From positions 24,445-88,444 of the forward strand of contig VXPE01000070.1 of assembly GCA_009839745.1 (NCBI GenBank): 64,000 nt of DNA, given 5' to 3'. The translations under genes were made by a program, and so were the position numbers. This DNA comes from Candidatus Poribacteria bacterium (GTDB lineage: Bacteria; Poribacteria; WGA-4E; WGA-3G). Within the stretch, counting starts at the first letter, position 1; every line of letters begins with the position of its first letter. The notes under the pieces are model-generated. The model worked only from the letters and a program-made list of their open reading frames with translations. It had not been told where the DNA came from and did no database searches. This document shows, piece by piece, positions 1 through 64,000 of the stretch.

Positions 1-1338
1 AAGGCGATCGCCACTGTTGAGAAGATGGATGTTTCGAGTCCCTCTCGGGGGAGTGTAACCGGTTTTCTCAGTAGGTATGGCGATCATGTATGGACATCTC
101 CCGAACCCTCCACTAAAGAATTCCCTGCTGAAATCGCAGAAATGCGTCCCTTAATAAACCACGTCGTTAAGGTTGAAAAAAGCCGCGAAAAGACTCATGA
201 TCATCTGGCTTACGAAGGGATTTTAACGGCTGACACACTTTTTCCTGCAAGCCAAAAGCGTTTGGAAAATCGGAGGAATCTGACCTATTCCGTCACGGAA
301 TTGGAAACCTATGCCAAATGTCCATTTCAGTATTTTGTCGATAAGGTTTTGAAATTCAGGAGTGAAGAGGACGAAATAGAGGACGAGTTATCTGGCCTTG
401 AAAAGGGATCATTACTTCATGATGTTCTCTTTGAATTCTACAACAACCGCAGCCTCGAAAAAAGCCCACCTATCCAACAATGTGACGAGGACACCTTTAA
501 AGACGCAAAAACACACCTAAATGAACTGATTGAGCACAAAGCCAACGAAAAGCGCAATGATCGGAAGGAGAAACTTATTGGTGAGAACAATCTCTTGTGG
601 AGGATCGACATAGAGAAACTTCGCGTCGCCCTCCACAAATGGCTCGAAGCCGAACGAACCCACGATTTACCTGTCGTACCACGCTATTTTGAGGTTAGTT
701 TTGGACAGAAACGCGAACCGAGAGATCCAGAACTTAGCTCCACTGAATCAGTTACTATCGGCGACGTGCGTATGACTGGTAAAATTGACCGCATTGATAT
801 AGGTAATGGCTCCTTTAATATTATTGACTATAAAACTGGGAGTACCACCGTTAGAATGCCGGAGATCCTTAGCGGGCGGAGTCTCCAACTCCCGATCTAC
901 CTTCAAATTGCCGCAGAATTACTGAATGGGCAGACAGGAACAGGATTAGGCCCCGCAGCAGGTCTTTATCATAAAATTAGATTGGATCAATGTAAAATTG
1001 AACTCGGTATCGGAACGGAATCCGAGAATGGAGTCGCCTACAGCAATTACAATGGTAAGGACTGGAAACCGGTTGGCTCGAGAAGTGGTCAACTGTTAGC
1101 GGATGAAACCTTCGATGATCGGCTTGCGCGCGTGCGTGGCTACGTTCAACACTACGTTGATAGTATTTCTAAAGGCACTTTTCCGATCATCACGCGCGTT
1201 GAGACATTCGTAGATTCCGAAGAAGAAGGCGACACACCAATTACGCCAAAAAATAAGACAGAACCTTGTAATTACTGCCGTTACAAGCGTGTGTGTCGTG
1301 TCGGTGCAATCTCTGAAACACCGCAATCGGATGACTGA
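1..1338 (+). CDS. PD-(D/E)XK nuclease family protein, AddB/RecB-like C-terminal portion (5' end outside window)
   Basis: The frame is open from base 1, with no stop before the first ATG at 25. Nuclease-core-like 'GKIDRIDIG..IIDYKTG'. AddB/Cas4-type cysteine set: 'YAKCPFQYF' plus C-terminal 'CNYCRYKRVC' (C-x2-C-x5-C). Confidence 0.7.
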   Translation, partial: KAIATVEKMDVSSPSRGSVTGFLSRYGDHVWTSPEPSTKEFPAEIAEMRPLINHVVKVEKSREKTHDHLAYEGILTADTLFPASQKRLENRRNLTYSVTELETYAKCPFQYFVDKVLKFRSEEDEIEDELSGLEKGSLLHDVLFEFYNNRSLEKSPPIQQCDEDTFKDAKTHLNELIEHKANEKRNDRKEKLIGENNLLWRIDIEKLRVALHKWLEAERTHDLPVVPRYFEVSFGQKREPRDPELSSTESVTIGDVRMTGKIDRIDIGNGSFNIIDYKTGSTTVRMPEILSGRSLQLPIYLQIAAELLNGQTGTGLGPAAGLYHKIRLDQCKIELGIGTESENGVAYSNYNGKDWKPVGSRSGQLLADETFDDRLARVRGYVQHYVDSISKGTFPIITRVETFVDSEEEGDTPITPKNKTEPCNYCRYKRVCRVGAISETPQSDD

Positions 1339-1527
1339 CACGCCTCTTTCCATCTTTCACCCTTCAAACGGAAACAGTAAACCTGTAACGGAGTGGAGGG
1401 GTTTTTGCTTGGTGTTTTTGCTTGGGTATTTCTGCGTATTTCTTCAATTCTACGGAAAGGCACATGAAAACTCCTAATCCATCTCACCGACCCGCAAGGA
1501 ATAATTAAAAAACCTTTCAGAAAAAAC

Positions 1528-1556
1528 TTGCACACTTCTGACAAATCTGTTATACT
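1528..1556 (+). promoter_or_regulatory. sigma70-type promoter for sodA
   Basis: TTGCAC (1528-1533), 17-nt spacer, TATACT (1551-1556), about 90 nt upstream of the sodA ATG. Confidence 0.5.
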
Positions 1557-1646
1557 TTCTTAGATTTTTAGCACTTTGCTTGCATGCCCTCAGCACGCAG
1601 ACTTGCAAGCGCGAGAAAAAAATAAAATAGGAGGCTATTTTTAAAA

Positions 1647-2252
1647 ATGGCACATACATTACCAGCACTTCCTTACGCGCATGATGCTTTGGAACCTCAT
1701 ATTGATAAAGAAACGATGGAAATCCATCACGGCAAACACCATCAAGCCTATATCAACAATCTCAACACCGCCTTAGAGGGACTCGGTGATCTCGCTGATA
1801 TGGATATTCACGACTTGCTTAGCAACCTCGATCAGGTGCCGGAAGACAAACGCCAAGCCGTCATCAACAACGGTGGTGGACACGCGAATCATTCACTCTT
1901 CTGGTCTACCATGAGTCCTAACGGGGGTGAACCCGGTGGAGAAATCGCAGCTGCGATCACCTCTACTTTCGGATCACTGGAGGCAGCAAAAGAACAATTT
2001 GTTACTGCCGCAACTACACGCTTCGGTTCTGGTTGGGCATGGCTCGTCCTCGGCGACAGCGGGTTGGAAATCTACTCCACCGCGAATCAGGACAGTCCGA
2101 TCATGCAGGGACACACCCCGCTTCTCGGGCTCGATGTCTGGGAACACGCCTATTATCTGAAATACCAGAACTTGCGTCCGGCTTACGTTGAGGCGTGGGG
2201 AAACGTCATCAACTGGACTCGGGTCAATGAACTCTACATAGCGAACGCCTAA
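1647..2252 (+). CDS. sodA: superoxide dismutase, Mn-type (Fe/Mn SOD family)
   Basis: '[28 protein letters not shown]', '[11 protein letters not shown]', 'NQDSP' and 'DVWEHAYYL'. SD AGGAGG lies upstream of the ATG. Confidence 0.93.
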
Positions 2253-2268
2253 CTTCCCGTAACACGTT

Positions 2269-2389
2269 TTATAGTAAAACCCATAATTAATGGGACATTT
2301 GACAGCGGGCGAGGGGACCTCGCCCCTACGAGGTGAGGCAAGCATGTCGGAGCGTTAAAATGTCTTTTTAATTCTAAACTTTACTATAA
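2269..2389. repeat. MITE-like nested palindromic element, copy A
   Basis: Terminal inverted repeats TTATAGTAAA (2269-2278) and TTTACTATAA (2380-2389). Inner inverted repeat GACATTT/AAATGTC. Central hairpin GGGCGAGG-GGAC-CCTCGCCC (2307-2326). The first 22 nt (TTATAGTAAAACCCATAATTA) recur at 21058 with one mismatch. Confidence 0.6.
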
Positions 2390-2502
2390 ATGTCGGTAGG
2401 GGTAGGAGCGAAGCACTTTTCAAACCTACCCTCTACTTCTTAAAGTAACAGATTCACTTCGCCGTGCTGTCTGCTCAAAAGGACACAGTTCAATTAAATT
2501 TC

Positions 2503-2531
2503 TTGACATTTCCGTTCAAATATGTTATACT
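2503..2531 (+). promoter_or_regulatory. sigma70-type promoter of the ilv leader
   Basis: TTGACA (2503-2508), 17-nt spacer, TATACT (2526-2531). Confidence 0.6.
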
Positions 2532-2624
2532 TAATAGAGCTTAAAGATATATCTTTTCCGCATGCTCGTGAAACTTAGTAAAATGGCGTGCGTAATTAAC
2601 AATTAAATAAATAGATTACCCAAA

Positions 2625-2944
2625 AAAGCGTTGAAGGGGAGGAGTAAGTCGTCCGGACTTGCAAGAGAAGGAGACTCATTGGCTGAAAAGTCTCCACAAG
2701 TTCCCACGATTGAAGGTCGCCCCGGAGCTGCTAATCTGAACGGTCTGTAGGACTCAGTAGGATTGGTCGGTGTGATGCCCGTTAACGCATCCCAAAGAGT
2801 GCTCTTTCTCAGTGTAGGCGGGCAACCTTGTAAGCCTGATACCTTGAATGAAAGTGAGAAAGAGAATTGGAGTGGTACCACGGTAAGGTCAGTGTGAATG
2901 CCCTTCTCGTCTCCATGTTCGGAACGAGGAGGCTTTTTCTTTTG
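2625..2944 (+). promoter_or_regulatory. T-box leader (tRNA-sensing riboswitch) upstream of ilvB
   Basis: Ordered hallmarks: AGAGA (2664-2668), a specifier-type loop 'TGAAGGTCG' (2711-2719), F-box-like CCGTTA (2779-2784), the T-box sequence AATTGGAGTGGTACCACGG (2865-2883), and a terminator hairpin plus T-run (2900-2944). Confidence 0.75.
2900..2944 (+). terminator. intrinsic terminator of the T-box leader
   Basis: GCCCTTCTCGT / ACGAGGAGGC forms a 10-bp stem with one bulge and a 13-nt loop, followed by TTTTTCTTTT. Confidence 0.7.
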
Positions 2945-3016
2945 TAGAGCAAGTTTTCGGTTGGCAAGCTGCACCGACTTCTGTAGAGCAAGTTTTCGGT
3001 TGGCAAGCTGCACCGA
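2943..3016. repeat. perfect 35-bp direct repeat, two copies, period 39 bp
   Basis: TGTAGAGCAAGTTTTCGGTTGGCAAGCTGCACCGA occurs at 2943-2977 and 2982-3016. It lies between the T-box terminator and the ilvB start. Confidence 0.9.
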
Positions 3017-3086
3017 AAATTTAACGACTCCGCGTAGGGAACAGGGAACTACATCCCGCACCCTGCAGCTTATGAGGAAAATTGGC

Positions 3087-4763
3087 ATGGAACTTTCAGG
3101 AGCGCAAATCCTTGTTGACAGTCTCAAACGAGAAGGTGTCGAATATATCTTTGGTGTGAACGGTGGCGCGGCGATGCCGATTTTCGATGCCCTGTACGGT
3201 GAGACTGAAATCAAATTGATTCCGATGCGGCACGAACAAGGAGCATCTCACGCCGCTGACGGTTACGCACGCGCCACGGGAGATGTCGGGGTCGTACTCG
3301 CAACCTCGGGTCCCGGAGCAACGAATCTCGTCACCGGTATCGCAACCGCTTACATGGATTCGATTCCGATGGTCGCGATCACCGGACAGGTCTTCACCCA
3401 CTATATCGGCAGCGATGCCTTTCAAGAGTGTGATGTTATCGGTGTAACGCGCCCGATCTGTAAGCATAGTTACTTAATCAAAGATTCCGACGAGATAGCA
3501 GATGTCGTCGCTGAAGCGTTTCACCTCGCGAAGACGGGGAAACCTGGTCCTGTCGTTATTGACATTGCTAAAGATGCCCAGATACATGAAGCCCTGTTTC
3601 AATATCCAGAAACGGTTGACATTCGCAGTTACAAACCGCAAGTGCACGGGGATCCAGTGCAAATTGCGAAAGCAGCGGCACTGATTAAGGAAGCGAAATG
3701 CCCCATGCTGTATGCCGGTGGTGGCGTCGTCCTCGCCAATGCCAGTGAAGAACTGCGACAATTTACGCTCAAAACCCAGATTCCGATTACGGTTACGTTG
3801 ATGGGGCTCGGGGCATTTCCCGAAACACATCCCTTGGCGATGGAGATGCCCGGAATGCACGGCTCTTGTTGCGCAAATTACGCTTTCACCGACTCAGATC
3901 TTGTTATTGCTATCGGGGCAAGGTTCGATGACCGCGTTACGGGTGATCTCAATAAATTCGCACCGAACGCTAAAAAAGTACACATCGATATTGACGCGTC
4001 CTGTATCGGAAAAAATGTCCCGGTAGATGTTCCGATCGTTGGTGATGCGAAGAAGGTCCTCACTGAACTCAACAAACAGGTTGGTATAGCGGACATAGAT
4101 CCGTGGCGCAACCAGATTCAGGAATGGAAGCAGAAGTACCCATTTGAATACGAGCAAAAAGCCGATAAGGTGATGCCGCAATACGTCATTGAACAGATTT
4201 ATGAACATTACAGCGATGCGATTGTCGTCGCGGATGTCGGACAACACCAGATGTGGGCGGCGCAATACTTCAAATTCACCGACCCCCGACAGTGGCTCAA
4301 CTCCGGGGGTCTCGGCACGATGGGCTTCAGCCTCCCTGCCGCAATCGGAGCGCAACTTGGATGTCCTGACAAAACCGTCGTTAATATCAACGGCGATGGC
4401 TCCTACATCATGACGATCCAAGAATTGGTGCCAGCGGTTACCATGAAACTGCCGCTTAAGATTTTCATCATCAACAATATGTACTTGGGAATGGTCCGCC
4501 AATGGCAGGAATTGTTCCACGGTAAACGTTATTCTGCTGTTGATTACCACGATAATCCAGATTTCGCCTTACTCGCACAAGCATTCGGCGCGACAGGTTT
4601 ACGGGTTGAACATACCGAAGATGTTGTACCCGCACTTCAGAAGGCACAAGGGATTACCGACGGCCCGGTCGTCATTGACTTCATTGTTGATGAAGAAGAG
4701 AATGTGTTCCCGATGGTGCCCGCGGGGGCTGGACTCGGAGATGTTATCCGCGGCTTATCTTAA
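3087..4763 (+). CDS. ilvB: acetolactate synthase (acetohydroxyacid synthase) large subunit
   Basis: 'MELSGAQILVDSLKREGVEYIFG' and the TPP-binding region 'GGLGTMGFSLPAAIGAQL..NINGDGSYIM'. SD GAGGA lies 8 nt before ATG 3087. The ORF-track start at 2898 reads through the terminator and tandem repeat, so I rejected it. ilvN follows. Confidence 0.93.
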   Translation: MELSGAQILVDSLKREGVEYIFGVNGGAAMPIFDALYGETEIKLIPMRHEQGASHAADGYARATGDVGVVLATSGPGATNLVTGIATAYMDSIPMVAITGQVFTHYIGSDAFQECDVIGVTRPICKHSYLIKDSDEIADVVAEAFHLAKTGKPGPVVIDIAKDAQIHEALFQYPETVDIRSYKPQVHGDPVQIAKAAALIKEAKCPMLYAGGGVVLANASEELRQFTLKTQIPITVTLMGLGAFPETHPLAMEMPGMHGSCCANYAFTDSDLVIAIGARFDDRVTGDLNKFAPNAKKVHIDIDASCIGKNVPVDVPIVGDAKKVLTELNKQVGIADIDPWRNQIQEWKQKYPFEYEQKADKVMPQYVIEQIYEHYSDAIVVADVGQHQMWAAQYFKFTDPRQWLNSGGLGTMGFSLPAAIGAQLGCPDKTVVNINGDGSYIMTIQELVPAVTMKLPLKIFIINNMYLGMVRQWQELFHGKRYSAVDYHDNPDFALLAQAFGATGLRVEHTEDVVPALQKAQGITDGPVVIDFIVDEEENVFPMVPAGAGLGDVIRGLS

Positions 4764-4808
4764 CGATTTTAAGGGTTGCGTAGCAACCCGCACTGAAAAC
4801 TATAAAAA

Positions 4809-5309
4809 ATGAACCCAGAAGAACGACACATTTTCTCTGTTTTGGTCGAAAACCGATTTGGCGTCCTTGCACGTGTTGCAGGACTTTTCAGCGGACGCGG
4901 CTTTAATATCGACAGCCTCAACGTCGCGGAAACGCATGACAATAGCATTTCGCAGATAACCCTTGTCACACATGGGGATGCCCAAATTATTGAGCAGATC
5001 TATCACCATCTCAATAGACTTATTGACGTTATTGAGGTAACAGATCTTTCCACTGCTGGGACGCATGTTGAGCGGGAACTTGTTCTTATCAAGGTTGCTA
5101 CCGAGGATCCGCAAAAGCGCACCGAGGTTTTACAAGTCGCGGAAGTCTTCCGTGGACGGGTTATTGACATGAAGCCTGCCTCACTTGTTCTTGAAATTAC
5201 CGGGGATGAGGGTAAATTGAAAGCGGCAATTGATATTTTCAATACGTACGGTATCCTTGAGTTAGCACGCACCGGCAAAATAGCGATGCTCCGCGGCTCC
5301 GAATTTTAA
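4809..5309 (+). CDS. ilvN: acetolactate synthase small (regulatory, ACT-domain) subunit
   Basis: 'HIFSVLVENRFGVLARVAGLFSGRGFNIDSLNVAET'. It starts 45 nt after ilvB. Confidence 0.92.
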   Translation: MNPEERHIFSVLVENRFGVLARVAGLFSGRGFNIDSLNVAETHDNSISQITLVTHGDAQIIEQIYHHLNRLIDVIEVTDLSTAGTHVERELVLIKVATEDPQKRTEVLQVAEVFRGRVIDMKPASLVLEITGDEGKLKAAIDIFNTYGILELARTGKIAMLRGSEF

Positions 5310-5520
5310 TTTATCGACCTCTGGGCTGCGCTCCCATTCCATTAACCCTAAATTGTAGCCTGCAATAATACGCAGAAATACGCAGAAATACCCAAGCAAA
5401 GACCCCCGCTGAATGCCAGACGCGCATTCAGCATTGATTCGCAAAAACACGCAGGCGGATATACGGAAGGGGCATTCATACGCAAACCTTTCGAAACGAA
5501 CCGCAAGGAACATTAGAAAA

Positions 5521-6513
5521 ATGGCAACGATTTATTACGATAGTGATGCTAATTTTGATTTACTGAAAGAGCGCACCGTCGCCGTTGTGGGTTACGGTGC
5601 ACAGGGACGTGCCCAGTCGCTCAACCTCAAAGACAGTGGAGCGAACGTTGTCGTCGGATTATATGAAGGCAGTCGCTCAAAAGCACGTGCGGAAGCCGAA
5701 GGCTTGACCGTCAAAACCGTTGAAGAAGCCACCGTAATGGCAGATATCGTCCAGATTCTCATCCCTGACGAACGGCATGCCGCCGTTTATCGAGATCAGA
5801 TTGCCCCGAACATGGAATCGGGAAATATGCTCCTCGTCTCACACGGGTTCAGCGTCCATTTCGGACAGATTGTGCCTGCCAGTGATATCGACGTTGCAAT
5901 GATTGCACCGAAGGGACCCGGATCCCTTGTTCGCGAGGTATTTGAAGGCGGTGGTGGCGTGCCTTGCCTTGTTGCTATCCATCAAGATACCACAGGACTT
6001 GCGCGCGATGTCGCGCTCGCTTATGCGAGAGGCATCGGTGGCACGCGCTCAGGTGTCATTGAAACAACCTTCCGTGAGGAAACCGAAACGGATCTCTTTG
6101 GCGAACAAGCCGTCCTGTGTGGCGGGACCGCGGCACTCATCAAAGCCGCTTTTGACACACTTGTTGAAGCGGGTTACCAACCTGAGATGGCTTACTTTGA
6201 ATGTCTCCACGAACTCAAGTTGATTGTCGATTTAATTTACGCCGGCGGATTGAGCAAAATGCGAAATGACATTAGTAATACTGCTGAATTCGGGGACCTC
6301 ACGCGGGGTCCACGGATCATTGACGACAGCATTCGAGACAAAATGCGCCAAATTTTGAAGGACGTGCAGGAAGGTGTCTTCGCACGAGAATGGGTCTTGG
6401 AAAATGAAGCGAATCAACCCGTACTCGGTGCGCTCCGTCGACAGGAAGAGGAATTGGAAATCGAAAAAGTCGGCAAAAACCTGCGGAGTATGATGAGTTG
6501 GCTTGACGAGTAA
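5521..6513 (+). CDS. ilvC: ketol-acid reductoisomerase (class I)
   Basis: '[21 protein letters not shown]' Rossmann motif, 330 aa. ATG 5521 is preceded by AAGGA. The upstream extension to 5413 covers repeat DNA and was rejected. Confidence 0.93.
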
Positions 6514-6553
6514 ATTTTCTTCTTTTGGAAGTGGACCTTAAGTTTTCCGCGCT

Positions 6554-6574
6554 GGCGAGGTTTCTAACCTCGCC
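6554..6574. repeat. conserved GGCGAGGTT/AACCTCGCC hairpin (possible ilvC terminator)
   Basis: GGCGAGGTT-TCT-AACCTCGCC lies directly after the ilvC stop. The same stem sequence recurs at 21099-21120, with variants at 2307-2326 and 25600-25619. Confidence 0.5.
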
Positions 6575-6626
6575 TTTCGTGTATGCCGATCTGCTTGGTG
6601 ACATCTTTCGTTCCTGCTCTGAAGAT

Positions 6627-7061
6627 ATGAATGTATCGGACAAAACGGACATTTTCTTAATTCGAGAGTGCCTTCCAGAAGAAGCAGAAGCACTTCTCAC
6701 ATTGTGGCAGGCTGCTGGAACATCCCCGAGCATCACAGACACTATCGCAGATGTCCACAGAGCAATAGAAAGCCTGGGGTCGGTGTTAGTTGCCGAAGCA
6801 CATCAACGTATCGTCGGCTCCTTAATCGCTACTTTCGATGGCTGGCGCGGGAACATGTATCGACTCGCAGTTCATCCTGACTACCGACGGCGTGGCATCG
6901 GACGCGCCTTAGTCGCGGAAGGTGAAAGATGTTTAGCAAAACAGGGCGTTAAACGCATCACAGCACTCGTAGAAGAGCAGTATCCGTGGGCGATCGCATT
7001 CTGGTCGAGTGTTGGGTATGAGATAGAACCTGGGATACTCAGATTTTTCCGCAATCCTTAA
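6627..7061 (+). CDS. GNAT family N-acetyltransferase
   Basis: Acetyl-CoA motif A 'RRRGIGRALVAEGE'. I set the start at ATG 6627 because 6525-6626 contains the post-ilvC hairpin. Confidence 0.75.
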   Translation: MNVSDKTDIFLIRECLPEEAEALLTLWQAAGTSPSITDTIADVHRAIESLGSVLVAEAHQRIVGSLIATFDGWRGNMYRLAVHPDYRRRGIGRALVAEGERCLAKQGVKRITALVEEQYPWAIAFWSSVGYEIEPGILRFFRNP

Positions 7062-7105
7062 ACAAAGCACACGCCGTGTGCCATCGGACGAGGAGGTTGG
7101 TTACC

Positions 7106-8224
7106 GTGAAATTCAGAGGCTATCAACTGGACAACACCTTCAAAAGCGTTTATGGACTCGCAGTCGCTGACATAAACGGTGACGGACAGATCGACATCAT
7201 TGCTGGCTCTACAGGCGAACCCATTATCGCTTGGTACGAGGCACCCCATTGGAAGAGACACCTCGTAACCGATCAGGGCAGTGGACACATCACCATAGTG
7301 CCTTACGATCTCACGGGCAACGGCACGCCTGATCTCATTGTCGGGAGTGGTTTCAATCGCGGGGTCAATGCCGCAGGTGGATACCTCCAGTGGCTTGAGG
7401 CTCCATCACAGGACGGACAGAATTGGAAGCGCCACCGCATCGCCGATGTCCCCTTTATCCATCGTATAGGACTCGCGAATCTCTCTCAGAACGCATCAAC
7501 GTCGGTTCCTTTTCTCATTGTTGCATCCATTCGCGGCGAGGACGGTAAAGCCGGCGAATGGCATAGTCCCGGCTCCCTCTGGTGCTACGAATTGTCGGAT
7601 ACCCCGCGAGAAAGAGCCGCTTGGCAATCCCATCTCCTCGACGATTCCCTCCACATCAACCACGGCTTGAGTATCAATGACGTTGACCAAGATGAACGTG
7701 ATGACATCCTCATCAGCTGCTCGGAAGGATTGATCTGGTATGAACCGCCTACATCACCGATGACAGACGACTGGGGGAAATGGATCATTAGCGACCGAGA
7801 ATGTAGCGACACATTCGCCGCGGATATTGATGGCGACGGGATCAACGAAATTTTAGCGATTGAGCCGTGGCACGGGAACAACCTCGTCTGGTATAAAGCT
7901 ACTGGCGATCTGCGAACCGAGCCGTGGCACCGCTACCTCATCGATGACACACTCAACAGAGGACACTCCCTCGCGGCTGTTGACGTTGACGATGACGGAG
8001 CACTTGAGATTATCTGTGGCTACAACGGTGAAGGGACGAGTTTGCATCTCTACCGTCCAGAGGATATCGCACAGAATCGGTGGCGCAAAGAAACAATTGA
8101 CAATGGGGGTTTAGGGGTCGGTCAGATGCACGTCTTGGACATGAATGGGAACGGCAGATTGGACATCGTCGCCAGCGGTCTCAGCACCGGCAACGTGAAG
8201 TGGTATGAAAATCAACCCAGTTGA
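7106..8224 (+). CDS. FG-GAP/VCBS repeat protein
   Basis: Repeated 'DINGDGQIDII', 'DIDGDGINEIL', 'DVDDDGALEII' and 'DMNGNGRLDIV' motifs. GTG 7106 has AGGAGG 9 nt upstream; the ATG at 7076 is the alternative start. Confidence 0.8.
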   Translation: MKFRGYQLDNTFKSVYGLAVADINGDGQIDIIAGSTGEPIIAWYEAPHWKRHLVTDQGSGHITIVPYDLTGNGTPDLIVGSGFNRGVNAAGGYLQWLEAPSQDGQNWKRHRIADVPFIHRIGLANLSQNASTSVPFLIVASIRGEDGKAGEWHSPGSLWCYELSDTPRERAAWQSHLLDDSLHINHGLSINDVDQDERDDILISCSEGLIWYEPPTSPMTDDWGKWIISDRECSDTFAADIDGDGINEILAIEPWHGNNLVWYKATGDLRTEPWHRYLIDDTLNRGHSLAAVDVDDDGALEIICGYNGEGTSLHLYRPEDIAQNRWRKETIDNGGLGVGQMHVLDMNGNGRLDIVASGLSTGNVKWYENQPS

Positions 8225-8278
8225 GAAATCTTCCTAAAGTAGTAGGCACGCTCCGCGTGCCGTCCTCATATTTCTCAA
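8221..8278. terminator. nested palindrome between convergent genes (bidirectional terminator candidate)
   Basis: TTGAGAAAT (8221-8229) and ATTTCTCAA (8270-8278) flank the inner hairpin GGCACGC-TCC-GCGTGCC. Confidence 0.45.
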
Positions 8279-8296
8279 ATCAAGACTCCAGTCAAA

Positions 8297-9430
8297 CTAA
8301 CCCCCTTCAATCGTTTCAACGTTAGCACGGGGCAGTAGGGTCTGCTCACCGTCTTCGAGTTCAACACGCAACACGCGCACCTGTGCCTCTGTCTCCAAGT
8401 TCTGAAGTTCTACAGGTAATTCCGTAACACGTCCCAATTTACCGAAATACGGTTCCCGAATGATGCGGACGGAACTGCCGACCTCCAAAATGCCTTCCAC
8501 GCTTCCATCCTTCTCCGCTCGCGTTTCTCCCGCGTCCGATACCAATGGGATCACGATCTCCGGACGAACGACACCGGCACGAATCTGCGTCGCACCGTTG
8601 ATAGAGGTTTTCATACCTTCCCGCGTTTTCAAGAGGTCAAACGTTTGCTCCGCCATTGCGACGCTTCCGAATCCTTCCGTGATAACCAATGTAATCCCAA
8701 TCTCCTCGGAACCTGTAATTGCTACACCGAGTTCGTAACCGAGAAGCTCCCGCAGATCCGCATCATCGATCCCACCGGCAATGATACCTTTTACACCTTG
8801 TTGGATTGCTTTCTGAATTGCCTCAGTCGTGACCAGCGAACCGCCGACCAAAATGTGGTCTCGATGTTCGGGAAGGATCTGTTCCGCAGTCAATCCATCA
8901 CTCGGAGAAGAGACAGCGACAATCAAGTTCCCGATTGTTTCACTGCCAACCCCGAAGATGCCTTGGATATAGGTCCCGTAAGTCTCTACTGTGACACCCT
9001 CATTTGGGGAGATCTCCGTTACTGTGCCATCTGTGTAAGCCTTAACTTCCACAGGAATCGGTGGTTCTCGGAGAATGACTTGTCCCGTGACATCGGACAC
9101 AGCTTCGATTGTACCGTCAATCGGTGAACGTGCCTGCGATTTGAAAAGCCCAAAAAGCCCTTTTGTCGTGGCGATAATCTCATCTTTGGCAATCGTTTCG
9201 CCGACAAGTTTGAGCATGTATTCTGTAATTTCTTCTGCGGGGACACTGAGTAGGTTAGCAACGTTCAGGAGTTGGACGTTACCCGGCAGATCCGCTTTCG
9301 CGACGACATCCTCTGCCTGGACTGCTGCCCCGGCTTCAACGAGAACCTCACCTTGCAGTGGAAGTCGACGTTCTTTCTGAATTGTCATTCCCTCGGTAAC
9401 CTTAAGCCCGGGGGTATATGCATGTGCCAT
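8297..9430 (-). CDS. conserved hypothetical protein (function unknown)
   Basis: Long clean ORF with ATG preceded by AAGG...AAAAA. The N-terminus 'VLVEAGAAVQAEDVVAKADLPGNV' looks like a barrel-sandwich-hybrid (lipoyl-like) fold. The C-terminal 'GSSVRIIREPYFGKLGRVTEL' looks KOW-like. Both domain guesses are weak. Confidence 0.6.
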   Translation of the reverse strand: MAHAYTPGLKVTEGMTIQKERRLPLQGEVLVEAGAAVQAEDVVAKADLPGNVQLLNVANLLSVPAEEITEYMLKLVGETIAKDEIIATTKGLFGLFKSQARSPIDGTIEAVSDVTGQVILREPPIPVEVKAYTDGTVTEISPNEGVTVETYGTYIQGIFGVGSETIGNLIVAVSSPSDGLTAEQILPEHRDHILVGGSLVTTEAIQKAIQQGVKGIIAGGIDDADLRELLGYELGVAITGSEEIGITLVITEGFGSVAMAEQTFDLLKTREGMKTSINGATQIRAGVVRPEIVIPLVSDAGETRAEKDGSVEGILEVGSSVRIIREPYFGKLGRVTELPVELQNLETEAQVRVLRVELEDGEQTLLPRANVETIEGG

Positions 9431-9521
9431 TTTTTAATTATACCTTGCGGTTCGGTCAGAACGAGCTACGCGCTTCGTTGAATGGGTGTTTAAAAATCTT
9501 GCCAACAAAACGCGGCAAGAT

Positions 9522-9550
9522 ATTATACTATTTTCATAACCTCTGGTCAA
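9522..9550 (-). promoter_or_regulatory. sigma70-type promoter for the 8297-9430 gene
   Basis: On the minus strand: TTGACC (9550-9545), 17-nt spacer, TATAAT (9527-9522). Confidence 0.5.
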
Positions 9551-9693
9551 AACAAAGAGATTTGTCACAATCAAGGAAAAATAGATGAGGAGTCCCATCA
9601 GGAATCTGAAACTCAAGATATTTGCTATGATTTCTCTTCTAACAATTGTCCAAAGCACCACGTTCCCCCAGTTCTGGAAGGTATAGATGGTTT

Positions 9694-10500
9694 TTACTGC
9701 TGCTCGTTTTCAGTATCCAAAAATCCCAACGCACGTAACCGATCAATCCAACGCTGCCGTTTTTCACTGCCCGCTGGGTTTGCGACCCAGTGTGGATCGT
9801 AGAGCGGTTCGCCCGGGCGGTTAAAATGTTCGGGACTCTTCGCATTGCTACGGGCGCGGTCGCGTGTGGCAGCATTTTCTACTGGCGTTTTTGGATTGTT
9901 ATAGTAAACAATAGTGCACATTCGACGGTCATCGCTGCCACCCGAGCTGGCATGCCAGCACCGCATATCGAAAGCGACTACATCGCCGGGTTCCGATTTG
10001 CAAACATAACCTGGAACGTCACAAATCTCCAGTCCCAACTCGTTCAAATTCTCCCGCAGGTCGTCGTGTAGCGGATTTTTGTGAGAGCCGGGAATCAACC
10101 GTAACGCGCCGCTTTCCGCGTCAACGGGTTCAAGATAATATGCGAACTTCACCCCGTAGCAATCTTTGGTTGGATCGACGTTATGGTCGGGATGCCAACC
10201 TGTATTGCCCACATAACGGTTCGCGTCGGAAACAACGAAAAAGACATCGTCGCCGTAGAGTTGCTCTGCCACCCCGCAGAACCGTGCGTCTTCCGGCAGG
10301 TTCGCGAAGAACGGGGTTTCGGGTCCCATCATTGGCAGCCAATGTCGGTGCGTTCCATCAAAGGGGGAATGACGATATGCAGATGCCATCGCCGCTTCAA
10401 ACTCCTCGTGTATTGTGTTCAGCTCGTCTTGGCTGAACACCTGCCGAAAAATGAGAAATCCCAAGGTGTTAAAGTGCTTAATCTGTTGTTCCGTGAGCAT
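9694..10500 (-). CDS. phytanoyl-CoA dioxygenase (PhyH) family Fe(II)/2-oxoglutarate oxygenase
   Basis: 'MLTEQQIKHFNTLGFLIFRQVFSQDEL' N-terminus typical of PhyH, 'WHPDH..D' and 'ALRLIPGSH'. Confidence 0.8.
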   Translation of the reverse strand: MLTEQQIKHFNTLGFLIFRQVFSQDELNTIHEEFEAAMASAYRHSPFDGTHRHWLPMMGPETPFFANLPEDARFCGVAEQLYGDDVFFVVSDANRYVGNTGWHPDHNVDPTKDCYGVKFAYYLEPVDAESGALRLIPGSHKNPLHDDLRENLNELGLEICDVPGYVCKSEPGDVVAFDMRCWHASSGGSDDRRMCTIVYYNNPKTPVENAATRDRARSNAKSPEHFNRPGEPLYDPHWVANPAGSEKRQRWIDRLRALGFLDTENEQQ

Positions 10501-10654
10501 GATGTTCCTCCGCGTTCTATAGGGTTACAAATCAACAGTAACTGATGCGGTTTCCCAACTACTAATAAAATCTTCAACGCTGAAATCCACAGGCATATCG
10601 TTTGGATTATAATCCGATCTCCGTTGGAAACCGGGCTGATAGGTCTCCTGAGGT

Positions 10655-11680
10655 TCAACGCCCTAACTTCTGCTGTAGTTTCGGGTTATCTGTAACCTCC
10701 CGATTTACAATATATAACGGCATTTTTCCAGAAGCCACACTGATGATACTCTCACACGCACTCTTGGCGTTGCCTTCAAAGCATTCATCCGTCCAGCAGA
10801 TGCTGTGTGGGGTTACGATAACGTTATCCAGACTTAAGAGCGGATCGTCGTCGTCAATTGGCTCCTGTTCAAAAACATCGAGGCCCGCGCCTTGAATGCG
10901 TCGATTCTGAAGAGCTTCTGTGAGTGCTTTCTGATCAACGATTGGACCGCGTGCGGTGTTAATCAGATAAGCCGTCGGCTTCATCAACCCGATACGTCTC
11001 GCGTTAATGAGTCCGCGCGTTTCCTCGTTTAATGGGCAGCAGACACACACAAAATCAGCCGTTTGCATCAAGGCATCCAGATCGACAGGCTCTACATCCA
11101 CTTCTGCTGCGTCAGCAGGTGTGATGTAAGGGTCGTAGGTGATGTGGCGCATCCCGAAAGGTTTCGCCAGTTTAAACGCCTCTTTCCCGATATTACCCAT
11201 ACCGACAAGTCCCAACGTTCTGCCGACTAACCCCATGCCTCTATAGTTCTGTGTGTTTCTCCAACCCCCGGCACGGATGAGTCTATCCTTTATCAATAAC
11301 TGGTGACCCAACGATAGGACAAAAGTCATGATGGAAGTGGCAACCGGACGACGAACACCATCTGGGGCAATCGTTAGCAATACACCGTTTTCGGTACAAG
11401 CCTCCACGTCCACCTTATCGTATCCGACCCCGAAACGCGCAATGACAGCCAACTTGTCAGCGTCTGTGAACGTTTCTGCCGTGATACCTGCCCCTAATAC
11501 TAAGAGTGCGTCATAATCCTGCACTTGTTCGGCTTGTAATGCGGGTGTATTCTCCGCAATATATTCCCAGTGTAGACCTGCCTTGTCAAAAAGCGGACCG
11601 GCAATGTCATCTAAATCGCAGGTGCCATCGGGTCCTAAGAAGTCGCGCGTGACACCTACGCGAAATACGGATTTGCTCAT
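10655..11680 (-). CDS. D-isomer-specific 2-hydroxyacid dehydrogenase family protein
   Basis: 'GLVGMGNIGKE' (GxGxxG), 'NTARGPIVD' and 'VTPHS'. ATG 11680 lies 2 nt after the stop of the upstream SBP gene, consistent with an operon. Confidence 0.85.
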   Translation of the reverse strand: MSKSVFRVGVTRDFLGPDGTCDLDDIAGPLFDKAGLHWEYIAENTPALQAEQVQDYDALLVLGAGITAETFTDADKLAVIARFGVGYDKVDVEACTENGVLLTIAPDGVRRPVATSIMTFVLSLGHQLLIKDRLIRAGGWRNTQNYRGMGLVGRTLGLVGMGNIGKEAFKLAKPFGMRHITYDPYITPADAAEVDVEPVDLDALMQTADFVCVCCPLNEETRGLINARRIGLMKPTAYLINTARGPIVDQKALTEALQNRRIQGAGLDVFEQEPIDDDDPLLSLDNVIVTPHSICWTDECFEGNAKSACESIISVASGKMPLYIVNREVTDNPKLQQKLGR

Positions 11681-11682
11681 AG

Positions 11683-13275
11683 CTATTCCTCGATCCAAAT
11701 TTGGCGGAAGTATTTCCAATTCAAGGGTTGAAGTTTAAGGTTTTTGACCTTTTTGTTAATGACTAAAATCTGTTTCGCATGCGCCAATGGCACCCACGGC
11801 ACATCTTTGTGGAAGATTCGCTGTGCTTCTTGATAAAGCGAGATTCGCTTTTCTCGATCTGAGGTCGCTCTCGCCTGCTCTAAAACGGCTTGCATTTCAT
11901 CGCTACGATAAAATGCAATATTTCCAGCGGGCTTCTCTGCTGACGATTTACTTAGAAGGAAGTAGAGGAAGTTATCGGGATCCCCAAGATCGGCACTCCA
12001 TCCCAACATCGCGATGTCGTGCTCCCCATTTTTCGTTTTTTCAAGATAGGTACCCCAGTCAAAGGTCACGATCTTTGTCTCGATTCCAACATTTCGGAGT
12101 TCGGATTGAAGAACTTCTGCAAGGGCGCGTCCATCAGGAATATAGGGACGCGGAACGGGTAATGCCCAGAGGGTTGTCTCAAAACCGTTGGGGTATCCCG
12201 CTTCAGCGAGCAGTTTTTTCGCCAGTTCCGGGTCGTAGGCGTAATCTTCAATCGAATCATCATACCCCCAGAGTGTTGGTGGAATCGGGTTCTTCGCTGG
12301 AATCCCCAAACCTTGATACAGGTATTCAATAATTGCTGATTTGTTGATAGCGTGGTTAATTGCGAGCCGAACGTTGAGAGTGTCGAAAGGAGATTTATCC
12401 ATGTTCATCGCCAAGTAACCGATGCTCATGCCGGGTTGCGATAACAATTCGAGCGTGTCGTCATCTCGGATCTGTTGAAAATCGTCCGGATTTGGGAACT
12501 CCATGGCGTGGATACTGCCTTGCTGAAGTTCAATAAGCCGCACGGAGTTATCAGGAATAGAGCGAAGGATCACTCTATCTAACAGAGGCCGTCCGTCCCA
12601 ATACGTGTCGTTTGCTTCAAGCACGATTTTATCTCCTCTATCCCACTGCACGAACTTAAAGGGACCCGTGCCGACCGGGTTATTGGAAAACGCATCGCCC
12701 CATTTCTGCACCGCTGTTGGGCTAACAATAGAGAAAGGGGTTATTGCAATCGTATAGATAAAAGGAGCATAAGCCGTTTTAAGGTGAATTTGAACGGTAT
12801 AGTCATCAACAGCGATAATTTTGTCAACAATCTCTGCCAAGCCCGTTGCTATCCAGTAAATATAACTACCGCCAACTTTATGGAAGGGATGTGTATCATC
12901 GTGCTGTCGGTTAAGCGAAAAGAGAACGGCTTCGGCGTTGAAAGGGGTTCCATCATGAAACGTTACGCCTTTGCGAAGGTGAAATGTCCATATCAAACCA
13001 TCTGTTGAGCTTTCCCAATTTGTTGCGAGACCGGGTTCAAGTTCAGTGCTTTCATCTTTGTATTGGACGAGTGTATCGTAGATATTATCGCAAACCTTGA
13101 AGGATTCTCCATCTTCCTCAAGCGCCGGATCTAATCCCACAGAGTCACCGCCGCGCCCGAATATTAGGGTGCCACCACGCTTTAGGTGTGAGTCGGCAAA
13201 TATTGGGGAAAATCCCGCAAGTAGCGATATTAGAAGCGTCAATAAGAGAATCCGTGTAAAACATCTGTGTTTCAT
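11683..13275 (-). CDS. ABC transporter substrate-binding protein, family 5 (peptide/nickel type)
   Basis: Signal peptide 'MKHRCFTRILLLTLLISLLAGFSPIFA'. Family-5 blocks 'GGTLIFGRGGDSVGLDP' and 'LVQYKDESTELEPGLATNWE'. Confidence 0.85.
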   Translation of the reverse strand: MKHRCFTRILLLTLLISLLAGFSPIFADSHLKRGGTLIFGRGGDSVGLDPALEEDGESFKVCDNIYDTLVQYKDESTELEPGLATNWESSTDGLIWTFHLRKGVTFHDGTPFNAEAVLFSLNRQHDDTHPFHKVGGSYIYWIATGLAEIVDKIIAVDDYTVQIHLKTAYAPFIYTIAITPFSIVSPTAVQKWGDAFSNNPVGTGPFKFVQWDRGDKIVLEANDTYWDGRPLLDRVILRSIPDNSVRLIELQQGSIHAMEFPNPDDFQQIRDDDTLELLSQPGMSIGYLAMNMDKSPFDTLNVRLAINHAINKSAIIEYLYQGLGIPAKNPIPPTLWGYDDSIEDYAYDPELAKKLLAEAGYPNGFETTLWALPVPRPYIPDGRALAEVLQSELRNVGIETKIVTFDWGTYLEKTKNGEHDIAMLGWSADLGDPDNFLYFLLSKSSAEKPAGNIAFYRSDEMQAVLEQARATSDREKRISLYQEAQRIFHKDVPWVPLAHAKQILVINKKVKNLKLQPLNWKYFRQIWIEE

Positions 13276-13509
13276 AAATTTCTCCGATATCCATAAAAAG
13301 ATATACACTTTATGATACGGAGTTTTTCGCAAAATGTCAAATGGTTTTCAGTTATCAGGAACACGCGAAAATTGTTGTTAAACGAGGACCGACAACTGAT
13401 AGATGATAATTAATATAAGGTTTGAAACCTTTTTCCCACAAAAATCGTTTTGTTAATTGGGAGAGTGTCTTAAAAATAGTCGCGTAACTTCAGATCCATC
13501 TGCGGAATT

Positions 13510-15543
13510 ATGTTATCTGTTGAACAACTTATCCAGAATTTAATGAACACAACGCAACCGAGCGTTGTCCGTTGCAGTGCTATTGTGAATCTTGTTTCGC
13601 AGGGCAGCTCACAGGGAATAGAAGCCCTAATTGAGGTGCTCGCCGATTCAGATTCCATGGTCCGACGCGAAGCCGCGATGGCACTTCAGCAAATGGACGC
13701 GACTCGGGCTACGCAACCGTTACTTGAAGCGTTGCAGGTAGAGTCAAACGATTTAACGCTTTGGGCACTGCTTGAAGCGATTGGTGAATTGGCAACACCT
13801 GATGCGCTGCCTATGCTCGAATCGCTCCGCACTACCGGCTCTATGCTTACGCGGATCGAAGCGAAGAAAAGCATGGCTCGGATTGAGGGGCGTTATGCCA
13901 ACGGAGGCACTTCACTCTCCCCGGAGGCATCTGAATCCGTCCTGCATGCTGAGCAGATAGATCCAAATGAACCGTCACCGACAGCGGATTTTATAGATTC
14001 ACAAACCACACCAGAAGAAGACATAGTAGAATCGGAGTCGAATGTTTCTCCGCATAACATGGCGGGTTCTCAAGCGACTCCGCCCGACGATCTGTTCATA
14101 GAAGCGGTGGAAGATACAGAGACGGTTGAATCTGGTGAGAAACAGCCAACAGAATTTGAAAAAATATTCATAAGTCGTTCTGTTGATTCAGACGAGATAA
14201 CTGATATATCGGATTATACAGCGTCCACGGATGAACGCGTCGATGTTCCGAAGGAAACAGAATCCGCAGATGACGTAACTGATACGCCGGAAAAATCCGT
14301 AGAAAATACCCAATCAAAAACACCGACAGATACTTTAACGACCGATACGGAATCAACACAACGAGAGAAAGAAGATCAGGAGATAGATGATTTAGCAGAA
14401 TCCATTGCCCGATCGTCTCGTCTTGCCGGTTCATCCGTCAATCTCCCGGTATTAGCCCCGAATGCGTCTACCGTCCCGTATGATCCGAAGGGCACTGCGC
14501 TTGAACCCGCACAGACGAACTTCTTTCTGACGCTCATACACCCCGGCAGGTATCTCTCCAAGCAATGGGTGCAGCGAACGCGAGTGTATCTAATATTGTG
14601 GGCTGTTTTGGTTATCGTTATAATCGGTTTCACCCAATATCAGAAACACACAAAAATGGAGTTAAGTCCACTCTCTCGTTTTGGACTTTCTATGAGTGAA
14701 CTACCGGAATTAGTAAAACGCTCATTGGCGGAAGGGGATTTCTACATTCAGGAGGGATATTACAGAAAAGCCATTAATTCGTATGAATTGAGCAGGGGAC
14801 TCGGCGCCCTTCCGGTTAGTTTCTATAGGAAACTCGGATTCGCGTATTTTAAGGAAGGTCAACACGCGCTTTCCGTTGAAGCGTATGAGTTGTTCTTAGA
14901 AACGAGAGCGCATGAAAACCCGGATGTATTTGCCGCCGAAGCTTCACTTGTCGGGGTTTATCCACTTACGTCGGTAGAAGTGGGAATAACCCGCGACTAT
15001 GAAACCTACAATATTCTTGGGACGGCGTATATGAAACTCGGACGTGTGCTGGACGCAAAACGCACCTACGAAAAAGCGATACAGCTTGTACCGAAATATG
15101 GTGAGGCATACAATAACCTCGCACGCCTCTATGCGGACAATTATCCGAACCCTATTTGGATGAAAGATTGGAGGGTCGGAAGGTTAGAAGCGTGGACGGT
15201 AGAGGCTCCCCGCCAATCTTCCGATCTTCCACTCTTACAGACTTCTCTCCCCAGTCTACGGCTTGCTGAGGCGTTAGCCTATACAGCCGTAACGTTGAAT
15301 CCGGATGTCGCTGCTTATCACGACACCCTCGGTTGGGTTTTATCGAAGCGGGGACAGGTGAACAAGGGGATGAAAACCTTGGAACGCGCCATCAATCTAC
15401 AGAGCGATGCCGTTGAGCCTCATTATCACCTCGCGCAGGTCGCACTAAAAGCCAACGAACGGCAGAAGGCAATAGAAGCGATCCGAAACGTGTTCAAACT
15501 CAATCCGGCTTTTGTATCGCTCAATACAACGGAACAGCGATGA
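13510..15543 (+). CDS. HEAT-repeat / acidic linker / transmembrane / TPR-repeat protein
   Basis: N-terminal PBS-lyase-type HEAT repeats ('LIEVLADSDSMVRREAAMAL'), a D/E/T-rich linker, one TM helix ('VYLILWAVLVIVIIGF') and C-terminal TPR units. Confidence 0.7.
   Translation: MLSVEQLIQNLMNTTQPSVVRCSAIVNLVSQGSSQGIEALIEVLADSDSMVRREAAMALQQMDATRATQPLLEALQVESNDLTLWALLEAIGELATPDALPMLESLRTTGSMLTRIEAKKSMARIEGRYANGGTSLSPEASESVLHAEQIDPNEPSPTADFIDSQTTPEEDIVESESNVSPHNMAGSQATPPDDLFIEAVEDTETVESGEKQPTEFEKIFISRSVDSDEITDISDYTASTDERVDVPKETESADDVTDTPEKSVENTQSKTPTDTLTTDTESTQREKEDQEIDDLAESIARSSRLAGSSVNLPVLAPNASTVPYDPKGTALEPAQTNFFLTLIHPGRYLSKQWVQRTRVYLILWAVLVIVIIGFTQYQKHTKMELSPLSRFGLSMSELPELVKRSLAEGDFYIQEGYYRKAINSYELSRGLGALPVSFYRKLGFAYFKEGQHALSVEAYELFLETRAHENPDVFAAEASLVGVYPLTSVEVGITRDYETYNILGTAYMKLGRVLDAKRTYEKAIQLVPKYGEAYNNLARLYADNYPNPIWMKDWRVGRLEAWTVEAPRQSSDLPLLQTSLPSLRLAEALAYTAVTLNPDVAAYHDTLGWVLSKRGQVNKGMKTLERAINLQSDAVEPHYHLAQVALKANERQKAIEAIRNVFKLNPAFVSLNTTEQR
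15157..15240. repeat. palindromic GGAAGATTGG-family repeat embedded in-frame in the HEAT/TPR ORF
   Basis: AAGATTGG (15164-15171) pairs with CCAATCTT (15213-15220). CCAATCTTCCGATC (15213-15226) is the exact reverse complement of GATCGGAAGATTGG at 50626-50639. CTTCCACTCTT is shared with 50685-50695. Confidence 0.6.
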
Positions 15544-15579
15544 AAATAAGCGAACAAAGTGAGCGGGCTGACAACTCTT

Positions 15580-18500
15580 CTAACGAATGACAGAGAATTT
15601 GCCGATGCGTTGATCCTTTTCAGACGAAAGGACATAAATATAGACCCCACTACTGACCCCAAAAAGCTCCCAAACTCGCCTATCTCTCTCATATTCTGTC
15701 CGAGTCAGTGATGCAATACAATTTCCACTCACATCGTAGATATAAACGTCCGTTCCCGCCGGTAGTTTATCAAATGTAACCTGATTACAGGTTATCACCG
15801 GATTCGGATAGACAATCACCTCGGCAAGCATTGGGGCGGGCAGCATTATTGTCAACATTCTGGCATCCTCTGCGAGATCGGCACCGGATATATCCGAAAG
15901 TTGTAGTGCCTCAATCTGATAGTGATTGCCCGTGCGAAAGACTTCTGGAGAGAATGTAAGAACAACCCGCTTTCCTGCTTTGTCAAGAATAGCCGAGCGT
16001 GGCGTGTAACGTTGCGATCCGTTTTCTGAGTTTCCCTGCTTGTGCAGACGGTAGCGTCCAGCGTTCGTCGCAGAGATACCCATCGGTTTGTCAAACTCCA
16101 ACAAGAGCTGATTCGGTGGCGAATGCACAGCGGTATGCAAGCGTGGGCGCTGTGTTGGGGCGACAGATACCGATGTGGACGGTGGGCTGGGTGTAACCGT
16201 TTCAGAAGTCTCAAAAACGGTCAAGGCATTATTACTATTAAACAGTAGTGCCTTTACTCCATCGCCATTCAGATCAACGACAATCGGATTGAAAGTGCTT
16301 GTTGAAGGGTGGTGCCAGATAGGTCGATAGTCTATTCCGTCATACTGCACGAGATAGAAGTTAGGCTGAACAGCGATGCAAAGTTCATTGCGGCCATCGT
16401 TATTGACGTCCGAAATCGTCATCCCATTTCCGCCATCCCGCACATCACGGATGCGTTGTGTCCACACGGCACGATAGATATCATCACCCTCTGATTTGAA
16501 GACAGTTAAAAGCCAGTGATGATAACGAATATCAAGTTGTGTAGTGCCGACTTGGGTACCCGTTTTGGCGCAGATAGCAAACTCGGCATTCCCATCGCCG
16601 TCCATATCCCCAGTGGCAAAGAGTTGTGGTATTCCTTCAGGAAGCGTGTGTATCCAAGTTTGTCTGTATTCGTCGTTTCCAGTCGCCTCATGTATGAATA
16701 CTCTCCCACTGTTGTCCCCAGCTAAAATCTCTGTCCGTCCATCACCGTCAAAATCGCCCGTGGCGAAATTCGCACTAATCCCAGTGTTTCCCCACATCGG
16801 GTTTTCAAGGGTCGCTACAATTCGATAATCGTTATTTTCGACCGCCTCGTATACCGAAATGGTGTTCGTGACATCATCACGAGCGAATATCTCCGGTGTG
16901 CCATCTGCATCCGCATCTGCGATTGTCCGGCTCCACTGCCCGCGTGCTTCCCAGATGCGTTCCGTTGGAAGTTCACCTTGTGCGGGTTGCTCCAGCAAAA
17001 ATGTCGCTCCCGAAGCGTTGCACAACACCTCTATAAGTCCATCGTTATCTGTATCCGCTGCCGCCCAGGGCCACAGTGATTCGGGAAATGAAAAAATTTG
17101 TTCGTCCGTTCCGTCATCAGCTATTTCAAGAACGTGTGCTGCGCCAGTCCCCATTTCAACGGCAAAGAGTTCCAACTTCCCGTTTCTGTTTATATCTACC
17201 GGGGAAGCGATAGCGTGCAATCCACTGTCAATGGATGCGACTTGCCGGAGATGCGATATATCAATCGAGGTATCGTCCACTCCAAGCTGATATAACCTGC
17301 CGTTGTTGTCATCAATGTGCAGTTCTCCGACGCTACTTTTCACTGCCAACCGGTACACATAAGTGCCGGGCGGCACGCCTAAATCCGACATATTGACGAA
17401 ATGAAGTAAGTTCTCTGCGTCCGAATGACCGGTTCTATTGATATTTCCGTTCGCCTCAAGAATTTGGATTTTGCCTGTGGTTAATGCTTCCGTTTCCCAC
17501 ATCACCACCGAATTGAATCTGTTTCCTGCAAGCCATGGTTGTGCTTCATGCTTTATAACAAGAGGCACCTCGTGCGCCACGTCAACAACCGCCTTGACTC
17601 TCTTGATGTCTCCATTTTCAGATTTAACACTCAGGCGCAGCGTATACCCGCCTTCCACTAAAGTAGAAGTGTCCCATTTATATAGACACGCCCTAAATTT
17701 CGGTTCAGTTTGTACAGTTCCCAACGGATACCATAACTCCGGGACCTCGCCGATGCCATACTCCAACCAGTATTCAGAAAATTCAGTCCCACCCGCGCTG
17801 CCGATGATTTCAATCCTATCAAAGATAACCTCGCGCGCTATCTCCGCGCCAACAATTTCAACGCCACCGTGAGATTGTTCTCCACCGAAGGCGTGTTGCA
17901 ATGTCCGTTGCGCATTAATTTCCGCAACAAGCGGTGTCGAGGTTTCCGTGAGTGCGGCATAAGCATCCAATGCCCCTGCGCCAACGAGTTCGGTAATGAA
18001 AAGCGGCTTTGCAGTCGCAATCAACTTCTCTTGAATCCGTATGTTGGTGGCGTTCGGATTTGCCGACAAGACGAGCGCAGCGACCCCAGAGACGTGCGCA
18101 GCCGCCATGGATGTCCCGTCTCTCTTTCCGTACTCCCCCTTAAGTGCCGTGCTGAGAATCTCTTCACCGGGCGCGGCGATGTTAATGGTAGCACCGAAAT
18201 TAGAACCGTCATACAACTGCTTTTCCTGTCCAAGCCCTGCAACGGAGATAACGGATTTAAGAGCAGCCGGATAGTAAGAGCCGATTGTCGCCGAATTGCC
18301 GGCGGCACCCACCAAGACACACCCGCGATGATGGGCGTATTCTACGGCATCTTCTATGATAAAAGCACGCACCGTATCCCCCCAACTCATATTAATCACG
18401 CCTGCCCCATTGTCTGCGGCGTAAACAATAGCAGCGGCGAGATCGTCATTCTGGAGATACGCACCGCCTCCATACTTGAAACCCGCTCTGAGAGGCATCA

Positions 18501-19257
18501 AACGACAGTTCGACGCGATCCCCGCGATCCCACGTCCATTGTTCGCCTCCGCAGCGATGATACCGGAGACGTGTGTTCCGTGTCCAGTTTCATCTTCGGG
18601 ATCGTTATCGCGGACTGTCCAATCGCCACTGCCCGGAAGCGTCGGCGCATCGCTGAAATCCCATCCGTTTTTGTCGTCAACGTAACCGTTTCCGTCATCG
18701 TCAATACCATTTCTTGGAATCTCACCGACATTCTCCCAAATCCGTGAACGCAATTCAGGGTGCTGGGTGGCAATCCCGCTATCAACGACTGCCACCGTTA
18801 CGTGCGGTTTTCCTTGTTCTATATTCCATGCCTGCCTCATATTGAGGACATCCAGATTCCACTGCTCCACGTAGTTTGGATCGTTCGGGGGCGTTTCTGC
18901 ACAGAATTGGTTGAGACGATTCATCTCAACCGCTTCAATCGCACCGTGTCGTTCATACCGTCGTCGTAAAGTGTCCAATTGCCAATCTTTTGGAAACCGA
19001 ATCAGATAGATACGACGGAGCCGAGGGTGTCGTCCACCGGCTGTCGTGGAGGGAAAAACTGGGAAAACAGATACTGCCCCAAGTTGTCTGCTCAACCTTT
19101 CGAGATGCTCACCGGATGCATCGGGATGTAAACGGACGATCAATTCTCCCGGTGTTTCAGTGATGTAAGGAAAATCGCCCGAATTGCTTTGGGCAAAGAT
19201 TAATTGCGAATGGACAAATAGAACAAGGATATAGAGGTAAAAAAATTTCTTTGTCAT
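15580..19257 (-). CDS. S8 (subtilisin) family serine peptidase with FG-GAP/VCBS repeats and T9SS-type C-terminal sorting domain
   Basis: Catalytic triad contexts 'VAVVDSGI', 'HGTHVSGIIAA' and 'GTSMAAAHVSGVAAL'. FG-GAP motifs 'DTDNDGLIEV', 'DADADGTPEI', 'DFDGDGRTEI' and 'DMDGDGNAEF'. C-terminus 'VYPNPV...VYIYDVSGN...GVYIYVL'. N-terminal signal peptide. Confidence 0.88.
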   Translation of the reverse strand: MTKKFFYLYILVLFVHSQLIFAQSNSGDFPYITETPGELIVRLHPDASGEHLERLSRQLGAVSVFPVFPSTTAGGRHPRLRRIYLIRFPKDWQLDTLRRRYERHGAIEAVEMNRLNQFCAETPPNDPNYVEQWNLDVLNMRQAWNIEQGKPHVTVAVVDSGIATQHPELRSRIWENVGEIPRNGIDDDGNGYVDDKNGWDFSDAPTLPGSGDWTVRDNDPEDETGHGTHVSGIIAAEANNGRGIAGIASNCRLMPLRAGFKYGGGAYLQNDDLAAAIVYAADNGAGVINMSWGDTVRAFIIEDAVEYAHHRGCVLVGAAGNSATIGSYYPAALKSVISVAGLGQEKQLYDGSNFGATINIAAPGEEILSTALKGEYGKRDGTSMAAAHVSGVAALVLSANPNATNIRIQEKLIATAKPLFITELVGAGALDAYAALTETSTPLVAEINAQRTLQHAFGGEQSHGGVEIVGAEIAREVIFDRIEIIGSAGGTEFSEYWLEYGIGEVPELWYPLGTVQTEPKFRACLYKWDTSTLVEGGYTLRLSVKSENGDIKRVKAVVDVAHEVPLVIKHEAQPWLAGNRFNSVVMWETEALTTGKIQILEANGNINRTGHSDAENLLHFVNMSDLGVPPGTYVYRLAVKSSVGELHIDDNNGRLYQLGVDDTSIDISHLRQVASIDSGLHAIASPVDINRNGKLELFAVEMGTGAAHVLEIADDGTDEQIFSFPESLWPWAAADTDNDGLIEVLCNASGATFLLEQPAQGELPTERIWEARGQWSRTIADADADGTPEIFARDDVTNTISVYEAVENNDYRIVATLENPMWGNTGISANFATGDFDGDGRTEILAGDNSGRVFIHEATGNDEYRQTWIHTLPEGIPQLFATGDMDGDGNAEFAICAKTGTQVGTTQLDIRYHHWLLTVFKSEGDDIYRAVWTQRIRDVRDGGNGMTISDVNNDGRNELCIAVQPNFYLVQYDGIDYRPIWHHPSTSTFNPIVVDLNGDGVKALLFNSNNALTVFETSETVTPSPPSTSVSVAPTQRPRLHTAVHSPPNQLLLEFDKPMGISATNAGRYRLHKQGNSENGSQRYTPRSAILDKAGKRVVLTFSPEVFRTGNHYQIEALQLSDISGADLAEDARMLTIMLPAPMLAEVIVYPNPVITCNQVTFDKLPAGTDVYIYDVSGNCIASLTRTEYERDRRVWELFGVSSGVYIYVLSSEKDQRIGKFSVIR

Positions 19258-19413
19258 ATATCTTCTGTAATATTGCAGGATAGCACACCGTGTGCCTACT
19301 ATTTTCTCTTAAAAAATTGCAATTCTATATCTCTATATGATATATTAATGATACGTAATTCAGGGAGAAAAAACAAATTTTTCGCCCGTTGTAACATATA
19401 AGGAAATACAATC

Positions 19414-21051
19414 ATGAAAGCCTCAGAATTGATCGTTAAATGTCTGGAAAACGAAAGCGTTGACTATATATTCGGCATACCGGGTGAAGAAAACCTGGAT
19501 TTGATGGACGCGCTGTTAGAATCCAACATCCAATTTATTCAAACCCGCGATGAACGGGGTGCCGCCTTCATGGCAGATGTCTACGGGCGTCTCACTGGAC
19601 GCGCGGGTGTATGTCTTGCCACCTTAGGTCCAGGCGCTATGAACCTTGTCACAGGCGTTGCCGATGCGAATATGGATAGAGCACCTCTCGTTGCGATCAC
19701 CGGACAAGCGAGTTTAGACAGGATGCACAAAGAATCTCATCAATACATGGATGTCGTCTCCGTTTTCAAACCGATGACGAAATGGAATACGCTTCTTCAC
19801 CTCCCCGAAATCATCCCGGAATCGATGAGTAAAGCTTTTAAAACAGCGACCGGAGAGAAACCCGGCGCTACACACATCGACTTTCCAGAAGATGTCGCTA
19901 AGATGAAAGTTAGCGCGGAACCGATGCCACATGACTTTCCCAGCGAAACAGAACCCATTGTATCCTGTTTGCTGCGCGCTGCGCAACTGATTAACGATGC
20001 CAAGCAACCGATTATTCTCGCAGGAAACGGGGTTGTCCGTCAAGGTGCTTCCCGGATTCTGACCCAATTCGCCGAGATGACGAACATTCCCGTTGCACAC
20101 ACCTTTATGGGCAAAGGTAGCATTCCGTGGACCCATCGACTCTCCCTCCTGAGTGTAGGTTTACAGGCAAACGATTTCGTCTCCTGTGGATTTGACAGGG
20201 CAGACCTCGTCATCGCAATCGGTTACGATATCGTCGAATACCATCCACGTCTCTGGAATCCTGATCGGAACAAGAAACTCATCCATATTGATACACAACC
20301 GAGCGAAAGTGATGCCGCTTACGTCACGGATGTCGAGATGGTAGGCAACATCCGTCAGAGTCTCAGACACCTGATGGCACAAGAAATCTATCCTAAAGAT
20401 TCAGAGTATGCCTCGAACACCTTACGCAAAATTATACTCGACCAACTCGACGAACACCGCGAGGATATGGGATTCCCGATGAAGCCTCAAAAAATCTTGA
20501 GTGATGTCCGTTCTGTGCTTGCTGAAGATGACATCCTCATTTCCGATGTCGGCGCGCACAAAATGTGGATCGCCCGTATGTATCCGTGCTATCAACCGAA
20601 TACGTGCATCATTTCCAACGGTTTCGCCTCCATGGGCATCGCGCAACCGGGTGCTTTTGTGGCGAAACTTATCTATCCAGAACGCAAATGTTTGGCAATT
20701 TGCGGTGATGGCGGTTTCTTGATGAACTCGCAGGAACTCGAAACAGCGACGCGAATCGGGGTGCCCTTCGTCACGCTTATCTTCAATGACGAGGCTTACG
20801 GGCTTATCGAGTGGAAGCAGATGAACGATTTTGGTAGACCCGCCCACATCGACTTTACAAATCCCGATTTCGTCAAATACGCCGAAGCCTTCGGTGCAAA
20901 GGGCTATAGAGTCGAAGGCAGTGACGAATTGGTGCCTATCCTCAAAGATGCGTTCCGTCAGAAAGTTCCGTCAGTTATTGATTGCCCGGTTGATTATGCC
21001 GAAAATCTACGCTTAACCAACGAACTTGGGCACCTGACATGCCCGATTTAA
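19414..21051 (+). CDS. thiamine-pyrophosphate enzyme, acetolactate synthase AlsS-like family
   Basis: 'ASELIVKCLENESVDYIFGIPGEENLDLMDAL' and the TPP motif 'GFASMGIAQPGAFVAKL...ICGDGGFLMN'. Confidence 0.75.
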   Translation: MKASELIVKCLENESVDYIFGIPGEENLDLMDALLESNIQFIQTRDERGAAFMADVYGRLTGRAGVCLATLGPGAMNLVTGVADANMDRAPLVAITGQASLDRMHKESHQYMDVVSVFKPMTKWNTLLHLPEIIPESMSKAFKTATGEKPGATHIDFPEDVAKMKVSAEPMPHDFPSETEPIVSCLLRAAQLINDAKQPIILAGNGVVRQGASRILTQFAEMTNIPVAHTFMGKGSIPWTHRLSLLSVGLQANDFVSCGFDRADLVIAIGYDIVEYHPRLWNPDRNKKLIHIDTQPSESDAAYVTDVEMVGNIRQSLRHLMAQEIYPKDSEYASNTLRKIILDQLDEHREDMGFPMKPQKILSDVRSVLAEDDILISDVGAHKMWIARMYPCYQPNTCIISNGFASMGIAQPGAFVAKLIYPERKCLAICGDGGFLMNSQELETATRIGVPFVTLIFNDEAYGLIEWKQMNDFGRPAHIDFTNPDFVKYAEAFGAKGYRVEGSDELVPILKDAFRQKVPSVIDCPVDYAENLRLTNELGHLTCPI

Positions 21052-21057
21052 TTCACA

Positions 21058-21164
21058 TTATAGTAAAACCCGTAATTACCTTTACACTTTTTTGCATCGG
21101 CGAGGTTAGGAAACCTCGCCTACCGGGGGCAGAAGTGTAAACTTATTTTCAAAATCTACTATAA
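21058..21164. repeat. MITE-like nested palindromic element, copy B
   Basis: TTATAGTAAAACCCGTAATTA at the left end, TCTACTATAA at the right end. Inner inverted repeat TTTACACTT/AAGTGTAAA. Central hairpin GGCGAGGTT-AGGA-AACCTCGCC (21099-21120). Confidence 0.6.
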
Positions 21165-21408
21165 GGTGCGTCCGAATTTCGGTTTTCAGTGAATAACGTC
21201 TGCGCTATGATCTAACTGATTGAAGGATTACCCAAATTAGGGGGGAATCACATAAATCACGATAATCTCGGTTAAAAATTATAGTGGTAGATTTTGATTG
21301 TGCTGTGGCATAGAAAATGCTATTATCTTATTCTAACGTGTCGTAGTCTTTAGTTTATTTATTTCGAGATGTGCTTCGTTTTTTTAGAGGAGGGTTCTGT
21401 ACCAAACA

Positions 21409-22449
21409 ATGGCAGTTTCAACAATTGAATGGGTGGATGGCAGAATTCGGATGATTGACCAGACGCTGTTACCCAATGAATTCAAACAGATTTATTGCGA
21501 TGATCTCCCATCGGTTTGGGAAGCCATCAAATCCTTGCGTGTGCGGGGTGCGCCCGCGATCGGTATTGCGGGTGCGCTGGGTGCAGTAATTGGTATATGG
21601 GATTCCACTGTAAACACATACGATGCTTTTACCGCTGAACTTAAATCCGCGACCGATTATTTGGCGACCTCGCGACCGACAGCCGTTAATCTCTTTTGGG
21701 CATTGGACAGAATTACCCAGACAGCACAAGAGAACTGTCACCTTCAGATCCCTGAACTCAAAGAGGTCCTACTTGCTGAGGCTTTGAAGATTATTGATGA
21801 GGACAAAGCGATGTGCCGCGCCATTGGGCAGCACGGTATGGCGTTGCTAAACGAAAGTGATACAATTCTGACGCATTGCAACGCCGGTGGGTTAGCGACA
21901 TCCGACTACGGCACAGCGTTAGCGGTTATGTTCAGTGCGCACGAGGCGGGTAAGAAGATCCAAGTTTACGCTGACGAGACGCGTCCCCTTTTACAAGGCG
22001 CACGTCTTACGACATGGGAGCTCATGCAAGCCGGTATCGATGTGACGCTCATCTGCGATAACATGGCAGCACAGGTCATGAAAGAAGGCAAAATCCAATG
22101 TGTGATTGTCGGTGCCGACAGGATTGCCGCAAACGGCGACACCGCAAACAAGATCGGCACCTATAATGTCGCTATCCTTGCAGAAGCACACGGCATCCCT
22201 TTTTATGTCGCAGCACCGACTTCAACCTTAGACTTCGCGCTCGGCACCGGGGCAGAAATCCCTATTGAGCAACGTGCTGCGGAAGAGGTGACAGAAGGTT
22301 TTGGGAAACTTACGGCGCCTGAAGGCGTTAAAGTCTATAGTCCTGCGTTTGATGTCACGCCCGCGGCGTTAGTTACAGCGATCATTACGGAAAAGGGTGT
22401 GGCGCGCGCCCCTTATATAGAGAGCCTACAGGCTTTGAGAGACACGTAA
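21409..22449 (+). CDS. mtnA: S-methyl-5-thioribose-1-phosphate isomerase
   Basis: 'WVDGRIRMIDQTLLP', 'IKSLRVRGAPAIG' and 'GADRIAANGDTANKIGTY' (eIF-2B-like family). Confidence 0.9.
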   Translation: MAVSTIEWVDGRIRMIDQTLLPNEFKQIYCDDLPSVWEAIKSLRVRGAPAIGIAGALGAVIGIWDSTVNTYDAFTAELKSATDYLATSRPTAVNLFWALDRITQTAQENCHLQIPELKEVLLAEALKIIDEDKAMCRAIGQHGMALLNESDTILTHCNAGGLATSDYGTALAVMFSAHEAGKKIQVYADETRPLLQGARLTTWELMQAGIDVTLICDNMAAQVMKEGKIQCVIVGADRIAANGDTANKIGTYNVAILAEAHGIPFYVAAPTSTLDFALGTGAEIPIEQRAAEEVTEGFGKLTAPEGVKVYSPAFDVTPAALVTAIITEKGVARAPYIESLQALRDT

Positions 22450-22458
22450 AGTTTCAAG

Positions 22459-23748
22459 TTATGCGGCGTCCGCAATGTTCAAGCGAGTGCCACTTATATC
22501 GAAGCAGTCGTACTGGTTCGTGTGCATAATCCGGGTTGCAAACGCCATTGCCTGTTTTTCAGAGAGGTACCCGTCCGCAATCTCGGCTTCAAGGGCACGT
22601 TGAATTTCGTTTCGCGCTTGAATCGCATACGCCATCGCGCTGGTCGGCCATCCCGTATCACCGCCGAAAGCGAACAATTTATTTGACGGGACGGCATGGA
22701 TGCACCGGCGGAGGAAATCACGCGAACTATACGGATCAATGCTCCATGCCCAGCAGAAATCGACCCAGATATTACGGTAATGTTTGGCGAGGGCGACGAG
22801 TTCATCGTTATAAGGGTAGGCGATGTGCATCAATACAAATTTCGCGTCGAGATACCGAGCGAATAAGGCGCACATATTGCCCGCAGGGATACGTCGCACT
22901 GGCATCCGATCGTTGCCGGCATAATAACCCGTATGAATCTTGAAAGGGAGGTTGTGTTCAATCGTGAGTTCAACGCCGCGCGCCCAGCACCAATCGCCCA
23001 GACAGAGGCGTGTCGCTTCGTCGATTTCTGGAGCCGGTTTCGTGAGTACAGCATTAAGCGCAGTAGCAGCCTCGGCATCGCTTCTTTCAATCCAGTCGAG
23101 CGTTCGATTGTAAGCGTGTTGTGATTTTACTGCGATAGCACACGGGGCGTGCTTGGCGAAAATCGCCGCCATAGCAGTCTTAAGGGAAGTTAGATCGTTG
23201 ACTTCGACCCCTGTTTCTGCATGAATAGCACTTGGATCGACTTGTCCGTTACAGAATGTTGCCCACGAGAGATCGTAGAGGAAAAAATCGGGACCGGAGG
23301 TGTCCGGGTCACACTGCCAACTGAAATCGTCCGTTTGAATATGGTCAAGATTCGCGAGGTCGTGTAAAATGTGATAACGTTTACCGGGGGCGCGAAGTCC
23401 TTTTAGATTATTGGCACCCGCGAGCCCATCGCCTGTCAGTTCGTCGAGTCCATAGATGTGTTTAGCGATGAGGCTGACCGCCTCGCCATACCCCGTAAAC
23501 TGCGTCGCTTCCCAGGCGTCCCGGATACCTTCAAACCGTGATGCGACATCTTGAGAGGCGTCCATCAGGTTGCGCATCGCTTCTGGAGACACCCCGGCTG
23601 TTACCAGGTCGGCAGGCACATAATTTCCGAATAGGTCTTGGAGGATATCGGGTCCGTTCTCAACCCATTCGATTTCGCGCTTCATGTGTTCGTGTGTGTC
23701 AACAAGACGAATAGATTGAATATGATGTGTCAGGTCGGTGGTTTCCAT
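22459..23748 (-). CDS. amidohydrolase-superfamily metal-dependent hydrolase
   Basis: 'LVDTHEHM' H-x-H metal motif at the start of a TIM-barrel-sized protein. SD AAGGAG lies upstream. Confidence 0.65.
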   Translation of the reverse strand: METTDLTHHIQSIRLVDTHEHMKREIEWVENGPDILQDLFGNYVPADLVTAGVSPEAMRNLMDASQDVASRFEGIRDAWEATQFTGYGEAVSLIAKHIYGLDELTGDGLAGANNLKGLRAPGKRYHILHDLANLDHIQTDDFSWQCDPDTSGPDFFLYDLSWATFCNGQVDPSAIHAETGVEVNDLTSLKTAMAAIFAKHAPCAIAVKSQHAYNRTLDWIERSDAEAATALNAVLTKPAPEIDEATRLCLGDWCWARGVELTIEHNLPFKIHTGYYAGNDRMPVRRIPAGNMCALFARYLDAKFVLMHIAYPYNDELVALAKHYRNIWVDFCWAWSIDPYSSRDFLRRCIHAVPSNKLFAFGGDTGWPTSAMAYAIQARNEIQRALEAEIADGYLSEKQAMAFATRIMHTNQYDCFDISGTRLNIADAA

Positions 23749-23803
23749 ACAAGGTCTCCTTTAGAAACTGAGAGCAGACGACTCGCAGTCTCATACTTGA
23801 TAC

Positions 23804-23832
23804 TTGACAAACGTGTTGAATTATGATTTAAT
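23804..23832 (+). promoter_or_regulatory. sigma70-type promoter for the cold-shock-domain gene (long 5' UTR)
   Basis: TTGACA (23804-23809), 17-nt spacer, TTTAAT (23827-23832). This leaves a leader of about 195 nt, as is typical for csp genes. Confidence 0.4.
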
Positions 23833-24032
23833 ATATAAATACTTTGGTAATTTACCGTTCCTTTCACTGTTGTAGAAGGAAGTGGGTTTCCAAAAGATGA
23901 GATCTGCTCTATTTATTGTATAAAGGGTAGAGTTGTTATGTCAAGAAAAACCGTAAATAAGGAATGCTCGCGCAGGAACACGAATGGTTAACGTCCCGCG
24001 CCTGAAACGGGATAAGGCCACAGGAGCATAAA

Positions 24033-24992
24033 ATGCCTACAGGACGGATTAAGTACTACAATTTCGATAAAGGTTTCGGATTTATCGCGCAAGACAGCAG
24101 TGATGCAGATGTTTTCCTACATAGTTCTGCTATTAAGCAGCCCGAATACGAGGAACTCCGGGTCGGACAGCGCGTAAAGTACAGCATTATTGAAGGTGAG
24201 AAGGGGCTTGTTGCCCAAAACGTCGAAGTATTGTTAACACCAACGGAACGCAGATGGTTACGCCAAGGGAAAGCAATTATTCCGCGCGGTTACGCAGGTT
24301 TCCCGGGGCAGGGACAGGGCCAATTTGTCAGTAATGAGCCAACGACTGCCGCCAATTATGAGACTGACGCATCAAAGCCGACTCGGAATCGTCGTACCCC
24401 TGAGGCATCTGTAGCACCTCTGGAACCGGCAGCAAAACCATCCCGCAATCAACGTGCCTCGACGAAAGATTCAAACGATCCGGCAGCACCGACACAAGAG
24501 ACACCAGACGCATCTTCAAAGCAACTCAGTTTTGGGGATCTCTATATCCTTAAGCAGATTAATTTCGAAACATCCATGTTTTTTGCGTTGTATAATCACG
24601 TCCAACTGCCTGCGACTGTCCTTGAAATGACGCTCTCCAGTTTGACGCTCAACAGCAACGGGAAAGAGCAGCAGATCACCAAAACGGATGTTAAATACTG
24701 TTATAAAGACGTTGATGCAGAGAGGGTTCAGGCATCCGTTGATAGCGATGCTGCTGTGAAGGCACAGAAACTGACACAACTCACTGCTGATGCGCAGGTC
24801 CCTGAAATTGATACCAAAGCCGTTCGGCTCGCCCGAAAAAATGGAACTTCGATTGAGGTTACACTCCGTGAGGGAGAGATCTTTCGTGGCATTATAGACT
24901 GGGTCAGCCCTTATGAGATTAAGCTCATTTTAGAGAACGGTTCCAAGGTTGTTATCTTCAGGCACGCTGTGTATAATCTGACCATAGATTGA
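24033..24992 (+). CDS. cold-shock domain protein with low-complexity linker and Hfq/Sm-like C-terminal domain
   Basis: CSD 'GRIKYYNFDKGFGFIAQDSSDADVFLHSSAI' (RNP1/RNP2-like). A P/T/A/S-rich linker. C-terminus 'IEVTLREGEIFRGIIDWVSPYEIKLILENGSKVVIFRHAVYNL' resembles the Hfq Sm1/Sm2 motifs. Confidence 0.8.
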   Translation: MPTGRIKYYNFDKGFGFIAQDSSDADVFLHSSAIKQPEYEELRVGQRVKYSIIEGEKGLVAQNVEVLLTPTERRWLRQGKAIIPRGYAGFPGQGQGQFVSNEPTTAANYETDASKPTRNRRTPEASVAPLEPAAKPSRNQRASTKDSNDPAAPTQETPDASSKQLSFGDLYILKQINFETSMFFALYNHVQLPATVLEMTLSSLTLNSNGKEQQITKTDVKYCYKDVDAERVQASVDSDAAVKAQKLTQLTADAQVPEIDTKAVRLARKNGTSIEVTLREGEIFRGIIDWVSPYEIKLILENGSKVVIFRHAVYNLTID

Positions 24993-24999
24993 CACTACC

Positions 25000-25569
25000 A
25001 TGAAAGCCTATTACGAACTCCTTGATGAGATTCAGCGTGATGTCGAACGTTTGCGTCAAGAATCAGGGGGCACCCCGTGCCCATCTACCTGCTTTTCCTG
25101 TTGTCAAAACACCGCAACTATGGCGATCAGCGAGGTCGAGGCGCGCGACTTAAAGATCGGATTGGAAGCACTCCCTGCTGAAATCCGCTCCCATATTCGT
25201 CGGAAGGCTGAACAGAGCATCAGAAAATTGAAGGCGCACGGCTATGACGTTGAAAATATAATGCCGGATGCTGGCATGGAAGCCATTGGGGTCATAAAAG
25301 GCACGCCTGAAGGTGAATGTCCTATGCTTATCGGTGGGGTTTGCGCTGTTTACGAACACCGTCCGGTCATCTGCCGTGTCTGGGGGTATCCGATTCATAG
25401 CAGCAACACGTTAGCCTGCTGTCACAAAACTTTCATCGGAAAACGTCGTCGCTTCCATCCACTCAGTTACGATCGCTACTGGAAAGTGTGTCAGAATCTT
25501 AGCACGGCGTTGGGTGCTACCCGGAAGACCCCCAACTGCTATCTCGTCTCGCAATTGCTGTCAGAATAA
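25000..25569 (+). CDS. YkgJ/UPF0153-type cysteine-cluster (zinc/iron-chelating) protein
   Basis: 'CPSTCFSCCQN' and 'CPMLIGGVCAVYEHRPVICRVWG'. Confidence 0.6.
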   Translation: MKAYYELLDEIQRDVERLRQESGGTPCPSTCFSCCQNTATMAISEVEARDLKIGLEALPAEIRSHIRRKAEQSIRKLKAHGYDVENIMPDAGMEAIGVIKGTPEGECPMLIGGVCAVYEHRPVICRVWGYPIHSSNTLACCHKTFIGKRRRFHPLSYDRYWKVCQNLSTALGATRKTPNCYLVSQLLSE

Positions 25570-25599
25570 CGCACACACGATTCCTATACCTATCTCTTC

Positions 25600-25630
25600 G
25601 GTGAGGTTAAAACCTCACCTATTTTTGTTT
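25600..25630. terminator. intrinsic terminator (GGTGAGGTT hairpin variant)
   Basis: GGTGAGGTT-AA-AACCTCACC followed by TATTTTTGTTT. It lies between convergent genes. Confidence 0.6.
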
Positions 25631-25639
25631 GAACGCATC

Positions 25640-25957
25640 TTAAATTTCAGGTGGGTTTTCGCTCAATTCACGCAAAAATTGGAAGGTGTAAATTCCGGTC
25701 CGGTGTCCGTCGTTCCATATCAACCGCACAGCGTAGCGTCCGACTCGCTGAATGTCCAAAAGCCGTAGGTTTTGAAAAAAATCGCCAGAGGGTAGGATGT
25801 GGAAAGGATCTTTGCCGACTCGCGTAGCCTCACAACGGGCACACGGGCATTTTTCCCGGAGGAAGCGGTAGGACAATTCACTGTGATGTGAATCTTTCCA
25901 TTGGATTTCTAAGCTTGTCCTGCCTCTTTCAATGCGGGTGGGTTGGAATTTCTGCAT
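25640..25957 (-). CDS. DUF971 (gamma-butyrobetaine hydroxylase-like N-terminal) domain protein
   Basis: 'LEIQWKDSHHSELSYRFLREKCPCARC'. SD GAGGA lies upstream. Confidence 0.7.
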   Translation of the reverse strand: MQKFQPTRIERGRTSLEIQWKDSHHSELSYRFLREKCPCARCEATRVGKDPFHILPSGDFFQNLRLLDIQRVGRYAVRLIWNDGHRTGIYTFQFLRELSENPPEI

Positions 25958-26083
25958 GATAATTCCTCAAAGAAAAGGTCTGCCCTTTACAAAAAAACGG
26001 TTACTGATCGTGGGACCGAAGACAGTCTCGCGAATCAGCAACCGTTCAACGCGTTGTGATCGAAGGATTATTCCTACTATCCG

Positions 26084-26341
26084 TTACTCAAAGTACTCCG
26101 CATTGATATCAATGAACTCTTCCCATTCTTCGGGAACATCTTCCTCCATGAAGATGGCTTCGACGGGACATTCGGGCTCGCATACACCACAATCGATGCA
26201 CTCCTCGGGGTCGATGTAGAGCTGATTTGTTTCCTCAAATTCGTCAGCATCGGGTAGAGGGTGAATGCAGTCGACTGGGCATACATCAACGCATGCACTG
26301 TCCTTAACGTCGATACACGGTTCACAAATCACATACGTCAT
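26084..26341 (-). CDS. ferredoxin (FdxA-like, two Fe-S cluster motifs)
   Basis: 'CIDVKDSACVDVCP' and 'CIDCGVCEPECP'. SD AAAGGAG lies upstream. Confidence 0.88.
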   Translation of the reverse strand: MTYVICEPCIDVKDSACVDVCPVDCIHPLPDADEFEETNQLYIDPEECIDCGVCEPECPVEAIFMEEDVPEEWEEFIDINAEYFE

Positions 26342-26587
26342 ATCAGAAAACTCCTTTCGGCTTGATTTACAATAAGAGCCTCCATATCACACCGGGCTTA
26401 ACTTCATTGAACGGACGAGGTTAGTCCCTATTTGATGAAGGCGTTACAAAAATATCGTCGTATGTGGCATTTTGTATATTGTCTGCTGAGTTGCGATCAG
26501 GACACTATAATAATACCATAAACAATTTATTTTGTCAAGTTATATTTACAACACCGCAGAAACCTTCAGTTTTCAGTATAGAAAAAA

Positions 26588-26616
26588 TTGACAATTCTCA
26601 ATTTTTGTGATACTAT
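26588..26616 (+). promoter_or_regulatory. sigma70-type promoter for recJ
   Basis: TTGACA (26588-26593), 17-nt spacer, TACTAT (26611-26616). Confidence 0.5.
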
Positions 26617-26698
26617 ATTCATAATCGGAAAGGTGTCGCCTTGTAAGCCAGTGTATTGCAAAGCGTGGGTCTTCCATCTTAACAATAGAAGGGATGTC

Positions 26699-29323
26699 AT
26701 GAGAAAACCCTCTCGCAAAAAGTGGCAATTTAAAAATTCGGATTTTGATAACAGTTTAATACTGGCATCCGAAGCAGGTGTCTCCCCGTTTGCTGCACAA
26801 CTGCTCATCAATCGAGGAATCAAGACGGCTGCCGAAGCGCGATCCTACCTCTACCCAACGCTTGATGAATTGCACTCCCCTTTTAAATTAGCAGACATGG
26901 ATAAAGCAGTAGAACGGATACACCAAGCGATGTCACGTGGCGAGAAAATCTGCGTCTATGGTGATTACGATGTTGATGGTACAACTGCGACTGCCCTCCT
27001 CCTCAATACATTCCGCCAGATGGATATCCCCGTTGACTACTATATCCCGAATCGGTTTGGAGAGGGTTACGGATTAAGCACAGATACCGTAGAAAAGATC
27101 CACCAGAAAAACAGAGCAAAATTACTCATTACTGTAGACTGTGGTATCACATCGGTGAAAGAGGTGGCGTTGGCAAATCAACTCGGTATAGATGTTATCG
27201 TCACGGATCATCACCAGCCAGAGGCGGAACAGCCGCCGGCGTATGCCCTGATTTCACCGAAGATTCCGGGGAGTGAATACCCTTACACCGAACTCGCAGG
27301 GGTCGGTTTAGCCTTCAAATTAGCACAAGCGTTAGCAGACGATACAGGGTTTCTGGAGTCTCAGCTGGATCTGGTAGCATTGGGGACGGTCGCAGATATC
27401 GCACCGCTGACTGGCGAAAATCGCATTTTGAGCCGCTTGGGGTTAGCAGAACTTGACAAACGCGAACGCCCTGGGGTTCACGCTTTGTGCGAAGTCGCTG
27501 GTCACAAAATTGACACACCGATCGACGGATACGCTATCTCTTTCAAGTTAGGACCCCGTATCAACGCCGCTGGCCGCATGGGTACTGCGGACAAAGTGGT
27601 TGAACTTTTCACAACCGACTCTGAGGATGTCGCAATTCGGGGGGCCTCTGAACTCAATCAGGCAAATCAACTGCGAAGGAAGTTCGGAGATCAGATTCAA
27701 GAGGAGGCATCGAGGATAATTGAAAACGAGATAGATGATGATACCGTGGGGATCGTTGTTGCCAGCGACAAGTGGAACGAAGCTGCCAGCGAGGCGTGGA
27801 ACGAAAAAGAAAAAAAGGCAGTAGAAGGAAAAGAAAAGGGAGTTGTCGGTATCACTGCCGGCCGTTTGATGAATACATTCCACAGACCCGTCGTTATCCT
27901 CGCAATTGACGGTGATGAAGCCACCGGCTCCGGACGGTGTATCGAAGGAATGAACCTCGCCGATAGTTTCGTTGCCTGTACCGAATTGCTCCTGAAACAC
28001 GGGGGACACGCAGCAGCAGCGGGGTTAACACTCAAAACGAAAAACATTCCCGAGTTCAAGCAGGCCTTTAACGCATACGCTGCCGAGCACTTGACAGCAG
28101 AAGATTTGCAACCGAAGCTCGAGCTTGAATTTGAAACGAGGCTTTCACTTTTGACGTTAGAAACGCTAAAGGAACTGGAGCAGTTTGAACCCTTTGGAAA
28201 GGACAATCCAAGCCCGCGTTTCGGGACCCGCCGCGTCAAAGTGGATGGCACCCCGATCGTCATGGGACAAGAGAAAAACCATCTGAAAATGTTTGTTAAC
28301 GACGGCACCGTGAAACGATGCGCACTTGATTGGGGCGGCGCTGATAAACGCATCACCCTGAGCCGTCCGAATACGTCACTCAATATCGCCTTCTCACCCC
28401 AAATCAACGAGTGGCAAGGCAACCGCTCCGTCCAACTGATTCTCGAAGATTGGGAGGTCCACGCCGAAGGTAGAGACAGAAACTGGGATGTATTTCCTCA
28501 ACTTACTGATGAGTCCTCTGTAAAACTTGTTGACAAACGGAACGTTAACAAAAAGAATTACCTTTTAAACTTGCTTGCGCGAGAGGAATCTTGTATAATT
28601 TATGTGCGAGACGAAGATATGTTGGATCTCCTGCTTACAAAACTTTTACCGGAGAGCATCGAAGGCATCGCGCGGCACACGGAGGCGACATTAAAGTCAG
28701 AGGAAACAGCGTTATTGAACCAATTGGAAGCCGGTGAACTGCGGACAATCGCATCGAGTAGTGCTTTTTCTTCGTTGGAAGCATTTCCTTTTGTTAAACA
28801 CGTCGTTTTTTGTCATCTCGCACCGAGCCAAGACCTTTTTTTTAAACGGTGTGAAGCGGCTTTTGGGACCGATGAAACCTCCTATCTCCATCTCATCTAT
28901 AACACTACAGATGAAGCGGAGATGCGCAATTGGATTTCTGAAAAATATCCTACGGGTGACGAACTGCGGCGATTTTACGGGCGCATACGAGCGCTTATAC
29001 AATCCAATGGCACAGATGGCTATCCTGAGGTAGAGATACTGAAAGGTGGATTTGGAACTCCGTCAGCACTTCAAACCGGACTCACTATCTTTGAGGAATT
29101 ACGGTTCATTGAACGGCAGGGGCACCCCGGCAGTAGACTTGTAAAACTCTTATCGGGTGAGAAAAGCGACTTGTCTCGTTCACCCACCTACTTAAGAGGG
29201 GAATGGACGAAGCAGACGAGTCCTGCTTTTATAGAGTTTCAATTAAAAGAAAACATCAAATCTATGTGGGAGCGCATAGGACATGAGTATCAAATCCTTA
29301 GTGAACCAAATTCAAGCATATAA
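26699..29323 (+). CDS. recJ: single-stranded-DNA-specific exonuclease RecJ (long form, 874 aa)
   Basis: DHH motifs 'VYGDYDVDGTT', 'ITVDCG' and 'VTDHH', plus DHHA1 'GGHAAAAG'. I set the start at ATG 26699 because the promoter lies inside the ORF-track extension. Confidence 0.9.
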   Translation: MRKPSRKKWQFKNSDFDNSLILASEAGVSPFAAQLLINRGIKTAAEARSYLYPTLDELHSPFKLADMDKAVERIHQAMSRGEKICVYGDYDVDGTTATALLLNTFRQMDIPVDYYIPNRFGEGYGLSTDTVEKIHQKNRAKLLITVDCGITSVKEVALANQLGIDVIVTDHHQPEAEQPPAYALISPKIPGSEYPYTELAGVGLAFKLAQALADDTGFLESQLDLVALGTVADIAPLTGENRILSRLGLAELDKRERPGVHALCEVAGHKIDTPIDGYAISFKLGPRINAAGRMGTADKVVELFTTDSEDVAIRGASELNQANQLRRKFGDQIQEEASRIIENEIDDDTVGIVVASDKWNEAASEAWNEKEKKAVEGKEKGVVGITAGRLMNTFHRPVVILAIDGDEATGSGRCIEGMNLADSFVACTELLLKHGGHAAAAGLTLKTKNIPEFKQAFNAYAAEHLTAEDLQPKLELEFETRLSLLTLETLKELEQFEPFGKDNPSPRFGTRRVKVDGTPIVMGQEKNHLKMFVNDGTVKRCALDWGGADKRITLSRPNTSLNIAFSPQINEWQGNRSVQLILEDWEVHAEGRDRNWDVFPQLTDESSVKLVDKRNVNKKNYLLNLLAREESCIIYVRDEDMLDLLLTKLLPESIEGIARHTEATLKSEETALLNQLEAGELRTIASSSAFSSLEAFPFVKHVVFCHLAPSQDLFFKRCEAAFGTDETSYLHLIYNTTDEAEMRNWISEKYPTGDELRRFYGRIRALIQSNGTDGYPEVEILKGGFGTPSALQTGLTIFEELRFIERQGHPGSRLVKLLSGEKSDLSRSPTYLRGEWTKQTSPAFIEFQLKENIKSMWERIGHEYQILSEPNSSI

Positions 29324-31490
29324 CCCGGATGCAGAGGTTGAACTTCTGGAGCGTTGTTACCGTTTTGCGCAAGAGGCACACGAGGGACAACAGCGAAAGT
29401 CCGGGGAACCCTATTTCACGCATTGCGTCAAAACGGCTGAGATACTCGCCGAACTCCGACTGGATACACACACGATTTGCGCCGGACTCATGCACGATGT
29501 CCTCGAAGATACAGGGATCACGCGCCAAGAGATGAAGATTCGATTTGGTGCTAACATTGCCAATCTCGTCGAGGGTGTCACAAAGATCGGTCAATACAAA
29601 CTCGGTATCGCCTCCCAAACTACGGAGACTAAAAGCACAGTTGAACACCGTGTCCATCGGAAACGCCAAGCCGAAACCTACCGGAAACTCCTATTAGCGA
29701 CAGCGGAAGACATGCGGGTCATCCTCATTAAACTCGCGGATCGACTTCATAACATGGAAACACTGGAGTTTCTCTCGAGCGAGAAGTGCCAGAGAATTGC
29801 CAAAGAAACATTGGAAATTTATGCCCCAATCGCCCACCGGTTGGGGATTTGGCGTATCATGGGGCGCCTTGAAGACCTTGCCTTCAAGCATCTCTACCCC
29901 ATCGAATACCGAAAAATTGCCGACCTCCTCAATCAGAAGCTCACGGAGCGAGAGGCTTACTGCGAGAAGATGGTTAAGCAGATTCGCGAAGAACTCGAAA
30001 AACGGAATGTTTTCGCCGATGTCCACGGTAGGACGAAGCATATCCATAGCATCCACCAGAAGATACAACAGAAAGGGACCCCCTTCAGTGAAATTCGAGA
30101 CCTCATCGGTCTCCGAATTCTTGTCAAAACCGAGGCTGATTGCTATATAGCGCTCGGTGCCCTTCATAGTAAATGGAATTACCATCCGGACAGACTTCGA
30201 GATTGGATTGGGCAGCCCAAGAAAAACGGGTATCAGTCTCTCCATACCACGATTCTTGATGATGGCAAACCCGTTGAGATCCAGATTCGTACATATCAGA
30301 TGCATAAGATTGCGGAAGATGGGATTGCGGCACATTGGAGTTATAAGGAAGGGTTGCCGATGAGCCAACAAGGGCTTTCCATCTTCGCGAGTTATAAGCA
30401 GGTCCTTGAAGACATACAAGAAACACAAGACAGTCCACATCATTTCGTGGAATCCATGAAATTGGAGCTCTTCCAAGATGAAGTCTATGTATTCTCGCCG
30501 AAAGGCGATCTTTTTAAGCTACCCGCTGGCGCGACGGCGATCGATTTTGCCTATAAAATTCATACGGATGTTGGGCATACCTGTGTCGGCACCGAAGTCA
30601 ACGGCAAGGTTGCCCCGATTCGACGTGTGCTTGAGAATGGGGACCAAGTCAATATTCGGACCCAGCCGAATGGGAGACCGAGTCGGAGCTGGTTGTCGTA
30701 TGTGAAAACCGCCACGGCACGGACAAAAATCAACCAATGGTTTCGTGAAAAGGATAAGGCTGAGGCATTGGAGTTGGGCAAGAAATTGCTCGCAGCGGAG
30801 TTACGGGTTTCCTATCTTAATTCCCGGAATTACCTCAATTCCGAGAAACTGCACGACATTGCGAAGCAACTTAAACTCAAAAATCTTGACGAACTTTTCG
30901 TCCGGATTGGGAACGCGGACGAATCTGCGACGCAGGTCGTTAATTTATTGAAACCTGAGGTGCCGAAACCGGAGACCGAGTCTTCCGAAGATGTGAACGG
31001 TAGGCGAAAACCCGAATCACCGCCGGCTGTCAAACTTGAAAACGATATAGACTTAGGGATGATGCGAATTATGAAGTGCTGTAACCCGATCCCTGGTGAC
31101 CAAGTCGTCGGGTATCTCACACGGGGACGCGGGGTTTCTGTCCATAGATCCGGCTGTATCCGCATTCTCGACGAACCCGAACGGCTCTTAACTGTCCAGT
31201 GGAACGAAAAGCCATCCTCCGAAAACGGAACCCCACCCCTGCCTGTCTATCCCGTCAAAATTCTCGTTGAGTGCAACGACCGCCCCGGTATGCTCGGGGA
31301 AATCACGACTGCCATCGCACAATACAAAGTGAATATCCGTTCTGGAAAGTTTGAACCCTCCGCTGTCCATCATGATGCCGAAGCCTCTGATAACCTGACC
31401 ATAGACGTAACAGGGGCAGAGCAGCTCGAGGCAGTCCTGCAAGCGATTCGGGGCTTAAAAGGGGTCCAGCGTGTCACCCGTGAGTCGTAA
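29283..31490 (+). CDS. bifunctional (p)ppGpp synthetase/hydrolase, RelA/SpoT family
   Basis: HD domain 'HCVKTAEIL..HDVLEDT', synthetase 'GYQSLHTT', then TGS and C-terminal ACT-like regions. It overlaps the recJ end by 41 nt. Confidence 0.92.
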   Translation: MSIKSLVNQIQAYNPDAEVELLERCYRFAQEAHEGQQRKSGEPYFTHCVKTAEILAELRLDTHTICAGLMHDVLEDTGITRQEMKIRFGANIANLVEGVTKIGQYKLGIASQTTETKSTVEHRVHRKRQAETYRKLLLATAEDMRVILIKLADRLHNMETLEFLSSEKCQRIAKETLEIYAPIAHRLGIWRIMGRLEDLAFKHLYPIEYRKIADLLNQKLTEREAYCEKMVKQIREELEKRNVFADVHGRTKHIHSIHQKIQQKGTPFSEIRDLIGLRILVKTEADCYIALGALHSKWNYHPDRLRDWIGQPKKNGYQSLHTTILDDGKPVEIQIRTYQMHKIAEDGIAAHWSYKEGLPMSQQGLSIFASYKQVLEDIQETQDSPHHFVESMKLELFQDEVYVFSPKGDLFKLPAGATAIDFAYKIHTDVGHTCVGTEVNGKVAPIRRVLENGDQVNIRTQPNGRPSRSWLSYVKTATARTKINQWFREKDKAEALELGKKLLAAELRVSYLNSRNYLNSEKLHDIAKQLKLKNLDELFVRIGNADESATQVVNLLKPEVPKPETESSEDVNGRRKPESPPAVKLENDIDLGMMRIMKCCNPIPGDQVVGYLTRGRGVSVHRSGCIRILDEPERLLTVQWNEKPSSENGTPPLPVYPVKILVECNDRPGMLGEITTAIAQYKVNIRSGKFEPSAVHHDAEASDNLTIDVTGAEQLEAVLQAIRGLKGVQRVTRES

Positions 31491-31503
31491 ACTCTATTAT
31501 CTT

Positions 31504-31716
31504 CTATACCGGTGCTGGCATCCTGGAAATAACTTTATCGACTTTTCCGCTCCGTAGACATTTCGTGCAAATGCGTATCCGCCGCGGTCCTTCCGCAGTT
31601 TGGACCCGGACGCGTTGCAAATTTGGCAACCAACGTCGTTTTGTATGCCGCCGGGATTTACTAATCTGGTTGCCCGTTATCGGACGTTTGCTACAGATCG
31701 TACAGACTCGTGACAT
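31504..31716 (-). CDS. rpmB: 50S ribosomal protein L28
   Basis: 'MSRVCTICSKRPITGNQISKSRRHTKRRWLPNLQ'. Confidence 0.92.
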   Translation of the reverse strand: MSRVCTICSKRPITGNQISKSRRHTKRRWLPNLQRVRVQTAEGPRRIRICTKCLRSGKVDKVISRMPAPV

Positions 31717-31830
31717 TGTGCTGTCTCCTTCCTTCCTTCTCTCTTAAAGTGTTGGTGAAACCTAAACATTAATGATACCACAATTGCAATGGAAATGCAA
31801 ATTTCTTTATCGCAAGTCGCAGGTGTCTTC

Positions 31831-31859
31831 TTGCCATACGAGCGGTGATATGCTATAAT
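31831..31859 (+). promoter_or_regulatory. sigma70-type promoter for the uORF/GT4 unit
   Basis: TTGCCA (31831-31836), 17-nt spacer, TATAAT (31854-31859). Confidence 0.55.
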
Positions 31860-31903
31860 TGGATCACAGTATTTGTAGACGCATCCCATTCAAGGAGATA
31901 GAT

Positions 31904-31978
31904 ATGTCATCCCTCGCAGCAGAAACCCTCTTTACACCAATCGTCCCTAAACGTTTAGTATTAAAACAGAAAACATGA
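31904..31978 (+). CDS. 24-codon upstream ORF translationally coupled to the glycosyltransferase gene
   Basis: AAGGAG lies 7 nt before ATG 31904. It encodes MSSLAAETLFTPIVPKRLVLKQKT. Its TGA stop overlaps the GT4 ATG (ATGA at 31975-31978). Confidence 0.35.
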   Translation: MSSLAAETLFTPIVPKRLVLKQKT

Positions 31979-33264
31979 AAGTTGCTTATATCACCGCAGG
32001 TGCCGCTGGCATGTACTGCGGAACCTGTATCCACGACAACATGGTCGCCACGGTCCTGAAAAAACAGGGACATAACGTTTCACTGATTCCAACGTATACC
32101 CCGACCCGAACAGATGAAGCAAACGTGAGCCTGAACCGCGTCTTTTTCGGTGGGATTAACGTCTACCTACAACAGAAACTCTCCTTTTTTAGACACACCC
32201 CGTGGACCTTAGACAAACTCCTCGACAATCCCACGCTATTGAATGGGTTGGCGCGATTCAGTAGTTCGACAGCCGCGCAAGACCTTGGACAACTTACAGT
32301 TTCCATGCTCAGCGCAGAGGAGGGGTATCAAAGCAAGGAACTGGAGAAGTTAGTCAAATGGCTCACCGAAGAAGATAAACCAGATATTGTTTACCTCACG
32401 AATTCCATGCTTGTCGGTTTCACGAGAGAAATTAAAAAAGCGTTAGATGTCCCGGTTATCTGCGCCCTTCAAGGCGAAGATATTTTTCTTCAAGATCTGA
32501 TCGAGCCTTACAGATCAGAAGCATTAACCCTCCTGCGAGAACGTGCTATAGATCCCGATGGCTTCGTGGCACCTTGTGACTATTACGCCCGGTTTATGGC
32601 AGATGCTTACCTTGATGTCCCTATTGATAAGATTGATGTGGTCCCCCTCGGATTAAACATGGACGGCCACGGTTTGCCTGTCCAAAAACCGGAACCCCCG
32701 CCCTTTATTATTGGTTATTTAGCACGCATCTGCCCTGAAAAGGGGTTACACGTCTTAGTGGACGCTTTCCGTCTGGTAACAGGGGTCCTCGGGGCGGATA
32801 ACGTTCAATTGCATGTTGCTGGATACCTCGGCAAGAAAGACGAACCCTATCTTGAAGAACTCGTGAACCAGATTCAGGCATGGGACTTGTCAGACAGTTT
32901 CGTGCATCACGGTGAGGTGACACGCACGCAAAAAATCGAGTTCCTCAACCGTCTCCATGTCTTTTCCGTTCCCACGGTTTACCGTGAATCCAAAGGACTG
33001 TCGATTATAGAGTCGCTCGCCAACGGCGTGCCGGTCATTCAACCGCGGCACGGCGCGTTTCCTGAGATGCTCGATGCGACTGACGGTGGCATCCTCGTTG
33101 AACCTAAATCTTCCGAAGCCGTCGCGGCAGGTATCCTCGAACTCCTTAAGGATACCGATCGGCGTGAACACCTCGGAGCAACCGGGAAAACCAATGTGCA
33201 TCAGAAGTTTAACGATACAATCATCGCAGAACAACTTTTGAAGGTATTTGAAAAGTATACTTAA
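31975..33264 (+). CDS. glycosyltransferase family 4 (GT-B fold)
   Basis: 'ESKGLSIIESLANGVPVIQPRHGAFPEML' (E-x7-E-type region). Confidence 0.82.
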   Translation: MKVAYITAGAAGMYCGTCIHDNMVATVLKKQGHNVSLIPTYTPTRTDEANVSLNRVFFGGINVYLQQKLSFFRHTPWTLDKLLDNPTLLNGLARFSSSTAAQDLGQLTVSMLSAEEGYQSKELEKLVKWLTEEDKPDIVYLTNSMLVGFTREIKKALDVPVICALQGEDIFLQDLIEPYRSEALTLLRERAIDPDGFVAPCDYYARFMADAYLDVPIDKIDVVPLGLNMDGHGLPVQKPEPPPFIIGYLARICPEKGLHVLVDAFRLVTGVLGADNVQLHVAGYLGKKDEPYLEELVNQIQAWDLSDSFVHHGEVTRTQKIEFLNRLHVFSVPTVYRESKGLSIIESLANGVPVIQPRHGAFPEMLDATDGGILVEPKSSEAVAAGILELLKDTDRREHLGATGKTNVHQKFNDTIIAEQLLKVFEKYT

Positions 33265-33328
33265 TGTTTCAAGTGTTGGCGCGCTTTGGAAGTTGCTCTT
33301 GCCACAACAATTAAGAAGGAAGTGGATT

Positions 33329-33805
33329 ATGGCTAAAACATGGCTCATTTTTGTTTTCATGACTGTCTCATCCTGGGGACTTTACGGTGTTTTTCTACAT
33401 CAAGGACAAGTCTCTATGGCGGATCCCGTGCATGGACGCTACAAAGCGTTCCTCTTTGTGGGCCTCGCGTATCTTTTAGCAGCCGTTATCGGTTCCGCGC
33501 TGATGCTCATCCTTAACGGATCTAATTGGCAATTCACAAGTTCGGGTGTCACCTGGTCGTTTGTCGCTGGACTTGTCGGTGCTATTGGCGCATTTGGCGT
33601 GCTACTCGCTTTCGGCGCAGGGGGTCGCCCTGCGGTTGTAATGTCGATCGTCTTTGCGGGGGCACCCATCGTAAACGCCATTGTTGCGACACTCTCACAT
33701 CCACCGGCAGGTGGATGGGGGTCAGTCCGATGGCAGTTTATTGCAGGTATCCTGCTCGCTGCACTCGGTGGCTGTTTGGTGATGCTCTATAGACCCACCT
33801 CATAA
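33329..33805 (+). CDS. small multi-pass membrane protein (possibly DMT/EamA-like half-size)
   Basis: About five hydrophobic helices. ATG 33329 is preceded by AAGGAAG. The ORF-track start at 33248 was rejected. Confidence 0.55.
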   Translation: MAKTWLIFVFMTVSSWGLYGVFLHQGQVSMADPVHGRYKAFLFVGLAYLLAAVIGSALMLILNGSNWQFTSSGVTWSFVAGLVGAIGAFGVLLAFGAGGRPAVVMSIVFAGAPIVNAIVATLSHPPAGGWGSVRWQFIAGILLAALGGCLVMLYRPTS

Positions 33806-33968
33806 GATATATAGAAACAGAACCGCTGGACCTCTGACATCCCCACGTCTCGGAAAGGCGGTTAACCCTCTTTCCCTTCCGATCGCTCTGTCCGTTTTAC
33901 GGAAAAACGCACTTTTGACTATCCTTTTTTACTCAGATGTATCTAATAGGTAAAGAGGGAGAGTTTTC

Positions 33969-34583
33969 ATGTCGATAGGCGAAGCGTGCGGACCCGTGTC
34001 ACACAATCAAGAATTAACGGATGCGAATGATGCCGAGTTAGTCGTCGCTGCACTTGCGGGGAATACACAGGCGTTTGACGTCTTGATCACCCGCTACCGG
34101 CGAGCCATGCTGGCAATCGCGCAACAGATCGTGCGCAATCCTACCGATGCAGAGGATGTCGTGCAAGACGCGTTTTTGAGGGCTTTTGAAGCACTCCCAC
34201 AACTCTCGGATCTGAACCGTTTTGGGGCATGGCTTCACTCAATCACCCGCAATCGTGCCCTGCGCTACTATAAGAGTGCAGGACGTTACCAACCCCAAGA
34301 AGATATGGAACCCTATTTAAACAGGGGTGGAGATACATCGGCTGAAGATCCCGCGCAGATTGTGGAACGTGAATTGACACAGCAAGCAATCAGAGACGCG
34401 ATTCAGGAACTACCAGATGACTTCCGAGTGGTTATTGAACTCTATTATTGGGCAGAGATGCCCCAAAAACGGATGGCTGAATTCCTCTCCGTGCCACTGA
34501 CAACCGTGAAGTGGCGACTCCATAAAGCAAAGGAACTCCTCAAAACGATTTTGGAAAGACAGGGTTACCGTGCGGATATGTAA
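33969..34583 (+). CDS. ECF-type RNA polymerase sigma-70 family factor
   Basis: Region 2 'AFDVLITRYRRAMLAIAQQIV..AEDVVQDAFLRAF' and region 4 'MPQKRMAEFLSVPLTTVKWRLHKAKELL'. Confidence 0.88.
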   Translation: MSIGEACGPVSHNQELTDANDAELVVAALAGNTQAFDVLITRYRRAMLAIAQQIVRNPTDAEDVVQDAFLRAFEALPQLSDLNRFGAWLHSITRNRALRYYKSAGRYQPQEDMEPYLNRGGDTSAEDPAQIVERELTQQAIRDAIQELPDDFRVVIELYYWAEMPQKRMAEFLSVPLTTVKWRLHKAKELLKTILERQGYRADM

Positions 34584-34617
34584 TGGCGCGGTGCTCAGGA
34601 GGCGATAGTCAAAAATC

Positions 34618-36027
34618 ATGGAACAACACAGACCACAAGAGATCAAGGGGCTTTTTCACATGTTGGAACACACCGCAAAGATCGCAGAGGACGCTGCGTT
34701 AACGGGAGCGTTCAGTGGTGGTGAAACGCGGTGCATCTCCCAATTCAATAACATCCTCAAACGTCTCAGGGACATCAACGCGATCCCCGATGGACTTTTT
34801 GAGGAACTGGAAGCAGATGCTTCTTTTAGCCACATTGGCATAGCGTGTCATCAACTTGCCGCCTACCTCAACGAAGAATTGGACACGACTGCGGATTTCC
34901 AAGGCTGGTTCTCCAGTTTCTTCGGCAAACGTTTCATGGAAAATCTAACAGAGGAGTTGTCGGACAAACCCTTCGGCGACCTCATTCGCAAAGCCGTCCC
35001 AGATTTCTTAACCGAGACGACGTTAGAAGACCTTGTCGAAGTCTTCCCCGTTGCTCCCGGTGGAAAACTAACGATCGATGCTGATTTCGGAGCAATTGAC
35101 GTGCAGAGCACAGACACCGATAATGTTTCTGTCCGCGTTCGACGTGCCGCACAGTTGAAAGAAGATCGGCGTGCGGGGGAAATCCTCAAGAATTTTGATG
35201 TCCAGATGACACATGCAGCCGTAGATGTTAAAATTGAGGCAAAATTCAGGGGTCCCGTAAAGCAGTGGAAAAAGGCGAAAAAACGCTTGGATGTCCAATT
35301 TGAAATCGTCGTTCCGCGAAATTACAGGCTTGATTTGAAGACCGCGGACGAGGGAATTTCCGTTGTGGATATAGTCGGAGATGTAAGCACCCACACAGCC
35401 GGGGCAGGACTCCATTTACAAAATATTACCGGACATATCGATGGAACGACTTCCGGTGGAAACATAGATCTCAAGGCGTTTGAGGGCGACGCGACACTTC
35501 GAACGAGTGGCGGGAATATTGCGCTTGACGGCGGCACTGGCGATGTCAAAGCCAAAACGTCGGGTGGCAACATCCAGATGACTGATGTCAGGGGTGCTGT
35601 CAATGGGGAAACCTCCGGCGGCACTGTTACGCTCCGCGGATGTAAAGGCGGCGCAGACGTGAAAACTGCTGGTGGGAGTATAGAGGTAGAAAACGACGGA
35701 CCCGTCCTTGCGAAAACGAGTGGCGGTTCTATCCGCTGTCTGCTCCAAGAGGCAGTTTCCAGTCAGAACTTGCTGCTGGATCTGGAAACAATCGGTGGGA
35801 GTATCAATGTTTCGCTCGTCCCGGATATTGCTGCGACGGTCGAGGCACGGGTGCTTGGCGGTTCAGTCACCACAGAATTCCCGGTAGCTGCAGAGACGAC
35901 AGGGACTGTCAAACCCGATCAGTTGCGGGGAACTATCAACGGTGGCGGTTCACTTTTGAAACTTTTCTCCGTCGGTGGGAACGTCATACTCAGGAAGACA
36001 GAGAGTCACACACCAACAGCAGTATAG
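34618..36027 (+). CDS. DUF4097-type beta-helical protein (possible anti-sigma partner)
   Basis: Repeated 'SGGNI.L', 'TSGGNIQM', 'TSGGTVTL', 'TAGGSIEV' and 'TSGGSIRC' units. It sits immediately downstream of the ECF sigma gene. Confidence 0.7.
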   Translation: MEQHRPQEIKGLFHMLEHTAKIAEDAALTGAFSGGETRCISQFNNILKRLRDINAIPDGLFEELEADASFSHIGIACHQLAAYLNEELDTTADFQGWFSSFFGKRFMENLTEELSDKPFGDLIRKAVPDFLTETTLEDLVEVFPVAPGGKLTIDADFGAIDVQSTDTDNVSVRVRRAAQLKEDRRAGEILKNFDVQMTHAAVDVKIEAKFRGPVKQWKKAKKRLDVQFEIVVPRNYRLDLKTADEGISVVDIVGDVSTHTAGAGLHLQNITGHIDGTTSGGNIDLKAFEGDATLRTSGGNIALDGGTGDVKAKTSGGNIQMTDVRGAVNGETSGGTVTLRGCKGGADVKTAGGSIEVENDGPVLAKTSGGSIRCLLQEAVSSQNLLLDLETIGGSINVSLVPDIAATVEARVLGGSVTTEFPVAAETTGTVKPDQLRGTINGGGSLLKLFSVGGNVILRKTESHTPTAV

Positions 36028-36191
36028 TGTTTTAAAAATAGGACTTACGCCCGTTTTTCTTTTGTAGCATAGGCTGTTAGCCTGTGCCCTGAGGTGCGGT
36101 TAATGCGATATAAACTTTTAGAAATGGTATAACAGAGCGTGCTACGGTCAAAACCGCGTAATTCCTAAAAACTTTGAAAGCAACACGAGCG

Positions 36192-37325
36192 TTAATGTTT
36201 AGGTTTCCAGTGCTTATCCTTGGTTAATTCAACTTCAACTAATTCCAATTGCTTCTCCGCAAAGAACTCTTTTAAGTCCTCGGAAAGTTGTTTGATAGGT
36301 TGTTGAAATTCGACGATGTTAATCAATTCTTGTCCTATTGAAGACAGTTGGAGCCCGGGCATGTGGAAATTCCAGTCCGGGGTCAGACTGCTTTGACGAG
36401 ATCTAAGGAAATAGTAGTTATTAGTATATAAAAAGGGAGCAACTGACGTTTCATTTAAAGAAGGTATAAGTGGTAAAGTTTCTACAAAAACCTCGGCGAT
36501 GTTTAAGGTAACTCCACCCATATAATTTATATTCACCCCAGGATTCGCTGGTAGCAACGAATATTCCTGTAGCCTTTCTAAATTTGGTATAGAAATTCCG
36601 TAATTTTCTAAAAACCTATTCGTTCTTCCTACATCAAAACTTGGAAAAATTGACTGATAAATAAAGCCAGAGCCAGCGGGAGCGTCAAATGAAATGCAAC
36701 CAGAACAGAAAGTTCTAAATATTGATGCAGTCTCTGAATCTATTTGACCTAATAGTTTGATGGCACGTATTGAAAAGGTACCAGGTCTTTTAATCTCACC
36801 TGCCAGTATGCGAGCAAAACGTTCTTGCATTTCTTCCGAACTTTTCTGGCAAGCTTCATTTTCAAAGTCATTGAGCCAGTCATCTTGGATGGTCTTTTCC
36901 GAATCCCCCTCGACATTTTCAGTTATTGAACTATCATATTCCGTTTTCTTCAAGTGACCTACGGTCATAGACAAGATTTTTTCAAGGTTAAACTGTTCTC
37001 TCAGTATCTTTTCCGCAAATCTATTACCGGCTCTCTGTGGAAATTCCGGATCAACTTTCATTTGTTGGATAATTTGGTTTGTAACTTCTGTCTGAATTCT
37101 AATACGTCCCTCCGATTCTGATCGTTTTTCGGCAGATCTTCGTTCAAGATATCCAACGGGCACATCCATTAAAGCAGAACACAATCGATCAATAACTTTA
37201 AACATGTTACGACTAATTGGAGCAGGGATAGTTGAATCTGATACAAGATCACGGACAACGTCTATAGCAGAATTAGTTTCATCTGCAATAGTTGGCGGAG
37301 GATTCTTTTCGATTTCGTCAGACAT
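36192..37325 (-). CDS. hypothetical protein, DUF2806-like central motif
   Basis: 'DDWLNDFENEACQKSSEEMQERFARILAGEIKRPGTFSIRAIKLLGQIDSETASIF' matches my memory of DUF2806; this is unverified. ATG 37325 has AAGGA 7 nt upstream. The ORF-track start is a TTG. Confidence 0.5.
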   Translation of the reverse strand: MSDEIEKNPPPTIADETNSAIDVVRDLVSDSTIPAPISRNMFKVIDRLCSALMDVPVGYLERRSAEKRSESEGRIRIQTEVTNQIIQQMKVDPEFPQRAGNRFAEKILREQFNLEKILSMTVGHLKKTEYDSSITENVEGDSEKTIQDDWLNDFENEACQKSSEEMQERFARILAGEIKRPGTFSIRAIKLLGQIDSETASIFRTFCSGCISFDAPAGSGFIYQSIFPSFDVGRTNRFLENYGISIPNLERLQEYSLLPANPGVNINYMGGVTLNIAEVFVETLPLIPSLNETSVAPFLYTNNYYFLRSRQSSLTPDWNFHMPGLQLSSIGQELINIVEFQQPIKQLSEDLKEFFAEKQLELVEVELTKDKHWKPKH

Positions 37326-37392
37326 TATCAAATCCTTTCGGTTATTTTATACTCACTAATTTTCTAATCTGGTTCAGTCGAGAAACTTAATG

Positions 37393-39246
37393 CTACTCCA
37401 CAACAACCGTCTCCTCACCAAGCATATCAATAATCTTCACCGCAACGCGGGCATCAGGACGCGGGAGCGATACGGTGTATTCTCCCTCAACAAAATCTTC
37501 CTTTTTCTTTGGAACGTCGCTCTCGACTATTTTGAAATGCTCCCCCGTGTAATCGGTATCAATCAGGACACAATCAATCTGTGCGCGGAAGTCGTCGATT
37601 TGTTCGTCAAAAATGGTGCGGTCAATATCCATCCGTGCTAAAATGGTTGGACTCATGTACTCTGCGATGGTAATTTTAACACTATCTCCCTTTCTCTCAA
37701 AATTAATCTCTGCTGATGCAGGTTCAAAAGTAGTGACTCCTTCACTACCGATGTCGCGCACAAAGATTTTGTTTACTGCGCGCCGTCTGTTTTCCTCCTT
37801 GAGTTCCGCCTGAATCCCGCTATTGATACCGTAACAAAATACAGTGATGTTACGCGACTCATCTGGCCGCTTCTCAAGTTCGTCTTTAATTGTCTGAATG
37901 TCTAATGGCGTGAGCGGTTTCGTTAGGTCAATGATTTTGACGAGTGTTCCGTCCAAGGTGCCATTAAAAAACGCCTCTTGCCTATCAGTTTGCACGCCAT
38001 ATTTTTTCATGACAATATCCCTTCGCTCCAAATCGGTACTTGCATCGTAGTTATTGACGCGATAGTGTGCCATGCCGCGCTGCATATTTGGTAGCGTCTG
38101 TAGTCTTTTTATTGTTGTCTGGATCGCCCCTTTGTTAATATCTGCAGCAATCCAACGTCTGCCGAGTTTTTCTGCTACGGCAGCAGTGGTGCCACTTCCG
38201 ACAAAACAGTCAAGGACGATAGAATTTTTATTGCTTGATGCTTCGATGATACGCACAAGGAGTGCTTCGGGCTTTTGAGTTGGGTAATGAAGATATTCGT
38301 TCGGATTAACACCTAACCCAGGAATATCATCCCATATATTATCAGCAACTGTTTTCTCAAGAACTTTATCACCAACAGTTTCGCGGTGATACTTGATCCT
38401 TATTTTGCCTGCCGTTACCGACACCTTGCCATCCTTAATCAAAAGTTTCCCACCGCGTGTGACAAAAATGCGTCCTTCTTTATAAAGTTTAATAATGCTC
38501 TCGTCAGAGTATGTCCCTGGGTCGGAAGTTGCGAAGAAATCTTTATCATCTTTTTTGAATTTTCGCTTGGCTTCTTCCAACGAGAGGGTAATAACTTTTT
38601 CGATTTTATTCCAAATTGCGTTGTCCTTGTCTTTTGCATAGAGATAAATATAATCCGAACTAAATGGCATAAACTCGGCATGTGTTTTCATTCCTCGGAC
38701 AATTTGTCGACGCCATGTCACCAAGTTAAGAAAATTGCTTTTCCCAAAAATCTCGTCCATTGCAAGGCGGAGATAACTATTCATTCGCCAGTCACAATGC
38801 ACGTAGATTGACCCATTATCAGTCAACAATTCCCGCATCAAAATCAACCGTTCATACATGAATTGGAGATAGTTGTCATTTGCCCAGATATCGGTGTATT
38901 GCGTCTGTTCAATCACAGAATGTCCCTCAGCCTTCAAATCTTCTTTCTTACCACGTAGTTTCACTTTCCGCACGTAGTCTGCACCACTTGCAAACGGAGG
39001 ATCAATATAAATGAGGTCAATCTTGCCACGGAAACCTTGCACAAGCAGCGTGGAGAGAATCTCTTTATTGTCGCCGTGAAAAAGGAGGTTGGGACCGTCT
39101 TTAAATTTGTCATAAGTCGGTTCTTGCTCTGGGTTCTCCACGTCATAAGTATCCACCAATTGTGCAGGATAATTGCTTATTGTGTCAATTGGACGTTTGC
39201 CGACCCAGTGAAGCATAGGTCTGCCTTTAACTGGTTTTATTTTCAT
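37393..39246 (-). CDS. site-specific DNA methyltransferase, beta-class N6-adenine type (type III Mod-like)
   Basis: N-terminal 'LHWVGK', motif IV 'LIYIDPPFASG' preceding motif I 'LDCFVGSGTTAAVA', with a long variable region between them. SD AGGAAG lies upstream. Confidence 0.85.
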   Translation of the reverse strand: MKIKPVKGRPMLHWVGKRPIDTISNYPAQLVDTYDVENPEQEPTYDKFKDGPNLLFHGDNKEILSTLLVQGFRGKIDLIYIDPPFASGADYVRKVKLRGKKEDLKAEGHSVIEQTQYTDIWANDNYLQFMYERLILMRELLTDNGSIYVHCDWRMNSYLRLAMDEIFGKSNFLNLVTWRRQIVRGMKTHAEFMPFSSDYIYLYAKDKDNAIWNKIEKVITLSLEEAKRKFKKDDKDFFATSDPGTYSDESIIKLYKEGRIFVTRGGKLLIKDGKVSVTAGKIRIKYHRETVGDKVLEKTVADNIWDDIPGLGVNPNEYLHYPTQKPEALLVRIIEASSNKNSIVLDCFVGSGTTAAVAEKLGRRWIAADINKGAIQTTIKRLQTLPNMQRGMAHYRVNNYDASTDLERRDIVMKKYGVQTDRQEAFFNGTLDGTLVKIIDLTKPLTPLDIQTIKDELEKRPDESRNITVFCYGINSGIQAELKEENRRRAVNKIFVRDIGSEGVTTFEPASAEINFERKGDSVKITIAEYMSPTILARMDIDRTIFDEQIDDFRAQIDCVLIDTDYTGEHFKIVESDVPKKKEDFVEGEYTVSLPRPDARVAVKIIDMLGEETVVVE

Positions 39247-39258
39247 TGTGTGTTCTTC

Positions 39259-39963
39259 CTATGTTGTAGGCTGGAGTGCCATTTTTTCAACTGTTCGGCC
39301 AAGTATTCTTAAGTTTAGAGATTTTTGTTGCACAAAACTATCCCAAGATGTATAGCATCGAATAGATGCTTTTTTAGGTTTTGGAGCGTCTTCCGTGTTT
39401 TTCAGTCTCCGGATTAAAAGTTCCATTGTTTTTTGTATTTTCTCCGCAGTAGGATATTTGGAGAAGGGAGGAATTGTATTTGCATCAATAAATCCTTGAT
39501 GGATATTGTCTGAGCTTCGTTTTAAATTACTCTTCCAAAATCTCCTTTCACGATTAGTTGCAGTCAATCGCCCACATGTAAAATCGTATCCCCAACGTGC
39601 AAAATCTTCTTTTAACTTTGCAAATAAATTATCTGAGATAATAAAAAAATCAAGATCCGACTTGTTATCAATAAAAGGGGCACCGAGTTTACAAGGGTCA
39701 AAAGATTTGCCTAACTGCGCACTTCCCACCAAACCAATTTCTTTTGCTTTAACCTCTAAACGATCTGCAACCCAACAACGAATAGAATCATATATGGCCG
39801 GACAAATAGAAAAAACAGATGGTATTCCTTCAGATAACCAGAGTCTTGCAATCGTCTCTTGGGCTTCTTTACCACCTTCAAGTGCTACTTGAAGCAACAA
39901 TGCTGGATCGGGATAGTGGACAAACAGCTTTCGGAGTGATGCTTCAATTTCAAAAGGTTTCAT
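39259..39963 (-). CDS. hypothetical protein with pol-beta-fold nucleotidyltransferase-like motif
   Basis: 'LVGSAQLGKSF..(15 aa)..SDLDFFIISD' resembles G-S...D-x-D of minimal NTases. ATG 39963 has GGAGA 6 nt upstream. It overlaps the upstream ORF by 14 nt and ends 12 nt before the mod gene. Confidence 0.5.
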   Translation of the reverse strand: MKPFEIEASLRKLFVHYPDPALLLQVALEGGKEAQETIARLWLSEGIPSVFSICPAIYDSIRCWVADRLEVKAKEIGLVGSAQLGKSFDPCKLGAPFIDNKSDLDFFIISDNLFAKLKEDFARWGYDFTCGRLTATNRERRFWKSNLKRSSDNIHQGFIDANTIPPFSKYPTAEKIQKTMELLIRRLKNTEDAPKPKKASIRCYTSWDSFVQQKSLNLRILGRTVEKMALQPTT

Positions 39964-40675
39964 TTTGAATCTCCCCATAAGATTTTAGACTTTCACTCAT
40001 AGTATTGGCTAGTGTTATTAAATGACGACCTCTACGCTGAATTTTCTCTAAATGTTCAGACCCACATTCTCCAGGTTCTGGATATTTTAATCGAGCAACG
40101 AGCTTAGCAGCCTCAAAAACATTAATCGATTTTGGATTAATTCTCAGTCTTGTGCAAGCCTGCCTAAAATTGTTCATTCCCCAACCATAATAAGCAATCC
40201 ATAAATAAAGAATTGGCAATCGATCTTTCGGAATATATCGCGTCAAACGGACAGCAAAAAAAATCTCAATAAATTTTCGCCTCCACGTTTTTTCATAACG
40301 ACCTGTGACTGCTCTGACAAACTGCATAGCGATTGTTGACCCCCCCTGCCTTACTCCACAGAAAACAGTTTTCCAAAGTGCTCTACAAAGAGCAAACAGA
40401 TCAACACCAAGATGTTCATAAAAGCGATGATCTTCGCCGACAATGAGCAGCTTACACATTTGTGGTGTTGGGATCGGGAAATCAGTTTGAGCGATTTCTA
40501 ACTCCAACTTTTCGACTGAGTCACATAGTTGTTCCCATTGGATTTTAATCGGTACTTGCATCAGAATTTCCCATATATATGGTGAATGTACTACCATCGG
40601 AAATTTGGGCCACCATCTAAACCAAGATTGTGGTATAATAACAATCCCTCCAATGGCCAAACGCAGAAGATTCAC
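39950..40675 (-). CDS. GT51-like (peptidoglycan glycosyltransferase / MtgA-like) domain protein
   Basis: Ordered GT51 blocks 'GEDHRFYEHLGVD', 'QGGSTIAMQ', 'RRKFIEIFFAVRL', 'KDRLPILYLWIAYYGWG' and 'AAKLVARLKYPEP', with a hydrophobic N-terminus. The start is uncertain: GTG 40675, ATG 40597 or ATG 40561. Confidence 0.7.
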   Translation of the reverse strand: MNLLRLAIGGIVIIPQSWFRWWPKFPMVVHSPYIWEILMQVPIKIQWEQLCDSVEKLELEIAQTDFPIPTPQMCKLLIVGEDHRFYEHLGVDLFALCRALWKTVFCGVRQGGSTIAMQFVRAVTGRYEKTWRRKFIEIFFAVRLTRYIPKDRLPILYLWIAYYGWGMNNFRQACTRLRINPKSINVFEAAKLVARLKYPEPGECGSEHLEKIQRRGRHLITLANTMSESLKSYGEIQNETF

Positions 40676-40683
40676 TTCCGATT

Positions 40684-40810
40684 ATCCTACAAGTGTCCAA
40701 CCAGAAACGCCCTCACTCGGCATTAGGCTATTTAGCCCCTGTCGGATGTGAGTCACAACACTTGTCTTAACTGGACGGATTTTTTGGTCTAAATAAGGGT
40801 TGGCACTCCA
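40684..40810 (+). pseudogene. IS3-family transposase 3' remnant with element end
   Basis: The frame reads '..NQKRPHSALGYLAPVGCESQHLS*' (40699-40770), the conserved C-terminal integrase-core tail of IS3 transposases. No upstream part of the gene is present. Confidence 0.6.
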
Positions 40811-40813
40811 GAC

Positions 40814-40966
40814 TCATTCTTGTTTCTGTTCAAAGTCTGCAATACTTTGATAGCTGTTCTGAAGTAGAGCGATAATATCAACCCCCATGTTTTTGGCAGC
40901 ATTCCAGTCAGATTTGGCTTTTTCAAGTTCTCCTATATTTAACCACGCCATACCCCGAAAACTATA
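40814..40966 (-). pseudogene. 3' fragment of the IS-disrupted TIR-TPR gene
   Basis: The minus frame reads 'YSFRGMAWLNIGELEKAKSDWNAAKNMGVDIIALLQNSYQSIADFEQKQE*'. It joins in-frame to the 5' part once the IS and one TATA copy are removed. Confidence 0.6.
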
Positions 40967-42003
40967 TAACCCAAGTTGCTAGTAGTGCATCAAGATTGAG
41001 TTTATGATAAGTAGGTCGGGTAGAGCGTCAGCGAAACCCGACATCTTCAGGAGACCCCACTCTTAAACTCAAAGTTGAAAGACTACTAGTTAGTAATGAG
41101 TTGTAAATCCATGGGACATCCTTTATAGTGTTTTTATCCTAAAAAACCAAAAGGAGCACCCCATGGACCTAACTATTGTAGCAGTTTATACGATTTGTGA
41201 CGACCTTTTAATCTCACTCGGACATCAAGACGACCCTCGCGCAAAAATGTCGGATGCTGAAGTCATGACGACCGCCCTCATCGCCGCGAGATACTTTGGG
41301 GGTAATCAACAAACGGCTTGTGCCGCCTTGAAAACACTCGGATATATCCCGAATATGTTGGGACATTCCCGCTTCAACCGGCGACTTCATCAGGTATCAG
41401 AACACTTTCAAACGCTTTTTCAAGTCCTCGCTGAGGGGTTCAAAGCCGAGAACTCAGAGAATATCTACAGTATTGATACGTTTCCTGTAGCAGTGTGCGA
41501 CAATATCCGTATTTCTCGTTCACACCTGTATCAAGGGCCCGATTGGCATGGCAGGATCGCAAGCAAACGCCGCTACTTCTATGGGTTAAAAGCGCATCTG
41601 ATGGTCACCGAGACCGGTAAAATCGTTGAAGCGTTTTTCACCCCAGGACGCTGTTCGGATGTGCTTGGCTTACGGTGTTATGCCTTTGATTTACCCCAAG
41701 GGTCTGTTGTATACGCAGATAAAGCGTATTGTAACTATGGTATTGAAGATGCTTTAGCAGCCTCCGGGATTTCACTAAAACCTATTCGTAAGAAGAATGC
41801 TAAACGTCAGTATCCGCCTCATGAAGTTTATCTGCAACACTTCCACAGAAAGCGCGTGGAGGTGACCAACAGTCTCATTGAGCAACTCTTCCCGAAGTCG
41901 ATCCATGCGGTGACGGCTGTCGGTTTTGAGTTGAAAGTCTTCTTGTTTATCATCGCTACAAGCATTAGACAACTCTTTGGAGAAGAATAGCAACTTGGGT
42001 TAG
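40967..42003 (+). mobile_element. IS982-family insertion sequence (about 1.04 kb)
   Basis: Terminal inverted repeats AACCCAAGTTGCTA (40968-40981) and TAGCAACTTGGGTT (41988-42001). Single transposase ORF. TATA occurs on both flanks (40963-40966 and 42004-42007). Boundaries are good to about 2 bp. Confidence 0.75.
41163..41990 (+). CDS. IS982-family DDE transposase
   Basis: 'VYTICDDLL', 'SIDTFPVAVCDN', 'YFYGLKAHLMVTETGKIVEAFFTPGRCSDV', 'VYADKAYCNYGIEDAL' and 'RKRVEVTNSLIEQLF'. SD AAGGAG lies upstream. Confidence 0.8.
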   Translation: MDLTIVAVYTICDDLLISLGHQDDPRAKMSDAEVMTTALIAARYFGGNQQTACAALKTLGYIPNMLGHSRFNRRLHQVSEHFQTLFQVLAEGFKAENSENIYSIDTFPVAVCDNIRISRSHLYQGPDWHGRIASKRRYFYGLKAHLMVTETGKIVEAFFTPGRCSDVLGLRCYAFDLPQGSVVYADKAYCNYGIEDALAASGISLKPIRKKNAKRQYPPHEVYLQHFHRKRVEVTNSLIEQLFPKSIHAVTAVGFELKVFLFIIATSIRQLFGEE

Positions 42004-43189
42004 TATAGTCTGCGATTGCTTTGTCATACTCACCAAGCGCAGCATAAGCCTCGCCGCGAATAGTATATACCTCGTCCTCCATAGTATAGACTTCGTTACG
42101 AACTGAATACAATTTTATTGCTTTGTTGCAGTTTTTGATGGCACGTTTGTAATTGCCTTTCCTGGAATAAGTCGCCCCACGGTTCACGTAGGCAACGGGA
42201 TAATTAGGTTTAAGCCTTATCGCCTTATTCAAATCTACGACCGCTTTGTCACATTCACCAATCATATTGTAAACTCCACCACGAGTAGTGTAAGCCTCAG
42301 CATAATCTGGCATCAGTTTTATTGCCTTGCTACATTCTTTGAGGGCGCGTCTATAATCACCCTTACTGCCATAAACTTCCCCAAGATTCAGGTAGGCAAT
42401 GGCAGAATTTGGATATAGTTCAATCGCTTTGTTATATTCTTTGATGGCGCGCTCATTTTCGTTTTTTCCGTCATAAGCAGCACCTCGGTTGTTATAGGCA
42501 AGTGAAAAATTTGGTTCGAGATCAATTGCTTTTGTAAAGTCTTTTATTGCTTTGTCGTGTTCACCTTGCATGTGGAAGGCAGCCCCTCGATTGTTATACG
42601 CACCAACATGGCGTGGATTGAGTTCAAGCGCCTGTGAGTAGAATTCTATCGCTTTGTTGATTTGATCCAGCATCAGTATGAAGTTACCCTGTTGGAACAC
42701 CCACTCAGTAAGTTGATCGCTCTGAGTATTCTCAGATGATAGGCCTTCCCGAGTCTTTATTTTTTCAATAACTTTCCATATACCTTCTACCACATTTTGC
42801 CAACCTTCGCTCTTATCATCCCATTTGCTAAGAGACTTACCTTTGTGAGGAAGCACTTCAAAACGACTAATTTGATGACGTAGCCAATCGCAATGTTCAA
42901 GGAGAATCGGGATAACCTTTATTTTTTGGTTCAATGCCTCTACTAATTCCCTGTTGCAGTTTTTAGAGGCGAGACTGGCAGCGGAGACGAGGTAGATAAG
43001 CAAATCCGAATCAGCAACTTTTTCGAGAATATTTTCCTGAAGTGCTTCGTCGCCTGGGGTAAGTCGACAATCATCCCAAGTTACTAACTCGTTTTGCTGC
43101 TCCATTACAGCGAGACGTTCTCGTAATTCGTCTTTTTGTTTTGCATCCTTGTGTGAATAGGTAATGAATCCTTTTAGTGGTTTGTTCAC
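42004..43189 (-). pseudogene. TIR-domain / TPR-repeat protein, 5' part (interrupted by IS982 after codon ~395)
   Basis: TIR 'GFITYSHKDAKQKDEL..SKNCNRELVEAL', followed by at least 7 TPR units ('AYNNRGAAF..', 'AYLNLGEVY..'). The GTG start overlaps the upstream stop (GTGA). The ORF-track tail 41828-42003 is antisense IS sequence. Confidence 0.8.
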
Positions 43190-43527
43190 GATTGTTTCTC
43201 CATAACACCGTGCTTTGAATGGGCGGAATCTTTTAATGTGGAAAGAATGTCCAGTACTTTATCCAATTGCGGTGGGGGCTCGGTATTAAGGAGATAGGTG
43301 AGCGTCTGCGGACTGAGATTTGTCCATGCAACCAGTTCTTCAACTCCGCCTTGCGCTTCTGCAATATCTTTCAGGCAGAGCAATAATAATTCAATATTAC
43401 CATCCTTATCAAAGTCTTGGAGGGCAGTTTCCAAGTAACCTTTTGCAAATTCCGGTTGTACCAAGTCTTTAAGGAGGTAGTCTTTAAACCTTATTGTGCA
43501 ATGTCGAAGCTTAATCTCTGTGTTCAT
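43186..43527 (-). CDS. HigA-like addiction-module antidote protein (HTH)
   Basis: 'FAKGYLETALQDFDKDGNIELLLLCLKDIAEAQGGVEELV..NLSPQTLTYLL'. ATG 43527 has AAGGAG 8 nt upstream. Confidence 0.75.
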   Translation of the reverse strand: MNTEIKLRHCTIRFKDYLLKDLVQPEFAKGYLETALQDFDKDGNIELLLLCLKDIAEAQGGVEELVAWTNLSPQTLTYLLNTEPPPQLDKVLDILSTLKDSAHSKHGVMEKQS

Positions 43528-43532
43528 TGTGA

Positions 43533-43868
43533 TTACTCCTTCATGTGTCCTAAGAAGTCGTTCCAATAGTTTTGTGCTCTGTCAATATCCCGCTGTTGTG
43601 TGCCTTTCGTACCCCCACAAAGCAAGATAATGTCATTTTGAAAAAGTCCGAAATAGACGCGATATCCAGGACCATAACGGATTCTCAATTCATATAAACC
43701 TGAACTTAATCGCTTGAAGTCGCCAAAGTTCCCTATTCGCAAACGTGTAATTCTATTGGATATAGCTATCCGTGCATTTTGATCTCTAATCCGCGTGTAC
43801 CATTGCTGATATGAATCGCGGCCACTTGGTGTTGTGTAGGTGAGTATTTCTCTGGGACGAATTTGCAT
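43533..43868 (-). CDS. HigB/RelE-family addiction-module killer protein
   Basis: 'RLRIGNFGDFKRLSSGLYELRIRYGPGYRVYFGLFQNDIILLCGGTKGTQQRDIDRA'. Toxin-first gene order. Confidence 0.78.
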   Translation of the reverse strand: MQIRPREILTYTTPSGRDSYQQWYTRIRDQNARIAISNRITRLRIGNFGDFKRLSSGLYELRIRYGPGYRVYFGLFQNDIILLCGGTKGTQQRDIDRAQNYWNDFLGHMKE

Positions 43869-43954
43869 GTTTATAAGTGTAATGAAATTTTTAGCAATTT
43901 TTAACCTTTTTCCATCCACACAGCGTGAGAACCACCACTTATACCGAACTCACA

Positions 43955-46612
43955 CTAAATTATTTCACTATCGTTCTGCAAAGATTCGTTCCCATAAATC
44001 CATTCTCGGATAGTCTGCATTTCGTCTAAATTCTCTTGAAGGAAAGCATCCCTCGTATAAATGACCTTATATTCAAAATGAGCCTCTGGCTGCAAATTTT
44101 TCAAACGTTCCACTGCCTTCTCTTTTGCTACGACGATAGGGTCGCCGCGTTCACTTTCAGACTTAATCTCAACGATGTAGAATTCCCCTGTGTTCTTGAC
44201 GATAACAAAATCCGGAAAATAACGGTGATAATTGTTATCAGTGCCTTTGTATTCAAAGTGGAAATCGGTCTTCTTTGTATTCGTCAAACTTCCTGTAAAC
44301 AGGAAGACTTTGACATCTGCAACCGACTGATTCAGCGTTGCTAAAATCGTTTTAAAGAAATTCTGTTCAGGTCCGCTATCAAAGTCGTAGGGCATATAAT
44401 GAAAACTTACACCGTGGCTATCGTCTAAGTCCTCTTTACTGAGTAGCAGGTCAGCTTTGCTTTTGCGCAGACGCACCTTGTGAACGTAGCAGTCCTCAGT
44501 ATCATCTTTCTCAAAAAGTAGATTGCCATCGTCATCGTGGATACGAATCAGCGCGAGGTGTTCTGCAATCTGTTCCTCAATCACTTGGTAATTTTGCTGC
44601 TGGTCTTCCACTTGTTTGCACAGCGAATCGAAGTGTTTATACGGAACTTGACCCTCTGGATAGAGACTTTTGAGGCTTTTTAACGTCTCCATAACAGAGA
44701 GATGATAGTTTGTCGCAAGCCGTCTCGCCAGTGTGTAGCAGTCCGTTGTCCGATTCGTTATCTCAACTTCGTCCTGCGTTCCTAACGCTGTTAGCGGAGA
44801 GGCTCCCCGCTGCGTAAAGTCGGGGGTCAGAATGCTGCGAAAAGCAGCCAGAGTCTCCCCTACATCTGTAGGTTTGTGCAGCTGAATCTCTTTAGGTGCA
44901 TTTTCCAATGGGACAACCCGGCGCACCAACTGCATAATTTTTAATTTCGGCAAATCAGGCTTACGAATGCGGAGTGCAAATTCTTCCGTTTCCGCGTCTT
45001 GTTTACGCAGTTCACCAAGTGTCGTACCAAAGTTTGCCTGTAATTCTTTATCTAAAATCGTACTGTTTTTCGTATCCAAAAAGATTTTGGCAGTGTGCGT
45101 GTTGCCTTTCACTTGACGGAGACATCGGGTTGAGGCTTGCAAAATAAAATTACTGCTCGTTGTCTGCTCCTTAATCAGCGCGCAAGCGAATAGACTGGGG
45201 CAGTTCCAGCCCTCTGTCCCTTTGCCAATAAGTAGAATAATACGTTTCTGACTGTCAGAATTATTCAGCCGCTTGAATTCATCAATCTCCTGCGGACTTG
45301 ATTTTTGGGTATTGACGAGTATCTGAGTGGTACTCTCTCTCCTTTGGGTAAGTGCGTTTTGAATGTACTGATGGGAGGTATCCAAATGTTCTTGCGTTTT
45401 GAAGTAAAAGGCGATTTTCGCTTTCGCCCCACCGGGCAATGATATATCACCGTAGTGGTCAAAAAAATCATCTATAACGCTACGGATTACGTCTGCATCA
45501 GGCATCATTCCAATAGGGTACTGAACAATGCCGTTGTGAAGACTTTTGAGGATGTTGTCCTTAATTCCTTCACCGAGACTATACCACGCCACAACTTCTC
45601 TGAGCATCTGCCGTTTGGCGTAAGGCGTGCCAGTGGTATTGATAACAGCAACGAGAGGCGTTTTCTCATGTATGTAGTTAACCGTTTCCCGCACCCGTTT
45701 AAGTTCCGCGTCTATTTTGTTTCCGTAAGTGTGATGTGCCTCGTCTGAGAAGACCCCTAAACTTGGCAGACTCGTGATTTTTTGTAGTCGGAGGTTTGCC
45801 TCTAATTCTGCCTGCTCCTTCTTCTCTTCAAACTCTAATTCTGTCTGATTACTTCGCTTTTTGAGATTTGCCCGAAGCGCGATTTTCTCAGTGTTCGTGA
45901 CAATAACGTTGTAAGTACTACCGGCTTGAACCTGAATTTCTTTTGCTCCGGTCTGTGGATAGGTGATTTTGAGATTGGCGAGAAAATCACGATGTAGACT
46001 GGCAGGCAAAACCTGATCAAAAGGGATGTCACTGATTTCACGGAGGCTTTCAATAATCGTTGTACCGGGCGCAAAGACGAGGGCATTTTTCATGAAATTG
46101 CCCTCTGGATAGCGAAGTGCCATCGCGAATTCAGTTGCAATAATGGCACCAATAAGAACCGTCTTGCCTGTGCCCATCGCAAGCGCGAAGATATAACTTG
46201 GATAAGGAAGTGTTACAGCTTCATAAACAGGGTCAATTCCTTTCAGTTTAACAAATTCTGGGGTGTGTTCCACTAAATTAATAACTGCATCAACATTTGT
46301 AATGTATATCAGATCGTTTGGAGTGAGTGGGATTCCGAAGGCTTCGCAGAAATCGCGTATATCGCCGGTGTCGTAATAGTGTTTATAGATGTCTACGATA
46401 TGTGGGGTTTTCAACACTAATCGCAGGAACCAATAGAGTTCTAATGATTGGAATTGCGGTTCGCGAAGGTATTTGAGGTGAACACGATCATCTGCTTCTC
46501 CTTCAAACTGATAGCGTAGTATTTCTCCGATGAGTGGGTAATCTTGGCAGGGATATCCATCTTTACGCCAGTTCAATGTATCATCACGTAGTTTTTCAAA
46601 AAGGTGTTGCAT
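43955..46612 (-). CDS. type III restriction Res-like SF2 helicase with C-terminal PD-(D/E)xK nuclease
   Basis: 'LREPQ', Walker A 'AMGTGKT', 'SDEAHH', 'TGTP', 'GTEGWNCP' and 'QASTRCLRQ'. C-terminal 'YFPDFVIV..YIVEIKSE'. Confidence 0.82.
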   Translation of the reverse strand: MQHLFEKLRDDTLNWRKDGYPCQDYPLIGEILRYQFEGEADDRVHLKYLREPQFQSLELYWFLRLVLKTPHIVDIYKHYYDTGDIRDFCEAFGIPLTPNDLIYITNVDAVINLVEHTPEFVKLKGIDPVYEAVTLPYPSYIFALAMGTGKTVLIGAIIATEFAMALRYPEGNFMKNALVFAPGTTIIESLREISDIPFDQVLPASLHRDFLANLKITYPQTGAKEIQVQAGSTYNVIVTNTEKIALRANLKKRSNQTELEFEEKKEQAELEANLRLQKITSLPSLGVFSDEAHHTYGNKIDAELKRVRETVNYIHEKTPLVAVINTTGTPYAKRQMLREVVAWYSLGEGIKDNILKSLHNGIVQYPIGMMPDADVIRSVIDDFFDHYGDISLPGGAKAKIAFYFKTQEHLDTSHQYIQNALTQRRESTTQILVNTQKSSPQEIDEFKRLNNSDSQKRIILLIGKGTEGWNCPSLFACALIKEQTTSSNFILQASTRCLRQVKGNTHTAKIFLDTKNSTILDKELQANFGTTLGELRKQDAETEEFALRIRKPDLPKLKIMQLVRRVVPLENAPKEIQLHKPTDVGETLAAFRSILTPDFTQRGASPLTALGTQDEVEITNRTTDCYTLARRLATNYHLSVMETLKSLKSLYPEGQVPYKHFDSLCKQVEDQQQNYQVIEEQIAEHLALIRIHDDDGNLLFEKDDTEDCYVHKVRLRKSKADLLLSKEDLDDSHGVSFHYMPYDFDSGPEQNFFKTILATLNQSVADVKVFLFTGSLTNTKKTDFHFEYKGTDNNYHRYFPDFVIVKNTGEFYIVEIKSESERGDPIVVAKEKAVERLKNLQPEAHFEYKVIYTRDAFLQENLDEMQTIREWIYGNESLQNDSEII

Positions 46613-46670
46613 TAAACATATTCCCTAAATGTTTTGCTGAGGCAGCGAATGCTCACAGTCCAATGAAAAT

Positions 46671-47615
46671 TCATACATCATTATACTTTTCGTCTATTTC
46701 CTGGGCAATTACTTTCAAGGTTTCTACTTGCCGTTGTGTAAAGTCTGCGAAGATGTAGGTATCGTCCGCATGGATGTGAGTTTCATCCGGGGCGCAAAAG
46801 CATGCCTTGATGTGTTGCAAGGCATAATCAAGATTTTTGTATATGTCCTCTATATTGTCATCCGGTTCATCTCGTTCTCTCAATCCAGCCTTAAAGGTCT
46901 CAACGGATTTTAATATCTGATCAACATAATAACCAACAAGTTGAGCATGGGCCGAATCTGCGGACAAAATAGCCTCAAATATTTTTGTAAATGGATATGT
47001 TGTATGCTGGAAGGCATCAGCTAATTTTTTATCTGCAAATTTTTTTCTATGTTCCACTTCTTCTTCCTTTAAAGTTTCAATTACGTTATTCAAAACATCT
47101 TCAAAAACTCCTTTTTGCGTTGCAATTAAATCAGGAACACTTATATCCACATGCTTGGAATTAAGTGCTTTACCTCCTGATTTTGCTGGATAGAGTGTCA
47201 TTAGATGAAACTCTTGAGCACTAAGAGTTACGCGGGTAATGAAGTTAAATGCTTTTTTGTTACCTCTATTTGTAGGATGTCCAGCAGCGTCAATGCGAAT
47301 ATGCCGGATTTTTTCTAATGCAGTATCCTTGGTGTACGGAATTTTAAGAGCTTCATGTAGATTTTTTACGGCTTCTTGCTGCACATAGAGAGCCTGCAAA
47401 GCACCATAGATACGCAAATAATTTCTGCCTTTGTCAGAACTATCAGTGTCTAATTTTAGAAAACTTTCTAACGCTTCTTCTGTGTCCCCAATAGTATCCA
47501 TACAACTGCAAAGCATGTACCACAAGGTGGAATCTCGAATTAAGAGATTTTGCTTGCGGGAACTATTGATTAAATCTCGAATTTTACTAATTCGTTCGTT
47601 AAGAGGATATTTCAT
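46671..47615 (-). CDS. hypothetical protein (possible HEPN-like Rx5H motif)
   Basis: Clean 314-aa ORF with SD AGGAAG. It ends 58 nt upstream of res. The only motif I noticed is 'IRHIRIDAAGHPTNR'. Confidence 0.55.
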   Translation of the reverse strand: MKYPLNERISKIRDLINSSRKQNLLIRDSTLWYMLCSCMDTIGDTEEALESFLKLDTDSSDKGRNYLRIYGALQALYVQQEAVKNLHEALKIPYTKDTALEKIRHIRIDAAGHPTNRGNKKAFNFITRVTLSAQEFHLMTLYPAKSGGKALNSKHVDISVPDLIATQKGVFEDVLNNVIETLKEEEVEHRKKFADKKLADAFQHTTYPFTKIFEAILSADSAHAQLVGYYVDQILKSVETFKAGLRERDEPDDNIEDIYKNLDYALQHIKACFCAPDETHIHADDTYIFADFTQRQVETLKVIAQEIDEKYNDV

Positions 47616-47710
47616 AATTATACACTTCCTACTGTGTTGTCAAAATTGCAAATGTGGCACTTTGTAAGTATCCGTTTGTGCTGTTTAGCATCGCAGGATT
47701 TTCCAAAACC

Positions 47711-48301
47711 TTAATCACGGAACGTGACGCGTTCGTAGATCTCCTGCAAGGGCAATTCGCACTCGATAGAAGGAAATAGTAGCATCTCATCAGGTCCTTC
47801 AAAATCGGTAAAGATCCACTGCCTTTCTTGGCGACGGTAGTGTTCAACACGAACCTGGTCTTGCGCCACAAGGACATATTCCTGCAACGAGGTGAGTTGG
47901 CGATAGTGCGCGAATTTTTCACCGCGATCATACACTTCGGTGGAGGGTGAAAGCACTTCTATAACGACAATCGGGTTCAAGAGCATGTCAAAAACATCGT
48001 CTTCAAAACGAGGTTCTGCACAGACAACCCCCACATCAGGATAAAAGTAGGATTTTGTTGTCGGAATGCTGATACGCATTTCGTTGGCGAAAACAGCACA
48101 CTCAGTACCCATCAAGCTGGTATGCAACCTTGCAGAAATGTTCATTGTTATCAGATTATGCGCGAAACTTGCTCCAGACATAGGAATAATCTCTCCATTC
48201 ATGTATTCGCTTCTGACGGTTTCCGCATCAGGTATCGCCTTGCGTTCTAAAATAATGTATTCTTCTGGTGTGAGGTATGTTTGGGCTTCTCGCGTCGCCA
48301 T
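47711..48301 (-). CDS. Uma2 (DUF820) family putative endonuclease
   Basis: 'LTPEEYIILE', 'EYMNGEIIPMSGASFAHN', 'YPDVGVVC', 'NPIVVIEVLSPST' and 'GEKFAHYRQLTSLQEYVLV'. Confidence 0.82.
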   Translation of the reverse strand: MATREAQTYLTPEEYIILERKAIPDAETVRSEYMNGEIIPMSGASFAHNLITMNISARLHTSLMGTECAVFANEMRISIPTTKSYFYPDVGVVCAEPRFEDDVFDMLLNPIVVIEVLSPSTEVYDRGEKFAHYRQLTSLQEYVLVAQDQVRVEHYRRQERQWIFTDFEGPDEMLLFPSIECELPLQEIYERVTFRD

Positions 48302-48366
48302 GATGTCCCTCCAAGAATTTTTAGTATGTCTATTATAGCGTAGTTAAGGGGGAAAGTCAAGATCTC

Positions 48367-48396
48367 TTGACAGGTAAATCACAACTGGGATAAAAT
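48367..48396 (+). promoter_or_regulatory. sigma70-type promoter for the 48436 ORF
   Basis: TTGACA (48367-48372), 18-nt spacer, TAAAAT (48391-48396). Confidence 0.45.
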
Positions 48397-48435
48397 GAGT
48401 TTACTGACTCACATACCACACCGAGAGGAAAATTA

Positions 48436-49158
48436 ATGAAGTGCCTGGATTATGGACTTTCTTTTATTAACTCTGTTGGCAACGGGAATGCCCCCCGCTT
48501 TTGGGTCGAATCTCGATGCCGCATCATAGATGACACAGATGGAAGTTTCAGCGATTATTACCAATGTGGTTCCTGTAAGAGCGAACACACCTTTGCGGAG
48601 AAAAATCTCTTCATCAATCCAAACTATGACTTCCTCCCTGTTTTTGGTGAAGCGCATATAGCGGTATTCAGAAGGCATGCTTACTGCAACGATAGCTACG
48701 TCGAGTATAGACCTGCGCAGGAGTATTGGGGAGGTGCCCTGTTTGACGTTCAAGAGGCATCGCCGGTTCGGGTCCTCGATAGCAACGCAGCCATCTTTGA
48801 GGCGACACGAAAATGTCTACCCATCGTAACGCACACAGAAATATGGGACACCCATACACACCAGCGGGCAATTATCGAGTGTCCCGTTAAAACAATGAAC
48901 ATAGATGAAAACGCAGGCATCTACCAAGTTGATACAGGCATTGTTCTCTTTCCAGATCTGTCAAAGCGATACGATCGGCAGATTGAGATGTTCAGCCTTG
49001 CCTACGTTGCTTTTAACGCACCGGACTTCGCTGACTTCGTTATCGAACGCCCCACCCCCATCATTGAAAATGGTGTGGAAGTTACCCAAGTTTATCACTA
49101 TTCCGAAATTCGGAGTTTAGCAGCAAAGAATACCGTGTTCTGCATCGGTGAACTTTAA
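48436..49158 (+). CDS. hypothetical protein
   Basis: 240-aa ORF with SD GAGAGGAAA. It contains 'YYQCGSCKSEH'. I recognised no family. Confidence 0.55.
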   Translation: MKCLDYGLSFINSVGNGNAPRFWVESRCRIIDDTDGSFSDYYQCGSCKSEHTFAEKNLFINPNYDFLPVFGEAHIAVFRRHAYCNDSYVEYRPAQEYWGGALFDVQEASPVRVLDSNAAIFEATRKCLPIVTHTEIWDTHTHQRAIIECPVKTMNIDENAGIYQVDTGIVLFPDLSKRYDRQIEMFSLAYVAFNAPDFADFVIERPTPIIENGVEVTQVYHYSEIRSLAAKNTVFCIGEL

Positions 49159-49298
49159 CAGACACTCCCATTCAGATAATTTCTCTTGAAAAAATTTTAG
49201 GATCCGTTTATAATGCGGGATTATGGCACCGAACCGTGTATCAATTTCAACAGGTGCCGATAACAACTCGCATGATCTTTCTACGGAGGACAAAAAAC

Positions 49299-50624
49299 AT
49301 GAAAAGTGTTCGCATAAGTCTTGTTTTCGTGCTAATACTTGCACTTGCGTTCGTGAGTACCGCGAAAGCGGATAACCACCAATCCCAATCCTTAACCATT
49401 GTCTGGGCAGAATGGGATCCCGCTAATTACTTGCAGGAGCTCTCGAAAGACTTTACCGCCGAAACCGGCATTGCTGTCGATGTGATCCAGATCCCGTGGC
49501 CCAATTTCCAAGATAAGGTCTTCACGGCTTTTGTCGGAAAAAGCGACCTTTACGACATTGTGATTGGCGACAGCCAATGGCTCGGTCGGAACTCTCAGGG
49601 CAAGAATTATATCAATCTAACGGATTGGATTAATGAGAACATAGATGTCGATTCTATCTATGGACCCGCGATGACAGCCTTTGCTGAGTATCCAAAAGGG
49701 AGCGGAACCTACTGGGCATTACCTGCGGAGGTAGATGCCGCTGGATATGTCTATCGGAAAGACTTATTTGAAGATCCAAACGAAATGAAGGCATTCCAAG
49801 AGAAGTATGGCTACGCACTCGCGCCACCGAAAACCTACGACCACCTCCGCGATATCGCCGAATTTTTCACGCGTCCAGATAAAGACCTCTACGGTATTGC
49901 CACATGGTATAGCAAGGAATATGACGGCATTACGATGGGGTTCCAACAGGTGATGTGGAGCTTTGGGGGTGCTTATGGCGACGCAGACACCCATAAAGTC
50001 GCCGGGCACATTAACACAGAGGACACCGTTAAAGCCCTTGAATTTTACACAGATCTGCTCCAGTTTTCACCGCCTGATGCCCCGAACTACTATTGGTCAG
50101 AGACGCTCGGTGCCTATAATGCAGGGAAGGTCGCAATGGCGATGAACTACTTCGCCTTTTTCCCCGGGGTCTTAAACCCAGAATCGAATAAAATTTCTCA
50201 CGACAAGAGCGGTTTCTTTATCGCCCCGGCGGGTCCGAAAGGACATTATATCAGCATCGGTGGACAGGGCATGTCGATTTCCTCTTATTCCAAAAACAAG
50301 GATCTTGCCAAGCAATACATGAAATGGTTTATGCAGAAACCTGTGCAAGAGAAATGGGCAGCCCTCGGTGGGTTCACGCCACACAAAGAGGTGTTACAGT
50401 CGGATATCTTTAAGACAGCGACTCCTTTTAACGAAGCTTTCGCCGCGAGTTTCCCGTATCTACGCGATTTCTGGGCAGTGCCGGAATACGCAGAACTCTT
50501 AGAAGTCTGCCAGACGAATTGGAGTGAAGCCATCTCCAAAATCAAGTCTGCCAAGGAAGCATTGGACACCATCGCGCGGAAACATGAGGAAATCTTTGAG
50601 GACGCAGGCTACTACGACGAGTAG
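49299..50624 (+). CDS. ABC transporter sugar-binding protein (family 1 SBP)
   Basis: Signal peptide 'MKSVRISLVFVLILALAFVSTAKA'. SD GGAGGA precedes ATG 49299. Permease genes follow. Confidence 0.85.
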   Translation: MKSVRISLVFVLILALAFVSTAKADNHQSQSLTIVWAEWDPANYLQELSKDFTAETGIAVDVIQIPWPNFQDKVFTAFVGKSDLYDIVIGDSQWLGRNSQGKNYINLTDWINENIDVDSIYGPAMTAFAEYPKGSGTYWALPAEVDAAGYVYRKDLFEDPNEMKAFQEKYGYALAPPKTYDHLRDIAEFFTRPDKDLYGIATWYSKEYDGITMGFQQVMWSFGGAYGDADTHKVAGHINTEDTVKALEFYTDLLQFSPPDAPNYYWSETLGAYNAGKVAMAMNYFAFFPGVLNPESNKISHDKSGFFIAPAGPKGHYISIGGQGMSISSYSKNKDLAKQYMKWFMQKPVQEKWAALGGFTPHKEVLQSDIFKTATPFNEAFAASFPYLRDFWAVPEYAELLEVCQTNWSEAISKIKSAKEALDTIARKHEEIFEDAGYYDE

Positions 50625-50625
50625 A

Positions 50626-50735
50626 GATCGGAAGATTGGAAGATTGGAAGATTGGAAGATTGGAAATTATCCGATCCTTCTACCCTTCCACTCTTCCCTC
50701 CAAATCCTTCCACCCTTCCATCCTATATCCTTCAT
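50626..50735. repeat. (GGAAGATT)x4.5 tandem repeat plus complementary CCTTCC-rich arm
   Basis: Four perfect 8-mers at 50630-50661 plus GGAAATT at 50662-50668. A C/T-rich tract with repeated CTTCC/CCTTCCA follows at 50669-50735 and can pair with the GGAAG units. Confidence 0.85.
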
Positions 50736-50751
50736 AAGTTTCGCAATAAAT

Positions 50752-51675
50752 ATGCTTACCAACCACCCACACCAAACATCGCGCGGGATGAGTGATTACC
50801 AGTTGAAGATGGCATTTATCATGCCCACCATGATCTTGCTCATCTTGATGAACATTTTTCCGCTGCTGTGGTCGCTGTATCTGAGTTTCCATCGCTACAA
50901 AGCCTCCATGCCCGCAGCCCCAAGATTTATCGGTGTCCGTAATTATTCACGCCTCCTCGCCGATCCAGAGATATGGGGTTACTTTCAAACCACCGCCTAT
51001 TTCGTGATCCTTGCAGTCGCAGCGCAATTCTTCATCGGATTCGGGTTGGCACTGCTCCTGAATCGGGACTTCCGGTATAAAGGCTTCGTCACAACGTTGT
51101 TGCTGCTACCGATGATGCTATCGCCTGTGGTCGTTGGACTCTTTTGGCGGTTTATCCTCTCTTCAGATAACGCCGGTTTGCTGAACTTTTTTCTCAGTCC
51201 CTTTTTAAACTCGCCTATCGGCTGGACGACCCATCCGAAGGTCGCGATGTTAGCCGTTGTGATTGTGGATACATGGATGTGGTCGCCATTTATGATGCTG
51301 ATCGCCTTGGCAGGACTCAGCGCAGTGCCGAAATTTCTTTACGAAGCTGCGGATGTCGATAGAGCCTCCGCTTGGTTCAAGTTCCGATGGATTACCCTGC
51401 CGTTAGTCTCTCCACTCTTACTGATTTCCCTGCTGTTCAGGACGATGGATGCTTTCAAGATGTTCGACATCGTCTATGTACTCACGCGTGAGGGCGGACC
51501 TGGGACCGCCACAGAGACTGTGTCCATGAATCTTTATAAACTCGCCTTCCGCAACTACAACACCGGTAAAGCGTGCGCGATGGCGTATATTCTACTCATC
51601 ATTATCGTTGCCCTGAGCAATATTTACGTGAAATACCTGAATCGCGTCAAGGGAGAGGAGGCACAGGAGACATAA
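50752..51675 (+). CDS. ABC sugar transporter permease (MalF/UgpA-like)
   Basis: 'FIMPTMILLILMNIFPLLWSLYLSF' and the EAA loop 'LYEAADVDRASAWFKFRWITLP'. Start is ATG 50752 or 50788. The ORF-track extension reads through the repeat. Confidence 0.85.
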   Translation: MLTNHPHQTSRGMSDYQLKMAFIMPTMILLILMNIFPLLWSLYLSFHRYKASMPAAPRFIGVRNYSRLLADPEIWGYFQTTAYFVILAVAAQFFIGFGLALLLNRDFRYKGFVTTLLLLPMMLSPVVVGLFWRFILSSDNAGLLNFFLSPFLNSPIGWTTHPKVAMLAVVIVDTWMWSPFMMLIALAGLSAVPKFLYEAADVDRASAWFKFRWITLPLVSPLLLISLLFRTMDAFKMFDIVYVLTREGGPGTATETVSMNLYKLAFRNYNTGKACAMAYILLIIIVALSNIYVKYLNRVKGEEAQET

Positions 51676-52892
51676 TGCGGCATCGGAAAAACTTTGTCCA
51701 CTACCTTATATTGGCACTCATCGCTGTGGCTGTGCTTGTCTACATCACCCCGATTTACTGGATTTTGGCGACATCGCTAAAGACCCTGTCTGATATTACC
51801 ACAAAACTTCCGAAGTTCGTTTTTGACATATCGTTAGAGAACTATCAGAAGTTGATGCCGTCAGAAGGGGTCCCAGGGGTAACGTATCTATTTTTAGGAG
51901 AGGTAGTCGTCGGATTATTGTTGTTCGGTTTCTTCTCTCTTTTCAATGTGAGGTTACCCCGTGCCTTGTCCCTCCGAAATCTCGGCTTCATCTGGAACAG
52001 TCTTTTCATTTTAACGTGTCTCTATAGTTTTCTGACGCTGCCACCACTGCGGAGTCGGCTCCAAACGGATGCCCGTTTTAACTTTCTGCTACTCATCGTT
52101 TGCACAATTATAGCCTATCCCTTGATTGTTCCGTGGAGAAAGACTGGGGGATTGACATCGCAAACTGCCAAAAAACAGCGACTCACCCTCGTCTTACCAA
52201 GTGTTTTCGGAACGATAGCGATTTGCGTCGCACTGGCAAACGGTGGGTCGAAGTATTTTTATCAGCTGCTCAATAGCATCATCATCGGTGGCGGTAGCAC
52301 GATTCTTGCTGTAGGACTCGGAACACTTGCGGCTTACGCCTTCTCCCGATTCGACATCGCAGGCAAGGACGATCTGCTTTTCTTTATCCTCAGCACCCGC
52401 ATGCTCCCCCCTGTCGTGGTTGTGATTCCGATCTATCTGATGTACAGTGCGCTCGGGTTGCGGGATACACACTTCGGACTGATTCTGCTCTATACCACTT
52501 TCAATGTTTCGTTTGCGGTGTGGCTCATGAAGGGATTTATTGACGAAATTCCAAAGGAGTATGAGGACGCAGCACTCGTTGATGGCTACTCACGGTTCCA
52601 AACTTTCCTAAAGGTCATTTTACCGCAATCCGTCACAGGCATTGCCGCGACTGCCGTGTTCTGTCTCATTACGGCGTGGAACGAGTTCGCGTTTGCCTTG
52701 GTTCTGACAGAGGTCGGCGGTAGAGCTGTGACCGCCCCCCCTTCAATTACGAGTGCGACGGGTTCCACGGGTATGGATTGGGGAAAAATCGCCGCCGGGA
52801 CCTTTGTTTTTCTCCTACCCGTTGCCGTTTTTACCTTCCTGATGCGGAGTCATCTCCTGCGTGGCGTCACTTTCGGCGCAGTGAAGAAATGA
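51675..52892 (+). CDS. ABC sugar transporter permease (MalG/UgpE-like) with ~130-aa hydrophobic insertion
   Basis: 'ITPIYWILATSLK' and the EAA loop 'EDAALVDGYSRFQTFLKVILP'. The ATG overlaps the upstream stop (TAATG). At 405 aa it is longer than the usual ~280 aa. Confidence 0.82.
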   Translation: MRHRKNFVHYLILALIAVAVLVYITPIYWILATSLKTLSDITTKLPKFVFDISLENYQKLMPSEGVPGVTYLFLGEVVVGLLLFGFFSLFNVRLPRALSLRNLGFIWNSLFILTCLYSFLTLPPLRSRLQTDARFNFLLLIVCTIIAYPLIVPWRKTGGLTSQTAKKQRLTLVLPSVFGTIAICVALANGGSKYFYQLLNSIIIGGGSTILAVGLGTLAAYAFSRFDIAGKDDLLFFILSTRMLPPVVVVIPIYLMYSALGLRDTHFGLILLYTTFNVSFAVWLMKGFIDEIPKEYEDAALVDGYSRFQTFLKVILPQSVTGIAATAVFCLITAWNEFAFALVLTEVGGRAVTAPPSITSATGSTGMDWGKIAAGTFVFLLPVAVFTFLMRSHLLRGVTFGAVKK

Positions 52893-52977
52893 TTTCACAC
52901 TTTTTGATTGACACCCCGAGACATATATGATTTACTAATTCTAAAGCAGCAGACTGTAAACTCCTGAGGAACATAAT

Positions 52978-54384
52978 ATGAACAACCAAGCACTCCAACT
53001 CACCGATAAAGAGATGCGGGATTTCATTATCAACGGGTACGTCAAGGTAAAAGTCGATGTGCCGCCGAGTTTTCACGAGAACGTTTACCAGCAACTCGAT
53101 GCAATGTTTGAAGGCACAGGCAATTTGGGCAACAATGTCCTACCCCTCATCCCTGAAATTCAAGAGGTTTTCGATCAGCCCATCGTTCACGGCGCGATGC
53201 AAAGCGTGCTCGGTGAAAACTACGCGATGCACTCACACCGATACTGCCATTTCAATCAACAAGGGAGTGAAGGCCAGAATTTTCATAAAGATAGTTACGA
53301 AGGGGACGAGCAGATCCGTCGCCACCGATGTCGCTGGACGATGGCGTTCTACTACCCGCAGGATGTCACGGAGGATATGGGACCCACTGCAGTGCTACCG
53401 GGTTCGCAGTATTACGAGACGGGTGAAAGTGCGCATGAACAGCCTGACCTCGCCCTCACTGGCGAAGCGGGCACTGTGACAATTGTCCACTACGACTTAT
53501 GGCACCGCGCGATGCCGAATCGGAGTGACAAGAAACGATATATGTTGAAGTTCCTCTTTATCCGACTCGATGAACCGCAAACCCCTATATGGCAGCATAC
53601 GACAGACGACTGGCACGCCCTCGGCAACCGGGAAAAATCCGAGCATCCCGAATTATGGGAATCGCTATGGGACTGGTATAACGGAAAACAGAACGGAACG
53701 AGCAACGGTGTCTCGCAGACGGAGGTGGATACCCTTATAGGCACTTTGAACAGCACGCATGAGAGAGAACGACTCAACGCAACGTATCGCTTAGGACGGG
53801 TGGGTGTGCCTGCTGTGCCTATCTTGAAGCAAGCGTTGTATAGTCGATCCCATACGATTCGTGAATATGCCGGTTATGCTTTAAGCCTCACGGGTGCCCC
53901 CGCGGTTCCGACGCTCATTGACGCATTGCAAGCAACAGATGCTTCGGTGCGGGCAAGCGCGGCGTTTGCCTTGGCGGATATGGGAAAAGTCGCACAGGAA
54001 GCACTACCCGCATTGACCCATGCTGCACAAGATGACAGTGAATGGGTCAGACGACACGCCACGGAAGGGTTGGGGCTCATCGGGCAACAGGTTTCAGAAG
54101 AGATGGATTTGTCCGAGGTGGTAGAGATATTGACGACTCGATTACAGGACAACTATCATTGGGTTCGGGATAACGCCGCCCGTTCCTTGGCGAAATTAGG
54201 CACACTCGCTGCCCTCGCAATTCCTACGCTTGTCGCGCAATTGGAAGATGAGAACCGATATGTCCGTTTCCATGCCGCTTTAGCGTTGAAGGAAATTAAG
54301 ACCCCCGAAGCACAGAACGCGCTCTTTAATCACCTATTCGCTTCGCGGTGGTGCGCCTTGACCACGAACGATACACCTTATTAA
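52978..54384 (+). CDS. PhyH-family dioxygenase domain fused to C-terminal HEAT repeats
   Basis: N-terminal half: 'FHKDSYEG' and 'TVTIVHYDLWHRAMPN'. C-terminal half: PBS-lyase-type HEAT units ('ASVRASAAFALADMG', 'EWVRRHATEGLGLIG', 'HWVRDNAARSLAKLG', 'RYVRFHAALALKEI'). Confidence 0.72.
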   Translation: MNNQALQLTDKEMRDFIINGYVKVKVDVPPSFHENVYQQLDAMFEGTGNLGNNVLPLIPEIQEVFDQPIVHGAMQSVLGENYAMHSHRYCHFNQQGSEGQNFHKDSYEGDEQIRRHRCRWTMAFYYPQDVTEDMGPTAVLPGSQYYETGESAHEQPDLALTGEAGTVTIVHYDLWHRAMPNRSDKKRYMLKFLFIRLDEPQTPIWQHTTDDWHALGNREKSEHPELWESLWDWYNGKQNGTSNGVSQTEVDTLIGTLNSTHERERLNATYRLGRVGVPAVPILKQALYSRSHTIREYAGYALSLTGAPAVPTLIDALQATDASVRASAAFALADMGKVAQEALPALTHAAQDDSEWVRRHATEGLGLIGQQVSEEMDLSEVVEILTTRLQDNYHWVRDNAARSLAKLGTLAALAIPTLVAQLEDENRYVRFHAALALKEIKTPEAQNALFNHLFASRWCALTTNDTPY

Positions 54385-54465
54385 GGGACCCATCAGGAAA
54401 CGCGCGGGCGAGCGTTACCTGTTAACGTTTGTGATACTTTGATGAGATACGCCTGTCCCTGCCTG

Positions 54466-55722
54466 TTAAGGTGGAGTTCTGTTGAGTAAGTGTTCCGGGG
54501 GCAACGCCCCTGTCAACGTTTCCATGAACGCGATTAAATCATTCAGTTCTTGTTCGCTGAGTCCAAGAGGTTCTATCAGCACCGCAGTTGTACCCGGGAA
54601 CATAGTTGTGAACCCACCATCATTCTTAAATTCAAGGACGTACAGGAGTGTCGGGAATTCACCTGTATGGAAATATGGAGCCGTTTCGGCGACATTTCGG
54701 AGTGTCGGTGTCCTGAACGCACCTTGGTCTTCCGGTTTCGGTTCCATAACGTTCAACATTTGCTCAGATTTTGCTGTTGAATCACTATAGATTCCCGCAC
54801 TGTTAAATATATTATTTAGCAGTTTCGGAATGCCTTGGAAACGTCCTTTATCCTCTTCCAACCCAGACGGCACACCGATGTTATGGAATTCGTTGTCTGT
54901 AAACGTGGGTGTATTGTGGCAGTTGACACACCCCCCTTTTCCAACGAATATCTTTAAGCCACGCTTCGCCTCAGGCGAAATCGCCGTTGGGTCGCCTGCG
55001 ACATACCGATCAAACGGTGCATCCGGCGTAATTAGGAGGCGTTGATAGGCTTCAACCGATTTACCGATATTGGAAAAGAGAGTGTTCACAGCAACCTGAT
55101 CCGCTTCGGACATGTGATCAAACGCCGGATCTCCCGGTTTACCCTTCCGCGGAAATCGGTTACTGTCTTCGAGTTCAGGGAGCGGACCAAACACTGCTTC
55201 ATACTCGGCTTTGTAGTGTTGCTGAATAACATGAGCATATTGTAGGCGTGTGCCTGCCATTTCGCCTTCACCTTCAAGTGCAAACAACGCTTGTGCCCAC
55301 ATCGTCTCCGATCTCCCATCCCACAACTGCCATTCATTGTAGGCGGCATTGAGCACCGTCGGTGTATTTCTTGTGCCACGGTCGGTGGCGAATGAAGTCG
55401 ATTCAATATCCGAAAACGCATAGAAGGGGGAGTGACATGTTGAACAAGCAATTGTGCCATGCTCTGAAAATCGGAAGTCGAAGAAAAACTTCTGTCCGAG
55501 TGCTGCAGCCCCTGGATCATCAGCAACGCGATTCGTAGGATTTGGCGGTGGTGCCCCAGGCAGGGGAGATAAACTCACAACGAGTTCCCATTCCTCCGTG
55601 CTGAAAAAGTTGGGGGTCTGTGGAGTAGGTTCAATTTGAGTGAGTATGTCACCAGCATTTTCACTACATCCCACGAAAAATAGGATGATACCGCATAACA
55701 AAAAAGAAAAAATTGTAAACAT
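54466..55722 (-). CDS. di-haem cytochrome c peroxidase (CCP/MauG family), probable lipoprotein
   Basis: Haem motifs 'CSTCH' and 'CVNCH'. ATG 55722 gives 'MFTIFSFLLCGIILFFVGC' (lipobox-like). The ORF-track start at 55740 is a TTG. Confidence 0.85.
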   Translation of the reverse strand: MFTIFSFLLCGIILFFVGCSENAGDILTQIEPTPQTPNFFSTEEWELVVSLSPLPGAPPPNPTNRVADDPGAAALGQKFFFDFRFSEHGTIACSTCHSPFYAFSDIESTSFATDRGTRNTPTVLNAAYNEWQLWDGRSETMWAQALFALEGEGEMAGTRLQYAHVIQQHYKAEYEAVFGPLPELEDSNRFPRKGKPGDPAFDHMSEADQVAVNTLFSNIGKSVEAYQRLLITPDAPFDRYVAGDPTAISPEAKRGLKIFVGKGGCVNCHNTPTFTDNEFHNIGVPSGLEEDKGRFQGIPKLLNNIFNSAGIYSDSTAKSEQMLNVMEPKPEDQGAFRTPTLRNVAETAPYFHTGEFPTLLYVLEFKNDGGFTTMFPGTTAVLIEPLGLSEQELNDLIAFMETLTGALPPEHLLNRTPP

Positions 55723-55943
55723 ATACAAATGATTTACCAAAATTTAAACTCCTTTTTACAACGTGAGTTTGATAAATAGGACTTATGCAGTCCTCAATTA
55801 ATTCTAAGGTTTACCATAAATCCGTTCAAGGTTACCTGTGCAAGCGTCTGTCTGTGTGGTGAATGGGTGACCTCTGTCGAAGTATCCGGTTGACAAGCAT
55901 CTTCTGCAGCCCAAAGGGAATCTGCCTATAAAATACTTTCCGC

Positions 55944-56477
55944 CTACATCATAAAGTACATACCCATCTCTCCGGCAAGTAGTCCAAGGAGCGCGCCGGC
56001 GAGCACATCTGTCGGATAGTGGACACCGAGATATACGCGCGACACACCGACCATAGTGCCCCAGCACAGCGTCGGAATCTGTAAAGGTGGGAGCGTGCTC
56101 GACAACAGCGTCAGCATCACAAACGCAGAGGCAGTGTGTCCCGACGGAAAACTAAAACGATCGGGTGGACGCACCCGAAACTGAACGTCGACAATCCGCT
56201 CGTATGGTCGGTCGCGCTTCATTGCTTGCTTGAGGAAGTGGTAGAGGAGTCTTTCAAGTGGAAATGCAAGTATCGCGGATAGAAGGAGTGGTTTGCTGGT
56301 AGCTGATCCGAATGTCAAGTGCACGTATAACACCAGAAACGGATACAGACACCCGTTAGCACTCCAAGAGATGACGCGAAATGAGCAATTCAAAATTTTT
56401 TTATCGCCCCAACTAAAGATATGGTAGAACAGCAATCTATCCCATCGAGTCAAATTATTTGTAAATTCTCTTAGCAT
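55944..56477 (-). CDS. PAP2-family phosphatase (membrane)
   Basis: The three PAP2 motifs 'KRDRPY', 'PSGHTA' and 'SRVYLGVHYPTDV'. Confidence 0.85.
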   Translation of the reverse strand: MLREFTNNLTRWDRLLFYHIFSWGDKKILNCSFRVISWSANGCLYPFLVLYVHLTFGSATSKPLLLSAILAFPLERLLYHFLKQAMKRDRPYERIVDVQFRVRPPDRFSFPSGHTASAFVMLTLLSSTLPPLQIPTLCWGTMVGVSRVYLGVHYPTDVLAGALLGLLAGEMGMYFMM

Positions 56478-56518
56478 AGTTTATCAAGGTAAGCAAGTGT
56501 GATTAGAAAGCCAACCTA

Positions 56519-57334
56519 CTATACCTCCTTTTCGCCTTTAAGTAAAGCCTTTAATTGTGTAGCGACCTTGCCTTTCACATAGTCAGTGAGGTCTCGGAGG
56601 GCAATGACCTTGTAATCGTTTTCGTAGAGATATGCCATATACGCTTCAAATTGCTCTGGTTCTGTGTGGACCCATGGATGCTCAATATCCGGAACCCCAT
56701 GAAACGTCAGGATCGTTATATTTCCGGCTGTTGCTTGGGTGAGTGCCCACGTGAAGTCATCAAAGTTCCAATTGGGACCAGAGGCGCCTGTCGTTGGAAT
56801 TAAGAGAGGATGATGCCGGGTTGGATTGTAAGCCGGCCCGCGGTCGCCTTCTCCGCTATAAGGGAACTCTGGAGCAACACCGCGTCGGGCAAAATGAAAG
56901 CCGTGTTCAGCGAGCACGTGGACGGCTGCTTCACCGTGGCTATAACCTGGGTAACAAAACGTTGTGGGTTTCGAAATACCGTAAGCCTCACAACGAGCGT
57001 CAATGTGCACCAAATCCGCACTGAGTTCCGCAGCGGGTTGCTGCGTGACGTTTCGGTGATGGCGCGTGTGATTCCCAATCTCGAAACCGTCGTCATGTAG
57101 ACCTTTGACCTCTTCCCACGTCATATAGGCTTCTTTGTTGGTGAGGAAGTTGAGTCCTTCGGTGATATAGAAAGTTGCACCGAAGCCATACCCTTTAAGG
57201 ATCGGGGCGGCGACTGTCGCCTGTGATTTGCACCCATCGTCGAAGGTTAGCACAACAAGTTTATCGGGGATTGTCTTCTGCAAAATGTTCTCATGCCTCA
57301 AATTTCGTATCCGTATGGAACATAAAAAAATCAT
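56519..57334 (-). CDS. polysaccharide deacetylase (CE4 / NodB homology)
   Basis: 'VVLTFDDGCKSQ' and 'GNHTRHH'. Confidence 0.8.
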   Translation of the reverse strand: MIFLCSIRIRNLRHENILQKTIPDKLVVLTFDDGCKSQATVAAPILKGYGFGATFYITEGLNFLTNKEAYMTWEEVKGLHDDGFEIGNHTRHHRNVTQQPAAELSADLVHIDARCEAYGISKPTTFCYPGYSHGEAAVHVLAEHGFHFARRGVAPEFPYSGEGDRGPAYNPTRHHPLLIPTTGASGPNWNFDDFTWALTQATAGNITILTFHGVPDIEHPWVHTEPEQFEAYMAYLYENDYKVIALRDLTDYVKGKVATQLKALLKGEKEV

Positions 57335-57475
57335 ACTGTGCTGGACTCTTAATTATAGAGGCACAACACTATTTAAATCAAGGAAAAATTTGGCATTCAT
57401 TGCCGATCAAAAAATGGTTGACAAAAATCCAAGAATGATTTAGAATGTTCATAGGAAACCAATGGAGGTATAACC

Positions 57476-58468
57476 ATGATTGACCGACGTGCATTTCTAA
57501 AATCAATGGCAAGTTTGACAACAGGCGTTCTCTTGTCATCTGCGTGTGCAGAGGGTGATGAAGAAGGTATTGTGAGTGATCGCTTAGGTAACCTCCTGCC
57601 GACACGGAGGTTTGGACGCACCGGTGAAGCCGTAACGATGCTCGGTGTAGGTGGCTGGCATATCGGGGAGATGAACGAAGCAGAGGCTCAGAAAACGATC
57701 GAGATCTCGCTTGAAGGGGGTGTGCGCTTCTTCGATAGTGCTGAATCCTATCAAGCGGGTGGAAGCGAGCGGCGACTCGGTAAACTACTGGTCCCAAAAT
57801 ATCGCGATGATGTGTTTCTGATGACGAAGACGACAGCACCCAACGCCGCGAAAGCGCAGGAACACCTTGAGGGTTCACTGACACGTTTGAATACCGATCG
57901 GCTTGACCTCTGGCAGATGCACTCTGTAAAAAACCCTGTAGACGTCGATGATCGGATTGATAACGGTATCCTCGACGTTATGTTGGAAGCGAAAGCGAGT
58001 GGCAAAACCCGCTATATTGGGTTCACTGGACATACAAGTCCAGCCGCGCACGAACGCGTCCTCGAACGGACCGATATTTTTGACACCTGTCAATTGGCAA
58101 TGAATCTCGTCGACGTCAGTTACGAGAGTTTCATTGAGAGAGTCGTGCCGACGCTCATTGAGCGAAATATTGGCGTGATCGGAATGAAAGCGTTAGCGAA
58201 CGGGGGTTTCTTCGGGGGTTCGCAGCACGGCAGACACGGTCTGAATCCGAAAGTTGTCCCAAATCGCGTCAGTGTCTCCGAAGCCGTGCGTTTCGTTTGG
58301 TCGTTGCCCATAAGCACACTCGTTACGGGTCCAGACACTGCGGAACAGATGCAAGAGAAGATTGACATTGCGAAGACCTTTACAGGCATGGACGATGACG
58401 AACGTCAGGCGTTGATAGAAAAAGTGGAAGATATGGCAGGCACAACGGTTGAGTTTTACAAAACCTGA
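57476..58468 (+). CDS. aldo/keto reductase with twin-arginine signal
   Basis: 'DRRAFLKSMASL..SSACA' Tat-type signal. AKR blocks 'FFDSAESYQAGGSERRLG' and 'RLDLWQMH'. Confidence 0.85.
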   Translation: MIDRRAFLKSMASLTTGVLLSSACAEGDEEGIVSDRLGNLLPTRRFGRTGEAVTMLGVGGWHIGEMNEAEAQKTIEISLEGGVRFFDSAESYQAGGSERRLGKLLVPKYRDDVFLMTKTTAPNAAKAQEHLEGSLTRLNTDRLDLWQMHSVKNPVDVDDRIDNGILDVMLEAKASGKTRYIGFTGHTSPAAHERVLERTDIFDTCQLAMNLVDVSYESFIERVVPTLIERNIGVIGMKALANGGFFGGSQHGRHGLNPKVVPNRVSVSEAVRFVWSLPISTLVTGPDTAEQMQEKIDIAKTFTGMDDDERQALIEKVEDMAGTTVEFYKT

Positions 58469-60137
58469 TGTCCACCTGTGGATCTCTATTTTCTTTACTG
58501 TCCTTGTTTCCCTATGTATCGCTGCGGCGGCAGATGTAAAATTTACGGATGTCACTGATGCCGCCGGCATTGAATTCCGACATTTTACTGGGGCAACCGG
58601 TGAACGTTATATGCCCGAGACGATGGGAGCAGGCTGCGCTTTTTTGGACTACGATGCGGATGGGTATTTGGACATTCTGCTCGCAAATGGGACGCGTTTG
58701 ACACCTGCAGGTCCCGTGGATACCCCGAAACTCTACCGAAACGCCGGGAACGGACAGTTCGTTGACATTACTGAGGCAGCGGGACTCAACGTGCCGATGT
58801 ATGGTATGGGCATAACCGCTGCCGATTATGATAACGATGCCGACCTCGATATCTACTTTACCAACGTAGGTAAAAATCGACTCTTTCGTAATAATGGTGA
58901 CAACACTTTCACAGATGTCACCGAATTCGCCAAAGTAGGCGATATGGGTTGGTCAACAAGTGCAGCCTTCTTCGATGCCGACAAAGACGGTTGGGTGGAT
59001 CTGTTTGTTTGTAACTATGTTGAATGGACCCCTGAAACCGATGTTCCGTGCACGGTAAATCCGTCTGGCGCGAAACAATACAGGACCTACTGCACGCCTA
59101 CCGTCTATCCGGGTCAATCCTGTCGTTTCTATCGCAACCAAGGCAGTGGCACGTTCACCGATATGACATCAGCGGCAGGATTGTATAATCCCATAGGGAA
59201 ATCCCTCGGTGTAACCCTTTTGGATTACAATCATGACGGATGGATTGACCTCGCGGTGGCGAACGATACTGCGCCTAATTTTTTGTATCGCAATAACGGG
59301 GACGGCACATTTACCGACGAAGCCGTGGTGATGGGAGTCGCTTTCAGTGAGACAGGTAAAGCGCGGGGCAGTATGGGGATTGACGCAGCGGATGTCTATA
59401 ACACTGGCGGCACTGCAATCGTTATCGGTAATTTTAGCAACGAGAAGACGGGATTTTACTATGCAGAATCGGGCGCGGCTTACTTTACCGATAGAACAGA
59501 TAGCGTCGGAATTGGGAAGCCAAGTTACCGGTCTTTGACGTTTGGGATCCTGTTTTTCGATTGCGATCTGGATGGCGCGCTCGACCTGTTTTGCGTTAAT
59601 GGACATATTGAGCCGGAGGTGCTGCATTATCAACAGCATATCCCTTATGCCCAACCCCCTTCACTCTTCCGAAATCAGAAAGACGGAACGTTTCGAGACA
59701 TCGGTAAGGCTGCTGGGCTTGATCGTATAGGCGTCGGACGCGGTTGTGCGTATGGCGATTACGATAACGATGGGGATGTGGACCTTCTTGTCACCAATAA
59801 CGGCGTTACCAAAGATTACGGCACTGTATGGCTCCTGCGTAACGACAGTGAACCTTCATCCAATTATCTCCGAGTGAAGGTTATGGGGACCCGTAGCAAT
59901 CGCGACGGCATCGGGACAAGCGTCCGGTTAACGCTGGGGGATAGCATCCAGCAGCAAATCGTTCGGACCGGCGGTAGTTACTGTTCCCAAAGTGAAATGA
60001 CCTTGACCTTCGGATTGGAGAAAAACGAAAGGGTTACACATCTTGAAATCCGATGGCCCTCTGGTGAGATAGACCAGTACGTAGAACTTGCGGCAAACCA
60101 ACTGATAGAGATAGTCGAAAATGGGTCAAAAAAATGA
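58449..60137 (+). CDS. FG-GAP/VCBS repeat protein with ASPIC/UnbV C-terminal domain (CRTAC1 family)
   Basis: 'DYDADGYLDI', 'DYDNDADLDI', 'DADKDGWVDL', 'DYNHDGWIDL' and 'DYDNDGDVDL'. C-terminus 'RDGIGTSVRLTLG..RTGGSYCSQSE'. TTG 58449 is the only in-frame start before the signal peptide. Confidence 0.82.
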   Translation: MSFTKPDVHLWISIFFTVLVSLCIAAAADVKFTDVTDAAGIEFRHFTGATGERYMPETMGAGCAFLDYDADGYLDILLANGTRLTPAGPVDTPKLYRNAGNGQFVDITEAAGLNVPMYGMGITAADYDNDADLDIYFTNVGKNRLFRNNGDNTFTDVTEFAKVGDMGWSTSAAFFDADKDGWVDLFVCNYVEWTPETDVPCTVNPSGAKQYRTYCTPTVYPGQSCRFYRNQGSGTFTDMTSAAGLYNPIGKSLGVTLLDYNHDGWIDLAVANDTAPNFLYRNNGDGTFTDEAVVMGVAFSETGKARGSMGIDAADVYNTGGTAIVIGNFSNEKTGFYYAESGAAYFTDRTDSVGIGKPSYRSLTFGILFFDCDLDGALDLFCVNGHIEPEVLHYQQHIPYAQPPSLFRNQKDGTFRDIGKAAGLDRIGVGRGCAYGDYDNDGDVDLLVTNNGVTKDYGTVWLLRNDSEPSSNYLRVKVMGTRSNRDGIGTSVRLTLGDSIQQQIVRTGGSYCSQSEMTLTFGLEKNERVTHLEIRWPSGEIDQYVELAANQLIEIVENGSKK

Positions 60138-60937
60138 AACGATTGATGTATGGATGCCTCTTTCTGGCAATTTTGGGGTTAACGATCGGATGTCAAGACA
60201 ACGACCAAATCTCGAGTGAAAAAAAGGCTGCATCCGCGACATCCAAAAAATCATCGGTTTCCCCCTCTGCACAGGACTACAATAACAGAGGGACGGCTTA
60301 CCAACGTGCCGGGAGACTGCAAGCGGCAGCGGCGGCTTACCGACAGGCTATTGAAATAAAACCGACGCTTATTGAGGCACACCATAACCTCGGCACAGTG
60401 TATGTAATGCAGGGGAAACTCGATGCGGCGATTGCCGCGTATAAGCGCGTTCTTCAGTTACGACCGGACATGGCGGAGGCTTATGTCGATTTGGGCAGAA
60501 CCTACGGACTCGCAGGACGGCTGGATGCGGCGATTGCTGAGTACCAGAAAGCACTCACGCGTGATGCTACGCTCGTCTATGCACATTATGGGATCGGTCT
60601 CGCTTACAGACACAAAGGCATGTTCCCTGAAGCCATTTTCGCCCTTGAACAGGCGATAACCCGGCAGCCTGACTTCGTCGAGGCACTGATGCAGCTGGGT
60701 TTCGTCTATCGAGAAACAGAACAACTCAGTCGTGCCGTGGAAACCTTCACCACGGTTATTCACATCTATCCGACAAACGCTAAAGCGTATCATGAACTCG
60801 GTGTCTGCCATACAAAAGCGGACGCGTATCCAGAAGCCATTCAGGCTTTTGAAAGAGCCTTACAACTGAATCCAGATACTGTTGAAACGCAAAATCTTTT
60901 GCGGGTTGCCCAGGCGCGTATGGCGCGTCAAAGGTAG
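60134..60937 (+). CDS. TPR-repeat lipoprotein
   Basis: Lipobox 'LTIGC', followed by at least 5 TPR units. The ATG overlaps the upstream stop (ATGA). Confidence 0.8.
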   Translation: MKRLMYGCLFLAILGLTIGCQDNDQISSEKKAASATSKKSSVSPSAQDYNNRGTAYQRAGRLQAAAAAYRQAIEIKPTLIEAHHNLGTVYVMQGKLDAAIAAYKRVLQLRPDMAEAYVDLGRTYGLAGRLDAAIAEYQKALTRDATLVYAHYGIGLAYRHKGMFPEAIFALEQAITRQPDFVEALMQLGFVYRETEQLSRAVETFTTVIHIYPTNAKAYHELGVCHTKADAYPEAIQAFERALQLNPDTVETQNLLRVAQARMARQR

Positions 60938-60985
60938 TCACAAACGATTATGTAAGAGAATCTATGAATTCCAAAGGAGGAAAAA

Positions 60986-61813
60986 ATGCGTCAGGTTATA
61001 CTTTTTACGATCTTGATAGCACTGTTTGCTGTGCCAACTCTTCTTGTGAATGCCGCGGATATTGAAGATGGACTTTGGATGTATCTACCGCTGAACGAAG
61101 GCACAGGTGAAACGGTCGCCGACCACGGCCCCCACGCCTTCGATACAGAATTGAGTAAGAGTGCCCCAAAATCGGTCGATGCCAAGCACAACGATATCGG
61201 AAAAGCGTTGGAATTTGATGGCAAGGCAACCTACGTCAAGATCGACATGGCAGGTCAGAACGAGGACATCGATTCACATTTTGAGGATAAGGAGGGCATT
61301 ACGATCTGCGCGTGGGTGAAACCGCTAAAGGTTGGGACGGATGGCCACGGTCAAACCCGTCAACCTATCGTGATGAAAGGTGCTGGTGGGCAGTGGGAGT
61401 TCGCCCTCTATGTCTATGACGACTTCGGCGCAGGCATGTCTGTCTGGACCTGCCCGGGTTCCGGGGTTTCAGAGCCACACACCGCAGGCACCGCACCACA
61501 AGGCAAGTGGATCCACCAATGTGGCACATTTCTCTTGAAGGAGGGTGTCCGCGTTTACGTAGACGGGGCCAAAGCCGCAGTCGCGGAAGCAGGTGATAAC
61601 GGCAATGGTCCCTGTGAAGCCGGTAATCGTCCTGTGTTCATTGCCCATCGTGAAGACGGACAGTGGTTAAATGCAGTCATTGCCGAAGTCTTTATGTGGA
61701 ATCGGGTGATTAGTGTTGAGGAGATGAATCTTGCTATGAAAACAATCGGGGGATTGGCGGTTCAACCGGGCGGTAAACTGTCAACCACCTGGGGCAACAT
61801 AAAACGTCGTTGA
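60986..61813 (+). CDS. secreted LamG-like (concanavalin A-type lectin/glucanase fold) protein
   Basis: Signal peptide, 'LWMYLPLNEGTGETVADHGP' and 'ALEFDGKATYVKID'. SD GGAGGA lies upstream. Confidence 0.65.
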   Translation: MRQVILFTILIALFAVPTLLVNAADIEDGLWMYLPLNEGTGETVADHGPHAFDTELSKSAPKSVDAKHNDIGKALEFDGKATYVKIDMAGQNEDIDSHFEDKEGITICAWVKPLKVGTDGHGQTRQPIVMKGAGGQWEFALYVYDDFGAGMSVWTCPGSGVSEPHTAGTAPQGKWIHQCGTFLLKEGVRVYVDGAKAAVAEAGDNGNGPCEAGNRPVFIAHREDGQWLNAVIAEVFMWNRVISVEEMNLAMKTIGGLAVQPGGKLSTTWGNIKRR

Positions 61814-61824
61814 CGGTTTTGAAA

Positions 61825-61857
61825 GGGGCGGTTTGAAAACCGCCCCTTCTTTTTTTT
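61825..61857. terminator. intrinsic terminator between convergent genes
   Basis: GGGGCGGTT-TGAA-AACCGCCCC (61825-61846) followed by TTCTTTTTTTT. Confidence 0.8.
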
Positions 61858-62638
61858 AAGCCATTATTTGCTCGGAAGTTGGATTCGCTTTGAACCCGCC
61901 CGCCATAATGTTGTTGTAAGGTTCTTCTGGATCGCGTCCGACGGGTCGCATCTCCGGCTTGTGGTATCCGAATCGGACGGCTTTCCGCCACTGCTCTGTC
62001 CGATTGACCTCAGACCAGTGGATTAGGCAATAACTGAAGAAAATGACATCCCCAGCCTTTGCCGGAATCGGGATCGAGTCAATGAAATCTGGGTGGAATT
62101 TATCAGTCGGCAGATGCGGTGCTGTGCCTTCACCTGTGATGTGTTCCCGGGGGCCTTCCTTATGGCTGCCGGGGACAACCCGCAAGGCACCACTCTCAAA
62201 GGGTGCATCATCGAGATGGACGAGGCAATCCACGAAGTCGAGTCCATCGTGTGGATAGAAGGGATAGTCCTGGTGCATCGGGAAGGGTGTTCCTTTTTCC
62301 GGTGGCTTCGCGTGTAGCACGGTATGGTGCCATTGAATGGTATCGCCGATGAGGGATTGCACCGCGCCCGTCAAGCGTTCGTGGAAGATCACCCGTCCCC
62401 ATGCGGAGGAGTAGAAATGGGGATTGTGCATAAAGACAGCTTTCGTCGTCTGCTGGTCCTCGTCCTTGAGGTAGCGTGTGCGCCACGGTCCGGGCCACCC
62501 GATTGTCTCTTGCCCCCAATTGTTGATAATCCGCACCATTTCAGATGCCAATTCCTTCGTCTCCGCGGGTGCGAAGAGTTGGTCTACCTTGAGATACCCG
62601 TTCTCATGGTAAAATTCGACCTGTTCTTGCGTTAGCAT
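61856..62638 (-). CDS. phytanoyl-CoA dioxygenase (PhyH) family oxygenase
   Basis: 'MLTQEQVEFYHENGYLKVDQLF', 'FPMHQDYPFYPHD' and 'ALRVVPGSHK'. Confidence 0.82.
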   Translation of the reverse strand: MLTQEQVEFYHENGYLKVDQLFAPAETKELASEMVRIINNWGQETIGWPGPWRTRYLKDEDQQTTKAVFMHNPHFYSSAWGRVIFHERLTGAVQSLIGDTIQWHHTVLHAKPPEKGTPFPMHQDYPFYPHDGLDFVDCLVHLDDAPFESGALRVVPGSHKEGPREHITGEGTAPHLPTDKFHPDFIDSIPIPAKAGDVIFFSYCLIHWSEVNRTEQWRKAVRFGYHKPEMRPVGRDPEEPYNNIMAGGFKANPTSEQIMA

Positions 62639-62737
62639 TTTTAGACTCCTTATCGCTATTGAACGTTTCGCGTGCGTGTCAGAAACTGTGAGTTGCCCTC
62701 AATTTTACTCTAAAACCGTATATTTTGTCAATTTGCT

Positions 62738-63853
62738 TTATACTTCTGCTTGCCATGGGGGTTTCGCGGCAAAAATTGTCAGCCGCAATTCTTCGTCAAA
62801 CATTTCATATACAGGTGTCCTGCCACTCAGTGCTTCGCTTTCGTTCAAAATGATACCGACCCCTTCCCCTCGGCGTTCCAAAAAGAGCCGACGCACCACC
62901 TGCCTGCTCATATCATCGTCCAATGTAATTTCTGAAAGTAAGCGAGCAAGGAGTTCGTTACGCGTGGCTTGGCTGTAGCGTAAATTGTCCACTGTCACGG
63001 TATTCGCCAGTGCCCCTGGAGAGTAAAGTTCCAGTCGGTCAGAAAACATAAACAGGCGAATCTTTGAACCCGTTTTGGAATAATCCCTGTGGACAACCGC
63101 GTTCACTACTGCTTCAAACACGGCACGCATGCTGTATTCTGGGAAGTCTATCCTGCCGATGTCCTTCCGTGCGGCGACCGCGTTGTATCTGTAGACAAAT
63201 CCCATAGCATCTATTATCTGTTGGTCCAAGGGGCACCTAAAGTCCTTTGCATCGATCTGGTCGTTCGCGTCTCTTTCCTTCCCACGATAGAAAACAGCCT
63301 GAATGAAACTGTTATAGAGGTAATCATCGGGTTTGTCATGACACATCAGGACTCCCGCGACAGAGACACGGTTCTGCTGGTCTTCTTTGACCAACAAACG
63401 TCTTTTCAGCAGCAAATCTTCTACCGCATCCGCTGTCGCGCTTTGCGTGATAAATCGCTCGTAGAGGTCGCTTTTGAGTGTGTCTTTACTCGTATTCGGG
63501 ACGAATTGTTCATCGAAAGCAATGATACGTGCCTGCGATCGGCTTTGAAATAATCGAGCTAACTGCTCGGTAGGCATCTCTGTTTTACTACTTCCCTGAC
63601 GAATGAAGTAACCGTTAGAGGTCTTATGAATAAACAGACTTCGCGGCACCTCTATTTTTAACAGATTTTTATCATCAATCCGCAGTTTCACTGTAAAAAT
63701 GAAAAGCACCGGGTCAATACTGTCTTGGCATATTTCGATGCCTGTTTTTTCCGCCGTATCCAGTTCTTGCTGGTCATAAACAACGGGTACCTCTTCAATG
63801 GAGCGTGGCAACTCTGGTAACTGGGGTTTTCTGTTTTGGGGCTCTGTGTTCAT
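62738..63853 (-). CDS. AlbA_2/HATPase_c_4-type putative transcriptional regulator (N-terminally short)
   Basis: 'VVNAVVHRDYSKTGSKIRLFMFSDRLELYSPGAL' and 'YSQATRNELLARLL'. Only the distal part of the AlbA_2 domain ('GYFIRQGSSKTEM') is present. Confidence 0.65.
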   Translation of the reverse strand: MNTEPQNRKPQLPELPRSIEEVPVVYDQQELDTAEKTGIEICQDSIDPVLFIFTVKLRIDDKNLLKIEVPRSLFIHKTSNGYFIRQGSSKTEMPTEQLARLFQSRSQARIIAFDEQFVPNTSKDTLKSDLYERFITQSATADAVEDLLLKRRLLVKEDQQNRVSVAGVLMCHDKPDDYLYNSFIQAVFYRGKERDANDQIDAKDFRCPLDQQIIDAMGFVYRYNAVAARKDIGRIDFPEYSMRAVFEAVVNAVVHRDYSKTGSKIRLFMFSDRLELYSPGALANTVTVDNLRYSQATRNELLARLLSEITLDDDMSRQVVRRLFLERRGEGVGIILNESEALSGRTPVYEMFDEELRLTIFAAKPPWQAEV

Positions 63854-64000
63854 GGTTTTCCCTCTTTGCGAAACGCTGCGAAATGCTGCGAATTATAGCG
63901 AAATGTATCGTCTTTGGGGATTTCAATTCCAAAACAAAACTTGTCTTAACTTTACGGAATTTTGTCCCTAATAAGCGTTGGCACTTCACCTGAATTATCT

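Follow-up and report, generated by a model that had tools for sequence, protein, structure and literature searches.

A GT51-like/NTase-like gene pair embedded in a putative Type III-like restriction-modification operon of Candidatus Poribacteria

The analysed DNA is a window of 64,000 nucleotides from a Candidatus Poribacteria bacterium (GCA_009839745.1 VXPE01000070.1:24445-88444), in which four minus-strand genes are tightly packed between positions 36192 and 40675. This block is probably a composite, in which a res-mod frame has autonomous cassettes between its two genes and a stand-alone DUF2806 gene follows mod. It is located at the downstream end of a 12-kb defence island of low GC content (0.39-0.45 over 36-48 kb versus about 0.50 in the flanks). 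A first-pass annotation had likened the four genes to methylation-associated systems such as BREX and DISARM. Judging from the gene neighbourhoods of relatives, the block splits into three independent parts: Mod (with Res), the GT51/NTase-like pair, and the DUF2806 protein. The genes of the island are as follows.

36192-37325, minus strand: DUF2806 protein, 377 aa from the ATG at 37325
37393-39246, minus strand: Mod, DNA methyltransferase, start at 39246
39259-39963, minus strand: 'NTase-like' protein, 234 aa from the second ATG at 39963, second gene of the two-gene cassette
39950-40561, minus strand: GT51-like (Transgly) protein, 203 aa from the most likely start, first gene of the cassette; the open reading frame extends up to a GTG at 40675
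40814-40966, minus strand: 3′ remnant of the TIR-TPR gene, separated from the rest by an IS insertion
40967-42002, plus strand: intact IS982-family insertion sequence (transposase at 41163-41990)
42003-43189, minus strand: 5′ part of the TIR-TPR gene
43186-43566, minus strand: antidote of a type II toxin-antitoxin pair
43533-43919, minus strand: RelE/ParE-type toxin of the same pair
43955-46612, minus strand: Res, SF2 helicase with a C-terminal PD...EIK nuclease motif
46671-47615, minus strand: 314-aa ORF with no assigned function, at the upstream end of the island
47711-48301, minus strand: Uma2-family protein

Layout of the four-gene block

Re-reading of the sequence confirmed the four co-directional ORFs. 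The junctions were also as first described: the GT51-like and NTase-like genes overlap by 14 nt (39950-39963), a 12-nt spacer with an AGGAAG sequence overlapping the TAG stop codon separates the NTase-like gene from mod, and a 67-nt gap lies between mod and the DUF2806 gene. The domain calls for the GT51-like, Mod and DUF2806 proteins were upheld by Pfam (E-values of about 7e-27, 1e-46, and 1e-21, respectively). It had been claimed that no convincing promoter or terminator exists between the genes. The terminator part of this claim stands, since the minus strand had no terminator-like site in a pattern scan of 35800-41400; all five matches lie on the plus strand, and 4.7 +/- 2.4 are expected for both strands together. 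In contrast, the promoter-like matches (18 versus 11.2 +/- 3.6 expected) are uninformative. Co-transcription of at least the GT51-like, NTase-like, and mod genes is plausible because of the tight junctions in the window and a 4-nt overlap of the NTase-like and mod genes in a relative locus, L007. Tight co-directional packing is common in bacteria and does not by itself prove a functional unit.

Is the four-gene order conserved? All four genes are kept together in the loci L010 and L012, while L007 and L009 have the GT51-like, NTase-like, and mod genes and lack the DUF2806 gene. The order thus exists outside the window, but it is restricted to near relatives of the same phylum, with at least 85% identity in the NTase-like protein. 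It is very improbable that the four proteins constitute one methylation-dependent BREX/DISARM-like system, in which the methyltransferase would mark self DNA and the other three would restrict. The tight junctions, the lack of a minus-strand terminator-like site, and the NTase-mod adjacency kept in L007, L009, L010, and L012 would fit such a system, and BREX and DISARM are likewise multi-gene loci in which a DNA methyltransferase is flanked by proteins atypical of restriction-modification systems. However, about 50 loci of the GT51/NTase-like pair beyond the close Poribacteria relatives have no Mod or DUF2806 gene after the pair. Mod has a conserved partner of its own, Res, while the additional genes behave as independent cassettes, and the DUF2806 gene is absent from L007 and L009 and solitary elsewhere. 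As the first-pass annotation had noted, signature genes are missing; no PglZ, BrxC, BrxL, DrmA, DrmB, DrmC, or PLD was found by PADLOC and Pfam among eight island proteins. Thus, the reading as a single BREX/DISARM-like system was not supported. What remains of the proposed link to methylation is that the pair recurs in or beside restriction-modification operons, not that the four genes are one methylation-associated system.

A split restriction-modification system

Mod matches Pfam N6_N4_Mtase (E 1.4e-46) and PADLOC MTase_III (E 4e-59). The Pfam match covers residues 76-378, around a central insert, and the catalytic DPPF motif, as read from the sequence, comes before the SAM-binding FVGSGTT motif. 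The top sequence match in the PDB is the Mod subunit of EcoP15I (4zcf_A, E 4e-20). The target-recognition domain (residues about 160-320) is hypervariable among close relatives, with 7-42% identity, versus 85-97% in their flanks. Res has the motifs AMGTGKT, SDEAHH, and FPDF...EIK, read from the sequence, and matches Pfam ResIII (E 1e-6) and, partially, the BPTD_3080-family restriction endonuclease of NCBIfam (E 6e-14). No match of Res was found in PADLOC, nor any sequence match in the PDB at E<=0.01, EcoP15I Res included.

Although Res and Mod are 4,708 nt apart in the window, their homologues are neighbours in other genomes. Among 79 metagenome loci with a Res relative, 70 have room downstream; a same-strand Mod homologue follows Res in 69 of these 70, within 300 nt in 47. 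An Ideonella plasmid has a Res homologue (40% identity) and, after 35 nt, a full-length Mod homologue (39.5%). A methyltransferase adjoins the Res homologue in Yoonia and Enterococcus plasmids as well, and the homology of Mod to the methyltransferases adjoining Res homologues extends over the full length. In L007, L009, and L010, the Res...Mod arrangement is kept while the intervening contents vary. The closest Res relative, at 91% identity, is in L067, where no Mod lies within 10 kb. Elsewhere, many unrelated small genes (HEPN, MNT, ORF6N-like) occupy the gap between res and mod. These conserved neighbourhoods identify Mod as the predicted cognate partner of the Res encoded 4.7 kb upstream, and the frame of the island as a putative Type III-like restriction-modification system in which res precedes mod.

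The known Type III systems (EcoP15I, EcoP1I; Mod2Res) share several features with this frame: DPPF before FVGSGTT and a central, swappable target-recognition domain in Mod; in Res, as far as the sequence tells, an SF2 helicase (DEAH) at the N-terminus and a PD-(D/E)xK-type motif at the C-terminus; and the conservation of mod and res as a gene pair. They differ in having the classical mod-res order, whereas here res precedes mod, and the two genes of the window are not adjacent. Since Res has no PADLOC or PDB match and the gene order is reversed, "Type III-like" is used as an architectural label and not as a statement of membership.

Other genes of the island

The upstream end of the island (46671-48301) is syntenic in L007 and L009. 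It includes the Uma2-family gene, which matches the PADLOC candidate PDC-S03 (E 1.4e-26). Downstream of res, the toxin-antitoxin pair scores 106 bits with TIGR02683 (cut-off 62.85) and has weak Pfam matches to Gp49 and dnstrm_HI1420. The next gene encodes a protein with Pfam TIR_2 and TPR matches, whose TIR domain is ThsB-like (PADLOC ThsB, E 6.7e-24). When the insertion sequence is excised in silico, with 40966 joined to about 42008, a continuous ORF of about 444 aa ending at 40814 reappears, and the TPR repeats run on across the join. L009 has a 562-aa ORF with 90% identity to residues 1-397 of the TIR-TPR protein. Thoeris is comparable only in part: a ThsB-like TIR protein is present here, but its partner ThsA, a SIR2/SLOG or Macro effector, was not found among the scanned island genes (Pfam, PADLOC), and the TIR-TPR gene is interrupted.

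The upstream edge of the block had been described as an IS3 scar that may have truncated the block. Neither statement holds, as the element is intact and interrupts the adjoining TIR-TPR gene, not the block. Its transposase is complete (275 aa; NCBIfam transpos_IS982, NF033520, 163 bits versus a cut-off of 130), and its terminal inverted repeats are perfect over 15 bp (40967-40981 and 41988-42002, 1,006 nt apart). The element is therefore assigned to the IS982 family and is not an IS3 scar.

The space between res and mod holds, in this lineage, the RelE/antidote pair, the TIR-TPR gene, which was later hit by the IS982-family element, and the GT51/NTase-like cassette. This cassette lies directly upstream of mod, and the DUF2806 gene downstream of mod. 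In this lineage, read-through from the cassette probably accounts for the transcription of mod.

The DUF2806 gene

The DUF2806 protein (Pfam DUF2806, E 1.4e-21) has a weak match to Abi_alpha (E 0.004). A TTG two codons upstream of the ATG is a possible alternative start. Among the relatives compared, the gene follows mod in L010 and L012 only, and its plasmid homologues are solitary. By this distribution, it is apparently a stand-alone gene, independent of Mod and of the pair. Belisama, named in a preprint as a single-gene defence of Vibrio chromosomal integron cassettes, is a DUF2806 protein (bioRxiv 10.1101/2024.07.02.601686). The two share the domain family, a weak Abi-alpha similarity, and the occurrence as a stand-alone gene in a defence context. 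However, the C-terminal half of the 377-aa window protein lies outside the Pfam model.

The GT51-like protein

The start codon of the GT51-like gene is most likely the ATG at 40561 rather than the GTG at 40675, since the homologues are 198-232 aa in length and align with the 241-aa ORF from residue 35-47 onward, and since the 5′ extension to the GTG is not conserved. Residues E43, D44, G73/S75/T76..Q80, and R95 K96..E99 are invariant in 47 sequences of the family. Both catalytic glutamates are thus kept (E43 and E99, or E81 and E137 in the 241-aa numbering). The top 23 Foldseek matches of the AF2 model (pLDDT 83.5) are all GT51 enzymes, with a probability of 1.0 and TM of 0.6-0.7; PDB 3hzs and 3nb6 are among them. 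In fold and sequence the protein matches MtgA and PBP1a.

Does it have a membrane anchor? Each ORF of the family was extended upstream to the previous stop codon for a hydropathy check, and in 40 of the 44 members no 19-residue window exceeded 1.6 on the Kyte-Doolittle scale. The missing hydrophobic N-terminus suggests that the protein is cytoplasmic. Compared with monofunctional GT51 enzymes (MtgA and the glycosyltransferase domains of class A PBPs), the fold is the same and the EDxxFxxHxG, GGSTIxxQ, and RKxxE motifs are invariant. In contrast to them, the present protein is about 200 aa without an N-terminal transmembrane helix, invariably accompanies the NTase-like protein or is fused to it, and has a patchy, mobile distribution rather than a universal one.

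The NTase-like protein

No Pfam, PADLOC, or NCBIfam family was found for the NTase-like protein of the window, nor a sequence match in the PDB. Its family comprises 1127 representatives at E<=1e-3. The invariant residues are G80 S81 and S102 D103 L104 D105, so that the hG[GS] and [DE]h[DE]h motifs are both present. In the AF2 model (pLDDT 94), the motifs lie at a strand (76-79) followed by a short helix (81-84) and at a second strand (104-109). The model had no Foldseek match in the PDB or BFVD at E<1. PF01909 matched 13 of 39 members, all weakly (best E 0.014), and hhalign against an MNT alignment gave a probability of 6.7%, aligning the motif alone. The label given by the first-pass annotation thus reflects the GS...SDLD motif and weak family matches, and the assignment as a nucleotidyltransferase is weak.

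The pair is a mobile cassette

In all 45 genome and metagenome loci with upstream sequence, the GT51-like gene precedes the NTase-like gene. The two genes overlap in 43 of these loci, by the same 14 nt in 28. Three additional GT51 matches were examined, and each is followed by a 221-226-aa ORF without a family match. Five proteins are fusions of Transgly and the NTase-like protein; one fusion was found in two independent assemblies, and one fusion gene lies beside an integrase. No third conserved gene is shared among the neighbourhoods. At the level of sequence comparison, these data establish the pair as an autonomous two-gene cassette, strictly linked, sometimes fused, and moving independently of Mod and DUF2806.

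The pair was found in more than 12 phyla: Poribacteria, Acidobacteriota, Gammaproteobacteria, Betaproteobacteria, Campylobacterota, Desulfobacterota, Latescibacterota, Chlorobiota, Gemmatimonadota, Nitrospirota, Binatia, Ignavibacteria, and Bacillota are represented. At least three isolate genomes have it (Alcanivorax sp. 1008, Pseudomonas sp. Gutcm_11s, and Halieaceae bacterium GM1-29). Restriction-modification genes occur at 11 or more of the 54 non-redundant loci. In L030, L038, and L061, the pair is nested between hsdM/hsdS and hsdR of Type I systems; together with the Type III-like operon of the window, it is nested in restriction operons of four lineages. It adjoins Type II, IIG, and III methyltransferases in L008, L001, and L055, respectively, and a DUF499 ATPase in L018. 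Its neighbours match the PADLOC models REase_I, AriA, Dsr1, PtuA, Hma, HEC-01A, IetA, and PDC families, and the gaps hosting the pair also hold toxin-antitoxin, PIN, AIPR, RhuM, and HEPN/MNT genes. Some loci lie amid housekeeping genes, as in L002-L004, where the pair is between an oxidoreductase gene and lnt. No linkage to cell-wall gene clusters was seen among the neighbourhoods. The tight NTase-mod junction and the recurrent association with restriction-modification genes could instead indicate that the pair needs the methyltransferase to function and is not simply embedded.

I infer from this genomic context that the two genes form a conflict module complete in itself, of the defence or toxin-antitoxin type. 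The pair matched no PADLOC model, PDC included, and no description of it was found in the literature searched. Nor is it mentioned in the text and 11 supplementary files of the "guilt-by-embedding" study by Payne et al. It is presented as a new "guilt-by-embedding" defence candidate. The host systems in which that study described embedding are Hma, BREX, DISARM, and Type I, with no Type III-like ones (bioRxiv 10.1101/2024.01.29.577857). Like the known embedded defences (PrrC in EcoprrI, TgvAB in Vibrio Type I, HEC, and PDC), the pair is a small autonomous cassette between restriction subunit genes. It differs in lacking a PADLOC model, and its putative defence role is read from genomic context.

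Possible functions of the pair

Tentatively, the pair may be a new two-gene system of the anti-phage or abortive-infection type, widespread yet rare, which would reside preferentially in restriction-modification operons and provide a second line of defence there. The GT51 homologue would be the effector and would attack, from the wrong side of the membrane, lipid II or another undecaprenyl-diphosphate-linked glycan; it would be gated by a partner that has an NTase-like GS/DxD motif and no recognisable structural neighbour. In the mechanism that I prefer, which is speculative, this cytoplasmic effector would work at the inner face of the membrane and block wall synthesis. The NTase-like partner might sense a signal or restrain the enzyme, for example by nucleotidylation, as MntA adenylylates HepT (PMC7641770). 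MntA/HepT, AbiEi/AbiEii, and MenA/MenT resemble the pair in consisting of two overlapping genes, one of which has a GS...DxD polymerase-beta-type motif, and in being mobile, found in defence islands, and sometimes fused; HEPN-MNT fusions exist (PMC12839542). However, the partner here has a GT51 fold and is not a HEPN protein or a transcription factor, and the NTase-like protein has no significant profile or fold match to MNT.

The nesting in restriction operons of four independent lineages, and the adjacency to other restriction-modification genes or remnants, could also be expected if the pair were a guardian of these systems. Like PrrC in EcoprrI, it would be inactive with the intact complex and would arrest growth once a phage anti-restriction protein disables the complex. 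PrrC and PARIS are precedents of guardians (PMC12707154), and embedded defences are known in TgvAB (PMC11411939) and HEC (bioRxiv 10.1101/2024.01.29.577857). This explanation is rather unlikely. At least three quarters of the pair loci have no restriction-modification gene in the retrieved flanks, a lower bound obtained with a restricted set of queries. Since the systems that host the pair belong to unrelated types (I, II, IIG, and III-like), a specific protein-protein sensor is unlikely. Moreover, the unrelated small genes that fill the same res-mod gap indicate that this gap is a general insertion hot spot.

Another explanation is an envelope or antibiotic cassette, in which a soluble GT51 domain would bind either a lipid-linked glycan or a phosphoglycolipid of the moenomycin type, and the NTase-like protein would nucleotidylate the ligand; a niche role with cell-wall precursors would be a variant of this. 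The catalytic and substrate-binding motifs of GT51 are fully conserved, GT51 domains are the target of moenomycin, with 3hzs and 3nb6 among the top fold matches, and some loci have the housekeeping surroundings described above. Antibiotic nucleotidyltransferases with a polymerase-beta-type fold (aminoglycoside, lincosamide) provide a precedent. Against these points stand the patchy, horizontal-transfer-like spread in defence islands, in restriction operons, and beside integrases, the lack of a secretion signal or membrane anchor toward periplasmic lipid II, and the absence of cell-wall gene clusters from the neighbourhoods. I regard such a role as quite unlikely.

Significance

The locus is best described as a restriction-modification operon probably split by embedded cassettes, which corrects the BREX-like methylation reading. 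"Guilt-by-embedding" would thereby be extended to a Type III-like family in which res comes first. It is a common family in metagenomes (more than 535 relatives) that current defence-finder models fail to detect. The pair is a concrete, testable candidate, in which an anchor-less cell-wall polymerase fold is joined to an uncharacterised partner. If it is an immune module, it would be the first with a GT51-fold enzyme among those found in the literature searched, and it would tie phage defence to lipid II metabolism.

A Split Restriction-Modification Operon in a Low-GC Island

The block at 36192-40675 belongs to a restriction-modification operon that embedded cassettes have split. It makes up the downstream end of an island of low GC content (0.39-0.45 over ~36-48 kb vs ~0.50 in the flanks). 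All of the island genes are on the minus strand except for a plus-strand IS transposase, and no tRNA or integrase was found to mark the island borders. In the order of transcription, the genes are as follows.

Island genes in transcription order
Minus strand: Uma2-family protein (PADLOC candidate PDC-S03)
46671-47615, minus strand: 314-aa ORF without an assigned family, directly upstream of res
43955-46612, minus strand: Res, 885 aa, ResIII helicase with a C-terminal PD...EIK motif
Minus strand: RelE-type toxin and its antidote (two genes)
Minus strand: TIR-TPR gene, interrupted by an IS
39950-40561, minus strand: GT51-like gene
39259-39963, minus strand: NTase-like gene
37393-39246, minus strand: methyltransferase gene mod
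ATG at 37325, minus strand: DUF2806 gene

The 314-aa ORF has only a negligible NCBIfam match and is kept in a Poribacteria relative (L007), 84% identical in one segment and 64% in a second. It may be an additional component or one more cassette. Elsewhere in the window, a T-box leader (Rfam RF00230) lies at 2622-2917 on the plus strand of this apparent Poribacteria genome; the model is matched over its full length at 105.5 bits (gathering score 93).

The ORF list and the sequence bear out the first-pass annotation as to the four same-direction ORFs and their junctions. The GT51-like stop codon and the second ATG of the NTase-like ORF lie in a 14-nt overlap (39950-39963). A 12-nt spacer separates the NTase-like TAG, overlapped by an AGGAAG, from the mod ATG at 39246, and a 67-nt gap separates the mod stop codon (37393) from the DUF2806 start. 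Three of the four domain labels also stand: the family scan gave Transgly/GT51 (E 7e-27) and DUF2806 (E 1.4e-21), and Mod matched N6_N4_Mtase (E 1.4e-46) and PADLOC MTase_III (4e-59). The NTase-like protein matches no family in these scans. The GT51-like start had to be corrected. Because the homologues are 198-232 aa long and the alignments start at residue 35-47 of the long ORF, the ATG at 40561 is the most likely start codon (203 aa).

A pattern scan of 35800-41400 gave no minus-strand terminator-like site, as had been noted. Promoter-like sites there were no more frequent than in shuffled sequence, by a sigma-70 consensus of doubtful relevance to Poribacteria. The region 3′ of the DUF2806 gene has no convincing terminator candidate (fold z-score -0.98).

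The upstream edge had been described as an IS3 scar. It is actually an intact IS982-family element (163 bits vs a cut-off of 130) with an intact transposase and perfect 15-bp terminal inverted repeats at 40967-40981 and 41988-42002. The element sits within the TIR-TPR gene, and its removal restores an ORF of ~444 aa ending at 40814.

The Conserved Unit Is a Gene Pair

The four tightly packed genes had been read as one unit and likened to multi-gene systems such as BREX and DISARM. Comparative data largely exclude a single four-gene system: the gene order is limited to Poribacteria relatives, and the GT51-like/NTase-like pair occurs elsewhere without Mod and DUF2806. Mod follows the pair only in four homologous loci (L007, L009, L010, and L012), all from Poribacteria relatives whose NTase-like proteins are at least 85% identical, and DUF2806 takes this position only in L010 and L012. 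The latter, a Poribacteria MAG contig, is 100% identical across the NTase-like, Mod, and DUF2806 region, and a Candidatus Poribacteria origin of the window is almost certain. Since the pair is strictly linked while Mod and DUF2806 are restricted to relatives, the conserved unit is a two-gene cassette and not a four-gene block.

The linkage of the pair was assessed in other genomes and metagenomes. NTase-like homologues occur in many phyla; when 1.84 billion representative proteins were searched with a profile, 1127 matched at E<=1e-3. Isolate genomes with the pair include Alcanivorax sp. 1008 (NZ_JAFMPS010000018), Pseudomonas sp. Gutcm_11s (NZ_JAQSUW010000017), and Halieaceae GM1-29. A short GT51-like gene lies directly upstream of the NTase-like gene in all 45 loci with upstream DNA. 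The stop/start overlap is identical (14 nt) in 28 of them, and some overlap exists in 43. In the reverse direction, three of three short GT51-like matches, picked regardless of the partner, are followed by an overlapping ORF of 221-226 aa without a family match. Natural Transgly/NTase-like fusions were found in five representative proteins, one of them in two independent assemblies. Another fusion gene (P0199, 452 aa; L146:1686-4467) adjoins a phage-type integrase gene and an HTH_17 excisionase-like gene and is therefore at the edge of an integrative element. All-against-all BLAST of the four genes on either side of the pair in ~48 loci gave no third conserved gene; the only neighbour clusters stem from close relatives. 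These gene-level data show the pair to be an autonomous, translationally overlapped, and sometimes fused module.

I also considered the pair as a typical phage gene. This was rejected, as 2.9 million viral contigs contain only two such loci, with weak PHROG matches of unknown function.

Two close Poribacteria relatives have a broken GT51-like gene beside an intact NTase-like gene (L007:7420-10011 and L009:9377-10011). In the former, residues 151-241 are all that is left adjoining the partner; the latter is frameshifted. Preferential loss would fit a costly GT51-like partner, assembly errors being another possibility.

The Two Proteins of the Pair

The GT51-like protein keeps the diagnostic motifs of the family, including both catalytic glutamates. 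Among 47 sequences, no variation occurs at E43, D44, G73/S75/T76..Q80, or R95 K96..E99. The AlphaFold model (pLDDT 83.5) has GT51 enzymes as all of its top 23 Foldseek matches, such as MtgA (3hzs) and Aquifex PBP1a (2oqo). To my knowledge, all characterised GT51 enzymes have an N-terminal membrane anchor. The protein of the pair differs from them in lacking it.

The NTase-like protein is modelled with very high confidence (pLDDT 94, pTM 0.88). However, this model has no Foldseek neighbour below E = 1 in PDB or BFVD. A sequence-profile search gave no PDB relative, and the Pfam, PADLOC, and NCBIfam scans gave no family. The invariant G80 S81 ... S102 D103 L104 D105 lies on a strand-turn and then the next strand, just as the motif is placed in polymerase-beta-type nucleotidyltransferases. 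Weak matches to PF01909 were found in 13 of 39 members, and in hhalign against a self-built MNT alignment the motif alone aligns, at a probability of 6.7%. The NTase-like label is a reasonable lead, with membership unproven. In structure, the protein is either an NTase core with heavy decoration or a fold so far unrepresented.

A Conserved Res-Mod Partnership

Among plasmid homologues of Res, the best (Ideonella, 40% identity) lies 35 nt ahead of a gene for a methyltransferase 39.5% identical to full-length Mod. On Yoonia and Enterococcus plasmids, too, more remote Res homologues sit directly beside a homologue of Mod. Among 79 metagenome loci of Res relatives, 70 have room downstream, and 69 of these have a Mod homologue there on the same strand. 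Gene order thus shows Res and Mod, as judged from sequence, to be conserved partners. Given this partnership and the autonomy of the pair, the block is a composite.

The res-mod distance is 300 nt or less in 47 of the 69 loci. The remaining 22 have inserts of 0.6-1.6 kb with unrelated small ORFs (e.g., L069, L072, L089, L099, L100, L106, L112, L118, L120, L127, L128, and L137), identified by eye as HEPN, MNT, ORF6N-like, Bro-N-like, and DUF1016-like. The res-mod gap is thus a recurrent insertion site in the Res family, with the Poribacteria lineage at the extreme (4.7 kb). Over the 10 kb downstream of the closest Res relative (L067; Ga0209754_1000206, 10001-22676; 91% identity), homologues of Mod, the GT51-like protein, and the NTase-like protein are all absent. 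Even between near relatives, therefore, the island is very fluid.

In the PDB, Mod is most similar in sequence to EcoP15I Mod. When Mod was compared with two relatives (37393-39246 of the window vs L007:10717-12585 and L010:10952-12826), the target-recognition domain (residues ~160-320) was only 7-42% identical, in contrast to 85-97% in the flanking methyltransferase parts. Diversifying selection on restriction specificities typically gives such central divergence, which suggests that the Mod specificity may be swapped among strains.

Res shares the Type III architecture. However, it has no match to PADLOC restriction-enzyme models or PDB sequences, and the classical Type III gene order is reversed (res then mod). 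The system is therefore called only Type III-like. The Res family has more than 535 metagenome relatives, and the plasmid homologues are labelled by NCBI as DEAD/DEAH box helicase or TnsA endonuclease N-terminal domain proteins. Since Res lacks PADLOC and PDB matches, res-then-mod systems are probably missed by defence-finder tools.

On Acaryochloris, Phaeobacter, and Legionella plasmids, the DUF2806 homologues stand alone, and no methyltransferase gene lies close to them. A DUF2806 protein, Belisama, is reported to be a single-gene anti-phage system of Vibrio integron cassettes (preprint, bioRxiv 10.1101/2024.07.02.601686). By analogy, the DUF2806 gene of the window is treated as a putative stand-alone gene of this kind.

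The Pair in Other Loci

Three unrelated loci have the pair nested within a Type I restriction operon, and in several more it adjoins other restriction genes.

Pair loci with restriction genes or a DUF499 ATPase nearby
L030: hsdM, hsdS, two ORFs (272 aa and 393 aa), pair, RhuM, hsdR
L038: hsdM-PIN, pair, hsdS, hsdR
L061: hsdM, hsdS, 182-aa ORF, pair, 107-aa ORF, PIN, AIPR, toxin-antitoxin, hsdR
L008: pair adjoining a Type II system
L001: pair adjoining a Type IIG remnant
L055: pair adjoining a Type III-like methyltransferase
L014: pair adjoining a Mod remnant
L018:10797-15198 (Acidobacteriota MAG): pair, 361-aa ORF without a known family, 1014-aa DUF499 ATPase

In a 2026 paper, the DUF499 ATPase family is listed among the core components of BREX-related systems. 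In raw counts, to be read qualitatively, restriction-modification genes occur in the retrieved flanks of at least 11 of the 54 non-redundant pair loci. A rival explanation is that the pair guards restriction systems in the manner of PrrC. Other neighbours of the pair match PADLOC models for AriA, Dsr1, PtuA, Hma, HEC-01A, IetA, and several PDC candidates, and some pair loci have housekeeping surroundings.

Defence genes that lie inside multi-gene immune systems include PrrC, TgvAB, and the HEC and PDC candidates (PMC12707154, PMC11411939, bioRxiv 10.1101/2024.01.29.577857). The nesting of the pair fits this published idea of guilt-by-embedding. The pair matches no PADLOC model (PDC included), and it is not mentioned in the text or the searched supplements of the guilt-by-embedding study. 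When the pair was scanned against PADLOC, NCBIfam, and Pfam, Transgly was the sole family and no known defence family came up, and the pair was not found in the literature searched on GT51/transglycosylase, nucleotidyltransferase, and defence.

Possible Function and Meaning

I infer that the pair is a conflict module. The preferred but tentative candidate for the effector is the anchor-less GT51-like enzyme with its intact catalytic residues. It might act at the cytoplasmic face on lipid II or another undecaprenyl-diphosphate-linked glycan, and this action could arrest wall synthesis. The NTase-like partner might sense a signal or restrain the GT51-like enzyme, possibly via nucleotidylation, for which MntA/HepT is a precedent (PMC7641770). 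An antibiotic or envelope function of the pair is a rival to the conflict module.

The NTase-mod junction is a 12-nt spacer in the window vs a 4-nt overlap in L007. In the Poribacteria lineage, read-through from the cassette is the probable source of mod expression. For accessory genes, the Res-Mod restriction family seems to serve as a general point of insertion. One of the embedded cassettes is a well-defined gene pair, of which no description was found in the literature searched, and it merits testing.

Follow-up and report, generated by a model that had tools for sequence, protein, structure and literature searches.

Why should a gene for a peptidoglycan glycosyltransferase lie among restriction–modification (R-M) and toxin–antitoxin (TA) genes, overlapping a second gene? 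Textbooks place GT51 enzymes outside the cytoplasm, where they build the cell wall and are hit by antibiotics. The question was raised by a locus in a sponge symbiont, Candidatus Poribacteria, within the 64,000-nucleotide stretch of DNA that was analysed here (hereafter the window, whose positions are used throughout). An earlier note on this DNA, made from its letters alone, had proposed that the two genes, here termed A and B, form a new defence or toxin module.

We found that gene A (39950..40561, minus strand) encodes a 203-aa protein containing a bona fide, complete GT51 domain. The product matched Pfam PF00912 with 94.4 bits (E 7e-27; cutoff 27 bits), covering positions 24–172 of the 178 in the profile, and the five GT51 signature motifs read in the earlier note were all present with the spacing of known GT51 enzymes. 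In the numbering of the 241-aa mechanical open reading frame, E81/D82, Q110-G-x-S-T-I-x-M-Q118 and R133-K134-x-x-E137 were invariant in 36 sequences and in a 33-sequence set. Both catalytic glutamates (E81 in EDxxFxxHxG and E137 in RKxxE, which are E43 and E99 of the 203-aa protein) were thus invariant across the A family, and the diphosphate-binding motifs of A were intact. The AlphaFold2 (AF2) model of A (pLDDT 82.4) adopted the lysozyme-like head and jaw fold. When it was searched with Foldseek, the best 22 matches were all GT51 structures (probability 1.00, TM about 0.6–0.72), led by 2oqo, 3vmt, 2olv and 3vma, with an identity of only about 23–27%. A PDB profile search agreed, matching the GT domain of Aquifex PBP1a with an E value of 7e-20.

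The true start of gene A was located at the ATG at 40561 (Met39 of the mechanical frame, MQVPIK...), the same methionine at which the homologues begin. The hydrophobic N-terminus described in the earlier note, which would imply a membrane anchor, lies outside the real protein, in a spurious extension (40562..40675, minus strand, from a GTG at 40675) that is not conserved among A homologues. Its Kyte–Doolittle maximum in a 19-residue scan was 1.41, under the 1.6 threshold for a transmembrane segment. This stretch is non-coding leader and part of an element of about 230 bp, which turned up nowhere except in the window and a related genome, L010, where the leader DNA recurs as a repeated non-coding element with copies on both sides of the A–B pair. 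Together these findings ruled out an anchor at this position. The flanking repeats of L010 also prompted the idea of an integron-like cassette. Across the families, transmembrane segments were found in 0 of 33 A members, none of which had a 19-residue window reaching 1.6, and in 0 of 127 B members. No signal peptide was present in A or B, and the alignments revealed no trafficking domain. The N-terminal membrane anchor expected of a GT51 enzyme is therefore lacking, the N-terminal helix of A is charged, and the protein looks cytoplasmic as judged from its sequence, which changes the mechanistic picture drawn from a membrane-anchored reading.

To place A relative to housekeeping enzymes, both mtgA orthology and cell-wall synteny were looked for, and neither was found. 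A scored 49.8 bits against the mtgA equivalog TIGR02070, whose cutoff is 182.65 bits, and its top NCBIfam match, PBP_1c, gave 91 bits against a cutoff of 494. Scores obtained with an A-family HMM were bimodal, with short B-linked proteins at 160 bits or above and ordinary penicillin-binding proteins (PBPs) of 700–860 aa at 78 bits or below. Together with the distribution described below, these results ruled out that A is an ordinary mtgA or PBP orthologue.

Gene B (39259..39963, minus strand) encodes a 234-aa protein of unrecognised fold. It starts at the ATG at 39963–39961, preceded at a distance of 7 nt by a GGGGAG Shine–Dalgarno sequence (39976–39971), and the TGA of A ends at 39950, so that the two genes overlap by exactly 14 nt (39950..39963, minus strand; ATGAAACCTTTTGA), just as first described. 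The overlap and the Shine–Dalgarno sequence imply translational coupling. The identical 14-nt overlap recurred at 25 of the 43 genome loci, and at about 38 of the 43 the genes overlapped to some extent. Wherever a genome locus included upstream DNA (43 of 43, spread over at least 12 phyla), A lay directly upstream of B, and B followed A on 28 of 30 informative metagenome contigs. Furthermore, at least six proteins were A–B fusions (P0070, P0200, P0240, P0259, P0271 and P0295). A and B are thus a conserved, translationally coupled unit across phyla, in which B is the obligate partner of A. A few loci had decayed: L028 and L033 kept B intact but carried a frameshift in A, and in L053, L054 and L078 A was intact with all its motifs while B was truncated or reduced to a 36-aa stub. 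These loci come from MAG or SAG assemblies, in which assembly errors are possible, and with that proviso decay in both directions suggests that neither gene is individually indispensable or lethal.

We wanted to gain insight into what B might be, since the earlier note had read its motif LVGSAQLG...SDLDFFII as that of a minimal nucleotidyltransferase (NTase). The B family has 1124 representatives at the 50% cluster level, and the best 150 of these are all of the pair type. WLSEG-P, G-S, S-D-x-D and R202 were invariant in the family: G80-S81 was invariant in 39 homologues and near-invariant in 127, and S102-D103-x-D105 was invariant in both sets. Several cysteines were also conserved. D160 (in 'GFID'), a possible third carboxylate, was not invariant. 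The motif is present and its signature is MNT-like (GSxRxG...SDLDL), with a spacer of about 21 residues between G-S and D-x-D; in canonical NTases this spacer is 9–13 residues. The AF2 model of B was of high confidence (pLDDT 93.9, pTM 0.88), with an order of secondary-structure elements compatible with a pol-beta core. When this model was compared with the PDB and BFVD using Foldseek, neither an NTase nor any other fold was matched, and hmmsearch of the PDB with the 39- and 127-sequence profiles returned nothing relevant. Pfam, NCBIfam and PADLOC gave no family for B; PF01909 gave no match at E≤0.1 for the window protein and sub-threshold matches in 13 of 39 family members (best E 0.014). In hhalign comparisons with a single MNT and with an MntA profile (18 sequences of low diversity, drawn from the best 120 matches), only 13 columns around SDxDL were aligned, with probabilities of 2–7%. 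The signature and the invariance of S-D-x-D therefore stand, but structural support for an NTase, the weak point of the earlier reading, was not obtained. Of the three outcomes that the earlier note had named as refuting its proposal, none was borne out in full. As an NTase, B is unproven and at present not supported, its homology being indicated only by sub-threshold Pfam matches while the fold and profile tests failed, and homology to MntA is likewise not supported. Because the predicted fold matches nothing solved, the structure and chemistry of B would be new in any case.

The surroundings of the pair in the window were largely as first read. The DNA from 36 to 48 kb is A+T-richer, with 39–45% G+C compared with 48–53% in the flanks. 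A type III-like N6/N4 DNA methyltransferase, Mod (37393..39246, minus strand; PF01555, 159.7 bits; PADLOC MTase_III/MTase_II), starts 12 nt past the stop of B, and is followed downstream by a DUF2806 protein with weak Abi_alpha-like character (36192..37331, minus strand; PF10987, 77.8 bits; PF14337 sub-threshold) that is syntenic in L010. No minus-strand terminator-like site was present between A and the DUF2806 gene, and in the promoter and terminator scan the counts were not above shuffled expectation. On the other side lies a TIR-TPR gene with a ThsB-like TIR domain (42004..43189, with its tail at 40814–40962, minus strand; TIR_2, ThsB_TIR, TPR; PADLOC ThsB, 82.6 bits), whose 3' end is displaced by an insertion sequence (IS). 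What had been called an IS scar is an intact element of about 1037 bp (40967..42003, plus strand), with 15-bp perfect terminal inverted repeats and a DDE transposase gene (41163–41990; DDE_Tnp_1_3/DDE_Tnp_1). It is inserted at the 3' end of the TIR-TPR gene, TATA being its probable target duplication. In the IS-free relative L010, homology stops exactly at 40966, and by our reasoning the TIR-TPR frame would be restored without the IS. Beyond it are an overlapping HigB(Gp49)-like/HigA-like pair (43186..43919, minus strand; PF05973 and PF21716, both sub-threshold), of which the HigA-like gene is syntenic in L010, and a ResIII helicase-nuclease (43955..46612, minus strand; PF04851, NF046055 weak), a Res-like protein that is presumably the partner of Mod. 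The A–B pair and other cargo are thus placed between Res and Mod, and the order Res...A-B-Mod was also found in L010.

We found that 46 of 185,579 species carry the cassette and that these belong to at least 12 phyla, a rare and patchy distribution. It was repeatedly embedded in R-M operons: of type I, in an hsdM/S..hsdR arrangement, at L006, L030 and L038; of type III in the window and at L010, L003–5 and L070; and of MmeI type at L066. Other copies lay in an AAA_21/DUF4435(DUF4276)...UvrD/PDDEXK context (L055, L035 and L068) or beside CRISPR (L062). AbiJ, AbiTii, PIN, AIPR and RhuM genes were its companions in the R-M slot, and other TA pairs adjoined it at some loci. At 10 of about 12 distinct annotated loci (Pfam, PHROGs and a plasmid record) an R-M, Abi, TA, CRISPR or other defence gene lay within 8 kb, and a low-sensitivity seed search placed a defence, TA or mobile gene no more than 10 kb from at least 17 of 46 species loci; both figures are raw counts rather than a genome-wide enrichment statistic. 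Housekeeping loci exist as well, with L057–61 lying between DAO and lnt/prfB/lysS/lolCDE/bamA and the L007 copy among PhyH and oxidoreductase genes. Among the roughly 280 families of the three nearest neighbours on each side, none was dominant; within the best 25 listed, the commonest were N6_N4_Mtase and Mrr_cat (3 each) and ResIII, AAA_21 and integrase (2 each). Neither a conserved third gene (flippase, polyprenyl-phosphate transferase or sugar-nucleotide enzyme) nor a secretion-system family stood out among the neighbour families listed, and there was no synteny with cell-wall gene clusters. The pair recurs in defence-type contexts of unrelated genomes and not with cell-wall gene clusters.

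The cassette was also found on a plasmid, pM830MA of Aliarcobacter cryaerophilus, among HNH/AAA, DUF4365, PLD, TIR and DUF4917 genes. In IMG/VR it was present on 2 of 2.9 million contigs, both times in prophage cargo slots (lambda-like and P2-like), and no copy was found in GenBank phages; a phage gene was thereby ruled out. The distribution indicates, from sequence comparison, that the cassette has spread between distant bacteria and is horizontally mobile. When an E. coli model strain was sought, none of 5,426 complete genomes matched at the DNA level. The cassette is present in the cultured Pseudomonas sp. Gutcm_11s, Alcanivorax sp. 1008, Halieaceae GM1-29 and Aliarcobacter cryaerophilus, which makes experiments feasible. 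Searches of PADLOC-DB v2.0.0, which includes CBASS CD-NTase/SMODS models and PDC candidates, returned no family for A or B at E≤0.1, and no description of the pair was found in the literature searched. A defence system modelled in PADLOC-DB v2.0.0 or described in the literature searched was thus ruled out, and within this scope the impression that no described defence or toxin system pairs these two proteins was borne out.

Collectively, these data suggest that the cassette is a credible candidate for a new immunity or suicide module. We consider that A and B probably form a conflict or defence module, although with confidence only somewhat above even. That this is a self-contained, mobile two-enzyme module of the anti-phage or abortive-infection type with a cytoplasmic GT51 effector is possible, at somewhat under even confidence, and is the explanation we prefer. 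In the window it would be carried as cargo between res and mod of a type III-like R-M operon. The substrate of A, approached from the cytoplasm, would be an undecaprenyl-diphosphate-linked precursor of the lipid II type or an analogous sugar diphosphate; once unleashed, A would mis-polymerise or sequester the cell-wall precursor and stall wall synthesis, so that the infected cell might stop growing or lyse. B would be a sensor or regulator of A, possibly acting by nucleotidyl transfer via its invariant G-S…D-x-D site, and we hypothesized that an NTase could in this way control an envelope effector. Since A appears to survive intact at a few decayed loci that have lost a complete B, an activating role for B is more likely than that of a classical antitoxin. 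Our confidence in the lipid II mechanism in particular is low, and we propose it only tentatively. The fullest version is doubtful as a whole. In it, a peptidoglycan glycosyltransferase on the cytoplasmic side would polymerise or trap a lipid II-type precursor on a phage cue, as the effector of an immune or suicide module without precedent; a novel-fold partner with an NTase-like active site would be the switch, and the module would reside preferentially in R-M or helicase-nuclease operons as a second line when DNA-level immunity fails. Canonical GT51 enzymes act at the outer face of the membrane, where their substrate is flipped lipid II, and this speaks against a cytoplasmic lipid II reading.

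Two small, overlapping, co-directional genes that are scattered by horizontal transfer and have other TA pairs nearby could also be a classical toxin–antitoxin or addiction cassette, in which A would poison a wall precursor, B would be an antitoxin nucleotidylylating A as in type VII MntA–HepT, and carrier islands or plasmids would be stabilised. The MNT-like signature of B fits such a reading, with which the A–B fusions are also compatible because HEPN–MNT fusions are a known architecture (PMC12839542). We judged it unlikely, since the A that appears intact at L053, L054 and L078 should be lethal there if B were its required antidote, and since homology of B to MntA was not supported. Furthermore, the enzyme gene A comes first, which is the reverse of the mntA–hepT gene order.

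An accessory pair that serves envelope or sugar metabolism rather than conflict appears to be just as unlikely. Such a pair would be mobile as many niche-adaptation genes are, and might use diphosphate-activated sugars of the cytoplasm to build or alter a glycan. From their sequences A and B both look like active enzymes, some loci lie among lnt, lolCDE and bamA or PhyH/oxidoreductase genes, and only a minority of the neighbours at the 46 species loci can be recognised as defence genes. However, none of the enzymes that should accompany a glycan pathway (flippase, polyprenyl-phosphate transferase or sugar-nucleotide enzyme) was conserved among the neighbour families listed, the prevalence is extremely low, and metabolism would hardly account for repeated insertion into R-M and other defence operons, into a defence island on a plasmid and into the cargo slots of prophages.

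The recurrence of the cassette within type I, type III and MmeI R-M operons and AAA/DUF4435–UvrD operons of unrelated phyla raised the further idea that it is an auxiliary or guard of DNA-targeting immunity, working with the flanking R-M or helicase-nuclease system, for example by firing when a restriction complex is inhibited or by acting on sugar-modified phage DNA. The 12-nt distance from B to Mod in the window, where no terminator-like site intervenes, fits this idea, and PrrC, which is embedded in a type I R-M locus, offers a precedent. Yet at many loci neither an R-M nor a helicase system lies close by, the systems that do host the cassette are unrelated in type, so that a shared cargo slot fits better than a specific partnership, and A retains GT51 diphosphate-sugar motifs and nothing related to DNA; we consider a guard role quite improbable. 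A secreted effector–immunity pair, in which A would enter the periplasm of a competitor and B would be the immunity protein, is disfavoured and has hardly any likelihood: GT51 chemistry is naturally periplasmic and variable islands often carry small toxin/immunity gene pairs, but A and B lack a signal peptide or transmembrane segment, the alignments revealed no trafficking domain, and the neighbour families listed included no prominent secretion-system family. Moreover, several cysteines of B are conserved and its invariant site looks catalytic, and natural A–B fusions exist.

Returning to the preferred conflict module, a conserved and anchorless GT51 family, catalytically intact by its motifs and travelling as cargo of mobile DNA, would put the fold to a new biological use. 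If A is truly an abortive-infection effector, it would add to bacterial immunity a new effector type based on enzymatic misuse of a cell-wall precursor, and would give a handle on shutting down lipid II flux from inside cells. The B family (about 1,100 clusters at 50% identity) adds a fold that is predicted with confidence and has no match among solved structures, and the repeated embedding in R-M operons offers a model of layered or guard immunity.

Among known systems, A shares with MtgA and class A PBPs (Aquifex aeolicus PBP1a, 2OQO; S. aureus MtgA, 3VMT) the fold, the five motifs, both glutamates, RKxxE and GGSTI. It differs from them in having a charged N-terminal helix in place of an N-terminal anchor or signal peptide, in its low identity (about 23–27%) and in carrying STIAMQ where the known enzymes have STITQQ; moreover, it is paired or fused with B, rare, horizontally scattered, outside cell-wall synteny and far under the NCBIfam equivalog cutoffs. 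MntA is a minimal nucleotidyltransferase antitoxin that AMPylates its toxin. The likeness to type VII MntA–HepT lies in an overlapping two-gene cassette, one partner with a G-S…S-D-x-D-type signature, and in partner fusions (PMC12839542). Unlike MntA (about 130 aa), B has 234 aa, a 21-residue spacer and no significant profile or fold similarity, its partner is a GT51 enzyme instead of a HEPN RNase, and A appears to persist without B in decayed loci. CBASS and other NTase-plus-effector systems likewise place an NTase-like protein (here putative) beside a putative killing enzyme, but there was no PADLOC match, with the CD-NTase/SMODS models covered, and A has no recognisable ligand-sensor domain; the occasional fusion of A and B points to contact between the two proteins and not to a signal that diffuses. 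Zeta/PezT toxins, which are UDP-GlcNAc kinases, act in the cytoplasm to poison peptidoglycan synthesis, and some phages lyse their hosts with single-gene proteins that block MurA, MraY or MurJ. The proposed action of A would be a functional analogue of both only in that the lipid II pathway is corrupted from inside to kill or arrest the cell, the folds and chemistry being unrelated, and no precedent for mis-polymerisation or sequestration by a GT51 domain was found in the literature searched. Finally, the cassette uses the same slot, between or beside hsdM/S–hsdR or mod–res, as the Abi and toxin genes of R-M operons (PrrC in EcoprrI; AbiJ/AbiTii, PIN, AIPR and RhuM), and fills it with an entirely different domain content.

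The two genes are co-directional ORFs on the minus strand of the window, with gene A, encoding the GT51 protein, at 39950–40561 (mechanical ORF 39950–40675) and gene B, encoding a 234-aa partner, directly downstream at 39259–39963. B starts at ATG 39963, 7 nt after GGGGAG, and overlaps the stop of A by exactly 14 nt, bearing out the overlap and the SD before B that an earlier note had described. We found B in 46 species-level genomes, and A lay immediately upstream on the same strand in all 43 (43/43) with upstream sequence, 25 of these loci having the identical 14-nt overlap. B was downstream of A for every A protein looked up, and a metagenome scan placed B at 28 of 30 informative A-type loci, the two exceptions being decayed (a 36-aa B stub at locus L078, 393–1107, and a truncated A at locus L104, 277–663). 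Furthermore, at least six mutually divergent proteins were A–B fusions. Because of this adjacency and these fusions, the idea that the two genes are never adjacent elsewhere, raised in the earlier note as a ground for discarding the pair, is firmly rejected. The fusions (P0070, P0200, P0240, P0259, P0295 and P0271) were 421–634 aa long, with Transgly N-terminal and B C-terminal; P0271 had about 180 additional C-terminal residues without a Pfam match.

Gene A was rightly called GT51. ORF A matched Pfam Transgly PF00912 with 94.4 bits (E 7e-27, profile positions 24–172 of 178), and its AF2 model (pLDDT 82.4) matched GT51 structures only in Foldseek (probability 1.00, TM as high as 0.72), including the Aquifex PBP1a GT domain, S. 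aureus MtgA with a lipid II analogue, PBP2 and PBP1b. The A-family profile retrieved the same GT51 chains from PDB (E 7e-20), and motif 1 (E-D), motif 2 (QGGSTIxMQ) and motif 3 (RKxxE) were invariant in the family, spaced as in canonical enzymes. The start used in close and distant homologues was Met39 of the mechanical ORF (MQVPIK..., ATG 40561), which gives a protein of 203 aa. The hydrophobic N-terminus or membrane anchor previously ascribed to A did not hold: residues upstream of Met39 were not alignable between homologues, the extension reached a maximum of 1.41 in a 19-residue Kyte–Doolittle scan, below the TM threshold of 1.6, and the DNA encoding it is part of a ~230-bp element of which a related genome from Poribacteria has a copy on either side of the pair. 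In 33 A-family and 127 B-family sequences, the same scan nowhere reached 1.6. A is thus a discrete clade of GT51 domains without an anchor that are catalytically intact as judged by motifs, and since the clade has no anchor the protein is predicted to be cytoplasmic. As an mtgA orthologue A was rejected, scoring 49.8 against the TIGR02070 cutoff of 182.65 and missing NCBIfam equivalogs by wide margins. It was also rejected as an ordinary PBP: in the metagenome scan with the A family, B-linked short proteins scored at least 160 bits and PBPs of 700–860 aa at most 78 bits. In one clade, a pentapeptide-repeat gene overlaps the start of A by 4 nt (L062, 7105–8004; L063, 3143–4066), which suggests a three-gene variant; alternative-frame translation of the 3′ end of this gene may explain the TM-like N-terminal extensions called on some A homologues, namely P0133, P0138 and P0168.

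No Pfam, NCBIfam or PADLOC family matched B, which gave a weak match to an unannotated PHROG. Its family, counted at the 50% cluster level, comprised 1124 representatives with E<=1e-3 and 274 with E<=1e-30. The WLSEG-P block (42–48) was invariant in 39 sequences, G80-S81 and R202 were invariant in these 39 and near-invariant in 127, and G85 and S102-D103-x-D105 were invariant in both sets. The NTase call made earlier for B is unproven. In its favour, a local signature, GSxRxG...SDLDL, resembles MNT/PAP-type NTases, and PF01909 matches, all sub-threshold, occurred in 13 of 39 members. However, the very confident AF2 model (pLDDT 93.9, pTM 0.88) had no Foldseek match in PDB or BFVD, B-family profile searches against PDB returned nothing relevant, and hhalign against the MntA profile aligned the SDxDL segment alone. 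In the model, the elements of secondary structure (helix, strand, G-S, short helix, strand with D-x-D, helices, strand ‘FID’, helix, strand) come in an order consistent with a pol-beta core carrying insertions, whereas the spacer of ~21 residues from G-S to D-x-D, compared with 9–13 in NTases, counts against an NTase-like site. We regard it as roughly an even call whether B is a derived NTase-like enzyme, and its membership of a known NTase family, or of any known family, is not established.

The cassette was rare and widely scattered. Just 46 of the 185,579 species genomes carried it, drawn from Poribacteria, Gamma- and Betaproteobacteria, Campylobacterota, Acidobacteriota, Desulfobacterota, Latescibacterota, Gemmatimonadota, Nitrospirota, Chlorobiota, Binatia, Ignavibacteria and Bacillota, with between-phylum protein identities of 40–60%. 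One plasmid, Aliarcobacter cryaerophilus pM830MA, carries it, where PGAP annotates A as ‘biosynthetic peptidoglycan transglycosylase’ and B as hypothetical. It was absent from GenBank phages and had no DNA-level match in complete E. coli genomes; two IMG/VR prophages carry it at cargo positions, one lambda-like (between tail fibres/methylase and integrase) and one P2-like (after gpD). PADLOC-DB v2 contained no match to A or B, and a full-text literature search on GT51, PF00912, transglycosylase or lipid II with defence yielded nothing relevant. Within PADLOC-DB v2 and the papers open to full-text searching, the pairing of GT51 with the B domain is undescribed, in agreement with the earlier remark that no described defence or toxin system was known to pair these domains. 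Collectively, these data indicated a genuine observation that exceeds chance, with A–B forming a two-gene module that is mobile, strictly conserved and uncharacterised.

The flanks of the pair varied in a recurring pattern. At type I R-M loci the pair lay between hsdM/hsdS and hsdR (L006, L030, L038), by PIN, AIPR, RhuM, trypsin-like and KAP genes; at type III loci it lay between or beside res and mod (window, L010, L003–5, L070), also with AbiJ, AbiTii, M78 peptidase and integrase genes adjoining. It directly followed an Mrr–MmeI unit in L066, adjoined type I CRISPR–Cas and ThiF/ubiquitin-like genes in L062, and on pM830MA shared an island with HNH/AAA, DUF4365, PLD, TIR and DUF4917 genes. 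A second type of host operon also recurs: AAA_21/AAA_15–DUF4435 (or DUF4276), the pair, then UvrD and/or PD-(D/E)xK (L055, 5973–12872; L035, 7088–11494; L068, 1850–10043, where the pair separates the UvrD gene from separate UvrD_C and PDDEXK_1 ORFs). One rival explanation is that the pair serves as a guard or auxiliary of such a flanking DNA-targeting system. Across the 46 species loci, no family dominated among the three genes flanking the pair most closely on either side; a low-sensitivity seed search picked out defence, TA or mobile genes at 17 of these loci, and the recurrent neighbours (including N6_N4 methylases 3, Mrr_cat 3, ResIII 2, AAA_21 2, integrases 2, transposases 2) look well above chance, judged from general knowledge of typical gene frequencies. 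There were counter-examples. In one widespread lineage (L057–L061, 24 contigs, pair at ~7399–8702) the neighbourhood was stably housekeeping and envelope-biogenesis (DAO oxidase, pair, lnt, prfB, lysS/aspS, lolC/E, lolD, aminotransferase IV, bamA), with no defence genes near the pair, and in L007 the pair lay among PhyH genes. A further rival is a non-conflict glycan or metabolic pair. The affinity of the pair for defence operons is strong, not exclusive.

Over 2.9 kb, the window shares 99.9% identity with a contig from Candidatus Poribacteria bacterium SB0668_bin_37, which belongs to a lineage of sponge symbionts; defence genes are reported to be abundant in sponge symbionts (PMC5649159, PMC5099237). 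The A+T-richer setting noticed earlier was real, with 39–45% G+C at 36–48 kb compared with about 48–53% in the flanks. The same-strand neighbours were ResIII, a HigB/HigA-like pair, TIR-TPR (ThsB-like), A, B, a type III-like N6/N4 methyltransferase (Mod) beginning 12 nt past the B stop, and a DUF2806/Abi_alpha-like gene. The last (36192–37331, minus strand; TIGR03899-like, weak Abi_alpha match) follows Mod, as does its counterpart in the related Poribacteria locus L010 (12918–13847), and may be further abortive-infection-type cargo of the same operon. Between Res and an ABC-transporter gene marking the far edge of the island (~48.4 kb) were, on the minus strand, a 314-aa protein without a Pfam family (46671–47615) and a Uma2-family putative restriction endonuclease (47711–48301). 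Just outside the low-G+C island sits a plus-strand 469-aa ORF (34618–36027) whose C-terminal half contains numerous TSGGNI/TSGGSI-type repeats and which matched no Pfam family at E<=0.01. What had been taken for an IS scar is an intact IS of ~1037 bp (40967–42003) that ends in perfect terminal inverted repeats of 15 bp, encodes a DDE transposase (41163–41990) and has a probable target duplication, TATA. It splits the TIR-TPR gene (42004–43189, tail 40814–40962) in its last TPR, and once it is removed together with one copy of TATA, the reading frame runs on into the small TPR tail ORF that lies upstream of A. L010 lacks the IS, and its homology with the window ends exactly at 40966. In L010, the ~230-bp direct repeats bracketing A–B (9131–9358 and 10680–10926) are 85–90% identical; the window has the upstream copy alone (40594–40806), and the element was not found in other fetched loci. 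The repeats could be a duplicated promoter/leader, or the footprint of cassette insertion next to mod.

As two active-looking enzymes that are always together, sometimes fused, without export signal and carried as mobile cargo in immunity loci, the pair fits a sensor/regulator-plus-effector conflict module. The donor-diphosphate and catalytic motifs are retained in A, so on sequence grounds its most likely substrate would be a lipid II-type sugar-diphosphate-lipid, accessible at the inner leaflet, or a soluble analogue. Left unchecked there, A would tie up undecaprenyl carrier and precursor, halting wall synthesis, and B would gate A, possibly via nucleotidyl transfer. A type VII-like TA is another rival, yet in L053, L054 and L078 A persists intact beside a truncated B, and B is intact beside frameshifted A in L028 and L033. 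These loci, in which assembly errors are possible, make strict toxin/antidote logic less likely than an activator/effector relation of B to A. Across L028, L033 and L104, A is frameshifted or truncated and B intact or absent; the decayed copies bear on whether A alone is toxic. The absence of signals on A and B, together with the natural A–B fusions, counts against a secreted effector/immunity pair.

The pair merits attention as a candidate for a new type of immune or abortive module. A is a GT51 member by structure and motifs; it lacks the membrane anchor, the defining topological feature, and fails the orthology tests for MtgA and the PBPs. Zeta/PezT toxins and phage single-gene lysis proteins kill through this wall-precursor pathway, and the proposed conflict module would, by analogy only, hit the same pathway through A.
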